Origin: Arcobacteraceae bacterium
GTDB taxonomy: Bacteria; Campylobacterota; Campylobacteria; Campylobacterales; Arcobacteraceae
DNA length: 64,000 bases
Assembly: GCA_048268245.1 (NCBI GenBank)
Contig: JBLWVX010000013.1
Location: 8,356-72,355, forward strand
Reading direction: 5' to 3'
Shown here: in pieces, positions 1 through 64,000 of the stretch
Layout: each line of letters starts with the position of its first letter
How positions within the stretch are numbered: position 1 is the stretch's first letter
The notes under the pieces: generated by a model
Databases searched by the model: none
Seen by the model: the letters and a program-made list of their open reading frames with translations, nothing else
Told to the model about the DNA's origin: nothing
Program-made: the position numbers and the translations under genes

Positions 1-435
1 ATAAAACAACTAGCAAATTTAACATCAAGTTCAAAGCAAGCTATTTCAATAGCTCATGAAAATTATGTGGAAAAGTTTATTGATATACCTTTGCTTGAAT
101 ATAAATTTAAAAGATATAAGTATAAAAAAATCAGACTTTTTTTAAATGGCAATGAATACAGTGACGAATCAAAAGATAAATCAGTAAAAGCTAGGTTTGA
201 AATAAAAGTAGAAAAGGTAAGAAGTCTGTTACCAAGTATGTATGATGAATATAAATATAGATTTATAGATAATAATACAAAAGAAATTTTAGCAACAGCA
301 TATTATGTGAAGTTTTTACATAAAAAGAGTTTGAGGCATAAGCTTCTATATTGGAATGAAGAAAGAGATAGCGCTTTTCATCCTGATGATATACAAAATT
401 TTGATAAGGTATATAGAAAAGTATTTATTGAGTAG
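1..435 (+). CDS. Hypothetical protein, 5'-partial
   Basis: Frame is open from position 1 (IKQLANLTSSSKQAISIAHENYVEKF...), so the GTG at 67 is probably internal; no recognisable motif. Confidence 0.6.
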   Translation: MKQLANLTSSSKQAISIAHENYVEKFIDIPLLEYKFKRYKYKKIRLFLNGNEYSDESKDKSVKARFEIKVEKVRSLLPSMYDEYKYRFIDNNTKEILATAYYVKFLHKKSLRHKLLYWNEERDSAFHPDDIQNFDKVYRKVFIE

Positions 436-437
436 TA

Positions 438-761
438 TTAAAAAATACTACCCATTTCATCGTTTAAGTATTCGTCAATTTTTTCTTTAAAATCTTTAAA
501 GTCTTTTGAACCAAGTTTATTAAATATAACTATCTCTTCTCCAAAGTCATCATGAATAAAATGATCTTGTTTAATAACTTCTTTATATAGTTTTTGAATA
601 TCTTCATCACTCTCATTTTTGTTAAATAAAAACCAGTTTGCAGTTGAGTTTTCTATTCTGATTAGTCCATAAGTTTTTTTATCATCTACATAGTCTTGAA
701 TAGTTCCACCATCAAACTGTGCTCCTACAACTATATCATCTTCATTTAAAATCATTTCCAT
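438..761 (-). CDS. Hypothetical acidic protein (107 aa)
   Basis: Intact ORF with AAGG RBS and TATAAT upstream on the minus strand; no motif recognised. Confidence 0.7.
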   Translation of the reverse strand: MEMILNEDDIVVGAQFDGGTIQDYVDDKKTYGLIRIENSTANWFLFNKNESDEDIQKLYKEVIKQDHFIHDDFGEEIVIFNKLGSKDFKDFKEKIDEYLNDEMGSIF

Positions 762-883
762 TATTAAACCTTTGTTTTGAACTTAAAATGAATTATAATT
801 AAACTACTATTACTTAAGGCTTTAAGAGCCTTTATTTTATGAACTATTTGATACAATTGCTAAAATTTAAAAAAGGCTATAAA

Positions 884-1759
884 ATAAAAAAGTTTAAAAA
901 AGTTCATATAGAAATTACAAATATTTGTAATCTAAAGTGTACATTTTGCCCTCCAAAAATAAAGCCAAATGAGACTATGAGTTTAGAGCATTTTGAAGAT
1001 ATAAACTCACAACTTAAAGATTATACAAAACAGTTAGCTTATCATGTAGTAGGAGATCCTTTAGTTCTATCAAATTTAGGTAAATATTTAGATATTAGTT
1101 TAAAAAATGATTTAGAAGTAAATATTACTACAACTGCAAATAATTTAAATGAAAAACATTTTGATACTTTAATGCATAAAGCAATAAGACAGATTAATTT
1201 TTCAATTAATTCTTACAATGCAAATTCACATAAAAAGAGTTTAGATGAGTACTTAGACCCAATTATTAGTTTTATAAAATATGCACAAGATAAAAAACAT
1301 GAGTATTTTATAAATCTTAGAATTTGGAATTTAGATGAACAAAAAAGTGCAAAGCAGTTTAATCAAAAAGTATTTGAAAAAATAAATAAAAGTTTTAATA
1401 CAGATATATTACTTGATGAGGTATATAAAAATAAACCTAAAAATATAAGAATAGACAGAAAGCTATTTTTTAATTTTGATGAGTATTTTAACTGGCCTAG
1501 TTTAGAAAATAAGTTTGTATCAAATGAAGGTTTTTGTTATGGTTTAGATTCTCATTTTGGAATACTTTCATCAGGTGATGTAATACCATGTTGTTTAGAT
1601 CAAAATGCCTGTGTAAATCTTGGAAATACAAATGATACACAAATAAAAGATATATTAAACTCAAAAAGAGTAAAAGCTATTCAAAAAGGTTTTAAAGAAG
1701 GTAAGGTAATAGAAGAGCTTTGCCAAAAGTGTGAATATAGACTTAGGTTTGATAAGTAA
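884..1759 (+). CDS. Radical SAM/SPASM-domain protein
   Basis: CNLKCTFC (CxxxCxxC) motif and C-terminal SPASM cysteines (GFCYG..PCC..LCQKC). ORF track start is 839; the true start is probably near 884 (see findings). Confidence 0.85.
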   Translation: MKKFKKVHIEITNICNLKCTFCPPKIKPNETMSLEHFEDINSQLKDYTKQLAYHVVGDPLVLSNLGKYLDISLKNDLEVNITTTANNLNEKHFDTLMHKAIRQINFSINSYNANSHKKSLDEYLDPIISFIKYAQDKKHEYFINLRIWNLDEQKSAKQFNQKVFEKINKSFNTDILLDEVYKNKPKNIRIDRKLFFNFDEYFNWPSLENKFVSNEGFCYGLDSHFGILSSGDVIPCCLDQNACVNLGNTNDTQIKDILNSKRVKAIQKGFKEGKVIEELCQKCEYRLRFDK

Positions 1760-1798
1760 AACTAAGCTATAATCCTAAAAATTATTAAAAGGTTTGAT

Positions 1799-2641
1799 TT
1801 GACAGAAATAGATATATTATCTCGAAGTTTGAAAGATTTTTTAACATCAAAGATGTTAAGAATTGCATTAGTACCATTAATCGTTACTATGATACTAATA
1901 TATTCACTGTTTTTTGCAGCAGCTGACTTTGGTATAGCAGCGCTACAACAAGCAGCTGAAGCTTCTCAAAATGGACAAGAAGTTGTAGTTGATGAAAATG
2001 CACCATTTTATTTTGTATGGGCTACTTATTTAGTTGTGTTTTTATTTAAGTATTCATTTACTTCATGGATAGCAGGTTTTTTACTTTATACAATTGGTTC
2101 AATTATTGTATTACAAGCATCAGTTATTTTAACTTTAGTAGTTATAGGATTTTTAACTCCAATGATCTTAGGAATAGTGCATAAAAGACACTACAGTCAT
2201 ATAACTTTACATGGACATGGTTCTCTTTTATCTCCCTTGTGGGTTTTAATAAAAAGTTCATTTATGATGATCCTTTTATTTATACTTTTAATTCCTGTGT
2301 ATTTTATACCTGTATTAAATGTTATAGCTTTTGCATTGCCTTTATACTATTTCTTTCACAAGCTTTTAAATCATGATGTAGCTTCAACTCTTTTAAGTGA
2401 AGAAGAGTATGAAAAGATTTACAAAAAAGAAGCAAATGCTTTTAGAGGAAGAACACTATTTTTATACTTAGTATCTATGATACCTTTTATCACTCTTTTC
2501 ACAGCAGTATTTTATATAATTTATTTAGGTCATGCTTATTTGATAAAACTTGAAAAACTTTATGAGTTTGAAGTTCCAAAAACTTCTAATATAAATAGTG
2601 AAGAGAAGAAAGAAGAAGTAAAATTTTTAGAAGATAAGTAA
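1799..2641 (+). CDS. EI24/CysZ-like integral membrane protein
   Basis: Several hydrophobic helices, TP..HY motif, TTG start with AAAGG RBS. Confidence 0.7.
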   Translation: MTEIDILSRSLKDFLTSKMLRIALVPLIVTMILIYSLFFAAADFGIAALQQAAEASQNGQEVVVDENAPFYFVWATYLVVFLFKYSFTSWIAGFLLYTIGSIIVLQASVILTLVVIGFLTPMILGIVHKRHYSHITLHGHGSLLSPLWVLIKSSFMMILLFILLIPVYFIPVLNVIAFALPLYYFFHKLLNHDVASTLLSEEEYEKIYKKEANAFRGRTLFLYLVSMIPFITLFTAVFYIIYLGHAYLIKLEKLYEFEVPKTSNINSEEKKEEVKFLEDK

Positions 2642-2659
2642 GAGTTTCTTACTTATCTT
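2631..2659. terminator. Bidirectional intrinsic terminator
   Basis: 13-bp perfect inverted repeat AAGATAAGTAAGA-GTT-TCTTACTTATCTT followed by a T-run, between convergent genes. Confidence 0.8.
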
Positions 2660-2662
2660 TTT

Positions 2663-3820
2663 TTATGGTAATGTAGCCTGTGCAGCTTCTATTGCCTTTT
2701 TAGCATTTATCTTCCCATAAGCTCTTTTAGTGTCAAAATTTCCTGTTGTATAATCAGCATTACTTCCACCAATTTTATCTGTAGTTGAAATCAAAATATT
2801 TCTTACTTGGTCAAAAGTAAGATTTGGGTTTACAGATAATATCAATGCAACTAAACCACTTGTTGTAGGCGCTGCAAAACTTGTACCTGATGTTAAAGTA
2901 TAGTTATTTAAATTTTCATTTGTATATGAAAGTTGAGAGTTACTATTTCTACCTGCATTTCCACTTTGATCTAGTGATAAAATACCAAGTAAGCCATCAT
3001 TTAAACTTCCACCACCAGGTGCTATAACATCAATTGTTGAACCATAATTTGAGTATGAAGTAACATCATTTAGAACACTTGAAGCTCCAACTCCAATAAC
3101 TGAGTTAATTTCAGATAAGTCTTCATTTCCTACTTGGTCAAGGTCTACAGCATCATTGCCAGATGCGAATACAACTATGATTCCATCATCTTTAAGTTGT
3201 TCGATCCTATCTGAAATGGCTTGTGGAATATTTCCTAGCCCCCAACTACAATTTATAACTTTTGCTCCATTGTCTTTTGCATAATTAAAGGCTTTTAAAA
3301 TATCAACTTCATTAAGATTATTGTCTTCAAAGTCTAAGTTTATTAAAATAAGTTCTGTATTTGGTGCAACACCAACTTCATCTCCTGCAATAATACCTGC
3401 AACTGCAAGACCATGATAAAATGTATCACCATCTGAGTCTGCAATGTTTGAAGTGTCATCCATTGCATTATAAGCTTTATATATTTTATTTTTTATATTA
3501 GGGTGATTTACTTCAAAATCTTCATCAATTACTGCTACTTTTATAGCTTCACCATTTGTTTGCTTACCTTTTGTAACTGCCCAAGCTTCTTCTAAACTTA
3601 TATGTGCAGAAGGGTCAATACTATTACTTGTTTTGTATGTTGAATTAATATTTTTATTTATATGCCAAGCAAATTGAAACATATTGTCATCAATAACAGA
3701 ATTTACAACATTTTGAATAGAAGTTGAGGAAGTACTTCCTCCACCTCCTCCACCACAAGCTGTAAAACTAAGGGCTATAGTAAGTGCAATGCTATATTTT
3801 TTAATATTATTTAATTTCAT
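2663..3820 (-). CDS. S8 (subtilisin-family) serine peptidase, lipoprotein
   Basis: Lipobox FTAC followed by a Gly/Ser linker; catalytic Asp (VAVIDE), His (HGLAVAG), oxyanion Asn (ASGN) and Ser (GTSFAAP). Confidence 0.9.
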   Translation of the reverse strand: MKLNNIKKYSIALTIALSFTACGGGGGGSTSSTSIQNVVNSVIDDNMFQFAWHINKNINSTYKTSNSIDPSAHISLEEAWAVTKGKQTNGEAIKVAVIDEDFEVNHPNIKNKIYKAYNAMDDTSNIADSDGDTFYHGLAVAGIIAGDEVGVAPNTELILINLDFEDNNLNEVDILKAFNYAKDNGAKVINCSWGLGNIPQAISDRIEQLKDDGIIVVFASGNDAVDLDQVGNEDLSEINSVIGVGASSVLNDVTSYSNYGSTIDVIAPGGGSLNDGLLGILSLDQSGNAGRNSNSQLSYTNENLNNYTLTSGTSFAAPTTSGLVALILSVNPNLTFDQVRNILISTTDKIGGSNADYTTGNFDTKRAYGKINAKKAIEAAQATLP

Positions 3821-4233
3821 CTTTTCTGTATCTTTAATAGTTTATTTGGTGTAGCACTTTTAATATCTTCTTTATTATGTAATTCTTGTGCTAATGTAAA
3901 AATATTTTGTGACTCTTCTACTTTTATAAGAAAGAATCTTTTACTTATTTCTTTATAGTTAGTGATATTTAAATCACTAAAATCATCTTGGCAATATGCT
4001 TCTTTATGACATTGAACTATTAGTTCATTTTTAAACTTTACTGTTTTACCATTTACTGTTTGATATGTATGTATTTTTTCTGTATTGTTTTCATCTTGCG
4101 AGTTAAGATTATAAGTCTTTGACTCCAATGGTTTTATAAGTTCTACTTTTTTATCAAACTCATAATAAAAATCATTTGCAAGTAAAAAACTGCTAAAAGA
4201 AAAAAGAGTAGTTATAAATAAAGCTTTTTTCAT
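3817..4233 (-). CDS. Secreted protein resembling a stand-alone subtilase prodomain/chaperone
   Basis: Signal peptide; ELIVQ...LAQELH..EDIKSATPN resembles S8 propeptide pattern; ATGA overlap with the peptidase. Confidence 0.55.
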   Translation of the reverse strand: MKKALFITTLFSFSSFLLANDFYYEFDKKVELIKPLESKTYNLNSQDENNTEKIHTYQTVNGKTVKFKNELIVQCHKEAYCQDDFSDLNITNYKEISKRFFLIKVEESQNIFTLAQELHNKEDIKSATPNKLLKIQKR

Positions 4234-4929
4234 TTATTCTTCTCCTAGAATAAGTCTATAACCAGTACCTTGGACATTTTTTAGGCATTTTTCTGGTAGT
4301 TTTTTTCTAAAGTTTTTGATAAATAATCTCATGGCATTTTGTGTCATAACTGAGTCTTCATCCCAGATTTGGTTTTCCATTTCTTCGTATGTAATAATTC
4401 TATTTTTTGTGATTAGAAGTTTTAAGAATATATTCTCTTTTTTTGTTAGATTATGAGTTTCTTCTTTGTTTGAAATGATAGATTTACTATAGTCAAAATA
4501 CCATTCTTTGTTTAAAGTATAAATTTTATTATCATCATGTGTTTTTACAAAAGCTTCTAGTGCATCCATTAGCTTTTCTTGTGTTATTGGTTTGATTATA
4601 TATTTTACTAGGTGCAACTCTGCTGCTTTTAGCATATACTCTAGGTCTGTATGTGCTGATGTGATGATGATTCTAGTTTTTGAATCTGATTCTCTGATTC
4701 TTTTTATTAAATCGATTCCAGTTTCACCAGGAGGCATTCTAATGTCTGTGATGATTAAATCAGGTTTATTTTGAACATATTTTATATATCCATCACTTAC
4801 ATTTTTTGCAGTTATTGTTTCTTTAAATAAGTGTTCTAATATCTCTTTGATATTATTTCTAATGCCATCTTCATCTTCTATATAAAGTACGGAAAAAGCA
4901 TTTAACTTACTAACTATATTATCTTGCAT
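4234..4929 (-). CDS. OmpR-family response regulator
   Basis: Receiver motifs IEDE, TDIRMP, SAH, KP; winged-helix tail NVQGTGY. Confidence 0.9.
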   Translation of the reverse strand: MQDNIVSKLNAFSVLYIEDEDGIRNNIKEILEHLFKETITAKNVSDGYIKYVQNKPDLIITDIRMPPGETGIDLIKRIRESDSKTRIIITSAHTDLEYMLKAAELHLVKYIIKPITQEKLMDALEAFVKTHDDNKIYTLNKEWYFDYSKSIISNKEETHNLTKKENIFLKLLITKNRIITYEEMENQIWDEDSVMTQNAMRLFIKNFRKKLPEKCLKNVQGTGYRLILGEE

Positions 4930-4996
4930 TACGATAAAATCCTTATTAGAAATATTATGTTATCATATCATATTAAAGGTTACAGGACAAGAAAAA

Positions 4997-6553
4997 TTGA
5001 ATTTAATAACTGAGAATAATCTATCAAAAATAACCATATACATATTTATAATAATAATGTCATCCATGATATTTATGATTTCATATTTTTATGTAAAAAA
5101 TACATATGATGATTTTGAAAAACAAATGGAAAATTTTGTTCAAGACTATTATGAAGATCAAAAAAGAATACTTAAAAAAGAGATTGATACTGTTATTGAT
5201 GTTTTAAACTATAATCTTACTAAAGTTGATACTGATGAAGAAGAAATAAAAAAAGATGCAATAAGACTTCTAAATAATATTTCTTTTCAGGAAAATAAAA
5301 GTAACTATTATTTTGTATATGATATTTTGAATATGAATGGTGGTGATAGTTTTGCTAGACTTGTTGTAAATCCAAATAGACCTGATTTATTAGGAAAAGT
5401 AATTTCAACAAATTTCAAAGATGCAAATGGAAAAAAATTTAGAGAAGAGTTTCTACGCAATATAAAAATAAACGGTGAAGCTTATACTCAATATGCTTAT
5501 AAAAAACCAAATACAAATCATGAAATCAGACAAAAACTTTCATATTTCAAATATTATGAAAATTGGAATTGGGTAATTGCAGTTGGTGTTTATATAGATG
5601 ATATAGAAAAAGAAATAACAAAGAAAAGAGAAGATTTAGAAGAAACTGTACGAAATCAAGTAGGGCAAAATATAGTTTTATTTGTAATGTTTTTATCTAT
5701 TGCTATTTTAATCTCTATTGCTGTATCTCAAAAGATTGATGAAGTTTTAAAAAATTATCAAAATAAAGTAAAAACAAAAGCCCAAGAACTAGAAGAGTTA
5801 AATCAAAACTTAGAAAATAAAGTATTTTATGAAGTAGAAAAAAATAGAGAAAAAGAACAACTTTTAATTCAAAAATCAAAGTTTATTGCACTTGGTGAAA
5901 TGATCTCAAATATTGCTCATCAATGGAGACAACCTTTATCCGAACTCTCTTCAATTTTGATGTATATTAAATTTAAACATAGTATTGGTGCTTTAGATGA
6001 TGAAACAATGAATAAAAAATCCAAAGAAGCTGATACTGTTTTGGAGTTTATGTCTCATACTATTGATGATTTTAGAAATTTCTTTATGCCTAAAAAAGAA
6101 AAAGAAGAGTTTTATTTAATAAAAATGGTTGAATCAGTTATGACTATTGTTTCTAGTGCTTTAAAAAACAATAATATAACTGTAACTATCGATGTGGATG
6201 AAAACATAAAATTATATACTTATCAAAATGAGTATGAACAAGTAGTTTTAAATATCTTGAAAAATGCAAAAGATGTATTGATTGAAAAAAATGTAGAAAA
6301 CCCAAAGATTTTTATTTGGGCAAAAGAACATGAGTATGATGTGACTTTATATATTGAAGATAATGGTGGAGGAATAACTGTTGAGCCAAAATCAAAGATA
6401 TTTGAACCATATTTTACAACAAGAGATGATAATGATGGTACAGGAATAGGGCTTTATATGTCAAAAACAATTGTAGATAAAAATATGAAAGGTAAACTTT
6501 CTGTAAAAAATATAAATGATGGAGCAAGATTTACTATAGAAGTACCAAAGTAA
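4997..6553 (+). CDS. Cache-domain sensor histidine kinase
   Basis: TM-Cache (YYFVYD, DANGK, WNWVIAVGVY)-TM; H-box IAHQWRQPL; N box NAKD; DNGGG; GTGIGL. Confidence 0.9.
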   Translation: MNLITENNLSKITIYIFIIIMSSMIFMISYFYVKNTYDDFEKQMENFVQDYYEDQKRILKKEIDTVIDVLNYNLTKVDTDEEEIKKDAIRLLNNISFQENKSNYYFVYDILNMNGGDSFARLVVNPNRPDLLGKVISTNFKDANGKKFREEFLRNIKINGEAYTQYAYKKPNTNHEIRQKLSYFKYYENWNWVIAVGVYIDDIEKEITKKREDLEETVRNQVGQNIVLFVMFLSIAILISIAVSQKIDEVLKNYQNKVKTKAQELEELNQNLENKVFYEVEKNREKEQLLIQKSKFIALGEMISNIAHQWRQPLSELSSILMYIKFKHSIGALDDETMNKKSKEADTVLEFMSHTIDDFRNFFMPKKEKEEFYLIKMVESVMTIVSSALKNNNITVTIDVDENIKLYTYQNEYEQVVLNILKNAKDVLIEKNVENPKIFIWAKEHEYDVTLYIEDNGGGITVEPKSKIFEPYFTTRDDNDGTGIGLYMSKTIVDKNMKGKLSVKNINDGARFTIEVPK

Positions 6554-6568
6554 AAACTATTTTATACA

Positions 6569-6811
6569 CTAGAAGTATAAAATAGCTGCAATTATCATAA
6601 ATCCTACACCTATTACGATAAGTTGCATAGACTTTTCTTTTTTCAAAATAGCTTCGTCTACTTCAAATATAGCCACTGATTTTAAAGCACCTTTTTCTTC
6701 AAACTTCAAAAATTTATAACCTTTTTTTAAAAGTTTGTCTTTTGTTTTTTCAAGCTCTTTTTCTCTTTGTTCTTTAGTGAAACCACCAATTACAATATTT
6801 TTTATTGCCAT
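6569..6811 (-). CDS. Small protein with C-terminal membrane anchor
   Basis: 80-aa ORF, GAGG RBS, hydrophobic C-terminus. Confidence 0.7.
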   Translation of the reverse strand: MAIKNIVIGGFTKEQREKELEKTKDKLLKKGYKFLKFEEKGALKSVAIFEVDEAILKKEKSMQLIVIGVGFMIIAAILYF

Positions 6812-6923
6812 AGATACCTCTTATAAAAAATTGAAAGAATTATATCAATATAGAATTAATACAAAGTTTCACAATAGCAATTTGCTACAAGAAATAGATT
6901 TCTTATTTTGATATGATATCATT

Positions 6924-7228
6924 ATGAAAAAGCAAGAAGAAATAATTTATGATGCAAAATTTTGGAAACCAAAAATAAATGAAGATATAGTTTTACATAA
7001 GGCTCATTTTAATAACTATGGTTTTGATAAACATGTAGATGAAGACTATACTATTGGTCTTATTTATGAGGGACAAATGGATGCTTTTGTAGATGGGCAG
7101 AAAAAAAAGCTAAAGCACCTATTATTTTAAGTGAACAGGATAAGATGACATATAGAGCTAAAGAGTTTATGAATTATAACTTACATCTTGATTTATCACT
7201 TGATGATATTTCAAATGAACTTGATATA
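6924..7228 (+). pseudogene. AraC-family regulator remnant
   Basis: Cupin start (FDKHVDEDYTIGLIYEG) ends at 7130; HTH piece RAKEFMNYNLHLDLSLDDISNELDI lies in another frame (from about 7112); middle and C-terminus are deleted. Confidence 0.7.
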
Positions 7229-7480
7229 CTAGATATGATTACAGCTGCTTTACTTATAAATCTTAGATATTTTTTAGTTGGGCTTCCTTGAATCTACCTT
7301 TTTAACAAAGTAGTAAAAAAGAGAAGTTCAAATATATGTATTTTGAAACTGATGAGTCTTGGAATATAACAATGCTAAGATTAAAAAGTGAAGATATAAC
7401 TCCATGGATAATCACAGTAGTTGCAAGTTTATATATAGATGGAAATCTTTATATAGGAACTTTTTTATTTAAAGAAAGGA
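7229..7480 (+). pseudogene. AzlC-family amino-acid exporter remnant
   Basis: AALLINLRYFLVG followed, after a stop and frame change, by TDESW; both are AzlC signature segments; no start codon. Confidence 0.65.
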
Positions 7481-7597
7481 TTATTTTTTATCCTCATCTT
7501 TATATTTGTCTTCCATTTTTTTAGTTAAAAATGCAAGCATTAACACAACAAGTGTAACAATACTAAATCCAATTATTTCAGAAATAAAATCACTCAT
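7481..7597 (-). CDS. Small single-TM protein (38 aa), not in ORF track
   Basis: MSDFISEIIGFSIVTLVVLMLAFLTKKMEDKYKDEDKK*; ATG overlaps the upstream stop (TAATG). Confidence 0.65.
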   Translation of the reverse strand: MSDFISEIIGFSIVTLVVLMLAFLTKKMEDKYKDEDKK

Positions 7598-7788
7598 TAG
7601 AAAGGTATAACCGTATCTACTACATCACCAGTTGCTGAAATAGTATCCCCTACAATATCTGGTGTTACTACATTTACAGCAGCACCTACTACTTTAAAAG
7701 GAACTGCTGCAACAGTTCCTACTATACATCCTTGAAAACTTAATATTATAAATAGAAGAAATGTAGTTTTAAAAAAAAGAGTTGTCAT
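7597..7788 (-). CDS. Small lipoprotein
   Basis: Lipobox FQGC followed by amphipathic PFKVVGAAV..VDTVIP. Confidence 0.75.
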   Translation of the reverse strand: MTTLFFKTTFLLFIILSFQGCIVGTVAAVPFKVVGAAVNVVTPDIVGDTISATGDVVDTVIPF

Positions 7789-7828
7789 ATATACTTCTAA
7801 TCCTTAGTGAGATTTTTTGAAAGTATAT

Positions 7829-8479
7829 CTAATTTTTTTTAATTTTTTTAATATATCTATAAACAGATGGTTCTGACATTTGCAGTTTATCTGCTACTTC
7901 TTGAACGGCACCTCTTATATTAAAGATACCACAATCATTTAAAGCTTGAATAATTTCTGTTTTTTCTTTTGTGTTCATTCTTTTTGGAAGTACATCAAAT
8001 TGATTTATTATTGCATCTATTTTACTTAATGTTGTTTCGTGAGGGTTTGTATTTAGATTTTCTTTTATATTATTAAGTGATAAAATCTTATCATCCACAT
8101 AGTTTGGAAGTAATGATGTGATAAATGATAAAGATTTTTTAACTTCATGATAATCAGAGTTTAAACATAAAGCACCAACTATTTCATTTTTATCATTTCT
8201 AATAAAATAAGTAGAAGAGTATAAAAGTCTTCCTTCAATTGTCTTAGAATTGTAGTTACATATAAACTGTTTATTTCCTTTTGATTCAGTAGCAATAAAG
8301 TCTAAAACTAAATCAGTGATAGGATCACCTATTTTTCTATTGCTAATATGTCCGTTGATAATATGAACAATAGAGTTATCATAATTTGTTAAGTCGTGAA
8401 TTATGATTTCTGTGTTTTCACCTAGAACTTCACCTAAGAAATCTGCAATAGGAATGTATTTTTTTATATAGGGGTTCAA
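7829..8479 (-). CDS. YheO-like PAS + HTH transcriptional regulator
   Basis: EIIIHDL, NGHISNRKIGDP, SSTYFI, LCLN, GIFNIRGAV..VA..L.MSEPSVYRY; TTG at 8479 preceded by AAGGA (track start 8695 is over-extended). Confidence 0.85.
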   Translation of the reverse strand: MNPYIKKYIPIADFLGEVLGENTEIIIHDLTNYDNSIVHIINGHISNRKIGDPITDLVLDFIATESKGNKQFICNYNSKTIEGRLLYSSTYFIRNDKNEIVGALCLNSDYHEVKKSLSFITSLLPNYVDDKILSLNNIKENLNTNPHETTLSKIDAIINQFDVLPKRMNTKEKTEIIQALNDCGIFNIRGAVQEVADKLQMSEPSVYRYIKKIKKN

Positions 8480-8540
8480 GTCCTTACCTTTTATGTAAAT
8501 TGATTTTAGATTATAAGAAATATATAAAAAAATGTCAATA

Positions 8541-8764
8541 TGATAATAAATTGTTATCAACTTAATAAAAAAGTATAGAATAGTTGGGTTTAAAATTATT
8601 AATAGCTTTAAAATAATAGTGCTTGGGTAAAAAATATCACTTTTTTGAAATAAAACTGTAATAACTGTATAAAAAATGCAATAAAAATTTATCAATTTAT
8701 GATAAAAACTATTTACAATGATAAAAATTTATTATATACTGATTCCAATGAAAATAAATTATCA
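8541..8764. promoter_or_regulatory. Cluster of TGATAA-N4-TTATCA-like operators in the divergent promoter
   Basis: Imperfect 16-bp copies at 8544, 8624, 8679, 8700, 8719 and 8749. Confidence 0.55.
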
Positions 8765-8778
8765 TAAAAGGAATGTAA

Positions 8779-9153
8779 ATGAAAGCAATAAATTCAACAA
8801 AAGCACCAAGTGCAATAGGACCTTACTCACAAGCAGTAGATAAAGATGGTTTTATCTTTGTATCTGGTCAATTACCTATTGATGAAAATACAGGAGAGTT
8901 TGCAGGTCAAACTATAAAAGAGCAAGCAAAACAATCTTTAGAAAACATCAAGTTTATTTTAGAGGAAGCTGGTTTAGAAATGAAAGACATTACAAAAACA
9001 ACTATTTTATTAAAAGATTTAGAAGATTTTGTAGTAGTAAATGAAATCTATGGAAGTTATTTCTCTGAGCCTTTCCCTGCAAGAGCTACATATGAAGTAT
9101 CAAGACTTCCAAAAGATGCACTAATAGAAATAGAAGCAATAGCAAAAAGATAG
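8779..9153 (+). CDS. ridA: RidA-family reactive imine deaminase
   Basis: [29 protein letters not shown]. Confidence 0.9.
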
Positions 9154-9179
9154 TATCAAATTTTACATGGAGAGCTAAA

Positions 9180-10418
9180 ATGAAGAAAGATATTGTAATA
9201 GTAGGTGGTGGTTGTATAGGACTTATGAGTGCTTACTGCTTACAAAAAAGTGGAAGAGACGTAACAGTAATTGAGAAAAATGATATTACAGATGGTACAT
9301 CTTTTGGAAATGCAGGTTTATTATCTGCATTTAAAAAAGCACCTTTAAGTGCTCCTGGTGTTGTACTTGATACATTAAAGCTTATGGCAAAAGGACAATC
9401 ACCTGCAAGTGTTCATCCAACTTTTGATTTACACTTATATAAATGGCTTTTAAAATTCGCAGCTAGTGCAACTGAGTCAAGACTAAAAAGAACACTTGCC
9501 TTATTTGAAAGATATGGACAAATAAGTTTAGATATGTATGAATCAATGGTAAAAGACGATGGTATGGATTTTCATTTCTGTAAAGATGGTTTACTTATGA
9601 TCTATACTGAACAAAATACATTTGATGCAAAAGCAGCTCACTGTAATAATCCTGATGCTTATGAGATTCTTTCAAAAGAGAGAACAAAAGAGTATATGCC
9701 TATTTTAAATGAAAAAGTGATTGGTTCTATTTTATTAAAAGAAAATGGTCATGTTGATCCAGGTGAGTTTATGCTTGAGCTTAAAAAATATCTTGAAAAT
9801 CAAGGTGTAGAGTTCTTACTAAATGAAGAAGTTCAAAGATTAGAGTTTGAAGGTTCAAAAGTTAGTAAAATAAGAACATCAAAAGGCTCTTATGAAGCTG
9901 AAACTTTTATATTATCGACGGGGGCTGATGATACACTAGCTAAACAAGCAAAAAATAAGTTTATGATGACACCTGCAAAGGGATATAGTGTAACTTTTAA
10001 AATGAAAGATGAACTAAAACCAAAAACTTCATCACTTTTTGCTGATTTATTTATAGCTATGACACCAAGAAGACATACAGTTAGAATGACTTCAAAGTTA
10101 GAGCTTGGGACTACAAATCCAAAAGTTGTAAGAAAGCAAATAGATAGTATTCATAAAAACTTGGGATTATATACAAACAAATTTGAAATGAATGAGCAAG
10201 TTGAATGGACAGGGTTTAGACCTCTTACGCCAAATGATATACCAATTTTAGGTTATGATGAAAAATACAACAATCTAGTTCATGCTACGGGACTTGGATG
10301 GTTAGGTATTACATTTGCACCTGCAATTGGAAAGATAATAGGAGATGTGATTACTAAAGATGGTAAAAATGAGACTAATGTTGATGTGTTGTTATTCTCA
10401 GCATTTTATCAAGGGTAA
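9180..10418 (+). CDS. dadA: D-amino acid dehydrogenase (FAD)
   Basis: GGGCIG Rossmann motif, TSFGNAG, KGYS, WTGFRPLTPND, GLGWLGITFAP. Confidence 0.85.
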   Translation: MKKDIVIVGGGCIGLMSAYCLQKSGRDVTVIEKNDITDGTSFGNAGLLSAFKKAPLSAPGVVLDTLKLMAKGQSPASVHPTFDLHLYKWLLKFAASATESRLKRTLALFERYGQISLDMYESMVKDDGMDFHFCKDGLLMIYTEQNTFDAKAAHCNNPDAYEILSKERTKEYMPILNEKVIGSILLKENGHVDPGEFMLELKKYLENQGVEFLLNEEVQRLEFEGSKVSKIRTSKGSYEAETFILSTGADDTLAKQAKNKFMMTPAKGYSVTFKMKDELKPKTSSLFADLFIAMTPRRHTVRMTSKLELGTTNPKVVRKQIDSIHKNLGLYTNKFEMNEQVEWTGFRPLTPNDIPILGYDEKYNNLVHATGLGWLGITFAPAIGKIIGDVITKDGKNETNVDVLLFSAFYQG

Positions 10419-10448
10419 TAGATTTAAGTTATAAAAATTTAAGGAGAG

Positions 10449-11963
10449 ATGAAAATGGTGTTAAAAAAAGTATTGTTATATATGGCAGTGTTATGTCTTC
10501 CAAGCATAGTTTTTGCAGAAGAGGTTATAGGTATAGATAAACAAATAGATCAGTTTTTTAGTGATTATTTAGGATGGTTTGCTAATGCTATCTTTTTTGG
10601 AGCTTCAATTGAAGATGGTGTTTCATTTCCGCTGATTGTTGGATGGTTATTTGTTGCAGCAATTGTTTTAACTATATATTTTGGATTTATTCAATTTAGA
10701 AGATTTGGTTTAGCTGTTGATATTGTTTCTGGAAAATATACTGACCCAAAAGAAAAAAAATCTGGTGAAGTTTCACACTTTCAGGCTCTTACATCTGCAC
10801 TTTCTGGTACTGTAGGACTTGGTAATATTGCTGGTGTTGGTGTTGCTATTGCCATTGGTGGACCTGGGGCTACATTTTGGATGATTTTATGTGGTTTATT
10901 TGGTATGGCTTCAAAGTTTACTGAGTGTACATTAGCTGTAAAATATAGAAATGTAAATCCTGATGGTACAGTATCAGGTGGTCCTATGTACTACCTTTCA
11001 AAGGGTTTCAAAGATGCTGGTTATGCAACTCTTGGTAAGTTCTTTGCTATAGGTTTTGCTGTTATGACAATATTCTCAGCTCTTGGTGCTGGAAACTTAT
11101 TTCAAGGAAATCAAGCAAATGCCATGATTGTTCAAACATTTGGTATTGCTCCTGGCTATGGTTGGGTTACAGGTATTATCTTAGCAGTTTTAATAGCTAG
11201 TGTGATTATTGGGGGAATGCCTTCTATTGGATCAGTTACTTCAAAACTTGTACCATCTATGGCTTTTCTTTATATAGGAATGGCTCTAATCGTTTTAATA
11301 GCTAATTATGACAAAATTGGTTGGGCTTTTGAGCAAATACTTGTAGGGGCATTTACTGGTGCTGGTGTTGCAGGTGGATTCCTTGGGGCATTGATACAAG
11401 GTCTAAAAAGGGCAACCTTCTCAAATGAAGCAGGTGTTGGTTCTGCTGCTATTGCTCACTCAGCAGTAAAAACAAAAGAGCCTGTAACAGAAGGTTTAGT
11501 TTCATTACTTGAGCCGTTTATTGATACGGTTGTGATTTGTACGATGACTGCATTGGTTATTATTATTGCAGGAGTTAATACAGGTGAGTTAACAGGTGTT
11601 ACTTTAACATCAGCTGCATTTACACAAACATCACCAATTTTTGAATACTTATTAACACTTTGTATTGTTTTATTTGCATTCTCTACGATGATTTCATGGT
11701 CTTACTATGGATTAAAAGCATGGACTTATCTATTTGGAGAGGGTAAAAAAACTGAAATTGTTTATAAAACTATGTTTTGTTTATTTGTAGTTGTTGGTAC
11801 AAGTATTAGCTTTGGTGCAGCAATTGACTTCTCTGATGCTGCTATGTTTGCAATGTCGATTTTTAATATCATTGGGTTATACTACTTAATGCCAGTTGTA
11901 AAAAAAGAACTACAATCATATCTTTCAAGAGTTGATTCTGGTGAAATAAAAAAATATAAGTAG
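10449..11963 (+). CDS. Alanine/glycine:cation symporter (AGCS family)
   Basis: GTVGLGNIAGV, GGPGATFWM, GGPMYY, FSNEAGVGS, PFIDT. Confidence 0.9.
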   Translation: MKMVLKKVLLYMAVLCLPSIVFAEEVIGIDKQIDQFFSDYLGWFANAIFFGASIEDGVSFPLIVGWLFVAAIVLTIYFGFIQFRRFGLAVDIVSGKYTDPKEKKSGEVSHFQALTSALSGTVGLGNIAGVGVAIAIGGPGATFWMILCGLFGMASKFTECTLAVKYRNVNPDGTVSGGPMYYLSKGFKDAGYATLGKFFAIGFAVMTIFSALGAGNLFQGNQANAMIVQTFGIAPGYGWVTGIILAVLIASVIIGGMPSIGSVTSKLVPSMAFLYIGMALIVLIANYDKIGWAFEQILVGAFTGAGVAGGFLGALIQGLKRATFSNEAGVGSAAIAHSAVKTKEPVTEGLVSLLEPFIDTVVICTMTALVIIIAGVNTGELTGVTLTSAAFTQTSPIFEYLLTLCIVLFAFSTMISWSYYGLKAWTYLFGEGKKTEIVYKTMFCLFVVVGTSISFGAAIDFSDAAMFAMSIFNIIGLYYLMPVVKKELQSYLSRVDSGEIKKYK

Positions 11964-11974
11964 ATATAATTTGT

Positions 11975-12060
11975 ACAAGAAAGTGTTTTACTTTCTTGTG
12001 CTTGTATTATTTTTATGAAGACAATATAAAGTTTTGTGCTTCTTTGTATTGTCCTCATAA
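11975..12060 (+). terminator. Two tandem stem-loops between permease and alr
   Basis: ACAAGAAAGT/ACTTTCTTGT (11975-11999) and a 19-bp imperfect inverted repeat (12013-12031 with 12042-12060). Confidence 0.55.
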
Positions 12061-12093
12061 GAATAACTTTTTATAAAAATGAGAGGAAAGAGC

Positions 12094-13269
12094 GTGGAAC
12101 TAACAAGAGCTGTTTGGGCTGAAATAAACTTAGATAATTTAGCAAATAATATAAGTGAAGTAAGAAGAGTTACAAACCCTAACACAAAAATATCTGCTGT
12201 GATAAAAGCAGATGGTTATGGGCATGGAGCAGTTGCTATTGCTCAGACATTGCTTGAAAATGGAGCAGATAGATTTGCTGTTGCTACTTTAAGTGAAGCA
12301 ATACAACTAAGAAAAGAGTTTAAAGAAACTCAAATCATGGTTTTGGGATATACACCTGAATACTTAGCCAAAGAAGTAATACAAAACAATATAATCCAAA
12401 CGATATATTCACTAGAACAAGCCCAAGAGTTTTCAAAAGTAGCTAAACAACTAAATAAAGATATTGTTGTTCATATAAAAATAGATAGTGGTATGAACCG
12501 TCTTGGTATGCTTTGCAATGAAGATACAGTAAGCACAGTTTTACAGATAAGTAAGCTAGAAAACTTAGTGATTGAAGGGATTTATACACACTTCGCTGCA
12601 GCAGATGAACTAGATAAAACATATACAAAAACACAAGTAGAGAAGTTCAGTAAAATAGTAGAGCAAATAGAACAAAAAGGTTTATCTATACCTATAAAAC
12701 ATGTTTCAAATAGTGCTGCTATTATAGATATGCCTGAGTTTAACTTCGATATGGTTAGAGCAGGTATCATGCTATATGGACTATATCCATCACAAAGTGT
12801 AAATCATGAAAGAGTAAAGCTAAAAGAAGTGATGTGTCTAAAAGTAAAAATAGCCCAAGTAAAAGAAATCGAAGCAGGCTCAGGAATAAGCTACGGACTT
12901 ACTCATAAATGTAAAGACAAAACAAAAATCGCAACTCTTCCAATAGGCTATGCAGATGGCTATACAAGAATGCTTTCAAATAAAGCAAAAGTTCTAGTAA
13001 AAAACAAAAAAATTCCAGTACTAGGAAATATCTGTATGGATCAGTGTATCATAGACGTAACAGGACTTGATGTAAAAATGGGCGATGAGGTGGTACTATA
13101 TGGAGGAGATAACAAAGATGGAATCTCAATCGATAGTGTAGCAAACCTTCTAAATACAATCAACTACGAAATCGTATGTATGGTAGATAAAAGAGTTCCA
13201 AGAGTGTACCTAAAAGACAATACACAAACAAACTACAAAGACTATGTTCTATGTCTTTGTAAAGACTAA
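12094..13269 (+). CDS. alr: Alanine racemase
   Basis: VIKADGYGHG (PLP lysine), KIDSGMNRLG, SNSAA, ISYG, GYADG; GTG at 12094 follows AGAGGA. Confidence 0.9.
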   Translation: MELTRAVWAEINLDNLANNISEVRRVTNPNTKISAVIKADGYGHGAVAIAQTLLENGADRFAVATLSEAIQLRKEFKETQIMVLGYTPEYLAKEVIQNNIIQTIYSLEQAQEFSKVAKQLNKDIVVHIKIDSGMNRLGMLCNEDTVSTVLQISKLENLVIEGIYTHFAAADELDKTYTKTQVEKFSKIVEQIEQKGLSIPIKHVSNSAAIIDMPEFNFDMVRAGIMLYGLYPSQSVNHERVKLKEVMCLKVKIAQVKEIEAGSGISYGLTHKCKDKTKIATLPIGYADGYTRMLSNKAKVLVKNKKIPVLGNICMDQCIIDVTGLDVKMGDEVVLYGGDNKDGISIDSVANLLNTINYEIVCMVDKRVPRVYLKDNTQTNYKDYVLCLCKD

Positions 13270-13294
13270 CTAAAACAAATCTCAATAAACCTTA

Positions 13295-13323
13295 ATAAAA
13301 CAAAGAATAACTCTTTGTTTTAT
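13295..13323 (+). terminator. Terminator after alr
   Basis: 12-bp perfect inverted repeat ATAAAACAAAGA-ATAAC-TCTTTGTTTTAT. Confidence 0.7.
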
Positions 13324-13645
13324 CTCTTCAACTACTACATATAAAATAATAATCAAGTATATATTTATAAATAAGTGTTATAAAAACTTACTTTTTAATC
13401 CAAAATCAACTAAATAAATAATACTATAATAGTAAAATTATTTTAGGTTTGAAGACGTTTGATATATAAACTTTTTTTCATATCTTTTACAAATCAATAA
13501 AAAATATAAATCCATTTTTCTTTTTAAAATTATCGCTAAATACATTAATTTAACTATAAGCTTAGAAAAGATAGTGGATGTAATTTCTCTTATGTGGAAG
13601 TATCAAAATCGCGAATTTTATTGCAGATAAATTAAAAGGATAATT

Positions 13646-15433
13646 ATGCAAATTAATATAGAAGATATTTGGTTGAATAAAAGTGTTCAAATATACAAAA
13701 AGATAAATGATATACCTAAAAATTCTATAGAAAGATTATTTATTGATTTAGGAAAGAACAGAATTGGAAATTATGTAAAAAATGAGATAAGATTAGAATA
13801 CTCACCTAATATTTACTACTCTATATTATCATTTAAATTTGAAGAAGAACCAAGTTTTCTTCAAAGAACTGATGAAAAAGAAATAAAATATTCATATCTT
13901 TTTATTTTAGAAGCTAATGAGTACTTTTTTGTAAATAAGAAACATATAAGTAGCATAGAAAAACATTTTACTGATTATATAGAATCATTTGATTATGAAA
14001 AGTTTTCTCATTTTAAAGCTGATAAAAATCCAAAATATGAAAAAGTTTCTATTGGTAATATGTCAATTTCTGATGCCGTAATTAGATCAAGAAGTTATGA
14101 AGCTAGTAATTTAGAAGGTACTTTGCCATTATCTTCTGCTAGTAGGTCTATAGCTAGGAGTTTAAGATTAAATGATGCTGGTAAAATGTTTAGTATTACT
14201 CCAAATACATCTCGAATAAGTGAAAGAGATACAAAAATTAGTATAAATAATTACATTTCATGGTGTTTACAAATTGCAAATGAAATTTCATTAAATACAC
14301 AAAGAAGTGATTTTATTAATGGTTTTGCAAAACCAATTTCACTAGAAGATATATTATTAATCTCAAAGCCAATTGGTATTTTATTTCATTTTGAAATTAT
14401 AGAAGAACTAATAGAACTAGAAAACTTAGAATTATATATTGATAATGGCACTTCAAATCGTCTTGCTTTAAATTCTGACGAATTAAAAATGTTGTTTTTA
14501 ATTTTGAGAAAAACATTTAATATCAGAAAAAAAGAGTTAAATAGTAATGAATATGAAGTTTATAACAAACGAATAACTGTAGCTGAATTTAAGACTAATA
14601 AAAAATCAATTTCTTTCAAGGAAAGTATGTTAGATAATATTTTTTTTGATGATAGCTCTGATAATAGTTTAAAAGAATTTATTAGTTCAAATAAATATTA
14701 TTCAATAGTTTTTGATAATCCAAAATATTCTTTTATTGGTAAATATGCTTTTTTAGATAATAGTCTATTAACTAAAACAAATATCAATAAAATTTTATCT
14801 ATTTGTATAATTAATCATGGAATTGCAAATATAAATAGTGAAAAAGAGAAACCTCACTTATCTAGTTTTACTAGATTCCCAGAAGAATCATTATTTTATA
14901 AAGTGGAAGAATATTTTAATACAGGTGTATTAATTTGCGATGATATGAATGATGAATGGGCAGATCATATCAATATAACTGATAATGAAATATCTTTAAT
15001 TCATTCAAAGTTTACAACTAAAGATTCTTATGGTGCTAGTAAAATGCATGATGTAGTTTCACAAGCATTAAAGAATATAGCTAGAGTACATGCAACTATA
15101 GAAGAATATCGAAATAAATATGATACTAAATGGCAAAATACTTATGAATCAACTCAAATAAGTCGTTTGAGAAAAGATGGAAATACAGTTAATGTCAGAT
15201 TTCAAGATATTGAAGAAGCTTTAATTAAAATACATTCTAAACCAAATGCAAGGAAGAAAATATATTTAGCAACTCCTTTTTTTAGTAAAGATACGCTTGA
15301 AATAGAATTAAACAAATTTATTTCAAATTCACAGACTAATGTACATTACTTTCAATTTATTTGGCTGTTAAGTACTTTTATTAGTTCTTGCCAAGATTAT
15401 GGTGTGAATCCATATATTTTATGTAAGGATTAA
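13646..15433 (+). CDS. Uncharacterised 595-aa protein with putative C-terminal PD-(D/E)xK-like nuclease domain
   Basis: AAGGA RBS; C-terminal LICDD..DEWADH..ISLIHSK..SKMHDVVSQALKN pattern; 3 nt upstream of hamA. The ORF is solid, the function is inferred. Confidence 0.55.
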   Translation: MQINIEDIWLNKSVQIYKKINDIPKNSIERLFIDLGKNRIGNYVKNEIRLEYSPNIYYSILSFKFEEEPSFLQRTDEKEIKYSYLFILEANEYFFVNKKHISSIEKHFTDYIESFDYEKFSHFKADKNPKYEKVSIGNMSISDAVIRSRSYEASNLEGTLPLSSASRSIARSLRLNDAGKMFSITPNTSRISERDTKISINNYISWCLQIANEISLNTQRSDFINGFAKPISLEDILLISKPIGILFHFEIIEELIELENLELYIDNGTSNRLALNSDELKMLFLILRKTFNIRKKELNSNEYEVYNKRITVAEFKTNKKSISFKESMLDNIFFDDSSDNSLKEFISSNKYYSIVFDNPKYSFIGKYAFLDNSLLTKTNINKILSICIINHGIANINSEKEKPHLSSFTRFPEESLFYKVEEYFNTGVLICDDMNDEWADHINITDNEISLIHSKFTTKDSYGASKMHDVVSQALKNIARVHATIEEYRNKYDTKWQNTYESTQISRLRKDGNTVNVRFQDIEEALIKIHSKPNARKKIYLATPFFSKDTLEIELNKFISNSQTNVHYFQFIWLLSTFISSCQDYGVNPYILCKD

Positions 15434-15436
15434 TAG

Positions 15437-16321
15437 ATGTTAGAAACAGATATAAAAAAAGATTTTTTAGATTTATTTTATCATGTTATTGAAGACTATG
15501 AATTAGAGAATGCAAATAAACTTAATCTTTTCTCATTGGAAATAAAAAATACTATATTTAACATTGATTCACTTTTAGATGAATTGGATGATAATATAAT
15601 ACCCTTTATGTTGTCTAGAAAACAATTAAGAGATATGGATGATAGGTTTGGTGGTAAAAAATCAAGACAAGCAAGAACTAAATTTAGACAATTTACTTCA
15701 AATGAGGGTGAACTAGGAGAAGTATTATTATACTGTTTTTTAGAATCTCACTTGAATGCTCCTAAAATATTATCTAAGTATGAATTAAAAACATCAACTA
15801 ATGATTATATAAAAGGTGCTGATGGTGTTCACTTACTGAAAACAGATGATTCAACATTTCAATTAGTTTTTGGCGAATCTAAATTATATGGAAATTTAAA
15901 AAAAGGTATCTATGATGCTTTTTCATCAATTCTTACTTTTTTAAAAAATAAAAATGATACATATGAAGAAGAATTAATAAATTCTAATTTACAAAAAGAG
16001 GTTTTTGATGATGATTCATATAACGTTATAAAAAGTATTTTATTACCAAAAAGACGAATGTCAAGTAACATTGATTTAGATAATTCCTTTGCCATTTTCT
16101 TGGGATTTGATTATAAACTTGAAGAAAATTTAAAAGGTAAAGATGCACGAGAAAAAATAAAAAAAGATATAGAAAGTATAGTTATGGATAATATTGACTC
16201 ATTTAACTTTCAATTAAAAAAGAATGACTTGAAAGGTTATGAATTCTACATTTACACAATGCCTATTAATAATATTGAAAGTACGAGAAAAAGAATGATT
16301 GAAAGGCTATCAAATGGATAG
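15437..16321 (+). CDS. hamA: Hachiman HamA (DUF1837) nuclease
   Basis: GELGEVLLYCFLE..APKILSK..K..GADGVH..FGESKLY signature; directly upstream of an SF2 helicase. Confidence 0.85.
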   Translation: MLETDIKKDFLDLFYHVIEDYELENANKLNLFSLEIKNTIFNIDSLLDELDDNIIPFMLSRKQLRDMDDRFGGKKSRQARTKFRQFTSNEGELGEVLLYCFLESHLNAPKILSKYELKTSTNDYIKGADGVHLLKTDDSTFQLVFGESKLYGNLKKGIYDAFSSILTFLKNKNDTYEEELINSNLQKEVFDDDSYNVIKSILLPKRRMSSNIDLDNSFAIFLGFDYKLEENLKGKDAREKIKKDIESIVMDNIDSFNFQLKKNDLKGYEFYIYTMPINNIESTRKRMIERLSNG

Positions 16322-18896
16322 TAATATTTATAATAAGTTAGCTAATGATGCTATAAAAGATGGTTATTTAAATGAACTTTTATCAAAATTAGTAGAAATA
16401 AACCATCAACAAATTTTTAAGGAGTTAGAAACTTCTAGTTTATCAAATAATGAGTTTATTCATTTATTAAGATTTGCAGATATTATGTCTTGTTCTGATA
16501 AATCAGAATTTAGGAACTATTCTTTACAGATAATTAGTTTAATGTATGAAAAATATAAATATAATGAAAAATATAAAATAAGTGCATTAGCAATATTTTC
16601 AAAATTGGGTTCTTTTTTTTCAATTGACAAATTTTTAATAACTGATTCAGAGGTTAAATTACCAATAGAAAGAAGTATTGAAGCAAATATGAAAATGAAT
16701 ATTCAAATTGTACCTTTTAATAACTCTTATATTTTTACAGATAATCAATTTGAATTATATAAAAGAATTAGTGCTTCAAAAGCTTTTAGCTTTTCAGCTC
16801 CTACTTCAATGGGGAAGTCTTTTATACTAAAATCATTTTTATATAAAGTAATGCAAAATAATCCACCAGAGAATATTATAATAATGGTTCCTACTCGAGC
16901 ATTAATAAGTCAATTTTTTATAGATATAAAAAGTGAACTTCAAGATATGATTGAATTAAAAAATTATAAAATTCTAACAAACTCAAATATAGTTCAAAAT
17001 GAAGAAATTGAACATAAATATATATTAGTTTTAACGCCAGAAAGAATTTTAAGTTATATATCTTCTTTAGATAATCCCCCTATAGGGTTTTTATTTGTAG
17101 ATGAAGCCCATAAAATAGCATCTCAAAAAGATTCAAGAAGTGTTACTTCTTATTTAGCAATAGAAAAACTATTAAAGAAAAATCCAAATTTAAATTTATA
17201 TTTTTCTTCACCAAATGTATCAAACCCAAATGTATTTTTAGATATGTATGGAAAGGGTAATAATCAAAGTTATAGGCAAATAAAAGAAACATCAGTTAAC
17301 CAAAATTTATTTTATGTTGATTTAATAGAAAAATATTCTATCTTTTTTGTAAATAATACACGTAGTGACAAACAGCGATTAAAAGTATTTGATAAAGTAA
17401 ATTGTTTAAATAATTTTTTATTTGATTTACTTCTAAGTGATAATAATCTTATTTATTGTAATGGGAAAGCAAAAACAATAGAGAAAGCCAAAAGTTTTTA
17501 TGAGTTTCTATCAGTACATAAAAAGTATAAACTTGATTTATCAGAAGAACTTAGAAAAAAGCTAGATATTTCAATTTCTCAGATTAAATCTCATATTCAT
17601 AAAGATTATTATTTAGTTGAGTTTTTAGAATATGGAATTGCATATCATTTTGGTAATATTCCTCAAATTGTCAGAAATATTGTTGAAGAGTTATTTAGGA
17701 AAGGGGTAATTAAATACTTATTTTGTACTTCTACACTTTTAGAAGGTGTTAATTTACCTGCAAAAAATGTGTTAATTCTTAATAATAAGAAAAATAGATC
17801 TATCTTTGAACCTATAGATTTTTGGAACTTGGCTGGTAGGGCAGGAAGGTTTGGGATGGAACTATCTGGAAATATATTTTGTATTAGAGAAGAGGAAAAT
17901 AACTGGGAAAAAAAAGATGAACTCTTAATAAAAAATGATATTGAAATAAAACCTACTGTAAATAAAAAAATTGACTCTAATATTCAGAAAATTGAAAAAG
18001 TTTTACTTGAAAAGGATATATCTGGAACAGAAGAAGAGAAATATATTCTTAAATATATTGCTAATATGATTTGTATAGATACTTTTGATTTAGAAAATAG
18101 TTATAGAAGTCCTATTATAGAACAATTAATTAAAAATAATAAAGATAGAATTATAGAATATGCAAAAAGTAAGATTAATAAGGTTGATATTCCAAATATA
18201 ATACTTCAATCTAACCAATCTATAGATATATCAATACAAAATAAGGTTTTTAAAATTTTAAAATTAAGAAACAGTCAAGGAAAAATAATTAAACTTCCTA
18301 ATGTAATTACATATGAAACTGCAAAAATTATATTAAAAGATATGTTTAATCTCTATGATTGGGACATAAATGAAAAGTTAAAATTTAAAAGTATGGACTA
18401 TTTTGCTCTTCTTGTTACTCAATGGGTTAATGGTACAAGTTTAAATCAAATTATTAATGATTCTATTAGTTGGCATATTGATAATCAAAAAGAGATTTAT
18501 ATCAATAATAAAAGTGATGGTTTATTTAATAAAAATAATTTAATGCATGTTAATGAATTAATCAATCAGATTATAGATAATATTGAAAGAAAACTAAGAT
18601 TTGTTTTTGAAAAATATTTTACACATTATAACTCAATTTTGATTGCATTATATGGTGAAAAAAATGCAGGTGTAAATTGGGCACAATATTTAGAATACGG
18701 AACACAGAATAATGTTGTAATTATATTACAAAATCTTGGTCTTTCAAGATACACTGCTAATTTTATATATAAAAATTATAAACAAGCTTTAGTTTTAGAT
18801 AATGATGGAAACTTTCAAAAAGTTAATAAAGAATATTTATTAAATAATATTAATAAAATTTCAATTGAATTTGAAGAGATACAGAATATTTTATAG
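16314..18896 (+). CDS. hamB: Hachiman HamB Ski2-like SF2 helicase
   Basis: APTSMGKS, PTRAL, TPER, DEAH, GIAYHFG, CTSTLLEGVNLPA, NLAGRAGR; ATG at 16314 after AAAGG overlaps the hamA end by 8 nt. Confidence 0.88.
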   Translation: MDSNIYNKLANDAIKDGYLNELLSKLVEINHQQIFKELETSSLSNNEFIHLLRFADIMSCSDKSEFRNYSLQIISLMYEKYKYNEKYKISALAIFSKLGSFFSIDKFLITDSEVKLPIERSIEANMKMNIQIVPFNNSYIFTDNQFELYKRISASKAFSFSAPTSMGKSFILKSFLYKVMQNNPPENIIIMVPTRALISQFFIDIKSELQDMIELKNYKILTNSNIVQNEEIEHKYILVLTPERILSYISSLDNPPIGFLFVDEAHKIASQKDSRSVTSYLAIEKLLKKNPNLNLYFSSPNVSNPNVFLDMYGKGNNQSYRQIKETSVNQNLFYVDLIEKYSIFFVNNTRSDKQRLKVFDKVNCLNNFLFDLLLSDNNLIYCNGKAKTIEKAKSFYEFLSVHKKYKLDLSEELRKKLDISISQIKSHIHKDYYLVEFLEYGIAYHFGNIPQIVRNIVEELFRKGVIKYLFCTSTLLEGVNLPAKNVLILNNKKNRSIFEPIDFWNLAGRAGRFGMELSGNIFCIREEENNWEKKDELLIKNDIEIKPTVNKKIDSNIQKIEKVLLEKDISGTEEEKYILKYIANMICIDTFDLENSYRSPIIEQLIKNNKDRIIEYAKSKINKVDIPNIILQSNQSIDISIQNKVFKILKLRNSQGKIIKLPNVITYETAKIILKDMFNLYDWDINEKLKFKSMDYFALLVTQWVNGTSLNQIINDSISWHIDNQKEIYINNKSDGLFNKNNLMHVNELINQIIDNIERKLRFVFEKYFTHYNSILIALYGEKNAGVNWAQYLEYGTQNNVVIILQNLGLSRYTANFIYKNYKQALVLDNDGNFQKVNKEYLLNNINKISIEFEEIQNIL

Positions 18897-19654
18897 ATTT
18901 TAAGTTAAAAGATAGTGAAAACTATGCGATTTTACATGATCTAAGACTTGAGATAGATGGTCTAACTGCACAAATAGACCATCTACTTATAAACAAAGCT
19001 ATAGGTATAATACTAGTTGAAACTAAAAATACAAAAGCAGAAGTTACTATAAATGACGATGGAACTATGTTATATAAATACCCAAATAACAAGACTTATA
19101 ATCAAGCAAATCCACTAGAACAATCAAAAAGACATGAGCTAGTAGTAGAAAAGATATTAGACAAATACAATATGAAATCAAATATCACATCTTATGTAGT
19201 ATTTTTACCAAATGTAATTATCAAAAATAAAACTCTTCCAAAAAACTTTTTAAGATCAGATACTTTTTATGATTCTATTTATACAGAGTTTACACATAGT
19301 CCAAGGAAGGTATTAACAGCTGCTGCAAAACTATTTATAAATAAAATGCCATCAACAAAAGAGATTAGAAATATAGGGAATATTTTAGTAGCAGAAAACA
19401 AACCTATAAATATTGACTACGATGCGAAATATAAAATTAAAAAAGAAATAGAAAAGAAAGTAGAAGAAGTTATCGTAGAAAAAGCTATTTACCATGAAAA
19501 AAATATGAAAAAATTCAGAGATATTAAAAGCTCAAAAAAATACATGGGAAATGAAATGCTAAGTTTTATCTGTATTAGCTGTGGAAAAGAACAGAGAAAA
19601 GGCTTGAAAACTTTTAGTACAAAAGAGGTTTTTTGTAATCATTTCAAAGTGTAA
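18896..19654 (+). pseudogene. 5'-truncated NERD-domain nuclease with C-terminal Cys motif
   Basis: In-frame sequence upstream of ATG 19067 reads DFKLKDSENYAILHDLRLEIDGLTAQIDHLLI..VETK (NERD core) with no start codon; NPLEQSKRH; CISC near the end. Confidence 0.75.
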
Positions 19655-19748
19655 GATTTTTTTGTAAAAATATTTTTTAGTGTTATTATATGTTAACGTT
19701 TTACCAACATCAGAAAAACGATAAAAAAATCTATTAAAAGGTTTTATT

Positions 19749-20147
19749 TTGGAACAAGAGTATAACAGTTGAAATAATATTAAAAAAGATATAGCAAAAG
19801 AAAATATATTTGTAGGATTTAAAAATAGAGATATATTTTATATGAATATGGGAAAGAATATTGGCTTTGAGCAAGATGGCAAAGGTGAAAACTTTGTTCG
19901 TCCAGTTGTTATTGTAAAAGGATTTAACAAAAATATGTTTTTTGGTATTCCTTTATCTACTAAGATAAAAGAGGGTAAGTTTTATTATAGATTTACATTT
20001 TGTAAAAAGGATAAAGAAGTAGAAAATATTGCGTTATTATCTCAGATGAGACTTTTTAGTACAAAAAGACTTTTAAATAAAATTGGTATGATGAAGATAA
20101 ATGATTTTGAAAATATGAAAAATAAGTTTAAAGAGTTGATAGATTAA
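19749..20147 (+). pseudogene. PemK/MazF-family toxin with nonsense codon
   Basis: AAAAGG RBS and TTG at 19749; TGA at 19770 (codon 8); then FKNRDIFYMNMGKNIGFEQDGKG..RPVVIVK..IPLST..SQMR. Confidence 0.75.
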
Positions 20148-20185
20148 CCCCATCAAAAAGATGGGTCGTCCCGTAGGAATTTAGG
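20148..20185 (-). ncRNA. Candidate small structured RNA convergent on pemK
   Basis: TCC-TACG-GGA tetraloop and CCCATC-TTTTT-GATGGG hairpin on the minus strand, immediately downstream of a minus-strand promoter. Confidence 0.4.
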
Positions 20186-20190
20186 ATTAA

Positions 20191-20219
20191 ATTATAACAC
20201 AAATTATAAATAAATGCAA
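20191..20219 (-). promoter_or_regulatory. Sigma70 promoter antisense to pemK
   Basis: TTGCAT-17 nt-TATAAT with TGn extended -10. Confidence 0.65.
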
Positions 20220-20253
20220 TAACAAGCTAATTGTATTAAAACAATCCATAATA

Positions 20254-20282
20254 TTGACTTTGTAGTATAAAGGTACTACAAT
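20254..20282 (+). promoter_or_regulatory. Sigma70 promoter with palindromic operator
   Basis: TTGACT-17 nt-TACAAT overlapped by TTGTAGTA-N6-TACTACAA. Confidence 0.7.
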
Positions 20283-20307
20283 TTATAAAAATAAAGAGGA
20301 TTGAATT

Positions 20308-20364
20308 ATGTCTTTAGATTCAGAAGTAAGAGCAAGAGTAGAAAATAAACTAAAAATAAAGTAA
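20308..20364 (+). pseudogene. RelB/DinJ-like antitoxin N-terminal stub
   Basis: GAGGA RBS; MSLDSEVRARVENKLKIK* matches the ribbon-helix-helix start of RelB/DinJ proteins. Confidence 0.6.
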
Positions 20365-20367
20365 TTT

Positions 20368-20835
20368 ATGACACTCATAAACAAAACAACAGCCTACATC
20401 ATAACAATACCACTATTTACTATCTGGTTACTTTTTTGCTTCCTCATTTCTCTTATTGGTTCACTTCTTTATAAAAAAAGAGTTCTTATTGATTTGGATA
20501 GGGTGAAGAAAAGAGATACTATTTGTAGTGTCTTAAATAGTAAAAAATACCTAAGTGATGAAGAATATGAGTTTGAGACTGTTGAGGTGGCTTCACTTTA
20601 TGATGAGCTTACTTTTAGGGGATATTTGTTTGTTTTGGCTCCTGTGATATTTTTACTAAAGCATTTTAGTTTTGCTGATGATTTTGTTTTTTATCTTGTA
20701 AAAAAGTGGATGAAGATACACAAATATCAAAGACAACACAAGAAAAAAGCAAAAAGTTTCTTCTCTGCTCTTATGTCTTTGTGTGTTTTACTTGCCTTTT
20801 TTGTAGGGCAGGTTTTGTATAGAGTAAAACCTTAA
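20368..20835 (+). CDS. Hypothetical membrane protein
   Basis: 155-aa ORF with three hydrophobic segments. Confidence 0.6.
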   Translation: MTLINKTTAYIITIPLFTIWLLFCFLISLIGSLLYKKRVLIDLDRVKKRDTICSVLNSKKYLSDEEYEFETVEVASLYDELTFRGYLFVLAPVIFLLKHFSFADDFVFYLVKKWMKIHKYQRQHKKKAKSFFSALMSLCVLLAFFVGQVLYRVKP

Positions 20836-20844
20836 AACCCTTTT

Positions 20845-23313
20845 TTATTCACCAAATAAAACATTCTCTTTTTGATGTATGATTTTAGATGTAAAGAAGT
20901 TTACAACTAAGATAGTAAGTATTGGTATTAGTAAGAAATAAAGCACTAGTATATCAGCTCTAAAATCCCAATACGACTCAAAAAGTAAACTACTTATAAA
21001 ATATGAACCAACACTTCCAAGTATGATTCCTATACTACTAGCACTAAGTGCTATCAGTCCAAACTCCAATAAAAATGAGTTTTTAATAGTCTTATTTTTT
21101 ATACCTATCATCTTTAGTCGTAGGATGTTATTTTTTTGCAAGTTCATTTGATACTGTATGATGATAAAACTCATTAAAAGCCCAATAGTTACAGAGTATA
21201 AACTCATCTTTTCAGTGATAGCTGTCACATCATCAACCACTGTGGCAAATGACTCAAATAAACTTTTCACATCTATTACCGTAAGACTAGGGAACTTATC
21301 TGTTAATGTAAGTAGCATTTTTGAAGTATCATACTCTCCTGTAGAGATAGTTGCTAGCATAGTTTTTGGAGCGTCATTTATAGCTCCTTCTTGCAGTAGT
21401 AAGAAGAAGTTTGGTGTAAACTCTGTCCATTTTACTGATCTTATGTTTACTACTTTAGCAACTAGTTCAAGTCCTAGTACATCAAATACTACTGTATCTC
21501 CTAGGCTTATACCTCTTCTTTTTGCATATCTTTTTTCAACACTCATTTCAATAGGTTTTGAGTAATCAGCAGAGTCATAAACTCCACTAAATTCTCTACC
21601 TTCAAGTATTTGTTCACTTGGTTTTAAATCACTTCTGTATGATAGGTTTACTGTAGAGTTTCTTGCATTTTCACCTTCTTGTGATTGTTCTTTTCCATTT
21701 ATTTTAAGAACTCTTGCTCTTATCATTGGAGCAATATTTTCAAGTTTTGCTCCCATGTTTTCAACTTGTTTACTTATGTCATTTAGTTGCTCTTCTTTTG
21801 CATCTACTACAAAAAATCTAGGTCTTTCTTGTACACTTTTAGTAAGTACATTTGATAAAGAACTTCCAACTTGTGGTATCAAACTAAAGAATGCAGTACA
21901 TAAAAGTATCGCACTAAATAGTGTAAGTGAGGTTCTTTTTTGTCTTGTGATATTTTTTAGAGCCAGCGATAAAGCTAGGTTATCAAGATGACCTGAAAAA
22001 TCAAATCTTTTTAAGATAAAAGAGCCTATACCAAAAAGTAGGGCGATGATTACTAAAACACTTAAAGCAAAGAAAAATCCTATATTCTTAGCAGGTGTTA
22101 CAAAGTGTGAAAGCACAAGTAAGAAAACTACAAAGGGAGTGAAGCTTAAGATAACTCGTGATAGTCTTCTTTTCTGTCTTTGAACTAGTGGTAGTATCAA
22201 AGGAAGCCCAATAGATAAACTTAAAGCAAAAAGTACCACAGCAGACTTCACAAAAAACATATAATCAAGACTAAAATCAAAACTAAAGTCAATATACTTT
22301 TGAATAAGTGGTCCTATAAATTGCGCTGATAAACTTATAAAAGCAAACACCAAAACAGTTGCTATTGATATAAGTACAAAAAGATGAAGCAAATAAGTCA
22401 TAATAAGATTTTTCTTACTAACACCTATATCATTTAAAACTGTGATGTCTTGCTGATGTTTTTTCAAAAAGCCTGAATATAGATATATAAGTCCCACAAG
22501 TCCCAAGAAAAAGGAAATCAAAGATACAAGTGATAAGAAGTTTGTCAAGAAACTTAACACTGCTATAAGTCTATCTCGTCCATCATTTGGTGATAGAACT
22601 CTAAGACTTCTATCAAGTTTGGTTTCTATTTGCTCTTCTAACTCTTCTAGTTTGTCATTACTTAGGTTTTGCTCAAAAAGATAGTTTAGTTTATATCTAG
22701 CTGTTGAACCAAACTTTAGAAGTTCACTTCTTTCAAGACCTTTGGGACTTAAATATACTTTTGGCATAAAACCACTAAAGCTTATGTTTTTAAGGCTATC
22801 TTCTTTTATAACTTTTACTATAGTGTAGTTTTTGCTTCCTATCTTAAGATTACTTCCAAGAGTAAGTCCTAATAAATCTAAAACCTCTTGATATACCCAA
22901 ACTTCATTTTCTTTTGGTAGGGCTTGCCCTTTTGGATAAGTAGTGTTATCTTTGAAAACTAAACCACCATAGTATGGAAAACCTTTGTTTATTTGTACAA
23001 GTTCCATAAGTCTAGCTCTTTTAGAAGAAGCTACCATACTTACTGTTGATATTCCCTCATCAAAGCTTTTGATTTGAGGAAGTAGGTTTTTTACTTGCTC
23101 TTTTTGGGCATCACTTATTGGAAATCTAGAGTTTACTACTAAATCAGCTCCAAGTAAACTTTTTGCTTTTGTATCAAGTGAAGTATCGATACTTCCTTTA
23201 AAAAACTGTAAGTAAGATAGTGAAGCAATAGCTAAACAAAAGTTTAGTATAAAAATAAGACTAAAGGATTTTGATCTTTTAAGGGCTTTTGAAACTAGTT
23301 CAACTACTAACAT
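20845..23313 (-). CDS. YbbP-like FtsX-family ABC permease
   Basis: LLGADL, PYYG, FFVVD, VKW..FTPNFF; two TM bundles. Confidence 0.85.
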   Translation of the reverse strand: MLVVELVSKALKRSKSFSLIFILNFCLAIASLSYLQFFKGSIDTSLDTKAKSLLGADLVVNSRFPISDAQKEQVKNLLPQIKSFDEGISTVSMVASSKRARLMELVQINKGFPYYGGLVFKDNTTYPKGQALPKENEVWVYQEVLDLLGLTLGSNLKIGSKNYTIVKVIKEDSLKNISFSGFMPKVYLSPKGLERSELLKFGSTARYKLNYLFEQNLSNDKLEELEEQIETKLDRSLRVLSPNDGRDRLIAVLSFLTNFLSLVSLISFFLGLVGLIYLYSGFLKKHQQDITVLNDIGVSKKNLIMTYLLHLFVLISIATVLVFAFISLSAQFIGPLIQKYIDFSFDFSLDYMFFVKSAVVLFALSLSIGLPLILPLVQRQKRRLSRVILSFTPFVVFLLVLSHFVTPAKNIGFFFALSVLVIIALLFGIGSFILKRFDFSGHLDNLALSLALKNITRQKRTSLTLFSAILLCTAFFSLIPQVGSSLSNVLTKSVQERPRFFVVDAKEEQLNDISKQVENMGAKLENIAPMIRARVLKINGKEQSQEGENARNSTVNLSYRSDLKPSEQILEGREFSGVYDSADYSKPIEMSVEKRYAKRRGISLGDTVVFDVLGLELVAKVVNIRSVKWTEFTPNFFLLLQEGAINDAPKTMLATISTGEYDTSKMLLTLTDKFPSLTVIDVKSLFESFATVVDDVTAITEKMSLYSVTIGLLMSFIIIQYQMNLQKNNILRLKMIGIKNKTIKNSFLLEFGLIALSASSIGIILGSVGSYFISSLLFESYWDFRADILVLYFLLIPILTILVVNFFTSKIIHQKENVLFGE

Positions 23314-23969
23314 TTCTCTAAGTTTCCATGATTTAGTGAATAAGTCTGCTCACATCTAGCAGCCACATCTTTTGAGTGAGTTACTAAAATCAAAGTTGTA
23401 TTGTTTTTTTTGATTAGCTCAAAAAGTTTATCCATCACAGCTATTCCTGTTTCTTCATCTAAGTTTCCACTTGGTTCATCTGCTAAGATAATCTTTGGAT
23501 TATGTATCAAAGCCCTTGCTATTGCAACTCTTTGTTTCTCCCCACCACTAAGTTCTGAGGGTAAGTGATCAAATCTATGTCCTAAGCCTACACTCTCCAA
23601 AAGTTCAATCGCTTTTTCTTTTGGATTTTTTATACCACATACTTTTGCAGGAAGCATTACATTTTCTAGTGCATTTAAATATGAAACTAGATGAAAGTTT
23701 TGAAAAACAAAGCCTATATTTGAAGCTCTAAAGTCGTTTATTTGCTCTTCTTTCATATCTTTATATGAAATACCATCAAGTAAAATATCTCCTGATGTTG
23801 GTTTGATAATACCTGAAATTAAAGAAAGTAGGGTTGATTTCCCACTTCCTGATTTTCCCATGATAGCTACTCTTGCAGCTTCTTTTACATGAAAATTTAA
23901 ATCTTCATATATTTTTACTTCAGTTGAGCCTTGAGAGTATGATTTTTTAAGTGATTTTATTTGTAGCAT
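23307..23969 (-). CDS. YbbA-like ABC ATP-binding protein
   Basis: GKSGSGKS, LSGGEKQR, ILADEP, VTH. Confidence 0.9.
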   Translation of the reverse strand: MLQIKSLKKSYSQGSTEVKIYEDLNFHVKEAARVAIMGKSGSGKSTLLSLISGIIKPTSGDILLDGISYKDMKEEQINDFRASNIGFVFQNFHLVSYLNALENVMLPAKVCGIKNPKEKAIELLESVGLGHRFDHLPSELSGGEKQRVAIARALIHNPKIILADEPSGNLDEETGIAVMDKLFELIKKNNTTLILVTHSKDVAARCEQTYSLNHGNLEKC

Positions 23970-24577
23970 TATAACTCTTCCTTTAAAAAGTTGAAAACTT
24001 CATTTGCTATGATTTTATGACCTTTTGGGTTTGGATGTATACCATCAGCTTGATTTAGTTCTTGTACTCCTGCCACATCTTTTAGTAAAAAGGGCATAAA
24101 TTTAAGATTGTATTTTTCTTTGATTTCAAGATACATTTTCTCAAATTTCCTTGAGTAATCAGGTCCATAGTTTGGTGGGATTAGCATACCTGCTAATAGT
24201 ACTTTTGCCTTTGATTTTTGAGCATGAGTTATTATCTCTTCTAGATTTTTTTGGCTTTGAGTAAGGTTTAAACCTCTAAGCCCATCATTTGCCCCAAGAG
24301 CAATAAATACAATATCAGGTTTTCTTTTTAGATACCATTTTAGTCTAGCAAAGGCATCACTTGTTGTTGAGCCTGAAACTCCACCATTTATAATTTTTAT
24401 ATTTTTATTTAGTTCTTTTTTTGCTAATTTTTGTACTAAGTTTGGATAGGCTTGATTTTTTGATACCCCTAAGCCCTCAGTTAGTGAATCTCCTAAAAAT
24501 AGGATAGTTTTAGTATTTGAATTTGCTGTTAAAATCTGTAGTGTTATTATACATAGGATAAAAATTATCTTTTTCAT
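23969..24577 (-). CDS. tesA: TesA-like SGNH/GDSL arylesterase
   Basis: Signal peptide, GDSL, LGANDGLRG, PPNYG, DGIHP; adjacent to ybbAP-like genes. Confidence 0.85.
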   Translation of the reverse strand: MKKIIFILCIITLQILTANSNTKTILFLGDSLTEGLGVSKNQAYPNLVQKLAKKELNKNIKIINGGVSGSTTSDAFARLKWYLKRKPDIVFIALGANDGLRGLNLTQSQKNLEEIITHAQKSKAKVLLAGMLIPPNYGPDYSRKFEKMYLEIKEKYNLKFMPFLLKDVAGVQELNQADGIHPNPKGHKIIANEVFNFLKEEL

Positions 24578-24624
24578 GTTGATATGTTATCAAAAGTTTA
24601 TTAACCAATTATAAAGAGATAATG

Positions 24625-26574
24625 TTAGTTGAAATCAAAAAGTGATTCTTGTTTTTGTTTAAATGGCTCTATTAATTTATAAGCCTCTTTTATATAAAAG
24701 TCAAAGTCTAAATACTCATATGAAAAATCTTCTATTTTATTACAAAGTTCTACTTTATATCCTACATTTATTCCTATTACTCTTTGCTCACTTGTATTGT
24801 TTAGAGGAGGAAGAATCTTTTTTAAAGGAAGACCATTTTTACTGATAAAATATCTTATGGTATTTGGAAGTTTCACATAGGTTTTCTCAAATGAATAAAC
24901 TTTTTCAAGTACCAAATCTATGTGTTTGGTAGCTTTTGTATTTAGTAAAAAATCATATTTATTTCTATGATTATATATAAACTCTTCTATTGATACACCT
25001 TTTAAAAGATGTGCTTCTACTGCTTTTTGAACTACTAAGCATGAGTGGTTTTGATTCCAAGCCAGTTCATATTTATATGCACCTATTTTCTTTGCTTCAC
25101 CGTTTTCTTTTAGGGCTATGTAGTTATTTACATCTCTAATCCATAGTTTTTTGTATATGGCTTCTTCTAGTTCTAGACCTGTAAACTCTTGCCAGTTTTT
25201 AGAAATCTCTTCGTATTTAGCTTTATCTTTTTTATCTATTTTAAAAGTAAGACCATCTGTATTTGCTTGAATAAGTGAAACAGAGTCTATACTCATAAGC
25301 TTTTCTGCTAACATACACAGCATTAGCTGTCCATTTAGAGTGATGCTAAGAGTCATTTTATAGTCATAAAAAGGACTAAATTGATTATTTGTGTCTCCAT
25401 AAGCTGAGTTTAGTGCTAGTTTTAGCATCTTGTTTTGAGAAGTTCCTTTTTTATATGAAAACCTCATATCTCTTATTTCTTTGTATATATCTACAAACTC
25501 AACTCCTAGATGTTTAGGATAAAGTCCATTTTGTATCACAATAGATGGATAATAGCTTGCAACATCCACATCTATGATAAGATACTCATCATTTTGGTCA
25601 TAAAACTTCCCCTCAACACTTCCATGAAGTCCACCAGTTCCAAAGTAAAAAGAAAAGTCTTTATAGTTTAGATGTAAAGATGAAGCTTCATTTTTAGCAT
25701 TTAGAGTACAGAATGAAGATAGTTCTTCTAAGTCTTCTTTTTTTATATTTGAAAAAACTTCATTCATAGAGTTTGTATATTGTTTTTTTAGATATTTCAA
25801 AAGAGCTTGAAACTCAATACTCTCAAAACTTATGTAATCAAAAATAATCTCACCAAAGTTCAAAAAGTTTCTTACCGTTTGTCTTGGCTTTCCATTTATA
25901 TAACATATATCTTTGCCAAGTTTTTCTTCAAGATTTCGTATAAAGTATCTTTTCCCTATTTTAGTATCACTATAGTTAAGCATATTCTCATTATATTTTG
26001 AGCTCAAATTTTCTCTAAACTCTATGGCTTCTAGAGAGTGATTGAAAAAAAGTAGGGTTGCTTCAACATCATGTTTGTTGTATTTAATTAGATTATCAAA
26101 TTCATCTGTCTTTAGATTCTCTCCAATAGTAAAGTTTAAATCTTCAATAGAATCCATACACATATTTACTTCTAAGACTTTTAGACTAACCCTTGTTGCT
26201 TTATAATCAAAGTTGTGTATTTTCATAAGGTCAAGTTGCTTTAGGTTTATAGAGTTTTTATCTTCTTTATAGATAGTGTTGTTTTTGATTAAATCATCTG
26301 CAAAAAGAAATGTTTTATAAATAAGCTCTTTTATTTCATATTTTTTAGCATTTTTATAAATATATTGAAGGACTGCATAATCAAAGTTTAGGTTATTGTA
26401 TCCCACTAGTATCTTATTTGTTTTGCTAAGCCATTGTAGGGTTTTGAGAAGTTTTGCTAAATCATTTTGTCTTGAACTTAATTCAAAAACTCTAATCTCT
26501 TTTGTTTGAGCATTTTGCATAACACATGTAAAGATATTTGGAAAGGTTTCTAGGTCATATATGTAGTATTTCAT
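24625..26574 (-). CDS. Phage-type family-B DNA polymerase with 3'-5' exonuclease
   Basis: ExoI YDLET, ExoII GYNNLNFD, ExoIII YNKHDV; motif A DVASYYPS, motif B KLALNSAYG, motif C NTDG. Confidence 0.85.
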   Translation of the reverse strand: MKYYIYDLETFPNIFTCVMQNAQTKEIRVFELSSRQNDLAKLLKTLQWLSKTNKILVGYNNLNFDYAVLQYIYKNAKKYEIKELIYKTFLFADDLIKNNTIYKEDKNSINLKQLDLMKIHNFDYKATRVSLKVLEVNMCMDSIEDLNFTIGENLKTDEFDNLIKYNKHDVEATLLFFNHSLEAIEFRENLSSKYNENMLNYSDTKIGKRYFIRNLEEKLGKDICYINGKPRQTVRNFLNFGEIIFDYISFESIEFQALLKYLKKQYTNSMNEVFSNIKKEDLEELSSFCTLNAKNEASSLHLNYKDFSFYFGTGGLHGSVEGKFYDQNDEYLIIDVDVASYYPSIVIQNGLYPKHLGVEFVDIYKEIRDMRFSYKKGTSQNKMLKLALNSAYGDTNNQFSPFYDYKMTLSITLNGQLMLCMLAEKLMSIDSVSLIQANTDGLTFKIDKKDKAKYEEISKNWQEFTGLELEEAIYKKLWIRDVNNYIALKENGEAKKIGAYKYELAWNQNHSCLVVQKAVEAHLLKGVSIEEFIYNHRNKYDFLLNTKATKHIDLVLEKVYSFEKTYVKLPNTIRYFISKNGLPLKKILPPLNNTSEQRVIGINVGYKVELCNKIEDFSYEYLDFDFYIKEAYKLIEPFKQKQESLFDFN

Positions 26575-26682
26575 TGGTGTAATTATAGTTTATATGAACT
26601 GTGTAGTACTTTATAGAGTTTAAAGAAAATAATATTCTATTATTTAATCATTTATATAATATTATTTTGTGAGGTTAATAAA

Positions 26683-27108
26683 ATGAAAGATAAAACTATT
26701 ATTGGTAGAAGAGAGATTATCTCTATTTTGGATTTGGATTTATATGATTTGGATGCGAAGGTTGATACTGGAGCTGATTCAAATGCTTTACATTGTGATG
26801 ATATCTTTATTGATGATGAAAACTTTGTTCATTTTAAATTACTAGATGAGGTACATCCAGCTTATCATGGTAAAACTATGAAAATGCCTTTGTATAAACT
26901 AAAAAAGGTAAAAAGTTCAAATGGTGTTGTTCAAGAAAGACCATCTATAAAAGTAAAAGTTGCTTTCTTTGGAAAAGAGTATAGTACTGTTATATCCTTG
27001 ACAAATAGAGCTGATATGAAGTTTCCTATGTTATTGGGTCGATTATTTTTAAAAAATAAGTTTCTTGTGGATGTTTCACAAGAGTATTTATCAAAACAGG
27101 AGAAGTAA
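26683..27108 (+). CDS. RimK-associated putative protease (RimB-like)
   Basis: IGRRE, AKVDTGA, VKSSNG..ERP, LTNR..M.FPMLLGR. Confidence 0.85.
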
Positions 27109-28034
27109 TGAGAGTTTATGTATTATCAAGAAATAAAAACCTTTATTCTACAAAAAGATTGGTTGAAGCTGGTGAACAAAGAGGTTGGGAAATAAAAGTA
27201 ATTGACTACTTAAAGTGTACTATTGAAATAATGAAAGGTGAGTTAGTTATTAACTATTTAGGAAAAGTTTTACCAACTCCTGATGCAATTATTCCAAGAA
27301 TAGGTGCAAGTAGAACTTTCTATGGTACAGCTATGGTTAGACACTTTGAAATGATGGATGTTTTTAGTACATCAGGAAACTTAGCAATTGCAAGAAGTAG
27401 AGATAAGTTAAGAAGTCTACAAGTTTTATCAAAAAATGGTGTAGATATGCCAAAAACTGTATTTGCATCAAATATGTCAAGCTCGAAAGATGTTATAGAA
27501 TTAAGTGGAGGAGCACCTTTAGTTTTAAAAATACTAGAAGGAACTCAAGGTGTTGGTGTTGTTTTAGTTGACAGTGAAAAAGCTGCAAAATCTGTACTTG
27601 ATGCTTTTTATGGAATGGATGTAAACTTACTTGTTCAAGAGTTCATAGAAGAAGCAGGTGGAGCTGATATCAGAGCTTTTGTTGTCGGCGGTGAAGTTGT
27701 TGGAGCAATGAAAAGACAAGGTGCTGAGGGTGATTTTAGATCAAACTTACATCAAGGTGGAACAGCTGTTTCTCATAAACTTACAAGAAAAGAAAAATCA
27801 ACAGCTCTTGCTGCTGCAAAAGCTATGGGACTTGGGGTTTGTGGTGTTGATATGATTCCTTCAAGTAGAGGTCCATTAGTTATGGAGGTTAATTCTTCTC
27901 CTGGACTTGAAGGGATTGAAAAATCAACTCAAATTGATATAGCTAGTAAAATTATGGATTATATTGAAAAGAATGTAACACCAATAGACCCAAATAAAAA
28001 AAGAAGAATAAAAAGAGATAAAATAGGTGTTTAA
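27108..28034 (+). CDS. rimK: RimK ATP-grasp glutamate ligase
   Basis: [48 protein letters not shown]. Confidence 0.92.
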
Positions 28035-28057
28035 ATCTATAAAGAAATAGATGAATA

Positions 28058-28456
28058 TTATTCATCTATTTCTTTTTTTGTATACTCTTTTTCAAAGAAA
28101 GATGGACTAAATCTAACTGTTAAGATTCTAAAAATAAATAAAATAGCTATTATTCCTAAAATAGAGAAAACTTTAGTTGCATCAAATTTATCATTTACAA
28201 TAAGCATAATATCTCTTATGAAAAATACAATTGTAGAATCTATCATAAGTCTCATTCTAATTCTATTTTCATCACTCAATAAAAATTCAATAAGCATTCT
28301 AACTAATTCTAAAATAATAATAAACTCAAGAAGAGCAACTGCTAACTTACTGAATGAGTTAATAGTATCAAAATCTTTTACAAGCATAAATAGTGTTAAA
28401 GCTATTATAAACTTTATTAGTGGAGGCATATTTTTTTCTACAAAAAAATTCTTCAA
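28058..28456 (-). CDS. PsiE-family membrane protein
   Basis: Four TMs; LEFIIILELVRM..IDSTIVFFIRD. Confidence 0.7.
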   Translation of the reverse strand: MKNFFVEKNMPPLIKFIIALTLFMLVKDFDTINSFSKLAVALLEFIIILELVRMLIEFLLSDENRIRMRLMIDSTIVFFIRDIMLIVNDKFDATKVFSILGIIAILFIFRILTVRFSPSFFEKEYTKKEIDE

Positions 28457-28596
28457 ATAAATCCTTTTTTTCGGAATTATAATGGAAAAAAAGGATTTTT
28501 ATTCTTAAAATAATCTTATAATAAAAATTTGTCTTTAGTTGTCTTTTCTTTGCTTATATCTAGTAATAAAACCTTCAATTAAAGAAGAAAAGTCTT

Positions 28597-28881
28597 CTAA
28601 AATATCTTCATCATCTCTTTGCTCTTGTGTAGTGATAAAATATCAAATTTATGTTTTGCATCATCAACAATAATCTCTATAGCTTTAGTATAGTTTTTTG
28701 ATTCTTTTATTTGTAAAGACTCTTTTAAAGACTCAACTGTTTCTATATTTGAAAAATTAGAACCTTTAAAGTATTTACTTAATTTTTTTAAAGAGTTTTG
28801 TGTATTTTCTTTAGTCATTTTTTTATAATAAACTGTTCCAAGTACTAAAACTAAAAACAATACAATATATAAAATCTCCAT
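28597..28881 (-). CDS. Hypothetical protein with N-terminal TM
   Basis: 94-aa ORF, AAGG RBS. Confidence 0.6.
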   Translation of the reverse strand: MEILYIVLFLVLVLGTVYYKKMTKENTQNSLKKLSKYFKGSNFSNIETVESLKESLQIKESKNYTKAIEIIVDDAKHKFDILSLHKSKEMMKIF

Positions 28882-28965
28882 GTAATACCTTTAATGTTTA
28901 ATTAGATATTATCACAAATAAATTTAAATTAAATGCTAAATTATAAATAATTTACAAAAGTCATT

Positions 28966-30217
28966 TTAATTTTTAGAGTGTTTGCTTATAAGCTCTTTTA
29001 AAAGTTTAGTTTTAACAGGCTTACTTAAAAAATCAACTACTCCTAACTTGTAAAACTCTTCTTTATCAGAACTAAGTGCATTTGCTGTAAATGCTATTAT
29101 AGGTGGATGGTTACCTAATTTGTTTAGTTTTTCAATTGTTTCTCTACCATCCATTAGAGGCATTCTATCATCCATAAATATTAGGTCAAACTCTTTTGGT
29201 TTATAATATTCTAAAGCCTCAATACCATTGTTTGCAATAGTAATATTAATATTTGAGTCTTTTAAAATTTCTAAAAATAGCATTTGGTTTAACTCATTAT
29301 CTTCTGCTAGTAATATATTTATTTCTTTGCAAGTATTATTTATCTCTTCTGATTTTTCTTCATCAGTTTTTATCTCTTTTTTATTTGATACAGTTATTGG
29401 AAAATTAAAACTAAAAATGCTTCCTAACCCTTTTTTACTTTTAACAGTTAAGTCTCCTTGCATAATATTTGCAAGTGATTTACTAATTGGTAATCCAAGA
29501 TCTGTTCCACCGTAAAGTCTTATTGTACTACTATCTTCTTGAGTGAATTTCTCAAAAATTAAAGATAGTTTCTTTTTCTTTTCTTCATCAAAAGTATCTG
29601 GTTAAATCCAATTATTGAGTTAAGAGGTGTTCTAAGTTCATGGGATATGTTAGCTAAAAAAACTGATTTTGATTGACTTGTTTTATTTGCTAATTCTTTT
29701 TGTTTTAGAAGTTCTTTTACATCTCTATCAAGTTCATTTACACTAGCTTTATACATGATGATAATTAAAATAGCAAATATTATTAGTAGTATTACAATTT
29801 GAAGTAATAGCATTTTTAGTTGAATTTTTTCAAAGTTATCAAGTTTTGAAGTTATATTGTAGTAAAGCTCGATTGAACCTGTAAATTTACCATTTTTCAT
29901 AAATGGAATATATATTTCAACTACATCTTGTGGAATAATTTTTCCGTCTTCTGCTTCCATTCCTTTTGAACTACTTTATGATAAATATTTCCTTTAGTTA
30001 CTATTTCATAAAAAGGTTTACTTTTAGATTTTGTTCCGATTTCTTTTTTTATAGTTGAGGATTTAATATATCCATTTTCATCAAAGTATATAAGTTTATA
30101 AAAATTGAAGTCTTCATTCATAATATTAAAAAGTAAAGTTGCAATTAGTATTAAAAGGAAAACTGCAAAAATAAAATTATTTCTAAAGGTATTTAAAAAA
30201 GTATTATTAAGCTTCAT
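28966..30217 (-). pseudogene. Hybrid sensor histidine kinase, fragmented
   Basis: Three fragments: TM/sensor; H-box SHELRTPL; G2 plus receiver. Frameshift near 29960; N and G1 boxes missing; G2 reads GGTDLGL. Confidence 0.85.
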
Positions 30218-30315
30218 TTTTTAGTGTATATAAAAGTTATTTGTTCTGTTCGTTAATATTAGCTAGTTTGTTGTTAAAGTTTATTTAGTAGTTAAATTAA
30301 GGTTTATAAAAAGAG

Positions 30316-30345
30316 AAAATGGAGGAAAGGTATTACCTCCATTTT
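30316..30345 (-). terminator. Terminator of dctPQM
   Basis: Inverted repeat AAAATGGAGG / CCTCCATTTT. Confidence 0.7.
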
Positions 30346-30370
30346 ATTTAGTTAAGATTTATATTTTTTA

Positions 30371-31654
30371 TCATCCACCATACATTAGATTAGGTAACCA
30401 AAGGGCTACTGCTGGGATATATGTAGTGATTAAAAGTCCTGCTAAGATAGTCATTGTCCATGGGAATGCTGCAACAATAACATCTTTGATACTCATTCCT
30501 GTTAAACCTGACGTTACAAATAAGTTCAGACCAACAGGTGGGGACACCATACCAAGCTCCATATTGATTGTAATAACAATACCGAAGTGAATAGGGTCAA
30601 TTCCAAGTGCAACAGCAACAGGAAGTAATAATGGAACCATAATCATAATAATTGCACTAGGTTCCATAAATGAACCAGCTAAAATTAGTAAGATATTTAC
30701 CATTAATAAGAACATGTATTTGTCAACATTTGCTTCAATTAACGCATTTGTAATTCCTTGAGGGATATTTTCAATTGTTAAGAAGTGAGCAAATAACATA
30801 GCATTTGCAATAATAAACATAATCATTGCAGTTGTTTTTGCTGACTCTAAAGCAGTTCCCCAAATTTGTGTAATTTTAATATCTTTATAGATAAATACAG
30901 AAACAATAAATGCCCATACACAAGCAACAGCTGCAGCTTCTGTTGGAGTAAAGATACCACCATAGATACCACCAATAACAATTACAATTGTCATTAATCC
31001 CCATGCTGCATCTTTCATCTTTTGAAGTCTTACTTTTAATGGAGCTGGTTCAGTTCTTTTAAATCCAAGTCTAACAGCACCAATGTAAGTCACAACCATC
31101 ATCATAATACCAAGCATTAAACCGGGAACAACACCTGCCATAAACAGTTTTCCAATAGAAACTTCTGCTGTTACACCATATACAATAAGTACAATTGATG
31201 GTGGAATTAAGATTCCTAATGAACCAGCAGTTGCAATAGTACCAACAGCATATCTTTTAGGATAACCAGCTTGCATAATTGCACCAAACATAATAGATCC
31301 AATAGCAACAACTGTTGCAGGAGAACTACCTGATACAGCAGCAAAAATAATCGATGCGAAAATAGCTGAAATTGGAAGACCACCTGGTAAGTGACCTACA
31401 CACGCCTTTGCAAACTCAATAATTCTTGTTGCAGCTGAACCTTTAGATAATAAGTTACCTGCAAGAATAAACATTGGAATTGCCATAAGTGAGTAGTGCT
31501 CAACTTTTTCAAACATCATTGCTGAAATTTCAATAGGTGAAATATGCGTAAATAACATTAAAGTTGTAAATGTTGCTACACCTAAACAAATAGCAATAGG
31601 AGTTCCAAGAATTACAAGGAAGAAAAATATACCAAATAATACGCCTATACTCAT
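30371..31654 (-). CDS. dctM: TRAP transporter large permease
   Basis: AIPMFILAG, SGSSPAT, GSLGILIPPS, GGIFTPTEA, PPVGLNL. Confidence 0.92.
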   Translation of the reverse strand: MSIGVLFGIFFFLVILGTPIAICLGVATFTTLMLFTHISPIEISAMMFEKVEHYSLMAIPMFILAGNLLSKGSAATRIIEFAKACVGHLPGGLPISAIFASIIFAAVSGSSPATVVAIGSIMFGAIMQAGYPKRYAVGTIATAGSLGILIPPSIVLIVYGVTAEVSIGKLFMAGVVPGLMLGIMMMVVTYIGAVRLGFKRTEPAPLKVRLQKMKDAAWGLMTIVIVIGGIYGGIFTPTEAAAVACVWAFIVSVFIYKDIKITQIWGTALESAKTTAMIMFIIANAMLFAHFLTIENIPQGITNALIEANVDKYMFLLMVNILLILAGSFMEPSAIIMIMVPLLLPVAVALGIDPIHFGIVITINMELGMVSPPVGLNLFVTSGLTGMSIKDVIVAAFPWTMTILAGLLITTYIPAVALWLPNLMYGG

Positions 31655-32271
31655 TATAACATCCCCCCTGTTTTCTTTTCTACTTCTTTAACCATGTTAT
31701 TTAACTCTTTTACGTGTTCATTTGAGTTATCATCATGTTTAACACCTAATTCAGCTAAAACCATTTCCGCTTCACTTTCTGGCACAACTTTGTCATGTGG
31801 AGTTTTGATAATATGTACAATTTTCTCTGCAACTCTATATGCACCAAATGCAAATGAAACTGGTATTACTAAATACACAATCCACATAGGCATATCCCAT
31901 AAATCAATAGATCTTTCATCAATATCTGCAACTAATAGTAGATATTCATATCCATAGTAAGAAACTGCAACTAAAAAGAAAAATGTTATTATATGTGATA
32001 TTAATAACATTGGTTTTGCAATTTTTGTAGGAACAATATCTAATACTACTGTAACAGCAATATGTGCATCTTTTTTGAAGCAATACGCAGCTGCAAAAAA
32101 TATACTCCATAAAAATAAAAAGATCGTAAGCTCTGTTGCCCATACTAATGATGCGTCAAATACATATCTTGCAACAACATTAGTAAAAGCAATAGCAACA
32201 CCGGCTGTTATACCGAATGCTGCTATTGTTTGATTTATAAAGCCTATAATTTTACTTATAAAACTAAACAT
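31654..32271 (-). CDS. dctQ: TRAP transporter small permease
   Basis: NVVARY, WATEL, HIAV; four TMs. Confidence 0.9.
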   Translation of the reverse strand: MFSFISKIIGFINQTIAAFGITAGVAIAFTNVVARYVFDASLVWATELTIFLFLWSIFFAAAYCFKKDAHIAVTVVLDIVPTKIAKPMLLISHIITFFFLVAVSYYGYEYLLLVADIDERSIDLWDMPMWIVYLVIPVSFAFGAYRVAEKIVHIIKTPHDKVVPESEAEMVLAELGVKHDDNSNEHVKELNNMVKEVEKKTGGML

Positions 32272-32277
32272 AATCTA

Positions 32278-33273
32278 CTACTTTGTAGCGATAGTTTTTT
32301 TGATTAAATCTTCACCTATAGTTCTATCAGAGTAGAATTCTGGATAAATTTTACTAACTTTAGTTCTCCAAGCTTCTCTTTGCTCAGGAGTTAAAGTGTG
32401 AATTTTTAATTTTCCAGTAGTTTTAGCATACTCTTTGATTTTTTCTAATTGTGAATCATTTAATTCTTGTGCGTATTGTCTTTCTTTTTCAGTTGCTTCT
32501 TTCATAGCTTGTTTTACATTTGCTTGTAAATCTGATGGTAATGAATTCCAGAATCTTTTTGACATTACAACTAAATAACCTAAGTAACCGTGGTTAGAAA
32601 TAGTTAAATCAGTTTGTACTTCATGGAACTTCTTAGTGTAGATATTAGAAATTGTATTTTCTTGACCATCAATAACACCTTGTTGTAATCCTGAGTAAAC
32701 TTCAGAGAATGGCATCATTTGAGGGTTTGCATCTACTGCGTGAAATTGAGCTTCTAATACTTTAGAAGACATAATTCTAAACTTTTGACCTTTTGCATCT
32801 TCTGGGTTAATTAAAGCTTTTGTAGAAGATGATAATTGTTTAAATCCATTATCCCAGAAATCTAATGCAACAATACCTTTTGCAGTTACTTTATCTTTTA
32901 AAGCTTGTCCTACTTCACCATCTTGAACTCTATGTAAGTGATCAATATCTTTGAAAAGGAATGGTAAATCAAATAGTGCTAAGTTTGGAACAATCTTACC
33001 AAATTTAGAAAAAGAAGGTGCTGCCATTTGAACAGAGTTTAATCTTAATGCTTTTAATACGGCATTATCTTTATATAATTGAGATGATGGATAAACTTGA
33101 ACATCAATTTTTCCACCAGATAATTCTTCTAATCTCTTTTCAAAGAAATCTGCTGCTTTACCCTTTGGTGTATTTGGGCTAACTACGTGTGAGAACTTTA
33201 AAGTATACTCAGCTGCTAATCCTGAAGTTGCAACCATTGCTGCTGCAATAGTTCCTAGTACTAATTTTTTCAT
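32278..33273 (-). CDS. dctP: TRAP solute-binding protein (C4-dicarboxylate type)
   Basis: KFSHVV..TPKG, WDNGFKQ, FRIM, PFSEVY, QEN. Confidence 0.92.
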   Translation of the reverse strand: MKKLVLGTIAAAMVATSGLAAEYTLKFSHVVSPNTPKGKAADFFEKRLEELSGGKIDVQVYPSSQLYKDNAVLKALRLNSVQMAAPSFSKFGKIVPNLALFDLPFLFKDIDHLHRVQDGEVGQALKDKVTAKGIVALDFWDNGFKQLSSSTKALINPEDAKGQKFRIMSSKVLEAQFHAVDANPQMMPFSEVYSGLQQGVIDGQENTISNIYTKKFHEVQTDLTISNHGYLGYLVVMSKRFWNSLPSDLQANVKQAMKEATEKERQYAQELNDSQLEKIKEYAKTTGKLKIHTLTPEQREAWRTKVSKIYPEFYSDRTIGEDLIKKTIATK

Positions 33274-33632
33274 ATCATTTCTCCTTAATTAATTTGATAT
33301 AAGAAAATTATAGTAAAAAGTTATGTCACAATTATGTACAATTGTGTAAATTTGAAAACTTATTGTTACTTATTATATAACATTAAATTTTATCTTTGAG
33401 TTTTATATAAGTAATACAAAATGTAATACTAAAAGTAGTGTTTTATAAATTTCATAAAAGTCACAAAATAGTTTCATAAAATTATTCTAGATACCATCGT
33501 ATCATTATTCTTAAAAATGACATTATTTTTAAGTGGAAAATAAAGGCAAATATTTTTTAACCATTTTTTAAACAATATTAGAGTATTATATCCCACTTTT
33601 CTTAGGAATATAAAAGATTAAAATAAAGGAAA

Positions 33633-36600
33633 ATGATGGGTTGTAATTTAGACTTACTAACTTCTTTTAAAGACAACTGTGGTTTTGGTCTTGTTGCAGA
33701 TATGAAGAACAGACCAAGTCATAAGAATTTAGAAGATGCAATAACTTCACTAGAAAGAATGATGCACAGAGGTGCAGTGGCAGCCGATGGTAAAACTGGA
33801 GATGGTTCAGGTTTACTTTTATCTATGCCAGATGAATTTATGAGAAAAATAGCTTCTCAAGATGGTATTGATTTACCTGAAAAATACGCAGTTGCTATGA
33901 TCTTTACAAAAGACTTACAAGACATAGATACTTTTAAAGAGTTCTGTGAAACAAACGACTTAAAAGTTGTGTTAACTAGAGATGTTCCAGTTGATACTGA
34001 AGCACTAGGACAACAAGCTTTAGAGACATTACCGCATATTATTCAAGTATTTGTTACTCCAAATACTTTAATGTCATCAAAGAGATTTGATGCAATGTTA
34101 TACATGACAAGAAAAGAGTGTGAGCACAAACTAATAGATAAGAAAGATTTTTATATTCCTACATTCTCATCTACGGTGATTGCGTATAAAGGGCTTGTAA
34201 TGCCTACGCATATTAAAAGGTTCTATGTTGATTTAAGAGATGAAGATTTTAAAATCTCATTCTCATTATTTCACCAAAGATTCTCGACAAATACATTACC
34301 TCAATGGAGATTAGCACAACCATTTAGAGCAATTGCACACAATGGTGAGATTAACTCAGTTGAAGCAAATAGATTTAATGTAAAAGTAAAATCAGAAAAA
34401 ATTAAATCTGAAGTATTCTCTGATAAAGAGATTAAAAGACTTTTACCTATATTACAAGAAGGTGCATCTGACTCAGCTTCTTTAGATAATATGTTTGAAT
34501 TTATGTTAGCAAATGGTGTTGACTTTTTCAAAGCTGCAAGATCACTAGTTCCTGCACCTTGGCAAAATGCACCTCATATGGACTCTGACTTAAGAGCATT
34601 CTATGAGTACACAGCTACAGCAATGGAAGCTTGGGATGGTCCAGCAGCAGTATCTTTAACAGATGGTAGACATATTGGTTGTTTAATTGATAGAAATGGA
34701 TTAAGACCTTCTAAATATGTAATTACTAAAGATGACAAACTATACATCACTTCTGAATATGGTACATTAAAAATTGATGAAGACAATATCTTAGAAAGAG
34801 GTAGATTACAATCAGGACAAATGATTGGACTTGACCTTAAATATGGAAAGATTTTAAAAGAAGAAGATATTAATAACTACTTAAAATCATCTCAACATTA
34901 CTCTAAGTGGTTAAATGATGATATGGATTATTTACAAGAGTATATTGAAGATTCTTTCTTAAATACTTCTGATTATAAAGTAGAAGAATTAGAGAAGAAA
35001 CAAAAATATTTCAATATTACTTATGAAGCAATTGATCAAATGATTGAACCAATGGCAAAAGATGGTAAAGAACCTGTAGGATCTATGGGTGATGATACTC
35101 CTTTAGCATGTTTCTCTAAAGTAAATAGAAACTTTACAGACTTCTTTAAACAAAAGTTTGCACAAGTAACAAATCCTCCTATTGATCCATATAGAGAAAA
35201 AGTTGTTATGTCTTTAGAAACTGGATTTGGTAAAGTTCAAAACATCTTAGTTGAAAAACCAGAAGATGCAAAAAGAATTAAAGTAGCAAGTCCAGTTTTA
35301 ATGAAAGAAAAATTTGATGTATTATTCTCATTTGGTGATGAAAACTCTCCAAGATATGATGAATACTACAAAAATAAAACTTTCTCAACTACATTCAAAA
35401 CTGATTTAAAGGAAGCATTACAAGCATTAGCTTCAAATGTTGTAAAATCAGTAAAAGAAGAGAATGTATCTATCGTATTTTTAGATGATAGAGATATTAA
35501 TGATACTTGTAAATTAATTCCTATGGCAATGGCTGTTGGTTATGTAAATCAAGCATTATTAAAAGAAAAAGTTAGACATTGTGTTTCAATTGTTCCTGTA
35601 ACTGGGGAAGTTTATGACCCACATATGGCTGCTGTATTATTAGGTTTCGGTGCAACTGCTATGTATCCATACATGATGTATGCAACAACTGTAGCCTTAT
35701 TTGAAAGACAAGAAATTTCTAAATATGAAATGCAAAGTCTACTTAAAAATACTCAAAAAGCAATTAATGCAGGACTATTAAAAATTATGTCTAAAATGGG
35801 TATTTCTACTGTAGCTTCATATAGAAACTCATCATTATTTGATGCTATTGGATTATCTGATGAAATCGTAACTGACTGTTTCCCTGATGCTTACTCTGAG
35901 TTAGCTGGACTTGGTTATGAAGATATTGAAGAGAGAATTGAAAGATCTCACTTAAATGCATTCCATGATGATAATCATATGTTCCCTCTTGACTTAGGTG
36001 GTTTCTACAAGTATATCAATGGTGGTGAATACCATGATTATGGTCCAGCTACTACAAGAGCAATGCATAATAAATCTGCTACAACAAAAGAAGAAATTAC
36101 TGATTTTGATGGACTTAAAAAGCTAGTACAAAACAGAGATAAGAAATTTATTAGAGATTTCTTAGAATTTAATTCTGATAGAAAACCAATTTCTATTGAT
36201 GAAGTTGAGTCAAAAGAAGAAATTTTCAAAAGATTTGCATCTGCTGCAATGTCTTGTGGTTCTATTTCACCAGAAGCACATGAAGCATTAGCCCAAGCAA
36301 TGAATACAATTGGTGGTTCTTCAAACTCAGGTGAGGGAGGTGAAGATCCAGCAAGATTTAATACGCTTAAAAACTCTAAAATTAAACAAATTGCATCAGG
36401 TAGATTTGGTGTAACTCCTGGATATTTAAGAAGTGCAGAAGAGTTACAAATTAAAGTTGCTCAAGGTGCTAAACCAGGTGAAGGTGGTCAGTTACCAGGT
36501 CATAAAGTAACTCCATTAATTGCAACACTTAGACATACAGTTCCAGGTGTTACATTAATTTCACCTCCACCACATCATGATATTTATTCAATTGAGGATT

Positions 36601-38072
36601 TAGCTCAGTTAATTTTTGACTTAAAACAAATTAACCCATTAGCTAAAATCACAGTTAAATTAGTATCTTCTGTTGGTGTTGGAACAATTGCAGCTGGTGT
36701 TGCAAAAGCGTATGCTGATAAGATTATTATCTCAGGTGGAGATGGTGGTACTGGTGCTGCTCCATTAACATCAATTAAGCATGCTGGTAACTCATGGGAA
36801 ATGGGACTTTCAGAAGCTCATAACGCATTAAAAGCAAATAACTTAAGAACTTCTGTTCATGTACAAACTGATGGTGGTTTAAAAACTGGTCTTGATGTTG
36901 TTAAAGCTGCTTTATTAGGTGCTGAATCTTATGCTTTTGGTACTGCTGCATTAACACTTCTTGGATGTAAAATTTTAAGAATTTGTCATACAAATAAGTG
37001 TTCTGTTGGTGTTGCTACTCAAGATGAAGATTTAAGAGGACACTTTACAGGTACAGTTGAAAGACTTATTTCTTACTTTACATTTATTGCAGAAGAAGTT
37101 AGAGAAATTCTTGCTGAACTTGGATATAAAACAATGGAAGAGATTGTTGGTAGAGCTGATTTATTAAAAGTAATTGATGATGAATTCGCACAAAAATTTG
37201 ACTTCCAAAATATTTTAAGAAGAATTGATGGTGTTGATACTTGTCAAAAAGAATCAAATGAACCATTTGATGATAATAAATATGAAAAAGAGTTATTAAA
37301 GAAAGTTCACAGAACAATTGAAAACCCAAATACTCCTGTAAAAGTTAATACTGAAATTTCTAACTTAAACAGATCATTTGGTGCTTTAATCTCTGGTGAG
37401 ATTGCTAGATATTACGGAGACAAAGGTTTACCTGAAAACTCTATTAATATTAATTTAGAAGGTATTGCAGGTCAATCATTTGGTGCTTTCCTTTCAACAG
37501 GTATGAACTTAATATTAACTGGTGCAGCTAATGATTACGTTGGTAAAGGAATGAATGGTGGTAAAATTATCATCAACCCTCCACATCAAGGTCAAGAATT
37601 TGCAGGTGCTGGTAATACATGTCTTTATGGTGCAACTGGTGGTAAACTATATGTTAGAGCCGCTGTAGGAGAGCGATTTGGTGTTAGAAACTCAGGATGT
37701 GTAGCTGTAGTTGAAGGTACTGGTGATAATGCTTGTGAATATATGACAGGTGGTATTGTTGTAATTCTTGGGAATACTGGTATTAACTTTGGTGCTGGTA
37801 TGACAGGTGGTTTATCATTTGTTTATGACCCAGAAAAAACTTTTGTAGATAAAATGAACCAAGAGTTAATTGAAGCTGTTAGAATTGATACAGATGATAC
37901 AGAAAGAGAAAGATTATACTTAAAAAGATTACTTTTAGATTATGTACATGAGACTGAAAGTGAAGCTGCAGAGAAAATCTTAGGAAACTTTAGAGCAGAA
38001 ATTAGAAACTTCTGGATGGTAAAACCTAAAAATATGACAGTATTACCATTAGATCCGGACAAGGGAGATTAA
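33633..38072 (+). CDS. gltB: Glutamate synthase large subunit
   Basis: CGFG N-terminal nucleophile, HRGA, HQRFSTNT, AQGAKPGEGGQL, 3Fe-4S cysteines, GXGXG domain. Confidence 0.97.
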   Translation: MMGCNLDLLTSFKDNCGFGLVADMKNRPSHKNLEDAITSLERMMHRGAVAADGKTGDGSGLLLSMPDEFMRKIASQDGIDLPEKYAVAMIFTKDLQDIDTFKEFCETNDLKVVLTRDVPVDTEALGQQALETLPHIIQVFVTPNTLMSSKRFDAMLYMTRKECEHKLIDKKDFYIPTFSSTVIAYKGLVMPTHIKRFYVDLRDEDFKISFSLFHQRFSTNTLPQWRLAQPFRAIAHNGEINSVEANRFNVKVKSEKIKSEVFSDKEIKRLLPILQEGASDSASLDNMFEFMLANGVDFFKAARSLVPAPWQNAPHMDSDLRAFYEYTATAMEAWDGPAAVSLTDGRHIGCLIDRNGLRPSKYVITKDDKLYITSEYGTLKIDEDNILERGRLQSGQMIGLDLKYGKILKEEDINNYLKSSQHYSKWLNDDMDYLQEYIEDSFLNTSDYKVEELEKKQKYFNITYEAIDQMIEPMAKDGKEPVGSMGDDTPLACFSKVNRNFTDFFKQKFAQVTNPPIDPYREKVVMSLETGFGKVQNILVEKPEDAKRIKVASPVLMKEKFDVLFSFGDENSPRYDEYYKNKTFSTTFKTDLKEALQALASNVVKSVKEENVSIVFLDDRDINDTCKLIPMAMAVGYVNQALLKEKVRHCVSIVPVTGEVYDPHMAAVLLGFGATAMYPYMMYATTVALFERQEISKYEMQSLLKNTQKAINAGLLKIMSKMGISTVASYRNSSLFDAIGLSDEIVTDCFPDAYSELAGLGYEDIEERIERSHLNAFHDDNHMFPLDLGGFYKYINGGEYHDYGPATTRAMHNKSATTKEEITDFDGLKKLVQNRDKKFIRDFLEFNSDRKPISIDEVESKEEIFKRFASAAMSCGSISPEAHEALAQAMNTIGGSSNSGEGGEDPARFNTLKNSKIKQIASGRFGVTPGYLRSAEELQIKVAQGAKPGEGGQLPGHKVTPLIATLRHTVPGVTLISPPPHHDIYSIEDLAQLIFDLKQINPLAKITVKLVSSVGVGTIAAGVAKAYADKIIISGGDGGTGAAPLTSIKHAGNSWEMGLSEAHNALKANNLRTSVHVQTDGGLKTGLDVVKAALLGAESYAFGTAALTLLGCKILRICHTNKCSVGVATQDEDLRGHFTGTVERLISYFTFIAEEVREILAELGYKTMEEIVGRADLLKVIDDEFAQKFDFQNILRRIDGVDTCQKESNEPFDDNKYEKELLKKVHRTIENPNTPVKVNTEISNLNRSFGALISGEIARYYGDKGLPENSININLEGIAGQSFGAFLSTGMNLILTGAANDYVGKGMNGGKIIINPPHQGQEFAGAGNTCLYGATGGKLYVRAAVGERFGVRNSGCVAVVEGTGDNACEYMTGGIVVILGNTGINFGAGMTGGLSFVYDPEKTFVDKMNQELIEAVRIDTDDTERERLYLKRLLLDYVHETESEAAEKILGNFRAEIRNFWMVKPKNMTVLPLDPDKGD

Positions 38073-38076
38073 TAAA

Positions 38077-39450
38077 ATGTTAAACTTTACAAAATTTGAA
38101 AGAATTAACCCTGAAAAAAGAGATGTACTTCAAAGATTAAAAGATTTTAATGAAATCTATGAAGTATTTGGAAAACAAAGAGCAAAAGAGCAAGCTGATA
38201 GATGTATGCAGTGTGGAGATCCATACTGTCATACAGGGTGTCCGTTAGGAAACTTTATTCCTGCATGGTTAAAACAAACAGCAACAAAAAATCCTGATTT
38301 AGCATTTGCTTTATCAAACGAAACATCTCCTTTCCCAGAGATTTTAGGAAGAATCTGTCCTCAAGATGTACTTTGTGAAGGTGCTTGTTCCTTAAATACA
38401 GGACATGGTGCTATTTCAATAGGTGCAATTGAAACACATATTTCTGAAACTGCTTTTGCAAATGGATTAAAGCCTAAATTTACTGACAAAAAAGTAGATA
38501 AAAAAGTAGCTGTAGTTGGTTCTGGACCTTCTGGTATTTCTGCTGCAACATTCCTTTTAAGAAAAGGTTATGATGTTGAAATGTTTGAAAGAGAAGATAG
38601 AGCTGGTGGGTTATTAATGTATGGAATCCCTGGATTCAAACTTGATAAAACAACAGTTGATAGAAGAATGAATTGGCTAATTGATGCTGGAATGAAACTT
38701 CATTTAAATTGTGAAGTTGGGAAAGATATTTCTGTAAAAGATTTAGAAGAAAACTTTGATGCAATTTATCTTGGTACTGGTGCAAAAGATGGTAGATATA
38801 CTGGTATGGAAGGTGAAAAAGAAGCTTCAAATGTACATTTAGCAATGGACTTTTTAACAGGAATCCAAAAAAGAAACTTAGGAAGTAAAGTTGATTTTAT
38901 TGATGTAAAAGACAAAAATGTAGTTGTAATTGGTGGTGGTGATACTGCTATGGACTGTGTTAGAACATCAGTAAGAGAAAAAGCTAAATCTGTAAAATGT
39001 CTTTATAGAAGAGATGAAGTTAATATGCCTGGTTCTAAAAAAGAAGTTGTAAATGCTAAAGAAGAGGGTGTTGAATATGTATTTAATGTAAGCCCTAAAT
39101 CTTTAAAAATTGATGGTGATAAAGTAACTGCTGTTGAGTTATTAACTACTTCTATGTCTGATCCTGATGAATCAGGAAGACAAAGAGTTGTTATCAATGA
39201 AGGAACAGAGTATTTTGAAGAAGCTGATGTAGTTATTCTTGCATTAGGATTCTCTCCTGAAAAACCACAATTCTTAAAAGAGTTAAATGTTGAAACTAAC
39301 TCATGGGGTGGAATAGAGACTACTAACTATCAAACTTCAAATGAAAAAGTATATGCAGGTGGGGATTGTCAAAGAGGTGCTCACCTTGCTGTTACAGCTG
39401 CACTTGATGGAAGAGAAGCAGCAAAAGCTATCGTAGAAAAACTTTCATAA
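38077..39450 (+). CDS. gltD: Glutamate synthase small subunit
   Basis: RCMQCG..CHTGCP, GSGPSG, GGGDTAMDC. Confidence 0.95.
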   Translation: MLNFTKFERINPEKRDVLQRLKDFNEIYEVFGKQRAKEQADRCMQCGDPYCHTGCPLGNFIPAWLKQTATKNPDLAFALSNETSPFPEILGRICPQDVLCEGACSLNTGHGAISIGAIETHISETAFANGLKPKFTDKKVDKKVAVVGSGPSGISAATFLLRKGYDVEMFEREDRAGGLLMYGIPGFKLDKTTVDRRMNWLIDAGMKLHLNCEVGKDISVKDLEENFDAIYLGTGAKDGRYTGMEGEKEASNVHLAMDFLTGIQKRNLGSKVDFIDVKDKNVVVIGGGDTAMDCVRTSVREKAKSVKCLYRRDEVNMPGSKKEVVNAKEEGVEYVFNVSPKSLKIDGDKVTAVELLTTSMSDPDESGRQRVVINEGTEYFEEADVVILALGFSPEKPQFLKELNVETNSWGGIETTNYQTSNEKVYAGGDCQRGAHLAVTAALDGREAAKAIVEKLS

Positions 39451-40205
39451 TGAACAAAACTATTACAGAAGATTATAAAGAAAACTTTATAAACTCTGTA
39501 ATAGAAGCTAATAAAGAACTATATAAATATATACATTACAACTTACAAAAAGAAGACTTAGAATACTCAAATACAATAGGTTATGGAGGAGATAACTCCT
39601 TAAAGATTGATTTATATGCAGAAGAAATTTTTATTAAATATCTAAAAGATTTTGGAAATATATATTCCGAAGAGTGTGGTTTTTTAGACTTTAATAAAGA
39701 TTTTACAATTATTATTGATCCTATAGATGGAAGTGATAACTTTTATGCCAATTTAGAATACTATGGAAGCTCTGTAGCTTTAAAATATAAAGATGAAATA
39801 TGTGCTGGCTTTGTATGTAATTTAGCAACAGGAAATTTTATATATAGAGCTTTTGATTTTCCTTTAAAAGAGTTAAATATTGCAGGTAAAAAAATACTAA
39901 AAAGAGCAAGATTTAATAAATTTGGTATTTTTGAACGTGCATATAAATACCCTAAAATTTCACAAAAATTACAAGAAAGTAATATTAAATTTAGGTCATT
40001 GGGGGCTGCTGCTGTTTCTTTATCATTTGCAAAAAATTATGATTTTGTTTTATTTGTTGGTGAAGTTAGAGAGTTTGATATTGCAGCTTCTTTGTATATT
40101 TGTAACGAACAAAACATTTACAAAAGTAAAGATTTTTTGCTTATATCTAAAAATAAACAAAAAGTTGAGCTGATTAAAGAAATTATAAAGAATAATAGGT
40201 TATAA
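39450..40205 (+). CDS. Inositol monophosphatase-family phosphatase
   Basis: SEE, IDPIDGS, DIAA. Confidence 0.85.
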   Translation: MNKTITEDYKENFINSVIEANKELYKYIHYNLQKEDLEYSNTIGYGGDNSLKIDLYAEEIFIKYLKDFGNIYSEECGFLDFNKDFTIIIDPIDGSDNFYANLEYYGSSVALKYKDEICAGFVCNLATGNFIYRAFDFPLKELNIAGKKILKRARFNKFGIFERAYKYPKISQKLQESNIKFRSLGAAAVSLSFAKNYDFVLFVGEVREFDIAASLYICNEQNIYKSKDFLLISKNKQKVELIKEIIKNNRL

Positions 40206-40216
40206 CTCCAAGATAA

Positions 40217-40497
<281 letters not shown>

Positions 40498-40498
<1 letters not shown>

Positions 40499-41967
40499 TG
40501 GCAAAGATTACAACTATTATAGATATTGGGTCTAACTCAATGCGTATGGTTGTATTGGAAAAAAGCAGTAGATTTGCTTTTAACCTAATCAATGAAACTA
40601 AAAGTAGAGTTAAAATTTCTGAGGGTTGTTACGAAAATGGTGGCAATCTTCAAGAAATTCCTATGCAAAGAGCTTACGAGTCTCTAAAATCTTTTTTAAA
40701 TATATCTAATTCATTAAAATCACGGAAAGTTATATGTGTTGCTACTTCAGCATTAAGAGATGCTCCTAATGCTAAAACTTTTTTATCAAGAATAAAAAAT
40801 GATTTTGGTTTGAGTATAAAAGTTATTGATGGTGAAAAAGAGGCCTTTTACGGAGGTGTTGCAGCATCAAATTTAATACACGATGACGATTTTGTAACTG
40901 TTGATATTGGTGGAGGCTCTACTGAGTTTTCATTTGTACGAAATGGAGTGATTTTAAAATCAATTTCATTAAACATTGGAACAGTTAGGATGAAAGAATT
41001 GTACTTTAATAAAAATGATATTAAAGGTGCAAAAAAATATATCTTAGATAATTTAAAAGAGCTTTTTGAATTAAATATGCATATTCCAAGTGTAGTTGTT
41101 GGTATTGGTGGAAGTATTAGAGCATTATCAAAAATCATAATGCAAAAAAATGAATACCCTCTTGATATATTACATGGTTACAAATACAATGTAGAAAATG
41201 AACTTAATCATTTAGATTTAATTGTAAATGCAAAAACAAATAAAGATCTTAAAAACCTAGGTGTTAAAAAAGATAGACTTGATACTATAAAAGAAGGAAC
41301 TTTTATATTTAAAACTATTTTAGAACAGCTAAGTATCAAAAAAGTAATTACTTCTGGTGCTGGTGTTAGAGAAGGTGTTTATCTTTGCGATTTATTAAGA
41401 TCTAATAACAATAAATTTCCAGCAAACTATAATGTAAGTGTGAGAAGTTTACTAGATAGATTTCAAATAGATCAAAGACAAAGTGCTTATTTTGGTTCAA
41501 ATGCAGGTAAAATATATGATGCTTTAAAACCATTACATGAACTTGATGATAAATTTAGACAACTTCTAATAATTGCTTCTAAGCTTCATACAATTGGTAG
41601 TTCTTTAAACTTCTATAAATCAAATGATAATGCATTTGATTTTATACTAAATGGTTTGAATTATGATTTTCAACATAGTTCAAGAGTTATAATTGCTCAT
41701 ACTATTAAGTACTCTAAAAAGTCACTACCAAGTAAAAGTGATTTAGAAACCTTTAAAGAGTTACTACCTAAAACTTCCGATATGAAATGGATGTCATTTA
41801 TGATTGCTTTAAATCTTGCTGTTAATGAAGATTTATCAAGGCCAAATGTAGAGTATATATTAGATGGTGAAACTTTAAAAATTAAATTAGAAAACAAATC
41901 ATTTATGATTGCTTCAAATATTGATAAATTAGAGTTACCAAAGAGTTTAAAATTAGAGTTATTGTAA
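40498..41967 (+). CDS. Ppx/GppA phosphatase
   Basis: DIGSNS, ATSALRDA, DIGGGSTE, GVREG. Confidence 0.92.
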
Positions 41968-42876
41968 ATGAAGAAGTTTGTTTATCAGATATTTCTTTTC
42001 TTAGTATTTTTACTAAGAAAAAGTCCAAAAGTATTAAGAAGAGGTTTTTTTAAACTAATTGCTAAAGGTGCATATTTATTTGCTTCTAATACTAACAAAA
42101 TTATAAAATCAAATGTTGACTTAGTATTTGATGGTAAAGTTAAAGAAGAAGAGTTAAAAGAAATTCAAAAATACTCTTACTTTAATATGGTTTTATGGGT
42201 TCAATCATTAATTGAAAACCTTGATGTAAGTGATGAAGAACTTAAAAAAACTGTAAAAATTGAAAATGAAGAAATACTTACAAAATTAAAAGAAGAAAAA
42301 AAACCTATTATTTTAATATCAGCTCACTATGGAAATATGGAAATGCTTAGCTGTTATTTAAATAAGTTCGTAACACCTATTCATCAAGTAGCTAGACAAT
42401 CAAACTTTAAAGAAATGGATGAGTTTATAGTAAATGCTAGAGAAAAATCTGGTGCAAGGATTATATTTAGATCAGGTGCTGTTAAAAAACTAGTGAAAGC
42501 TTTGATGAAAAAAGAAGTTGTATCTTTGATAATTGATCAGAATATAAATTCAAAAGATGGTACTGAAGTTGAGTTTTTGGGTAAGATAGCTTATCAAACG
42601 AGTACATCTGCACTTCTTGCAAGGAAGTTTAACGCTTATGTTGTTCCTGTAGCTATTTTTAATGAAGAGAACTATAATTACACAATCAAAATATATAATC
42701 CTATAGAGCCAATTAAAACAGATGATGAAGAAAAAGATTTAAAGGCCTCTTGTCAGTTGCATGCTAATGCAATATCTGATATAATACTTTCAGATAAAAA
42801 ACAATGGTTCTGGCCTCATAAAAGATTTAAAAGCCACTATAGAGAGATATATGAAAAGAATTTTAATAATAAGTGA
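41968..42876 (+). CDS. Lipid A late acyltransferase (LpxL/HtrB/WaaM)
   Basis: HYGNME, DQ, QWFWPHKRFK. Confidence 0.9.
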   Translation: MKKFVYQIFLFLVFLLRKSPKVLRRGFFKLIAKGAYLFASNTNKIIKSNVDLVFDGKVKEEELKEIQKYSYFNMVLWVQSLIENLDVSDEELKKTVKIENEEILTKLKEEKKPIILISAHYGNMEMLSCYLNKFVTPIHQVARQSNFKEMDEFIVNAREKSGARIIFRSGAVKKLVKALMKKEVVSLIIDQNINSKDGTEVEFLGKIAYQTSTSALLARKFNAYVVPVAIFNEENYNYTIKIYNPIEPIKTDDEEKDLKASCQLHANAISDIILSDKKQWFWPHKRFKSHYREIYEKNFNNK

Positions 42877-43726
42877 TGGCAAACCAGGTCATTTAAACCA
42901 ATCAATTGCCTTTTGCAAAATAAAAAATATAAGTTATGATATTGTCGAAGTAAAGTTTAAAACAAAACTACATAAGGCAATATCTTATTTTTTTGATAGA
43001 ATAAACTATTATACTGATGAACTATTTGAAGATTATAGAAAATATTATTATGAGTTTTATGATGCTGTTGTAAGTACAGGTTCAAGTACTTATTATTTTA
43101 ATAAATTCATTAGTAAAACTCAAAATAAAAAATCAATAGTTTTAATGCTTCCAAAAGGTTATAAATATGTAGATTTTGATAACATAATAGCTCAAGAACA
43201 TGATAAAGCACCAAAACTTAACAATATTTTAGAAGTACCTTTAAACTTATCATTTAGTAAACCTAAAAATATTTTACAAAAAAATGAAGAAAATAAAGCA
43301 ATAGGTATAATAATAGGTGGGAATAACTCTGTTTTTACTTTAGATATTGATGATTTAAGAGATGAATTAAATAGAATATTTGAAGAGAATACTGATTCTT
43401 TAAAATATATAACTACAAGTGCACGAACACCTTTTGAAGTAGATGGATTGATTGATGAGTATGATTTTGATTACAAACTTATATATTCAAGAGAACCAGA
43501 GATAAACCCTGTTTATGATTTTATTAATGTTTGTGATGAATTATATATTACTCAAGATTCAACATCAATGCTAAGTGAAGCACGAGCTAATACGGATGCA
43601 GAAATAAATATAATAAATTTAAAATCTAAAAAAGAGAATACTAAATACCATAGACTTGTGGAAAAAGTATCTTCTATGAATAAAAAAGTAGATTTTGAAA
43701 AACTTTTAGAAAGAGTGGAAATATAA
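42851..43726 (+). CDS. ELM1/GtrOC1-family putative glycosyltransferase
   Basis: SDGKPGHLNQS, HD, IGG, TTSART, NP, TQDSTSMLSEA. Confidence 0.8.
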   Translation: MKRILIISDGKPGHLNQSIAFCKIKNISYDIVEVKFKTKLHKAISYFFDRINYYTDELFEDYRKYYYEFYDAVVSTGSSTYYFNKFISKTQNKKSIVLMLPKGYKYVDFDNIIAQEHDKAPKLNNILEVPLNLSFSKPKNILQKNEENKAIGIIIGGNNSVFTLDIDDLRDELNRIFEENTDSLKYITTSARTPFEVDGLIDEYDFDYKLIYSREPEINPVYDFINVCDELYITQDSTSMLSEARANTDAEINIINLKSKKENTKYHRLVEKVSSMNKKVDFEKLLERVEI

Positions 43727-43732
43727 AATACA

Positions 43733-45001
43733 ATGAAAAAGAATATATGTATAGTAGGGCTAGGATATGTAGGACTTCCATTAGCTCATGCGTTTGCAAC
43801 AAAATATGAAAATGTTATAGGTTTTGATATAAACCAAAACAGAATAAATGAACTTAAAAACTCTATTGATTCTACTTTAGAACTAGAATCATCACAACTC
43901 AAAGAGGTAGAAAAAAATATCACTTATACTACAAACTTAGATGATATAAAAGAAGCAAATATTTATATTGTAACTGTTCCTACACCTATTGATAGCTCAA
44001 ATAGACCAGATTTAACACCCCTTATTAAATCATCTCAAACAGTAGGAAAAGTACTTAAAAAAGATGATATTGTTATATATGAGTCTACTGTTTACCCTGG
44101 TGTAACAGAAGAAGTATGTGTACCACAACTAGAAGAAACTTCAAACTTGAAGTTTAATGAAGACTTTTTTTGTGGATATTCTCCTGAGAGAATCAATCCA
44201 GGAGATAAAAAACATACTGTTACTAAAATATTAAAAGTTACAAGTGGAAGTACTCCTAAAATAGCTGATATTGTAGATGAATTATATAATTCCATCATAA
44301 AAGCAGGAACTTTTAAAGCTTCAAGTATAAAAGTAGCAGAAGCAAGTAAAGTAATAGAAAATACTCAAAGAGATGTTAATATAGCTTTGATAAATGAACT
44401 AGCTCTTATCTTTGATACTATGAATATAGATACAAATGAAGTAATAGAAGCAGCTGCAACAAAGTGGAATTTTATTAAGTTAAAACCAGGTTTAGTTGGT
44501 GGTCATTGTATTGGTGTAGATCCTTACTATCTTACTTATAAAGCAGAAGAGTTAGGATATAAACCAAACCTTATCTTAGGTGCAAGACAAATAAACAACA
44601 GTATGGGAAAATACATAGCAGAAAAAACAATTAAGCTTATGATAAAAAAAGGTAAGATTATAAAAGATTCAAATATCTTAATATTAGGACTTACTTTCAA
44701 AGAAAACTGCCCAGATATTAGAAATACAAAAGTTGTTGATATTATAGAAGAATTAAAAGATTATGGTTCGAACATTGATATTTATGAACCATGGATAGAT
44801 GAAAAAGATAAATCATACTATGATTATAACTTTATAGAAGATCCTTTAAAAAGTGATAAAAAATATGAGGCTATCATAATAGCAGTAGGGCATGATAAGT
44901 TTAAAGAGATTTCACAAGAGGATTTAGAATCTTTAATTAAAGGTGAAAATATTTTAATTGATGTAAAAGGTATCATGCCTAATCCAGATTGGAAACTTTA
45001 A
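43733..45001 (+). CDS. UDP-HexNAc 6-dehydrogenase (TviB/WbpO/Gna type)
   Basis: GLGYVGLP, VPTP, YESTVYPG, SPERINPGD, GGHCIGVDP, FKENCPDIRN. Confidence 0.9.
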   Translation: MKKNICIVGLGYVGLPLAHAFATKYENVIGFDINQNRINELKNSIDSTLELESSQLKEVEKNITYTTNLDDIKEANIYIVTVPTPIDSSNRPDLTPLIKSSQTVGKVLKKDDIVIYESTVYPGVTEEVCVPQLEETSNLKFNEDFFCGYSPERINPGDKKHTVTKILKVTSGSTPKIADIVDELYNSIIKAGTFKASSIKVAEASKVIENTQRDVNIALINELALIFDTMNIDTNEVIEAAATKWNFIKLKPGLVGGHCIGVDPYYLTYKAEELGYKPNLILGARQINNSMGKYIAEKTIKLMIKKGKIIKDSNILILGLTFKENCPDIRNTKVVDIIEELKDYGSNIDIYEPWIDEKDKSYYDYNFIEDPLKSDKKYEAIIIAVGHDKFKEISQEDLESLIKGENILIDVKGIMPNPDWKL

Positions 45002-45004
45002 TAT

Positions 45005-46093
45005 ATGAAAATTGTACAAATTTTACCTGAATTGAATGAAGGTGGGGTTGAACGAGGTACAGTTGAATCAAGTAGAGAATATGTAAAAAAAGGAATTGAA
45101 TCTATTGTGATAAGCAATGGAGGAAAACTTGTACCTCAAATAGAAAAAGATGGTGGGAAACACTATTCTTTTGATGTTTGTAGTAAAAATATATTTGCAG
45201 TTCCTACAAGAGTAACTTCTTTAAAAAAGATATTAAAAGATATAAACCCTGATATTATTCATGTACGAAGTAGAGTACCTGCATGGCTTGTATATTTTGC
45301 AAAGAAAAATCTTAAAGCTAAAATAGTAAGTACGGTTCATGGTTTTAATAGTGTAGGATTTTACAGCTCAATAATGACAAAAGCAGATCATGTAATTTGT
45401 GTAAGTAATTCTATAAAAGAGTATATTCAAAAAAACTATAAAACACCCTCAGAAATAATAAGTGTAATACCAAGAGGTATAGACACAAAGCTTTTTAATA
45501 AAAATAATCTTGATAAAGAATTTTTAGATAATTTTAAAGATGAATATGATTTAAATGATAAATTTATTGTGTCAATAGTTGGAAGAGTTACTCAACTAAA
45601 AGATTATGAAACGTTTATAAAAGCAATTCTTGGAGTAAAAAAGAGTATTAAAAACGTAAAAGCCATAATAGTCGGTGGTGTAAGAGAAGACAAAGAAGAC
45701 TATTTTAATTCATTAAAAAAATTAATAAAAAAGTTAGATTTAGAAGAAAATATTAGTTTTACAGGAAGCCAAAATAAAATAGCTGAAGTATATGCCTTAA
45801 GTAATGTAGTTGTAAGTAGTTCAAAAAAACCAGAAAGTTTTGGAAGAGCAGTAGCAGAAGCGATAGCTTTAAATACACCTGTAGTTGCTACTAATCATGG
45901 TGGAGTAAAAGATATAATAATAGAAAATGAAAATGGATTTTTCTTTGAAATAGGTGATAGTGAAGAATTAAGTAAAAAAATAATAAAATGTAATCAATTA
46001 AAGTTTGATGGTTTAAATTATATAAAGAGTAATTTTTCTTTGGAAAATATGATTGAAAAGACTATTGATGTTTATAAAGGAATAGAAAATTAA
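45005..46093 (+). CDS. GT4 glycosyltransferase
   Basis: GGVERGT, SRVPAW, HG, PESFGR..EA. Confidence 0.9.
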   Translation: MKIVQILPELNEGGVERGTVESSREYVKKGIESIVISNGGKLVPQIEKDGGKHYSFDVCSKNIFAVPTRVTSLKKILKDINPDIIHVRSRVPAWLVYFAKKNLKAKIVSTVHGFNSVGFYSSIMTKADHVICVSNSIKEYIQKNYKTPSEIISVIPRGIDTKLFNKNNLDKEFLDNFKDEYDLNDKFIVSIVGRVTQLKDYETFIKAILGVKKSIKNVKAIIVGGVREDKEDYFNSLKKLIKKLDLEENISFTGSQNKIAEVYALSNVVVSSSKKPESFGRAVAEAIALNTPVVATNHGGVKDIIIENENGFFFEIGDSEELSKKIIKCNQLKFDGLNYIKSNFSLENMIEKTIDVYKGIEN

Positions 46094-46121
46094 TAATATA
46101 GTAATTAATAGAAGTGAAAGT

Positions 46122-47240
46122 TTGTTCTTTAAGTTTTTACTAGTACTTTGGATAATATCAATACCATTTAAAAATGCTATTTTCCAAGGTTCTATAGGTT
46201 TAATTATACTTTTTTTTATATATTCTTTATTCAAAAATAAAGATTATTTTATTTTAATTGAGAATTTAAAAAAAGTTAAATATTTATCTATAGGGTTCTT
46301 TTTAATAGTTTCTTCAATGATTCTATCAAATTTAGTCAATCCTGAAAATTTAAGTCAGAAGTCATGGCATACTACTTTTATGTTTGTTATTAGATATGGT
46401 TTGATTTTTGTTTGTTTAGCATATTTTTATAAAAAAAATTATTTTGAAGAAAAGTTTGTTAAAATCCTTGTATATAGTTCATTAGTTTATTTAGCTTTAT
46501 TAGGCTTATACGAGCTAATCTTAAATCCTTCTATTTTAAATGGCATTGGTATTCATGGTACTTTGAGTAATAGAAACTCTTTTGGTTTACATATGGGGAT
46601 GGGCGTTGTATTAAGTGCAATTCTTTTTATGTATAATAAAAAAATAGCAGTTTTATTGTTTATAGTATTTACATTTCTTATGATGTTTTCATTTTCAAGA
46701 TCTTCTTGGGTTGCTAGTTTTTCATCTATATTAGTATTGATGATATTTAATTATAGAGAAATAAAAATGAGTCATATATTATATATGTTTGGTTTTATTG
46801 GCTTTCTTTTAGCAGTTTATTTTTCTTCTGATTCTTTACAAGTACGTTTTTCTCAATTGTTAGAAGGTTACTCAAGTCAAAGAACGACAATTTGGTCATA
46901 TACTATTGAATTTATAAAGTTAAATCTAACTATAGGATATGGGATAGATTCTTGGGCAAGTTTACCAAATGCCTATTTAAATAAATTCCCTGATCCTCAC
47001 AACATGGTTTTAGAAATATTATTATATACAGGACTAATTGGCTTCTTTTTTTGTTTTTTAACTATTTTTATAATTTTAAAAAAAATAGTTAAAAGTAAGA
47101 ATTATATTTATCTTTCTATTTCAATTTATTTTTTAGTTATTACACAATTTGATTTTGGAGCTTTTTTTACAAAAGAAATATTGAGCTTTTTAACAATTTT
47201 TGTTTTTCTAGTCTATAGCAAAAAATTTAAGGAACAATAG
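46122..47240 (+). CDS. O-antigen ligase (WaaL) family protein
   Basis: Polytopic membrane protein; SRSSW, R..IW, GYG, PHN. Confidence 0.8.
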   Translation: MFFKFLLVLWIISIPFKNAIFQGSIGLIILFFIYSLFKNKDYFILIENLKKVKYLSIGFFLIVSSMILSNLVNPENLSQKSWHTTFMFVIRYGLIFVCLAYFYKKNYFEEKFVKILVYSSLVYLALLGLYELILNPSILNGIGIHGTLSNRNSFGLHMGMGVVLSAILFMYNKKIAVLLFIVFTFLMMFSFSRSSWVASFSSILVLMIFNYREIKMSHILYMFGFIGFLLAVYFSSDSLQVRFSQLLEGYSSQRTTIWSYTIEFIKLNLTIGYGIDSWASLPNAYLNKFPDPHNMVLEILLYTGLIGFFFCFLTIFIILKKIVKSKNYIYLSISIYFLVITQFDFGAFFTKEILSFLTIFVFLVYSKKFKEQ

Positions 47241-48055
47241 TGGAATTTTATTTATTAACTTTACTTTTTATTTGTTTAATAGTTTTTTCTATTAGATTTA
47301 AATGGTGGAGAAAAAATATTTCTTATATTTATCCTAGAGTTTTAATGTATCATATGATTTCAAATCATTTGCCGAAAAATAAATCTAAATTTAATAGGTT
47401 AAGAGTAAAACCAGAAGAATTCGAAAAACAGTTAATTTGGTTGAAAAAAAATAATTTTAAAAGCTTTACGCTAAGTGAATTGATTTCCTTGAAAGAAGTT
47501 CCACAAAAAGCTGTTGTTATAACTTTTGATGATGGATATGAAGATAACTTTACAAATGCATTCCCTTTATTAAAGAAATATGGTTTTAAAGCAACTATTT
47601 ATGTGGTTTTAAATAGATTTGATAAAAATTGGGCTACTGATAAAGATTTAAAGTCAAGTTCTGATGAATTAAATAGTGAAAAAATGTTAAGTAATGACCA
47701 AGTTAATAAGATGCTTGAAAGTGGAATAATTGAGATTGGTTCTCACACTTTAGATCATGTAAATTTACCTTCATTGAGTTTTTATGAAAAAAAATTACAA
47801 CTTTTAAAATCTAAAGAACAAATAGAAGAAATATTTAATATTAAATGTACATCATTTGCTTATCCTTTTGGCTTTCATGATGAAACAGATGTTAAACTAG
47901 TGGAAGAATTAAACTATACCAATGCTACAACAACATATAATTCTGTTTATAATAAAGAAAAGTTTTCAAATTATAGAATTCCTAGAATAATGATAAGTGG
48001 AAGACAAGGAATATTTGCATTTATATTAAAAATGAAAAAAGGGCGAGTTAGATGA
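47240..48055 (+). CDS. Polysaccharide deacetylase
   Basis: LMYH, TFDDGY, GSHTLDH, FAYPFG. Confidence 0.9.
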   Translation: MEFYLLTLLFICLIVFSIRFKWWRKNISYIYPRVLMYHMISNHLPKNKSKFNRLRVKPEEFEKQLIWLKKNNFKSFTLSELISLKEVPQKAVVITFDDGYEDNFTNAFPLLKKYGFKATIYVVLNRFDKNWATDKDLKSSSDELNSEKMLSNDQVNKMLESGIIEIGSHTLDHVNLPSLSFYEKKLQLLKSKEQIEEIFNIKCTSFAYPFGFHDETDVKLVEELNYTNATTTYNSVYNKEKFSNYRIPRIMISGRQGIFAFILKMKKGRVR

Positions 48056-49029
48056 AAATTTGTTATTTTACATGTTCTGCAGGTTTTGGTGGAATGGAGA
48101 AAATAATTATAGATACTTTAAATGAAATTAATGATAATAATGAATACTCAATAATAATCCCCAAAAACTCTGAATATAAAAGTAAATTATCTAAAAAAGT
48201 TAAAATAATTGAATTTAATTCAATGAATAAAAGATTTAATATTTTTTTATATTTTGAAATTTACAACTATATCAAAAATTATAAAATAGTACATACTCAT
48301 GGTGCTAAAGCTTCTAAAATTATTTATTATTTGAATAAATTACTTCCTTTCGTTCATATCGCTACAAAACATAATATAAGAAAAGGCAAAATATTTAATA
48401 AAATAAAAAATGTAATTAGTGTTTCAAAAGAGGTTGCAAAAACAATAAATCACCCTAGTAAAACTTTATATTTTGGTATAAGAAAGGTTTCTGAAATTAA
48501 ATCTAATAAAGAAGATATATTCACTATTGTTGCGGTTGGAAGATTAGATCCAATAAAAGGTTTTGATTTATTAATTAAGCAAGTATCGAAATTGAACTTT
48601 GACTTTAAATTGAATATTATTGGTGATGGTCCTCAAAAAGAAAAATTAGAAAAATTAATTATTGACAATAATTTAGAAAAAAAAGTTTTTCTTTTAGGAT
48701 TTAAAAATAATATTTCAGAATATTTAAGAAACAGTCATTTACAAGTTATTAGCTCTTTAAGTGAAGGTATGCCTTTAACTTTAATAGAAGGGATTATGTC
48801 TAGCACTGTAATCATTTCTACACCTGTTGGTGGAATAGTTGAAGTACTTGATAAAGATTATTTAGAAGATGTTGATAATTTTTCAGATAAAATAACTAAT
48901 ATTTATAAGAATTATAGCTTTTACTGTGATGATTTTTATTTAAAACACAATCACTTTAAAGAGAAGTTTGATTTTAATAATTATTCAAATAACTTAATTC
49001 AGTATTATAAGAGGTGTGTAAATGAATAA
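48052..49029 (+). CDS. GT4 glycosyltransferase
   Basis: GGME, GRL..KG, SEGMPLTLIE. Confidence 0.88.
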   Translation: MKICYFTCSAGFGGMEKIIIDTLNEINDNNEYSIIIPKNSEYKSKLSKKVKIIEFNSMNKRFNIFLYFEIYNYIKNYKIVHTHGAKASKIIYYLNKLLPFVHIATKHNIRKGKIFNKIKNVISVSKEVAKTINHPSKTLYFGIRKVSEIKSNKEDIFTIVAVGRLDPIKGFDLLIKQVSKLNFDFKLNIIGDGPQKEKLEKLIIDNNLEKKVFLLGFKNNISEYLRNSHLQVISSLSEGMPLTLIEGIMSSTVIISTPVGGIVEVLDKDYLEDVDNFSDKITNIYKNYSFYCDDFYLKHNHFKEKFDFNNYSNNLIQYYKRCVNE

Positions 49030-50083
49030 AAGTTTTAAAATTGTTCATTGTGGAATATTTAATGAAAAAGAAAATGGTAATTTTTTTTATGGATTAGAAA
49101 GAAAGATTAGTCATGGTTTAATACAAAATGGTCATTTTGTATATGATTTTAGCTATCGAGATATTGAAAGGAATTCACGTTTTTTAGGTATAAAAGATAG
49201 TGGTTTAAAAAAAATGAATGAAAAGTTAATTGATATTTGTAAAAATATAAATGCAGATATTCTATTTTTAGCAAAAGCTGAAAAGATTGACAAAAATACA
49301 CTAATTAAAATTAAAAAGATTTTGCCAAATATTAAAATTGTACAATGGTATGTAGATCACTTAGTTGAAAAAGATGAGTTTTTTAAAAAATTAGATTATA
49401 TTGATGTTTTTTATTATGCAAATGCAAAAGAATTGGCCAATCTATCAAAAAAATATAAGAATACTTTATTTTCATTCTTTCCAAATATTTCAGACCCTGC
49501 TTTTGATAAAAAAATGGAATTAACTAAAACAAATGATATAATTTATATAGCAAGAGATTATAAAGAAGATGTAAGAACTAAATTTGCAGTCTTGTTAAAA
49601 GATTTTTGTGATAAGGAAAAAATAAACTTAAAAGTTTACGCATCTTTAGGTAATCCTACTATTTTTGGAAATGATTTTCAAAAAGCAATATCTGAAACTA
49701 AAATTGCAATTAATTTTAATAGAGATGACAACTTAGATAATGTAAATAAAGATAAGGTTTTAGGAGCTTCTGATAGAATGGCTCAATTTCTCGGGTGTGG
49801 TATTTGTACTTTTTCACCAAGGATAAAAGGCTTTGAAAAACTTTATAAAGATCAAGAAGAAATTATTTATTTTGATTCTCCTAATGATTGTTTCAAGAAG
49901 TTAAAAATTTATTTAAAAGATGATAACTATAAATCAATTGGAATAAAAGGTCAAGATAAAACTTATAAAATTGCAAATGCAAAAAGAGTAACACAGTTCA
50001 TGTTAGAGCTATTATTTGATAATAATAACTCTAATAATTATGAATGGAGTGAATATAAATTTAGAGAAGGAAATCAGATATGA
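49022..50083 (+). CDS. GT-B fold glycosyltransferase (CgeB-like C-terminus)
   Basis: WYVD, KIAINF, SDRMAQFLGCG; LOS context. Confidence 0.75.
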   Translation: MNKSFKIVHCGIFNEKENGNFFYGLERKISHGLIQNGHFVYDFSYRDIERNSRFLGIKDSGLKKMNEKLIDICKNINADILFLAKAEKIDKNTLIKIKKILPNIKIVQWYVDHLVEKDEFFKKLDYIDVFYYANAKELANLSKKYKNTLFSFFPNISDPAFDKKMELTKTNDIIYIARDYKEDVRTKFAVLLKDFCDKEKINLKVYASLGNPTIFGNDFQKAISETKIAINFNRDDNLDNVNKDKVLGASDRMAQFLGCGICTFSPRIKGFEKLYKDQEEIIYFDSPNDCFKKLKIYLKDDNYKSIGIKGQDKTYKIANAKRVTQFMLELLFDNNNSNNYEWSEYKFREGNQI

Positions 50084-51069
50084 TAATATTGCAGACATTA
50101 CATTGGGTACAATTTGCAGGGACTGAAAAACTGTGTGTAGATTTGTGTAATGAATTGTCAAATGAGCATACAGTTTATCTATTAACTAATGATAAGATTA
50201 AACCTTATATATGTAATAATGTTAATTTAATTGATATTGATTTTAAAAAAAGTAGACGAAATCCATTCTTTTTATACAAATTGGCAAAAATAGTGGATGA
50301 AATCAATCCAGATGTTATTCATATTCATAATACAAAAGAACTTGAAGTGATGTACAATGCAAGGTTTTTTATGAAAAAGAAAATACCAATTATTGGTACG
50401 AAACATACATTAACTCCTAAGAAAAAATATAAATTAGCAGATTTAGCTGTTGGAATTTTAGAAGACACACACTCTATTATTGAGTCAAATAATTCTGTAA
50501 TTATTAAAAATGGAATGGCATATAAAGAACCTGAATTATTGCCGAAAGAAAATAAATTTCATATTGTTTCCGCAGCAAGGCTTTCTCCTGCAAAAGGAAT
50601 GGATATTATAATAAAAGCTGCTTCATTATTAACTTTTGAATTTAAATTAAGTCTTTTTGGTAGGGGTGAACAAGAACAAGAATTAGTAAAACTTATTCAA
50701 GATTTAAATTTAGAAGAGAAAGTTAAAATTGTAGGGTTTGTTGATAATTTAAATGATCACTTATTTTCTTCTGATGTGCAAATAATTGCATCTAGATTTG
50801 AACCATATGGATTAACTGCAATAGATGGTATTTATTATTCAAAAGTTTTACTTTCAACTAAAACAGGAATCTGTGAACAAATATTAGATGAAGAATTATT
50901 ATTTGAAACTGATTATAAATCACTTGCAAAAAAATTAGAAGAAGTTTATTCTGATTATGAAAAATATGTAACTTTATTCTCAAAAGTTAAAAATACGAAA
51001 GATGAGTATAGTATTGAAAAAATGACTGAAAAATATTTAAAAGCTTATAATAGTTTATTAAAACAATAA
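50080..51069 (+). CDS. GT4 glycosyltransferase
   Basis: AGTE, RL..KG, SRFEPYGL..ID. Confidence 0.85.
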   Translation: MIILQTLHWVQFAGTEKLCVDLCNELSNEHTVYLLTNDKIKPYICNNVNLIDIDFKKSRRNPFFLYKLAKIVDEINPDVIHIHNTKELEVMYNARFFMKKKIPIIGTKHTLTPKKKYKLADLAVGILEDTHSIIESNNSVIIKNGMAYKEPELLPKENKFHIVSAARLSPAKGMDIIIKAASLLTFEFKLSLFGRGEQEQELVKLIQDLNLEEKVKIVGFVDNLNDHLFSSDVQIIASRFEPYGLTAIDGIYYSKVLLSTKTGICEQILDEELLFETDYKSLAKKLEEVYSDYEKYVTLFSKVKNTKDEYSIEKMTEKYLKAYNSLLKQ

Positions 51070-51106
51070 TTTAAAGTAATTCTATTTATTAAATCAAAGG
51101 TAAAAA

Positions 51107-51892
51107 ATGACAAAAAACAAAAATGTAGTGTGTATTAAATGGGGAACTGTATATAAAGCAGAAGACGTAAATAGATTATTTAATATGGTAATGCGTAATA
51201 CAAAAGAAAAAATAAACTTTTATTGTTTTACAGAAGACAGTGAAGGTTTTGAAGAAGGAATTATTGTAAAGCCTTTACCTGCTTTAAATACTATAGAAGA
51301 ATATAAACTGAAATATGCTTATCAAAAAGAAGCTGGATTATGTGATGATAATTTAGGTGGTTTAAATGGAGAAAGGGTAGTTTTTTTTGACTTAGATATT
51401 GTAATAGTTGGAAATATTGATGATTTTTTTGATTACCCTGAAGACGATAAATTTTATATTATAAATGATCCTAATACAAAAGGTGATAATGTAGGACAAG
51501 CTACATGTTATTCTTGGGTAGTTGGTACTCTTGGCTATATAAAAGAGTATTATGAACAGAATCCAAAAGAAGTAGTTGATAAGTTTTATAATGCTTCTCA
51601 AGAATATTTATCAAGTAAAGTTATTGAAAAGTATGGAAAACTTAATTTCTGGCCAAATGATTGGATTTGTTCTTTTAGATTTGACTGTATGCCAAAATTC
51701 GGTCCATTAAGACATTTTATCACACCTTCTCTTCCTAAAAATAGAGCAAATTTAAAAATTGTTAATTTTCATGGTGATCCAAAAGTAAGGGATGCCATAA
51801 ATGGTTATTGGTATATAAGACCAGGACAAGGATGGAAAAAGTTATATAAAGCATGTAAGCCAACTAAATGGATTGAAGACTATTGGTATTAA
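51107..51892 (+). CDS. GT-A fold glycosyltransferase
   Basis: CIKWGTVY, FFDLD (DxD), FHGDPK. Confidence 0.75.
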   Translation: MTKNKNVVCIKWGTVYKAEDVNRLFNMVMRNTKEKINFYCFTEDSEGFEEGIIVKPLPALNTIEEYKLKYAYQKEAGLCDDNLGGLNGERVVFFDLDIVIVGNIDDFFDYPEDDKFYIINDPNTKGDNVGQATCYSWVVGTLGYIKEYYEQNPKEVVDKFYNASQEYLSSKVIEKYGKLNFWPNDWICSFRFDCMPKFGPLRHFITPSLPKNRANLKIVNFHGDPKVRDAINGYWYIRPGQGWKKLYKACKPTKWIEDYWY

Positions 51893-51920
51893 TATACTAA
51901 TTAATTAAAGGTTATCTTAA

Positions 51921-52829
51921 ATGAATGAATATAAAAAATTATCTTCACAAGTAAATTGTACAATAGGTGTTGGAATACTTAGTTGGAAATCACATAAAAC
52001 TTTAGAAAAAAGTCTTCAAAGTTATGAAGAAATTGGTTTTAAAGATTTTTTTGATGAAGTTAAGATTATATTTCAAGAAGTTTCTAAAGAAGACAAGGAA
52101 CTTGCTAAAAAATATGGTTACGATTATGTTGGATTAGATTGTAATATAGGTATTCAGGGTGGACATAGATGTATTTATGAAAATTTGACAACAGATTATG
52201 TATTAGTTTTAGAAAATGATAATCCTGTTGTAGAATCACGTAATGTTACATATGAAAGGCTATTAGAATCTATTTTACTTTTGAATAATAAGACAATTGA
52301 TATTATGAGATTAAGACATAGATGGAACTTTGGAGAAGGTTTTAGTTTAGATAAATATTTAAATTTTTTTGAAGTTAAAGAATTTCATAAAAAATATAGC
52401 TATATTAAAATTAAGCATAGTATTATTAATAATCTTTTAAAATCAATAAATAGAATATTTAGACCAGAGAAGGCTAAGAGATTAGCTGGTTATTCATTAT
52501 ATTGTGAAAAAGAACCTGAAAAATTATTTCCAAAAGATATTAAAAAGATTGGGAATGAATTATATTCTGTAAAGTCAAGTATTCTTACATGGACAAATCA
52601 AAGTGTACTGCTAAGTCGTAGTTTGTACGGATTTTTATTAGACTATGCAGATAAAAACCCATCATCAAGGGCAGCAAATGGTTTTCAGGATTTAGAAAAA
52701 CCATTAAATAGTAAGTGGTGGAGAAGTCAAAATTATAATATTGGTGTAGGAGAAGGAATATTCTCTCATAATAGATATGATGATAGTTGGAGAAAAGATC
52801 ATCCAGCCTTTAATAAAAAAATTATTTAA
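51921..52829 (+). CDS. Putative GT-A glycosyltransferase
   Basis: ILSW, NIGI, VLVLEND; LOS context. Confidence 0.55.
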   Translation: MNEYKKLSSQVNCTIGVGILSWKSHKTLEKSLQSYEEIGFKDFFDEVKIIFQEVSKEDKELAKKYGYDYVGLDCNIGIQGGHRCIYENLTTDYVLVLENDNPVVESRNVTYERLLESILLLNNKTIDIMRLRHRWNFGEGFSLDKYLNFFEVKEFHKKYSYIKIKHSIINNLLKSINRIFRPEKAKRLAGYSLYCEKEPEKLFPKDIKKIGNELYSVKSSILTWTNQSVLLSRSLYGFLLDYADKNPSSRAANGFQDLEKPLNSKWWRSQNYNIGVGEGIFSHNRYDDSWRKDHPAFNKKII

Positions 52830-53561
52830 ATGAAATCAAAAATACACTCAACTCTAATATATCCATTACTATCCTTATTTGGATATTTACTAAAAGGAAG
52901 TAAAGAAAACTATGATGAATTTTTAACTGATAATATAAATAAGTTAAAAAATTTAGAACTTTTAGAAATAAATACTAAAAAAGAAACTAATAGTTTTTTT
53001 AAAGATATAAAATACTTTTTTGATAAGAACTCACCCTTGTATGATAAAACTTTTGTGAACATCTATGTAGACTTAGAAAAAACTCCTGAATCAAGATGTT
53101 ATGGTTTATATGATTTTTCTAAACTTGTTTCTATGTATTATTCTTCTTCTATGTTGAGTTCAAGAATTACAAATGACAATTTATACATGAAACTTATTTT
53201 CTCTAAAAACAGTTTTGGTGAACTAGAACAAAACAACTTGTTAAGATATATACTTTTGGCATATGCTTCAAAAAAAGTTGATTTTTTGTATATGGATAAA
53301 ACAAATTTGCCCAAAAAGGCGATAGAAATAATCAATAATTTTGAAGACAAATTAAATAGTTCTAAGTTTATAAACTTTTCTAAATCAAAAGATTTACATG
53401 TACTTACTTGTGAAAAAAAGAAAGAGAAATTTGATATTATCTGGTCTAGTTCAAAAAGAGAGATTGAATTAACTGAATTTAATAAAGTTTTTGATAAATT
53501 TGGTCAAGAATTAAAAGGTGAGATTAAAATCACTAATAGTCCAATATATGCTTATCATTAA
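52830..53561 (+). CDS. Hypothetical protein, possibly a degenerate glycoside-hydrolase-like protein
   Basis: Intact 243-aa ORF; LLRYILLAYASKKVD segment only weakly recognisable. Confidence 0.45.
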   Translation: MKSKIHSTLIYPLLSLFGYLLKGSKENYDEFLTDNINKLKNLELLEINTKKETNSFFKDIKYFFDKNSPLYDKTFVNIYVDLEKTPESRCYGLYDFSKLVSMYYSSSMLSSRITNDNLYMKLIFSKNSFGELEQNNLLRYILLAYASKKVDFLYMDKTNLPKKAIEIINNFEDKLNSSKFINFSKSKDLHVLTCEKKKEKFDIIWSSSKREIELTEFNKVFDKFGQELKGEIKITNSPIYAYH

Positions 53562-53573
53562 AAAAGAGTTTAA

Positions 53574-54455
53574 ATGAATCAACTATCTATATCATACAAA
53601 ACAAAAAGTAACTTGATTGAGGCTTTGTTACAGCAAGACAATATTTGTGAAATAAATACTAGTGGAATTTTAAAGAAATTTTCATTTTTAAAAAAAGAGT
53701 ATGCTGATATTTATTTTCATACTGGAGCATTAGACGAGAAAAGTAAAGATAAAATATTAAATGCAAAAAAAGTAATAGTAAATTCAAAAACACTTAAAAA
53801 AGAAATTTTAAAGTCTGTAGAAGAATTTGACTCATCAAAGATTGAGTGTATTTATCCAAGTATTGATATAAATTATGTAAAGCCTAAACTTATGAAGAAA
53901 AAGGTTTGTGAAGCTTTAAATATAGATTCAAAAAAAAGAATCATTTTTTTTACTGCAAAAAACTTTAAAAATTCAGGTGTAAAAGAGTTTATAGAAACTT
54001 TATTTACATTGAACGAACAGAACGTATTAGGAATAATAGCAGGAGACAAAAAGCAGATCAATACTTTGAAATTTCAAATATCAAAATTCAATTATTCGTC
54101 TAAATTATTATTAGTAGAGGATTATGAAAATATTGATGAACTTTTTCTTGCTTCAGATATATTTTTCTTACCTACATATAACAATTATTTTGCATCAAAT
54201 GTTTTAAAAGCAATGTATTGTAAAAATGTAGTTTTTACAACAGCAAATAACCATGCAAGTGAGTTGATTGATGTTTTTTCAACTATGGAAAGTCCAAATG
54301 ATAGATCAGCATCTTTTAAAATAGATGCAGTTCTAATGGAAAAAGATGAAATGAAAAAAATAAAAAAAGAGAATAGAAAATTGGCAAAAAAGTTTGCTTT
54401 AGATATTAATTTAAAAAGAGTAAATGAAATCATCGATACTTTAAATAAGATTTAA
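53574..54455 (+). CDS. WaaG-like GT4 protein with degenerate catalytic motif
   Basis: IVNS, ASDIFFLPT..AM; both Glu positions of the EX7E motif are replaced. Confidence 0.7.
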   Translation: MNQLSISYKTKSNLIEALLQQDNICEINTSGILKKFSFLKKEYADIYFHTGALDEKSKDKILNAKKVIVNSKTLKKEILKSVEEFDSSKIECIYPSIDINYVKPKLMKKKVCEALNIDSKKRIIFFTAKNFKNSGVKEFIETLFTLNEQNVLGIIAGDKKQINTLKFQISKFNYSSKLLLVEDYENIDELFLASDIFFLPTYNNYFASNVLKAMYCKNVVFTTANNHASELIDVFSTMESPNDRSASFKIDAVLMEKDEMKKIKKENRKLAKKFALDINLKRVNEIIDTLNKI

Positions 54456-54505
54456 GATTAATAAGATAAAATACGCAAATATTTTTCACTATATAAGGAA
54501 GACAA

Positions 54506-54694
54506 ATGTCAAGAAGATGTGCAATATCAGGAAAAGGACCTATGGTTGGAAACAACGTAAGTCACGCTAAAAACAGAACAAAAAAGAGATTTTTACCAAA
54601 CTTAAGAACTGTTAGAGTTACTTTAGAAGATGGTACAACTAAAAAAATCAGAATCTCAGCTAAAGAGTTAAGAACTCTTAAAAAACACTCATAA
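54506..54694 (+). CDS. rpmB: 50S ribosomal protein L28
   Basis: [23 protein letters not shown]. Confidence 0.97.
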
Positions 54695-54717
54695 GAGAGC
54701 ACTAGAAAAGTGCTTTC

Positions 54718-55839
54718 ATGAGCATCTTTAGAAGAATCAAAAAAGCCCTTGGCTGGGAAATTCGAACAGTCAAACCAGAATACGACTTAAATCCATTAAT
54801 ATACTCACAATTAAAACCATTTAGATTACCATTTGTATTAGTTCAAATCATTATGATGATAGGTACACTTGGATATATTATCATTGATGACTTTTCAATT
54901 TTAGACGCAATATTTCAAACAGGTATTACATTTACAACTGTTGGGTTTGGAGAAATTGCTCCTATTTCACCTGCAGGTAGATTTTTTACTATTACACTTA
55001 TTATTTTTGGTTTTGCAGTATTTACACTGTCTACTGCTGTTTTAATTGATACAGTTGTTAAAGGAAGGTTGTTTGACCTATATAAGGAAAGAAGTATGTT
55101 ATATAAGATTGCAAGACTTAGAAGACATTTCGTTATTTTTTATCATAATGAGTACACTTCACAGTTAGCAAAACAGTTTAGAGAGAATCATATTCCTTTT
55201 GTTGTTGTTGATCCAAGTGAGGATATTGAACAAATTGCAAAAGAGAATGGTTATCCATATTTTGTAAAAGAAGAGCCTTATAAAGAAGTTGCTTTTTTGA
55301 AATCACATTTAAGTTCTGCAAAAGGTGCTATATCTTTATCAAAAAATATTTCAGACAATATTACTTTAATTGCATCTGTTAGACTTTATGAAAAAGAGCT
55401 TGGAAGAAGTCCTTTTTTAATTATATCAAATGCAGAAACACAAAATGAGAAAATCAGGCTAAAAAAGCTTGGAGCTGATAAAGTTGTTGCAACTCCATCT
55501 CTAATGGCAAAAAGAGTATCAGCTATGGCTATTAGACCAGACATGGAAAATGTACTTGATGAGTTCTTATATAAAAGAGATACACCTATTGATATGGAAG
55601 AAGTATATGTAAATGAAGAATCGTGGGTTGTAAATAGAGAGATTAAAGATTTACATTTAAGAGATAGACTAAAAGTTTCAGTTATTGGTATAACTGAAAA
55701 GAAAGGCAAGTTTATTCAAATGCCAAGGGGAACTATACTTATTAGTGCTAACTGTAAACTTCTACTTGTTGGTTCACAAAAAGGTATTTCAAGAGCAAAA
55801 AGAATAATAAATTTAAAAGAGAAACCAGAGGATATATAG
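54718..55839 (+). CDS. Potassium channel with RCK domains
   Basis: TTVGFG selectivity filter plus TrkA-N/C domains. Confidence 0.9.
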   Translation: MSIFRRIKKALGWEIRTVKPEYDLNPLIYSQLKPFRLPFVLVQIIMMIGTLGYIIIDDFSILDAIFQTGITFTTVGFGEIAPISPAGRFFTITLIIFGFAVFTLSTAVLIDTVVKGRLFDLYKERSMLYKIARLRRHFVIFYHNEYTSQLAKQFRENHIPFVVVDPSEDIEQIAKENGYPYFVKEEPYKEVAFLKSHLSSAKGAISLSKNISDNITLIASVRLYEKELGRSPFLIISNAETQNEKIRLKKLGADKVVATPSLMAKRVSAMAIRPDMENVLDEFLYKRDTPIDMEEVYVNEESWVVNREIKDLHLRDRLKVSVIGITEKKGKFIQMPRGTILISANCKLLLVGSQKGISRAKRIINLKEKPEDI

Positions 55840-57021
55840 ATGTTTACAATATTACCAATAAAAGGTCACATTGATCAAATAGATGGCTTTAACTGTGATG
55901 GAATAAGTGCAGGATTAAAACCTAATGGAAATAAAGATTTAGGTTTTATTTATACAAATGAACCTTGTGATGTTCAATCTGTATTTACAGAGAACAGATT
56001 TCAAGCTGCACCATTAAAACACTATTTACAATATGAAGAAAACTTTAAAACAAATTTTGTATTAATAAACTCAAAAAATGCAAATGCATTAACTGGAAAA
56101 AAAGGTATTGAAGATATAAATACTATTTTTTCATCATTAAATTTTGATTTAGTAAACCCAATAATGAGTAGTACTGGAGTAATAGGAAATCCTTTACCAA
56201 TTGATAAAATTGTAAAAGGTGCTAATTCTTTTGACTTAAATGCTAAAAATGGTGAAAATTTAGCAAAAGCTATTATGACAACTGATGCTTATGAAAAAAG
56301 CTGTATGTATGAAGTAAAACTTGAAGATGGAAGTTCATTTAAAATAGGTGCTGTAGCAAAAGGTGCAGGAATGATAAATCCAAACCTAGCAACTATGCTT
56401 TGTTTTATTTGTACAGATGCAAATGTACCTAGTGACAATATGAAAGAAGCTTTAAAAGTTAATACTCACACTACATTTAATGCAATTTCTGTTGATGGAG
56501 ATACTTCAACAAATGACACAGTAATGCTTTTAGCAAATAAAAAATCAAATGCTTATGAAAAAGAAGCATTTATTGAAGCTGTAAGATTAGTGATGCATGA
56601 TATGGCAATGTTAATGGTAGCAGATGGTGAAGGAGCTAAAAAAGCAGTTGCTTTTGAAGTTAAAAATGCAGTATCTGTAGAAGAAGCACAAACAGCAGCA
56701 AAAGCATTGTCAAATTCTTTACTTGTTAAAACAGCACTGTTTGGCGAAGATCCAAACTTTGGAAGAATTGCTTCAACAATAGGAGCATCAAAAGTTACTA
56801 GTGATGAAGAAAAGTTAGTTATTTCTTATAATGATGTTATTGTTTATAATAAAGGTGAACTTTGCTTTGATGAAGAACAAGAATCAAAAGCTGCAAAAGT
56901 ATTAGAAAATGACAAATTTAAAGTTATTTGTGACTTAGGAGTAGGGGAGCATAGTTTTACAGCATATGGATGTGACCTAGGTTATGAATATGTAAAGATT
57001 AATGCCGATTACAGAACTTAA
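55840..57021 (+). CDS. argJ: Ornithine acetyltransferase
   Basis: STGVIG, IMTTD, KGAGMI.P..ATML, DGDTSTND, DGEGA, INADYRT. Confidence 0.95.
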   Translation: MFTILPIKGHIDQIDGFNCDGISAGLKPNGNKDLGFIYTNEPCDVQSVFTENRFQAAPLKHYLQYEENFKTNFVLINSKNANALTGKKGIEDINTIFSSLNFDLVNPIMSSTGVIGNPLPIDKIVKGANSFDLNAKNGENLAKAIMTTDAYEKSCMYEVKLEDGSSFKIGAVAKGAGMINPNLATMLCFICTDANVPSDNMKEALKVNTHTTFNAISVDGDTSTNDTVMLLANKKSNAYEKEAFIEAVRLVMHDMAMLMVADGEGAKKAVAFEVKNAVSVEEAQTAAKALSNSLLVKTALFGEDPNFGRIASTIGASKVTSDEEKLVISYNDVIVYNKGELCFDEEQESKAAKVLENDKFKVICDLGVGEHSFTAYGCDLGYEYVKINADYRT

Positions 57022-57034
57022 AACACAATAACTT

Positions 57035-57059
57035 CTGAAGTGATGAGATGTCACTTCAG
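57035..57059 (+). terminator. Stem-loop after argJ
   Basis: CTGAAGTGA-N7-TCACTTCAG. Confidence 0.6.
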
Positions 57060-57141
57060 TGTGTAAGAAAATACAAATTTAAATTCTCTTAAGTTCAAGG
57101 GGTGTATAATTAATTTATAAACCAATAAATAGGATGATAAA

Positions 57142-57360
57142 ATGTTTCATGAATATAGAGATCTAATCACAGAATTAAAACAAAAAGATGCACATTTCCA
57201 CAAGTTGTTTGACAAACATAATGATTTGGATGAAGAAATTACGGAAATGGAAAAAAGTCATGCAGATCAATTTGAAATTGAAGCAAAGAAAAAAGAGAAA
57301 TTAAAACTTAAAGATGATGTTTATAATATGATCATCAAATATAAAAATGAAAAAGCATAA
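57142..57360 (+). CDS. YdcH/DUF465-family protein
   Basis: MFHEYRDLITELK..HF..LFDKHN.LD..I..KKEKLKLKD. Confidence 0.85.
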   Translation: MFHEYRDLITELKQKDAHFHKLFDKHNDLDEEITEMEKSHADQFEIEAKKKEKLKLKDDVYNMIIKYKNEKA

Positions 57361-57376
57361 ATAACTTTTATTAAAT

Positions 57377-57405
57377 AAAAAAGGGACTGTTTCAGGTCTC
57401 TTTTT
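57377..57405 (+). terminator. Intrinsic terminator
   Basis: AAAAAAGGGAC..GTCTCTTTTT. Confidence 0.6.
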
Positions 57406-57486
57406 CTTCAAAAATAACTTACTCAACTTGCCCTAAGCACACTTTGGATATAATATCTAAATTTTATATTACAAAGGCCTTTTTTT

Positions 57487-60066
57487 ATGGAAAACCTTTT
57501 TGAAAACCAAGATATTATTGACATAAATATTGAAGACTCAGTTAAAGCTTCATATTTAGATTATTCAATGAGTGTTATTATTGGTAGAGCACTACCTGAT
57601 GCAAAAGATGGATTAAAACCAGTTCACAGAAGAATTTTATATGCTATGCATGATTTAAATATTTCTTCAAAATCTGCATATAAAAAATCTGCAAGAATCG
57701 TTGGAGATGTTATTGGTAAGTATCACCCACATGGTGATAGCTCAGTTTATGATGCACTAGTTAGAATGGCGCAAAATTTCTCAATGAGAGCTCCTTTAGT
57801 TGATGGACAAGGAAACTTTGGTTCAATTGATGGTGATAATGCAGCAGCTATGAGATATACAGAAGCTAGAATGACTAAAATATCTGAAGAGGTTTTAAGA
57901 GATATAGATAAAGACACTATTAACTACACTCAAAACTATGATGATACTTTAAAGGAACCAACAGTTTTACCTACTAGAGTTCCAACACTATTATTAAACG
58001 GTAGTGAGGGTATTGCTGTTGGTATGGCTACTAAAATTCCACCACATAATTTAAATGAATTATTAAATGCAGTTTTATATACAATAGACAATCCAGAAGC
58101 AACAGCTGAAGATTTAATGCAATTTATTCAAGGTCCAGACTTTCCAACAGGTGGTACTATCTTTGGTAGAAGAGGTATTATTGATGCATATAAAACAGGA
58201 CGTGGAAGAGTTAAGATAAGAGCTAAGCATCACATCGAAACAAAAGGTAAAAAAGAAGTAATTGTTTTAGATGAACTTCCATATCAAGTAAACAAATCAA
58301 GACTTATTGAGCAAATAGCTACTCTTGCTAAAGATAAGCAAATTGAGGGTATTTCAGAAGTTAGAGATGAGTCTGATAGAGAAGGTATTAGAGTTGTTAT
58401 TGAACTTAAAAAAGATGCTATGGGTGAGATTGTATTAAATAACCTTTACAAGTCTACGCCAATGGAAACTACATTCGGTATCATCCTTTTAGCAGTTCAT
58501 AATAAAGAACCAAAGGTATTTAACCTACCACAACTTTTAAATATTTTCTTAGCACATAGAAAAACTGTAATTATTAGAAGAACAATTTTTGATTTAGAAA
58601 AAGCAAAAGCAAGAGCTCATATTTTAGAAGGTTTAAAAATTGCTTTAGACAATATTGATGAAGTAGTTCAAATTATTAGAGCATCTGCAAATGATGCTGA
58701 AGCAAAAGAAAAGCTTCAAGATAGATTTGGACTTTCACCAATTCAATCTCAAGCTATCTTAGATATGAGATTAGGAAGACTTACTGGTCTTCAAAGAGAT
58801 AAATTAGAAGCTGAATATCAAGAGTTATTAGCATTAATTGCTGAATTAGAAGCTATCTTAAAGTCAGAAGAAAAATTAAATGAGATTATCAAAGAAGAGT
58901 TAATTGAAATCAAAGATAAATATTCTGATGAAAGAAGAACTGAAATTGAAGATTCATATGATGAGATTGACATGGAAGACTTAATTCCAAATGAGCCAAT
59001 GGTAGTTACTATTACTCATAATGGATATGTAAAAAGAGTTCCTATTAAATCATACGAAAAGCAAAGAAGAGGTGGTAAAGGTAAAGTAGCAGTTACTACT
59101 CATGATGATGACTTTATTGAAAAATTCTTTGTTTCAAATACACATGATACTTTAATGTTTGTTACAAACATGGGGCAATTATATTGGTTAAAAGTTTACA
59201 GAATTCCAGAAGGAAGTAGAACAGCTAAAGGTAAAGCAGTTGTTAACTTAATTAACTTAAGACCAGAAGAAAAAATCATGGCTATTATCCCAACTGATGA
59301 CTTTGATGAATCTAAATCATTAGCATTCTTTACTAAGAATGGTATTGTAAAAAGAACATCATTATCAGAGTTTAGTAATATTAGATCAAATGGTGTAAGA
59401 GCAATTGTTCTTGATGATTTAGATGAAATTGTAACAGCTAAAATTACAAATGTTGAATCTGAGTATATTATGATCTTCACAAGTTTAGGTCAATGTATTA
59501 GATTTGAAATTGATAAGACAAGAGAACAAGGTAGAAGCACTAGAGGTGTAAGAGGTATTAAGTTTAAACATGATACTGATTATGTTGTTGATGCGGATGT
59601 TATTGACAATGAAGAACAAGAGTTATTAACTGTATCTGAAAAAGGTATTGGAAAAAGAACACTTGTAGAAGAATATAGACTTACAAATAGAGCAGGTTCT
59701 GGTGTTATTTCAATGAAATTATCACAAAAAACAGGAAATGTTGTAGGTGAAGTTTTAGTTGATGAAAGTATGGATTTAATGGCTTTAACATCTATTGGTA
59801 AGATGATTAGAGTTGATATGCAAACAATTAGAAAAGCAGGAAGAAATACTTCAGGTGTTATTATTGTAAATGTTGATAAAGGTGATAAAGTAGTATCTAT
59901 TGCAAAATGTCCAAAACAAGATGAAGAAATCGAAGTTGATGAAAATGGAAATGTAATAAGATACAATGAGGATGGAGAAGTAATTGAAGAAATTGCTGTT
60001 GAAGATAAAAGCCAACAACATTCACAATCATTAATAGATAATTTAGAAGAAAAAAAGGAAGATTAA
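57487..60066 (+). CDS. gyrA: DNA gyrase subunit A
   Basis: RALPD..GLKPV, YHPHGD, AAMRYT, GyrA-box QRRGGKG. Confidence 0.97.
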
Positions 60067-60067
60067 T

Positions 60068-61105
60068 ATGAGAAAATTTAATGTCGCAGTTGTAGGAGCA
60101 ACTGGTGCAGTAGGTGAAGAACTTTTTAGAGTAATGGCAGATTATGACTTTCCAGTTAATAATATTGTTCCATTAGCAAGTGCTAAAAGTGCTGGTTCAA
60201 AAATTGAGTATAAAAATAAAGAGTATACTGTTTTAGAACTTACTGAGACTGCGTTTGAAGAAAATGAAGTAGATATTGCATTTTTTAGTGCAGGTGGAAG
60301 TATCTCAGAAAAATTTGCAAAATATGCTGTAGAAGCAGGTGCTGTAGTTATTGATAATACAAGTCACTTTAGAATGGTTCCAAATATACCATTAGTAGTG
60401 CCAGAAGTAAATCCAGAAGATATTACACTTTGGAGAGAAACAGGAATTATTGCTAATCCAAACTGTTCGACTATTCAAATGGTATTATCTTTAAAACCTT
60501 TAGATGAACTATATGGAATCAAAAGAGTTGATGTATCAACTTATCAGGCAGTTTCTGGTGCTGGAAAAGCTGGAATGGAAGAATTAGTAACACAAATGCA
60601 AGACTTTTTTGCATTTAAATTAGATGAGAGTAAAAAAGATGCATTTGCACACCAAATTGCATTAAATGTTATTCCTCAAATTGATGTTCAGCAACCAAAT
60701 GATTTCACAAAAGAAGAAATGAAAATGGTAAATGAAACTCAAAAAATTCTTCATAAAGAAGTGCAAGTAGCAGCTACTTGTGTTAGAGTTCCAGTTTTAA
60801 GATCTCACTCAGAGTCAATTACTGTTACATTTGATGAAAATGTAGATGTTGATGTAACTGAAGTAAGAAATGCATTAGAAAACTTTGAAAATGTTGAAGT
60901 TATTGATGATTTAGCAAACAATGCATATCCAATGCCAATTGTATCAACTGATACAGATATGACTTATGTAGGAAGAATAAGAAAAGATGTTTATGCTCCT
61001 AATATTGTTCATTTTTTCAATGTTGCGGACCAAGTAAGAGTAGGTGCTGCAACTAACTCAGTTAGAATTGCTTTAAAATGGATTGAAATGGAGAGCGATA
61101 TTTAA
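60068..61105 (+). CDS. asd: Aspartate-semialdehyde dehydrogenase
   Basis: GATGAVG, NPNCST, QAVSGAG, CVRVPV..HSE. Confidence 0.95.
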   Translation: MRKFNVAVVGATGAVGEELFRVMADYDFPVNNIVPLASAKSAGSKIEYKNKEYTVLELTETAFEENEVDIAFFSAGGSISEKFAKYAVEAGAVVIDNTSHFRMVPNIPLVVPEVNPEDITLWRETGIIANPNCSTIQMVLSLKPLDELYGIKRVDVSTYQAVSGAGKAGMEELVTQMQDFFAFKLDESKKDAFAHQIALNVIPQIDVQQPNDFTKEEMKMVNETQKILHKEVQVAATCVRVPVLRSHSESITVTFDENVDVDVTEVRNALENFENVEVIDDLANNAYPMPIVSTDTDMTYVGRIRKDVYAPNIVHFFNVADQVRVGAATNSVRIALKWIEMESDI

Positions 61106-61617
61106 TGATTGAAAGGCTTTTTGAAAGTGCAATGTGGAAAACAAGATTTCTTGTTCTCTTCGCTGTACTTTTTGGCTTACTAGGTGCATTAGTATTATTT
61201 TTACTTGCAAGTATGGATATATTTGCAGTTGCAAAATATGCATTTAATACTATTATTACTCATGCTCATCCTGAAAACTTCCATGAAGATATAGTAAGCG
61301 GTATTATAGGTGCAGTTGATTTATATTTAATTGCAGTTGTTATGCTTATTTTTTCTTTTGGAATATATGAACTTTTTATCTCTCCTATTGATCATAATGA
61401 ACAAACACAAGATGATTCAAAGATATTATCAATTACTTCATTAGATCAATTAAAAGATAAAATAGCAAAAGTTATTGTTATGGTTCTTGTTGTAAACTTT
61501 TTTCAAAGGGTTTTACATACAGAATATAATGGTGCTTTAGAAATGTTGTATTTTGCTTTAGCTGTAGCTGCTTTAGCTGTTGGACTTTTCTTTTTAGGAA
61601 AAGTTGGAAAAAAATAA
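61105..61617 (+). CDS. YqhA-family membrane protein
   Basis: [16 protein letters not shown]. Confidence 0.8.
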
Positions 61618-61630
61618 AAAAGGTAAATAT

Positions 61631-62671
61631 ATGTCAAAGATATTTGTAGATGCGTGTTTTAGAAAAGAGACTCCTTACACTCCTGTATGGATGATGAGAC
61701 AAGCAGGAAGATACCTTCCTGAATATATGGAAGTTAGAGGAGAAGCAGGAAGTTTCTTAAACTTATGTCACAATCCAGAAAAAGCTTGTGAGGTTACAAT
61801 TCAGCCTTTAGATATAGTTGGAGTTGATGCTGCAATCTTATTTAGTGATATTCTTGTTATTCCTGATGAAATGGGAATGGATTTAGAGTTTATTAAAGGA
61901 CAAGGTCCTGTATTTCATGACCCAATTAAAACGCAAGAAGATGTTGATAGATTAATTGGTGGTGAAGAAGCTGCAAATAAACTAACATATGTTTATGAAA
62001 CAATTAAACTTCTAAAAGAGAAGTTACCTGAAGATAAAGCACTTATTGGTTTTACAGGTGCTCCATGGACACTTGCAACTTATATGATTGAAGGGCAGGG
62101 AACAAAAACTTATAATCTATGTAAAAAAATGATGTATTCTAATCCTGAATTATTACATAACATTTTAAGGAAAGTTACAGATATTGTTAAATTATATTTA
62201 GAAAAACAAATTCAAGCTGGTGCTGATGTTGTTCAAATATTTGACTCATGGGCCGCTGCAATAGAACCTGGAAGATATGATGAGTTTTCATGGAAATATA
62301 TGGTTGAAATTGCTGAGTATATAAAAGATAAATATCCTCATATTCCTGTAATAATGTTCCCTAAAGGAATTTCTGCATTTATTAATATGGGTGGAGTTTA
62401 TGGAAACTTTGATGTATTAGGAATTGACTGGGGAACTCCAATGGCTATGGCAAAAGCTAAATTAGGTGATAAATATGTTCTTCAAGGGAATATGGAACCT
62501 TGTAGACTTTACTCTAAAGAAGAGACTACTAAATGTGTAGAAAAAATTCATGAGACTATGCAAGGTGAGGGTCATATTTTCAATTTAGGACATGGTATCT
62601 TACCTGATGTTCCTGTTGAAAATGCAATTCACTTTGTAAAAGAGTGTCAACGAGTATCTAAAAAATCTTAA
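61631..62671 (+). CDS. hemE: Uroporphyrinogen decarboxylase
   Basis: [33 protein letters not shown] at 61631 after AAGG. Confidence 0.95.
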
Positions 62672-62688
62672 TTAAAATCTCAATTATC

Positions 62689-62714
62689 TAATAAGTAGCT
62701 TTTGCTACTTATTA
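62689..62714 (+). terminator. Stem-loop after hemE
   Basis: TAATAAGTAGC-TTTT-GCTACTTATTA. Confidence 0.65.
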
Positions 62715-62729
62715 AAGAAAGTTTAAATC

Positions 62730-63647
62730 ATGTCTTATTCAAATTCAATAACTTTTGGACCAATCGCTTCAAGAAGATTTGGTATATCTTTAGGAATAGA
62801 TCTTTCTCCTTCATCAAAACAGTGTAACTTTGATTGTCTATATTGTGAATTAGAAGGTGCTAAAACAGTTTCTAAAATGACGGAATATCCAAGTGTTGAA
62901 GAAGTTATCTCTGAAATAAAAAAAAGTTTTCTTAAAAATGAAAAAATTGATGTTATTACATTAACTGCAAATGGTGAACCAACACTTTATCCTAAGTTAG
63001 ATGAACTTATAGATGAAATCAATAAAATTAAAAATAATACAAAAACTCTTATTCTATCAAATGGTAGTACTATTTACAAAAAAGATATATTTAATACACT
63101 TCTTAAAATTGATACAGTCAAACTATCATTGGATTGTGTAAGTGAAAAGTGTTTTAAAAAACTTGATAGAACTGATAAAAGTATTGAGATTGATAAAATT
63201 GTTCCTTCTATGATAGAGTTCTCTCAAAAAACTAAAAATGATTTTGTATTGGAAATTCTTTTTGTAAAAGACTTAAATGATAAAGATGAAGAAATTTCAT
63301 TATTATATGATGCAGTTAAAAAGATAAATCCTAAAAGAGTTGATATAGGAACTATTGATAGACCACCTGCTTATAAAGTTAAACCTGTAGATTTTGCAAC
63401 TTTAGAAAAAGTTGCAAATGTTTTTGAAGGTATTAATGTTAATATTACATATAAAAATAGACCAAAACTACTAGGCTCATATTCAAAGGAAGAAATAGTA
63501 CAAACATTAAAAAGAAGACCACTTACAATAGAAGATGTACAAAATCTATTTGATAAAAAATCTAAGAATAACCTTGAAGAACTAGTAAAAAATAGTAAAA
63601 TTTCACTTGTAGATAGTAGTGGAGTTAAATTTTATAAAAATTTATAG
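62730..63647 (+). CDS. Radical SAM protein
   Basis: FGP..SRRFG.SLGID, CNFDCLYC, GEPTL, RPP. Confidence 0.88.
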   Translation: MSYSNSITFGPIASRRFGISLGIDLSPSSKQCNFDCLYCELEGAKTVSKMTEYPSVEEVISEIKKSFLKNEKIDVITLTANGEPTLYPKLDELIDEINKIKNNTKTLILSNGSTIYKKDIFNTLLKIDTVKLSLDCVSEKCFKKLDRTDKSIEIDKIVPSMIEFSQKTKNDFVLEILFVKDLNDKDEEISLLYDAVKKINPKRVDIGTIDRPPAYKVKPVDFATLEKVANVFEGINVNITYKNRPKLLGSYSKEEIVQTLKRRPLTIEDVQNLFDKKSKNNLEELVKNSKISLVDSSGVKFYKNL

Positions 63648-63664
63648 ATTTTTATAAAATTCCC

Positions 63665-63693
63665 TTGACAAAGGAAAAAATTTTTACTATAAT
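63665..63693 (+). promoter_or_regulatory. Consensus sigma70 promoter of the tRNA cluster
   Basis: TTGACA-17 nt-TATAAT. Confidence 0.85.
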
Positions 63694-63722
63694 TCCACTC
63701 CATTAAAAAAATGGTTAAATAA

Positions 63723-63797
63723 TCCGGCATAGCTCAGTGGTAGAGTAGATGACTGTTAATCATTTGGTCCCTGGTTCGAATCCAGGTGCCGGAGCCA
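63723..63797 (+). tRNA. tRNA-Asn(GTT)
   Basis: Cloverleaf, anticodon loop CTGTTAA, TTCGAAT, CCA end. Confidence 0.97.
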
Positions 63798-63829
63798 CTT
63801 TTTTTAATACAATATCATAATTTATAGAT

Positions 63830-63904
63830 TCCGGCATAGCTCAGTGGTAGAGTAGATGACTGTTAATCATTTGGTCCCTGGTTCGAATCCAGGTGCCGGA
63901 GCCA
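63830..63904 (+). tRNA. tRNA-Asn(GTT)
   Basis: Identical 75-nt copy. Confidence 0.97.
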
Positions 63905-63925
63905 TTTATAAATTTTACTTCAAAT

Positions 63926-64000
63926 TCCGGCATAGCTCAGTGGTAGAGTAGATGACTGTTAATCATTTGGTCCCTGGTTCGAATCCAGGTGCCGGAGCCA
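63926..64000 (+). tRNA. tRNA-Asn(GTT)
   Basis: Identical 75-nt copy ending at the window edge. Confidence 0.97.

Follow-up and report, generated by a model that had tools for sequence, protein, structure and literature searches.

A PDC-S71 family gene encoding a predicted nuclease, linked to type I Hachiman in a strain-variable cassette of an Arcobacteraceae bacterium

Three adjacent genes and their junctions

The window, a stretch of 64,000 nucleotides from an Arcobacteraceae bacterium, carries three consecutive genes, orf595, hamA and hamB (Table 1). The original prediction described them as intact, co-oriented and very tightly packed, and both the open reading frame coordinates and a direct reading of the junctions agree with this description. 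The stop codon of orf595 (TAA, 15431-15433) is followed by TAG and then by the ATG of hamA at 15437, which leaves a gap of 3 nt, and the AAGGA that may serve as the hamA ribosome-binding site falls within the final codons of orf595, as had been claimed. The predicted overlap of 8 nt between hamA and hamB (ATGGATAG, 16314-16321) holds provided that hamB begins at ATG 16314. The listing of reading frames offers TTG 16299 as an alternative start; an 860-aa form of HamB in the protein collection (P0123) agrees with the ATG.

Table 1. Features of the locus, in window coordinates
Feature	Position	Strand	Remarks
Strain-variable 5.4-kb cassette	13423-18916		exactly orf595-hamA-hamB; metagenome contigs, run X4
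orf595	13646-15433	+	595 aa; member of PADLOC candidate family PDC-S71
RdgC/CENP-N-like alpha-beta part	13646-14305	+	orf595 residues 1-220; putative DNA-binding module
Restriction-endonuclease-like domain	14816-15430	+	orf595 residues 391-595; PD-(D/E)xK-type
Putative active-site motif	14939-15010	+	D432 D433 ... E437 W A D440 H I ... H453 x K455; from conservation
hamA ribosome-binding site AAGGA	15425-15429	+	inside the 3' end of orf595; read from sequence
hamA	15437-16321	+	294 aa; DUF1837 nuclease, type I Hachiman
hamB	16314-18896 (or from 16299)	+	SF2 helicase, type I Hachiman

The block had also been called more AT-rich than its flanks. GC content is 0.21-0.26 over 13500-20499, compared to 0.30-0.39 at 9000-12999 and 0.30-0.33 at 21000-24499, so the AT-rich stretch is genuine, yet it extends about 1.6 kb beyond hamB. 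The three genes may be co-transcribed. A promoter and terminator scan found no terminator-like sites between them, and its 56 promoter-like sites are not above the 62.8 expected from shuffles; hence the scan is silent either way on co-transcription.

According to published work on type I Hachiman, the HamB helicase surveys DNA and triggers the HamA nuclease on damaged DNA. The type II form adds a small DUF3223 protein, HamC. The HamA of the window matches Pfam PF08878 (E 1.8e-55) and PADLOC HamA1 (PDLC00156, E 3.5e-100), and its motif G127 D129 ... G146 E147 x K149 is intact, with the motif residues invariant among 6 aligned HamA proteins. HamB contains DEAD and Helicase_C domains and covers positions 2-845 of the 845 in PADLOC HamB1 (PDLC00176, E 1.8e-290). 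Judged by these matches, hamA-hamB is a canonical full-length type I Hachiman, with a DUF1837 HamA and an SF2 helicase HamB in canonical order and in overlapping frames. With type II the locus shares a three-gene layout, but orf595 is far bigger than HamC and unrelated to it, and no Pfam match to DUF3223 was found in orf595, HamA, HamB or the 13 flanking ORFs scanned.

Family and predicted fold of orf595

What is the first gene? The PADLOC check of the locus matched it with a named system, the candidate PDC-S71 (PDLC05077; E 2.6e-175, 582.6 bits), residues 4-594 aligning with profile positions 3-588 of 589. By this profile match orf595 is a full-length member of a family that was already catalogued. 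A gene new to the catalogues, which the original prediction had thought possible, is therefore not what we see. A match to a named system is also one of the outcomes which that prediction had itself set against its claim, although the name received here is that of a candidate system. According to the available text of the source, the 145 PDC systems are candidates chosen for being embedded in defence systems (10.1101/2024.01.29.577857). In the part available, a later study took up eight other candidates, seven PDCs plus HEC-01, and confirmed four of them; S71 lies outside the tested set (PMC12881386). A literature search by the name 'PDC-S71' found nothing. The 143 homologues of orf595 are mostly 588-615 aa long, and all those with source names are called hypothetical or uncharacterized. 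Length class and a habit of residing in defence islands are common to orf595 and the family; PADLOC treats PDC-S71 as a single-gene candidate, whereas orf595 and its relatives at two Aliarcobacter loci are translationally coupled to hamAB.

Searches of Pfam, NCBIfam and PDB sequences with orf595 gave no meaningful match. Pfam matches across 20 family members were weak and scattered, DUF4722 appearing in 7 of them (best E 4.5e-4). No SduA (Shedu) model in the PADLOC scan matched the orf595 sequence. We also considered a kinship with DUF6119/TIGR04141 and dropped it, the ESM Atlas lead being below threshold (score 0.88); otherwise the Atlas returned the protein's own unnamed clusters. Judged by title and abstract, the papers found on DUF6119/TIGR04141 do not concern defence. 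PF19614 had no match when 401 genomes from the phylum were searched, but neither did the controls, which makes this result uninformative.

The structure model of orf595 has a pLDDT of 89.7. Its top-ranking fold match by statistics is RdgC, the recombination-associated DNA-binding protein of E. coli (2owl), which residues 9-220 appear to resemble in fold. The resemblance is without sequence similarity (7-10% identity in structural alignments), and orf595 differs from RdgC in having two further domains, one of them a putative nuclease. This C-terminal domain has the alpha-beta-beta-beta-alpha-beta core of PD-(D/E)xK nucleases; Foldseek with the domain alone found no match at E<=0.001. No variation was seen at residues D432, D433, E437, W438, D440, K455, Q473, K476 and N477, either among 120 homologues or among 72 C-terminal segments reaching down to about 28% identity, and E421 is likewise invariant; H453 does not vary among the 120 homologues and is conserved in 90% or more of the segments. 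Every family-invariant residue is retained in the orf595 of the window. In the model D440 precedes strand 441-444, and H453 and K455 end strand 448-454. Since that strand ends in H453-S-K455, a histidine would occupy the usual D/E position of (D/E)xK. Fold and motif speak for the putative nuclease of the original prediction.

A comparable architecture is known. Shedu (SduA) unites in one defence protein an N-terminal part that senses DNA and, at the C terminus, a PD-(D/E)xK nuclease, although its N-terminal fold differs from the RdgC/CENP-N-like part of orf595. By analogy, orf595 might act as a single-polypeptide candidate defence nuclease: its N-terminal part would bind DNA, and once this part has engaged some phage-derived form of DNA, the C-terminal domain would cut, a middle domain lying between the two.

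Neighbours of the family and exchange of the cassette

The original prediction proposed either an undescribed three-gene Hachiman or a stand-alone defence gene next to Hachiman. If orf595 were a regular part of Hachiman, its homologues should keep hamAB company. We sought hamAB within 10 kb of the orf595 homologue in 80 species-level genome loci and found both genes (local HMMs, PADLOC-confirmed) at five of them, L001, L002, L041, L052 and L064; only in L001 and L002 is the coupling tight. None was found near the homologue at 40 metagenome loci, at one viral locus or at two further Arcobacteraceae loci. Conversely, 10 of the 13 Arcobacteraceae genomes with HamA have it without an orf595 homologue. 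As a general rule, therefore, the three-gene subtype is not supported.

The company that the family does keep is varied. At least one PADLOC match (E<=1e-20) lies within 3.5 kb at 15 of 29 loci, and 11 of 25 further loci have one nearby at E<=1e-30; the PADLOC scans did not extend to the ORFs, 80 in number, that neighbour the homologue at L061-L080. The neighbours include type I restriction-modification, DarTG, Gabija, CBASS, Shedu, AbiD/AbiE and several PDCs. Clustering of 770 neighbour ORFs from 118 loci yielded no partner gene conserved family-wide, and the one identifiable neighbour that recurs in distant phyla is Hachiman. With hamAB at so few loci and other defence genes beside about half of those scanned, the PDC-S71 family is autonomous. 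The idea of a stand-alone defence gene beside Hachiman fares well in this respect, even if the gene is not new.

The same neighbourhoods bear on a quite different possibility, that orf595 is a protein of DNA repair, recombination or mobile-element maintenance, an RdgC-like DNA binder joined to a nuclease, which happens to reside in variable islands. RdgC is, after all, its best fold match, no literature on a defence activity of 'PDC-S71' came up, and in L001 and L002 the gene follows one for an SbcC/Rad50-like ATPase, with genes for a DUF2779 protein and an SF1 helicase close by. However, known defence genes adjoin roughly half of the scanned loci, the homologue in L033 and L036 lies downstream of a type I restriction subunit gene, and embedding in defence systems was the ground on which the PADLOC authors picked the family, as their available text has it. 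The gene is also sporadic: among 401 genomes of the order, 3 have a homologue, and within the family Arcobacteraceae the count is 5 out of 184. We regard a non-immune role as very improbable.

Within one small clade the association with Hachiman is of another kind. This Aliarcobacter-type clade consists of the window, L001 and L002, whose orf595 proteins are 50-59% identical. All three genes stand directly upstream of hamAB, in the same order, with hamA following after 3-8 nt. Their Hachiman partners are much less alike (HamA 27-35%, HamB 30-31% identical), each with a different PADLOC Hachiman subfamily. The HamB of the window is nearer to many of the homologues listed, at 46-53% identity (those named are from Bacteroidota and Methanococcoides), than to the HamB of L001 and L002. 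Hachiman has therefore joined this orf595 clade more than once.

The three genes also move together. When the DNA of L001 and L002 is compared, the flanks are 84-93% identical; identity falls exactly at the start of orf595 and returns at the end of hamB, and with breakpoints so placed the unit exchanged is all three genes. In the metagenome of run X4, orf595-hamA-hamB is present or absent as one unit. A single contig of 5494 nt spans the cassette with 0 differences at a depth of 10.6, the contigs flanking it on both sides have depths of 28-36 and 1-25 differences, and one contig of depth 21.4 links 13450 directly to 18877 (its shorter side being 40 letters). No convincing direct or inverted repeats were found at the cassette ends, just AT-rich matches at chance level. 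A candidate remnant upstream, 13543-13631 against the end of the gene upstream in L001 (90 nt, 75.6% DNA identity), has no counterpart at the protein level and was rejected.

Two linked systems or one

Does such linkage mean that orf595 works with HamAB? One suggestion is that it is functionally integrated with them in this lineage. It could, for instance, be a second effector, or a sensor nuclease in the first line that produces by its cuts the damaged DNA which HamAB detects; selection would then maintain both the translational coupling and the movement as one cassette. The constant position of orf595 in front of differing Hachiman subfamilies and the replacement of the block as a unit, between L001 and L002 as well as between strains, would suit this suggestion, as would the recurrence of Hachiman over distant phyla; a Clostridiales locus (L064) has the same gene order with a gap of 639 nt, and juxtapositions are also seen in Zoogloea (L041) and Enterobacter (L052). 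Three Arcobacteraceae genomes carry orf595 and Hachiman side by side, against 0.35 expected (hypergeometric P 0.0026, which overstates the case because relatives are not independent). There are also precedents for extra genes joined to Hachiman, namely Pez-Ham (PMC13064477) and, in preprints, trypsin-MBL modules. In the available text on Pez-Ham, a PezAT toxin-antitoxin is joined to Hachiman in Streptococcus. Like orf595 it is a lineage-specific extra module on a Hachiman that would otherwise be self-sufficient, but that module is a toxin-antitoxin pair which represses Hachiman expression, whereas the one in the window is a large putative nuclease.

Against integration, hamAB is absent nearby in 75 of 80 genome loci and all 40 metagenome loci, and the Zoogloea (L041) and Enterobacter (L052) juxtapositions differ in order and strand, with Lamassu intervening in L052. 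Both HamA and HamB are complete and canonical, and a comparison of the orf595-family profile with that of HamA showed no similarity. The tight spacing itself loses weight in L001 and L002, where the genes belong to arrays of 5-7 genes with every spacing at most 12 nt, unrelated flanking genes included; since this applies throughout the arrays, tightness is a local habit and no sign of partnership. On balance we consider integration with HamAB rather unlikely. More doubtful still is the idea that in Arcobacteraceae the two are co-adapted as a nuclease cassette with two tiers, in which orf595 would cut incoming DNA first and selectively, and HamB would sense the ends or damage and trigger HamA. 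If correct, it would explain the repeated pairing with different Hachiman subfamilies, the translational coupling and the exchange of the 5.4-kb unit.

The reading that we favour, as the probable one, is a mobile defence cassette in which two separable systems, a PDC-S71 gene and a type I Hachiman, stand in an operon-like array. The HamB of the window would survey DNA and set off HamA on damaged DNA, while orf595 would act as a defence nuclease in its own right. The recurrent adjacency seen within the Aliarcobacter-type clade is best explained by two systems that are compatible, perhaps synergistic, and have become linked; orf595 gives no impression of being an obligate third subunit of Hachiman.

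Whatever the relation to Hachiman is, the prediction made here, of a restriction-fold nuclease joined to a DNA-binding part, is a first hypothesis on the structure and mechanism of the widespread candidate family PDC-S71, and the conserved putative active site provides a short list of residues for mutating. The same first gene accompanies Hachiman systems of three subtypes and is exchanged together with them, which makes the locus a clean natural test case of whether defence systems that lie side by side cooperate or just share an island. If they do not cooperate, translational coupling and unit-wise mobility would be insufficient for calling a new subtype. If they do, the cassette would illustrate how the action of one nuclease system can feed into the damage sensor of a second.

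Layout of the three genes and identity of the Hachiman pair

The three genes are intact, with reading frames as originally described, and all lie on the plus strand. The first and largest, orf595, ends in TGT AAG GAT TAA; this is followed by TAG and the hamA start, so that the AAGGA (15425-15429) inside the orf595 3' end and the 3-nt gap can be read directly. The 8-nt overlap of hamA (stop TAG, 16319-16321) with hamB is present if hamB begins at the ATG at 16314, the start that agrees with the 860-aa form in the protein collection. The block was also rightly described as more AT-rich than its flanks: GC is 0.21-0.26 over 13500-20499, versus 0.30-0.39 upstream and 0.30-0.33 downstream.

By its profile matches, hamA-hamB is a type I Hachiman of the ordinary kind. 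HamA is recognised by the Pfam HamA model (E 1.8e-55) and by PADLOC HamA1 PDLC00156 (E 3.5e-100), and its motif D129, E147, K149 is invariant in an alignment of six HamA proteins. HamB has DEAD and Helicase_C domains and covers the entire PADLOC HamB1 profile PDLC00176 (E 1.8e-290). In two published reports, the Hachiman helicase is the sensor and the nuclease the effector, and DNA damage is what is sensed (PMC12278908, PMC11914072).

Features of the window and of loci with an orf595 homologue or, in L130, with hamA (L-numbers)
Feature	Position	Strand	Description
alanine racemase gene	12079-13269		upstream flank of block
orf595	13646-15433	+	ORF, 595 aa
hamA	15437-16321	+	ORF, 294 aa
hamB	16299/16314-18896	+	ORF; two candidate starts
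NERD frame ('orf195')	18875-19654	+	open from 18875; NERD domain E 9.7e-19, profile positions 5-110 of 111
PemK/MazF-like ORF	19842-20147	+	101 aa; Pfam E 1.1e-7; no obvious antitoxin ORF adjoining
ABC/FtsX transporter pair	20845-23969	opposite to block	downstream flank of block
ORF	33633-38072	+	1479 aa
tRNA-Asn(GTT) genes	63723-64000		three in tandem, at window end
L001 (Aliarcobacter)	9152-19459		order as in window; gaps 4-10 nt
L002 (Aliarcobacter)	367-14149		order as in window; gaps 4-10 nt
L064 (Clostridiales)			order as in window; 639-nt gap
L041 (Zoogloea)			hamAB upstream of homologue
L052 (Enterobacter)			hamAB on opposite strand, Lamassu between
L036	6011-15896		homologue directly behind type I restriction subunit gene
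L033	20-4643		homologue directly behind type I restriction subunit gene
L028	11905-13890		660-661-aa protein directly beside homologue
L030	1517-3499		660-661-aa protein directly beside homologue
L111, L113			660-661-aa protein directly beside homologue
L130 (G460)	2378-3682		another Arcobacteraceae genome; co-oriented radical-SAM gene 46 nt before hamA

The orf595 family

The suggestion that orf595 might be a new stand-alone defence gene holds for stand-alone, not for new: the PADLOC phage-defence candidate PDC-S71 (PDLC05077) matches it end to end (E 2.6e-175). Sequence and profile searches gave no match in Pfam, NCBIfam or PDB sequences, and the literature searched held no mention of PDC-S71 by name. 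In all, 145 PDCs were predicted by 'guilt-by-embedding', and their preprint describes them as untested (10.1101/2024.01.29.577857). In another report seven other PDCs and HEC-01 were assayed and four of these eight confirmed, S71 not being among those assayed (PMC12881386). We detected 143 homologues in Campylobacterota, Gammaproteobacteria, Bacteroidota and other phyla, most of them 588-615 aa long, and those with a source name are all labelled hypothetical or uncharacterized.

The orf595 model, built with 120 homologues, has a mean pLDDT of 89.7 and a pTM of 0.80. Structural neighbours of its nuclease-like domain are proteins of the PD-(D/E)xK fold. Since all Z values are below 8 and Foldseek by itself found no significant match for the C-terminal domain, this predicted fold assignment is of moderate confidence. 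E421, D432, D433, E437, D440, K455, Q473, K476 and N477 are invariant both in the 120 homologues and in 72 C-terminal segments, the most distant at about 28% identity; among the former H453 is likewise invariant, and it is kept in at least 90% of the latter. In the model D440 stands at the head of one strand and H453-x-K455 at the end of the next, and the conservation pattern is in keeping with a nuclease fold. We infer that orf595 is a putative DNA binder fused to a putative nuclease.

A three-gene Hachiman, one of the two readings first proposed, finds no support as the general rule. HamA and HamB lie within 10 kb in 5 of 80 species-level genome loci (local HMMs and PADLOC) and in none of 40 metagenome loci, many with short flanks; they are likewise absent at one viral locus and two further Arcobacteraceae loci with a homologue. 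A sixth helicase match, at L075, is to Shango SngBC. No conserved partner gene was found across 118 loci. Defence neighbours are frequent: other defence genes occur within 3.5 kb in 15/29 loci (PADLOC, E<=1e-20) and 11/25 further loci (E<=1e-30), in scans that covered the loci before the last 20. A non-defence role for orf595 seems to us very improbable. Three among 401 genomes of the order carry a homologue, as do 5 among the family's 184; HamA is present in 13 of these 184. Given the rare hamAB vicinity, the lack of a conserved partner, the sporadic occurrence and the defence neighbours, the family is an autonomous one, sporadic in its distribution and carried on islands, in agreement with the 'S' of its label.

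Several neighbourhoods deserve mention in their own right. In L036, DarT/DarG-like genes and PDC-S14 stand behind the homologue, with all gaps around it at most 13 nt; the L036/L033 arrangement is in line with a PDC label that stems from 'embedded' genes. The 660-661-aa neighbour protein, in Pseudomonas and a Planctomycetaceae contig, matches no PADLOC model at the threshold applied. In L130 a different gene, the radical-SAM one, takes the place that orf595 has in the window.

Pairing with Hachiman and the mobile cassette

Might the three genes nevertheless form a lineage-specific functional module? Window, L001 and L002 share one orf595 clade (50-59% identity), whereas their HamA are 27-35% and their HamB 30-31% identical. 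The best PADLOC HamA subfamilies differ (00156, 00163 and 00168), and the best HamB subfamily is 00176 in the window and 00186 in both others. Window HamB is nearer to many of the homologues listed (46-53%; the named ones from Bacteroidota and Methanococcoides) than to L001/L002 HamB. Hence this clade has joined Hachiman more than once, which favours a module, as does the adjacency in three genomes of the family versus 0.35 expected (P 0.0026, overstated because relatives are non-independent). Against it, every gene in the L001 and L002 arrays, unrelated flanking ones included, lies within 12 nt of its neighbour; tight spacing is a local habit there and no proof of partnership.

Exchange of the block also speaks for a module. 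L001 and L002 flanking genes (SbcC-like ATPase upstream, DUF2779 downstream) are about 90% identical, but at the orf595 start the DNA identity of 84-93% drops to 61-82%, is lost across hamAB and returns to 89.9% directly after hamB; all three genes were thus replaced as one unit. One 5494-nt contig of an oyster metagenome run (X4) corresponds exactly to 13423-18916, with 0 differences and a depth of 10.6, versus 28-36 in the flanks, where differences are present. One contig of that run joins 13450 to 18877; resting on 40 letters at a likeness threshold of 85, it needs care.

Some features around these blocks may be added. The L001 and L002 blocks lie between an SbcC/Rad50-like ATPase gene on one side and a DUF2779 gene and an SF1 (Mokosh-like) helicase gene on the other, the helicase (24% identity between genomes) being highly diverged like the block. 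The upstream gene of L001, a mere 278 aa, matches both Metallophos and SbcC Walker B, which looks like the outcome of a deletion joining sbcD to sbcC. In the window, the 5' end of the NERD frame coincides with the right cassette edge (joint at 18877); with no ATG, GTG or TTG before 19067, this gene has apparently lost its start. The PemK/MazF-like ORF has flank-like depth and differences in metagenome run X4, and so lies outside the cassette.

On balance a three-gene functional module strikes us as rather unlikely. We somewhat favour two separable systems, orf595 and Hachiman, that share one mobile cassette and may possibly be synergistic.
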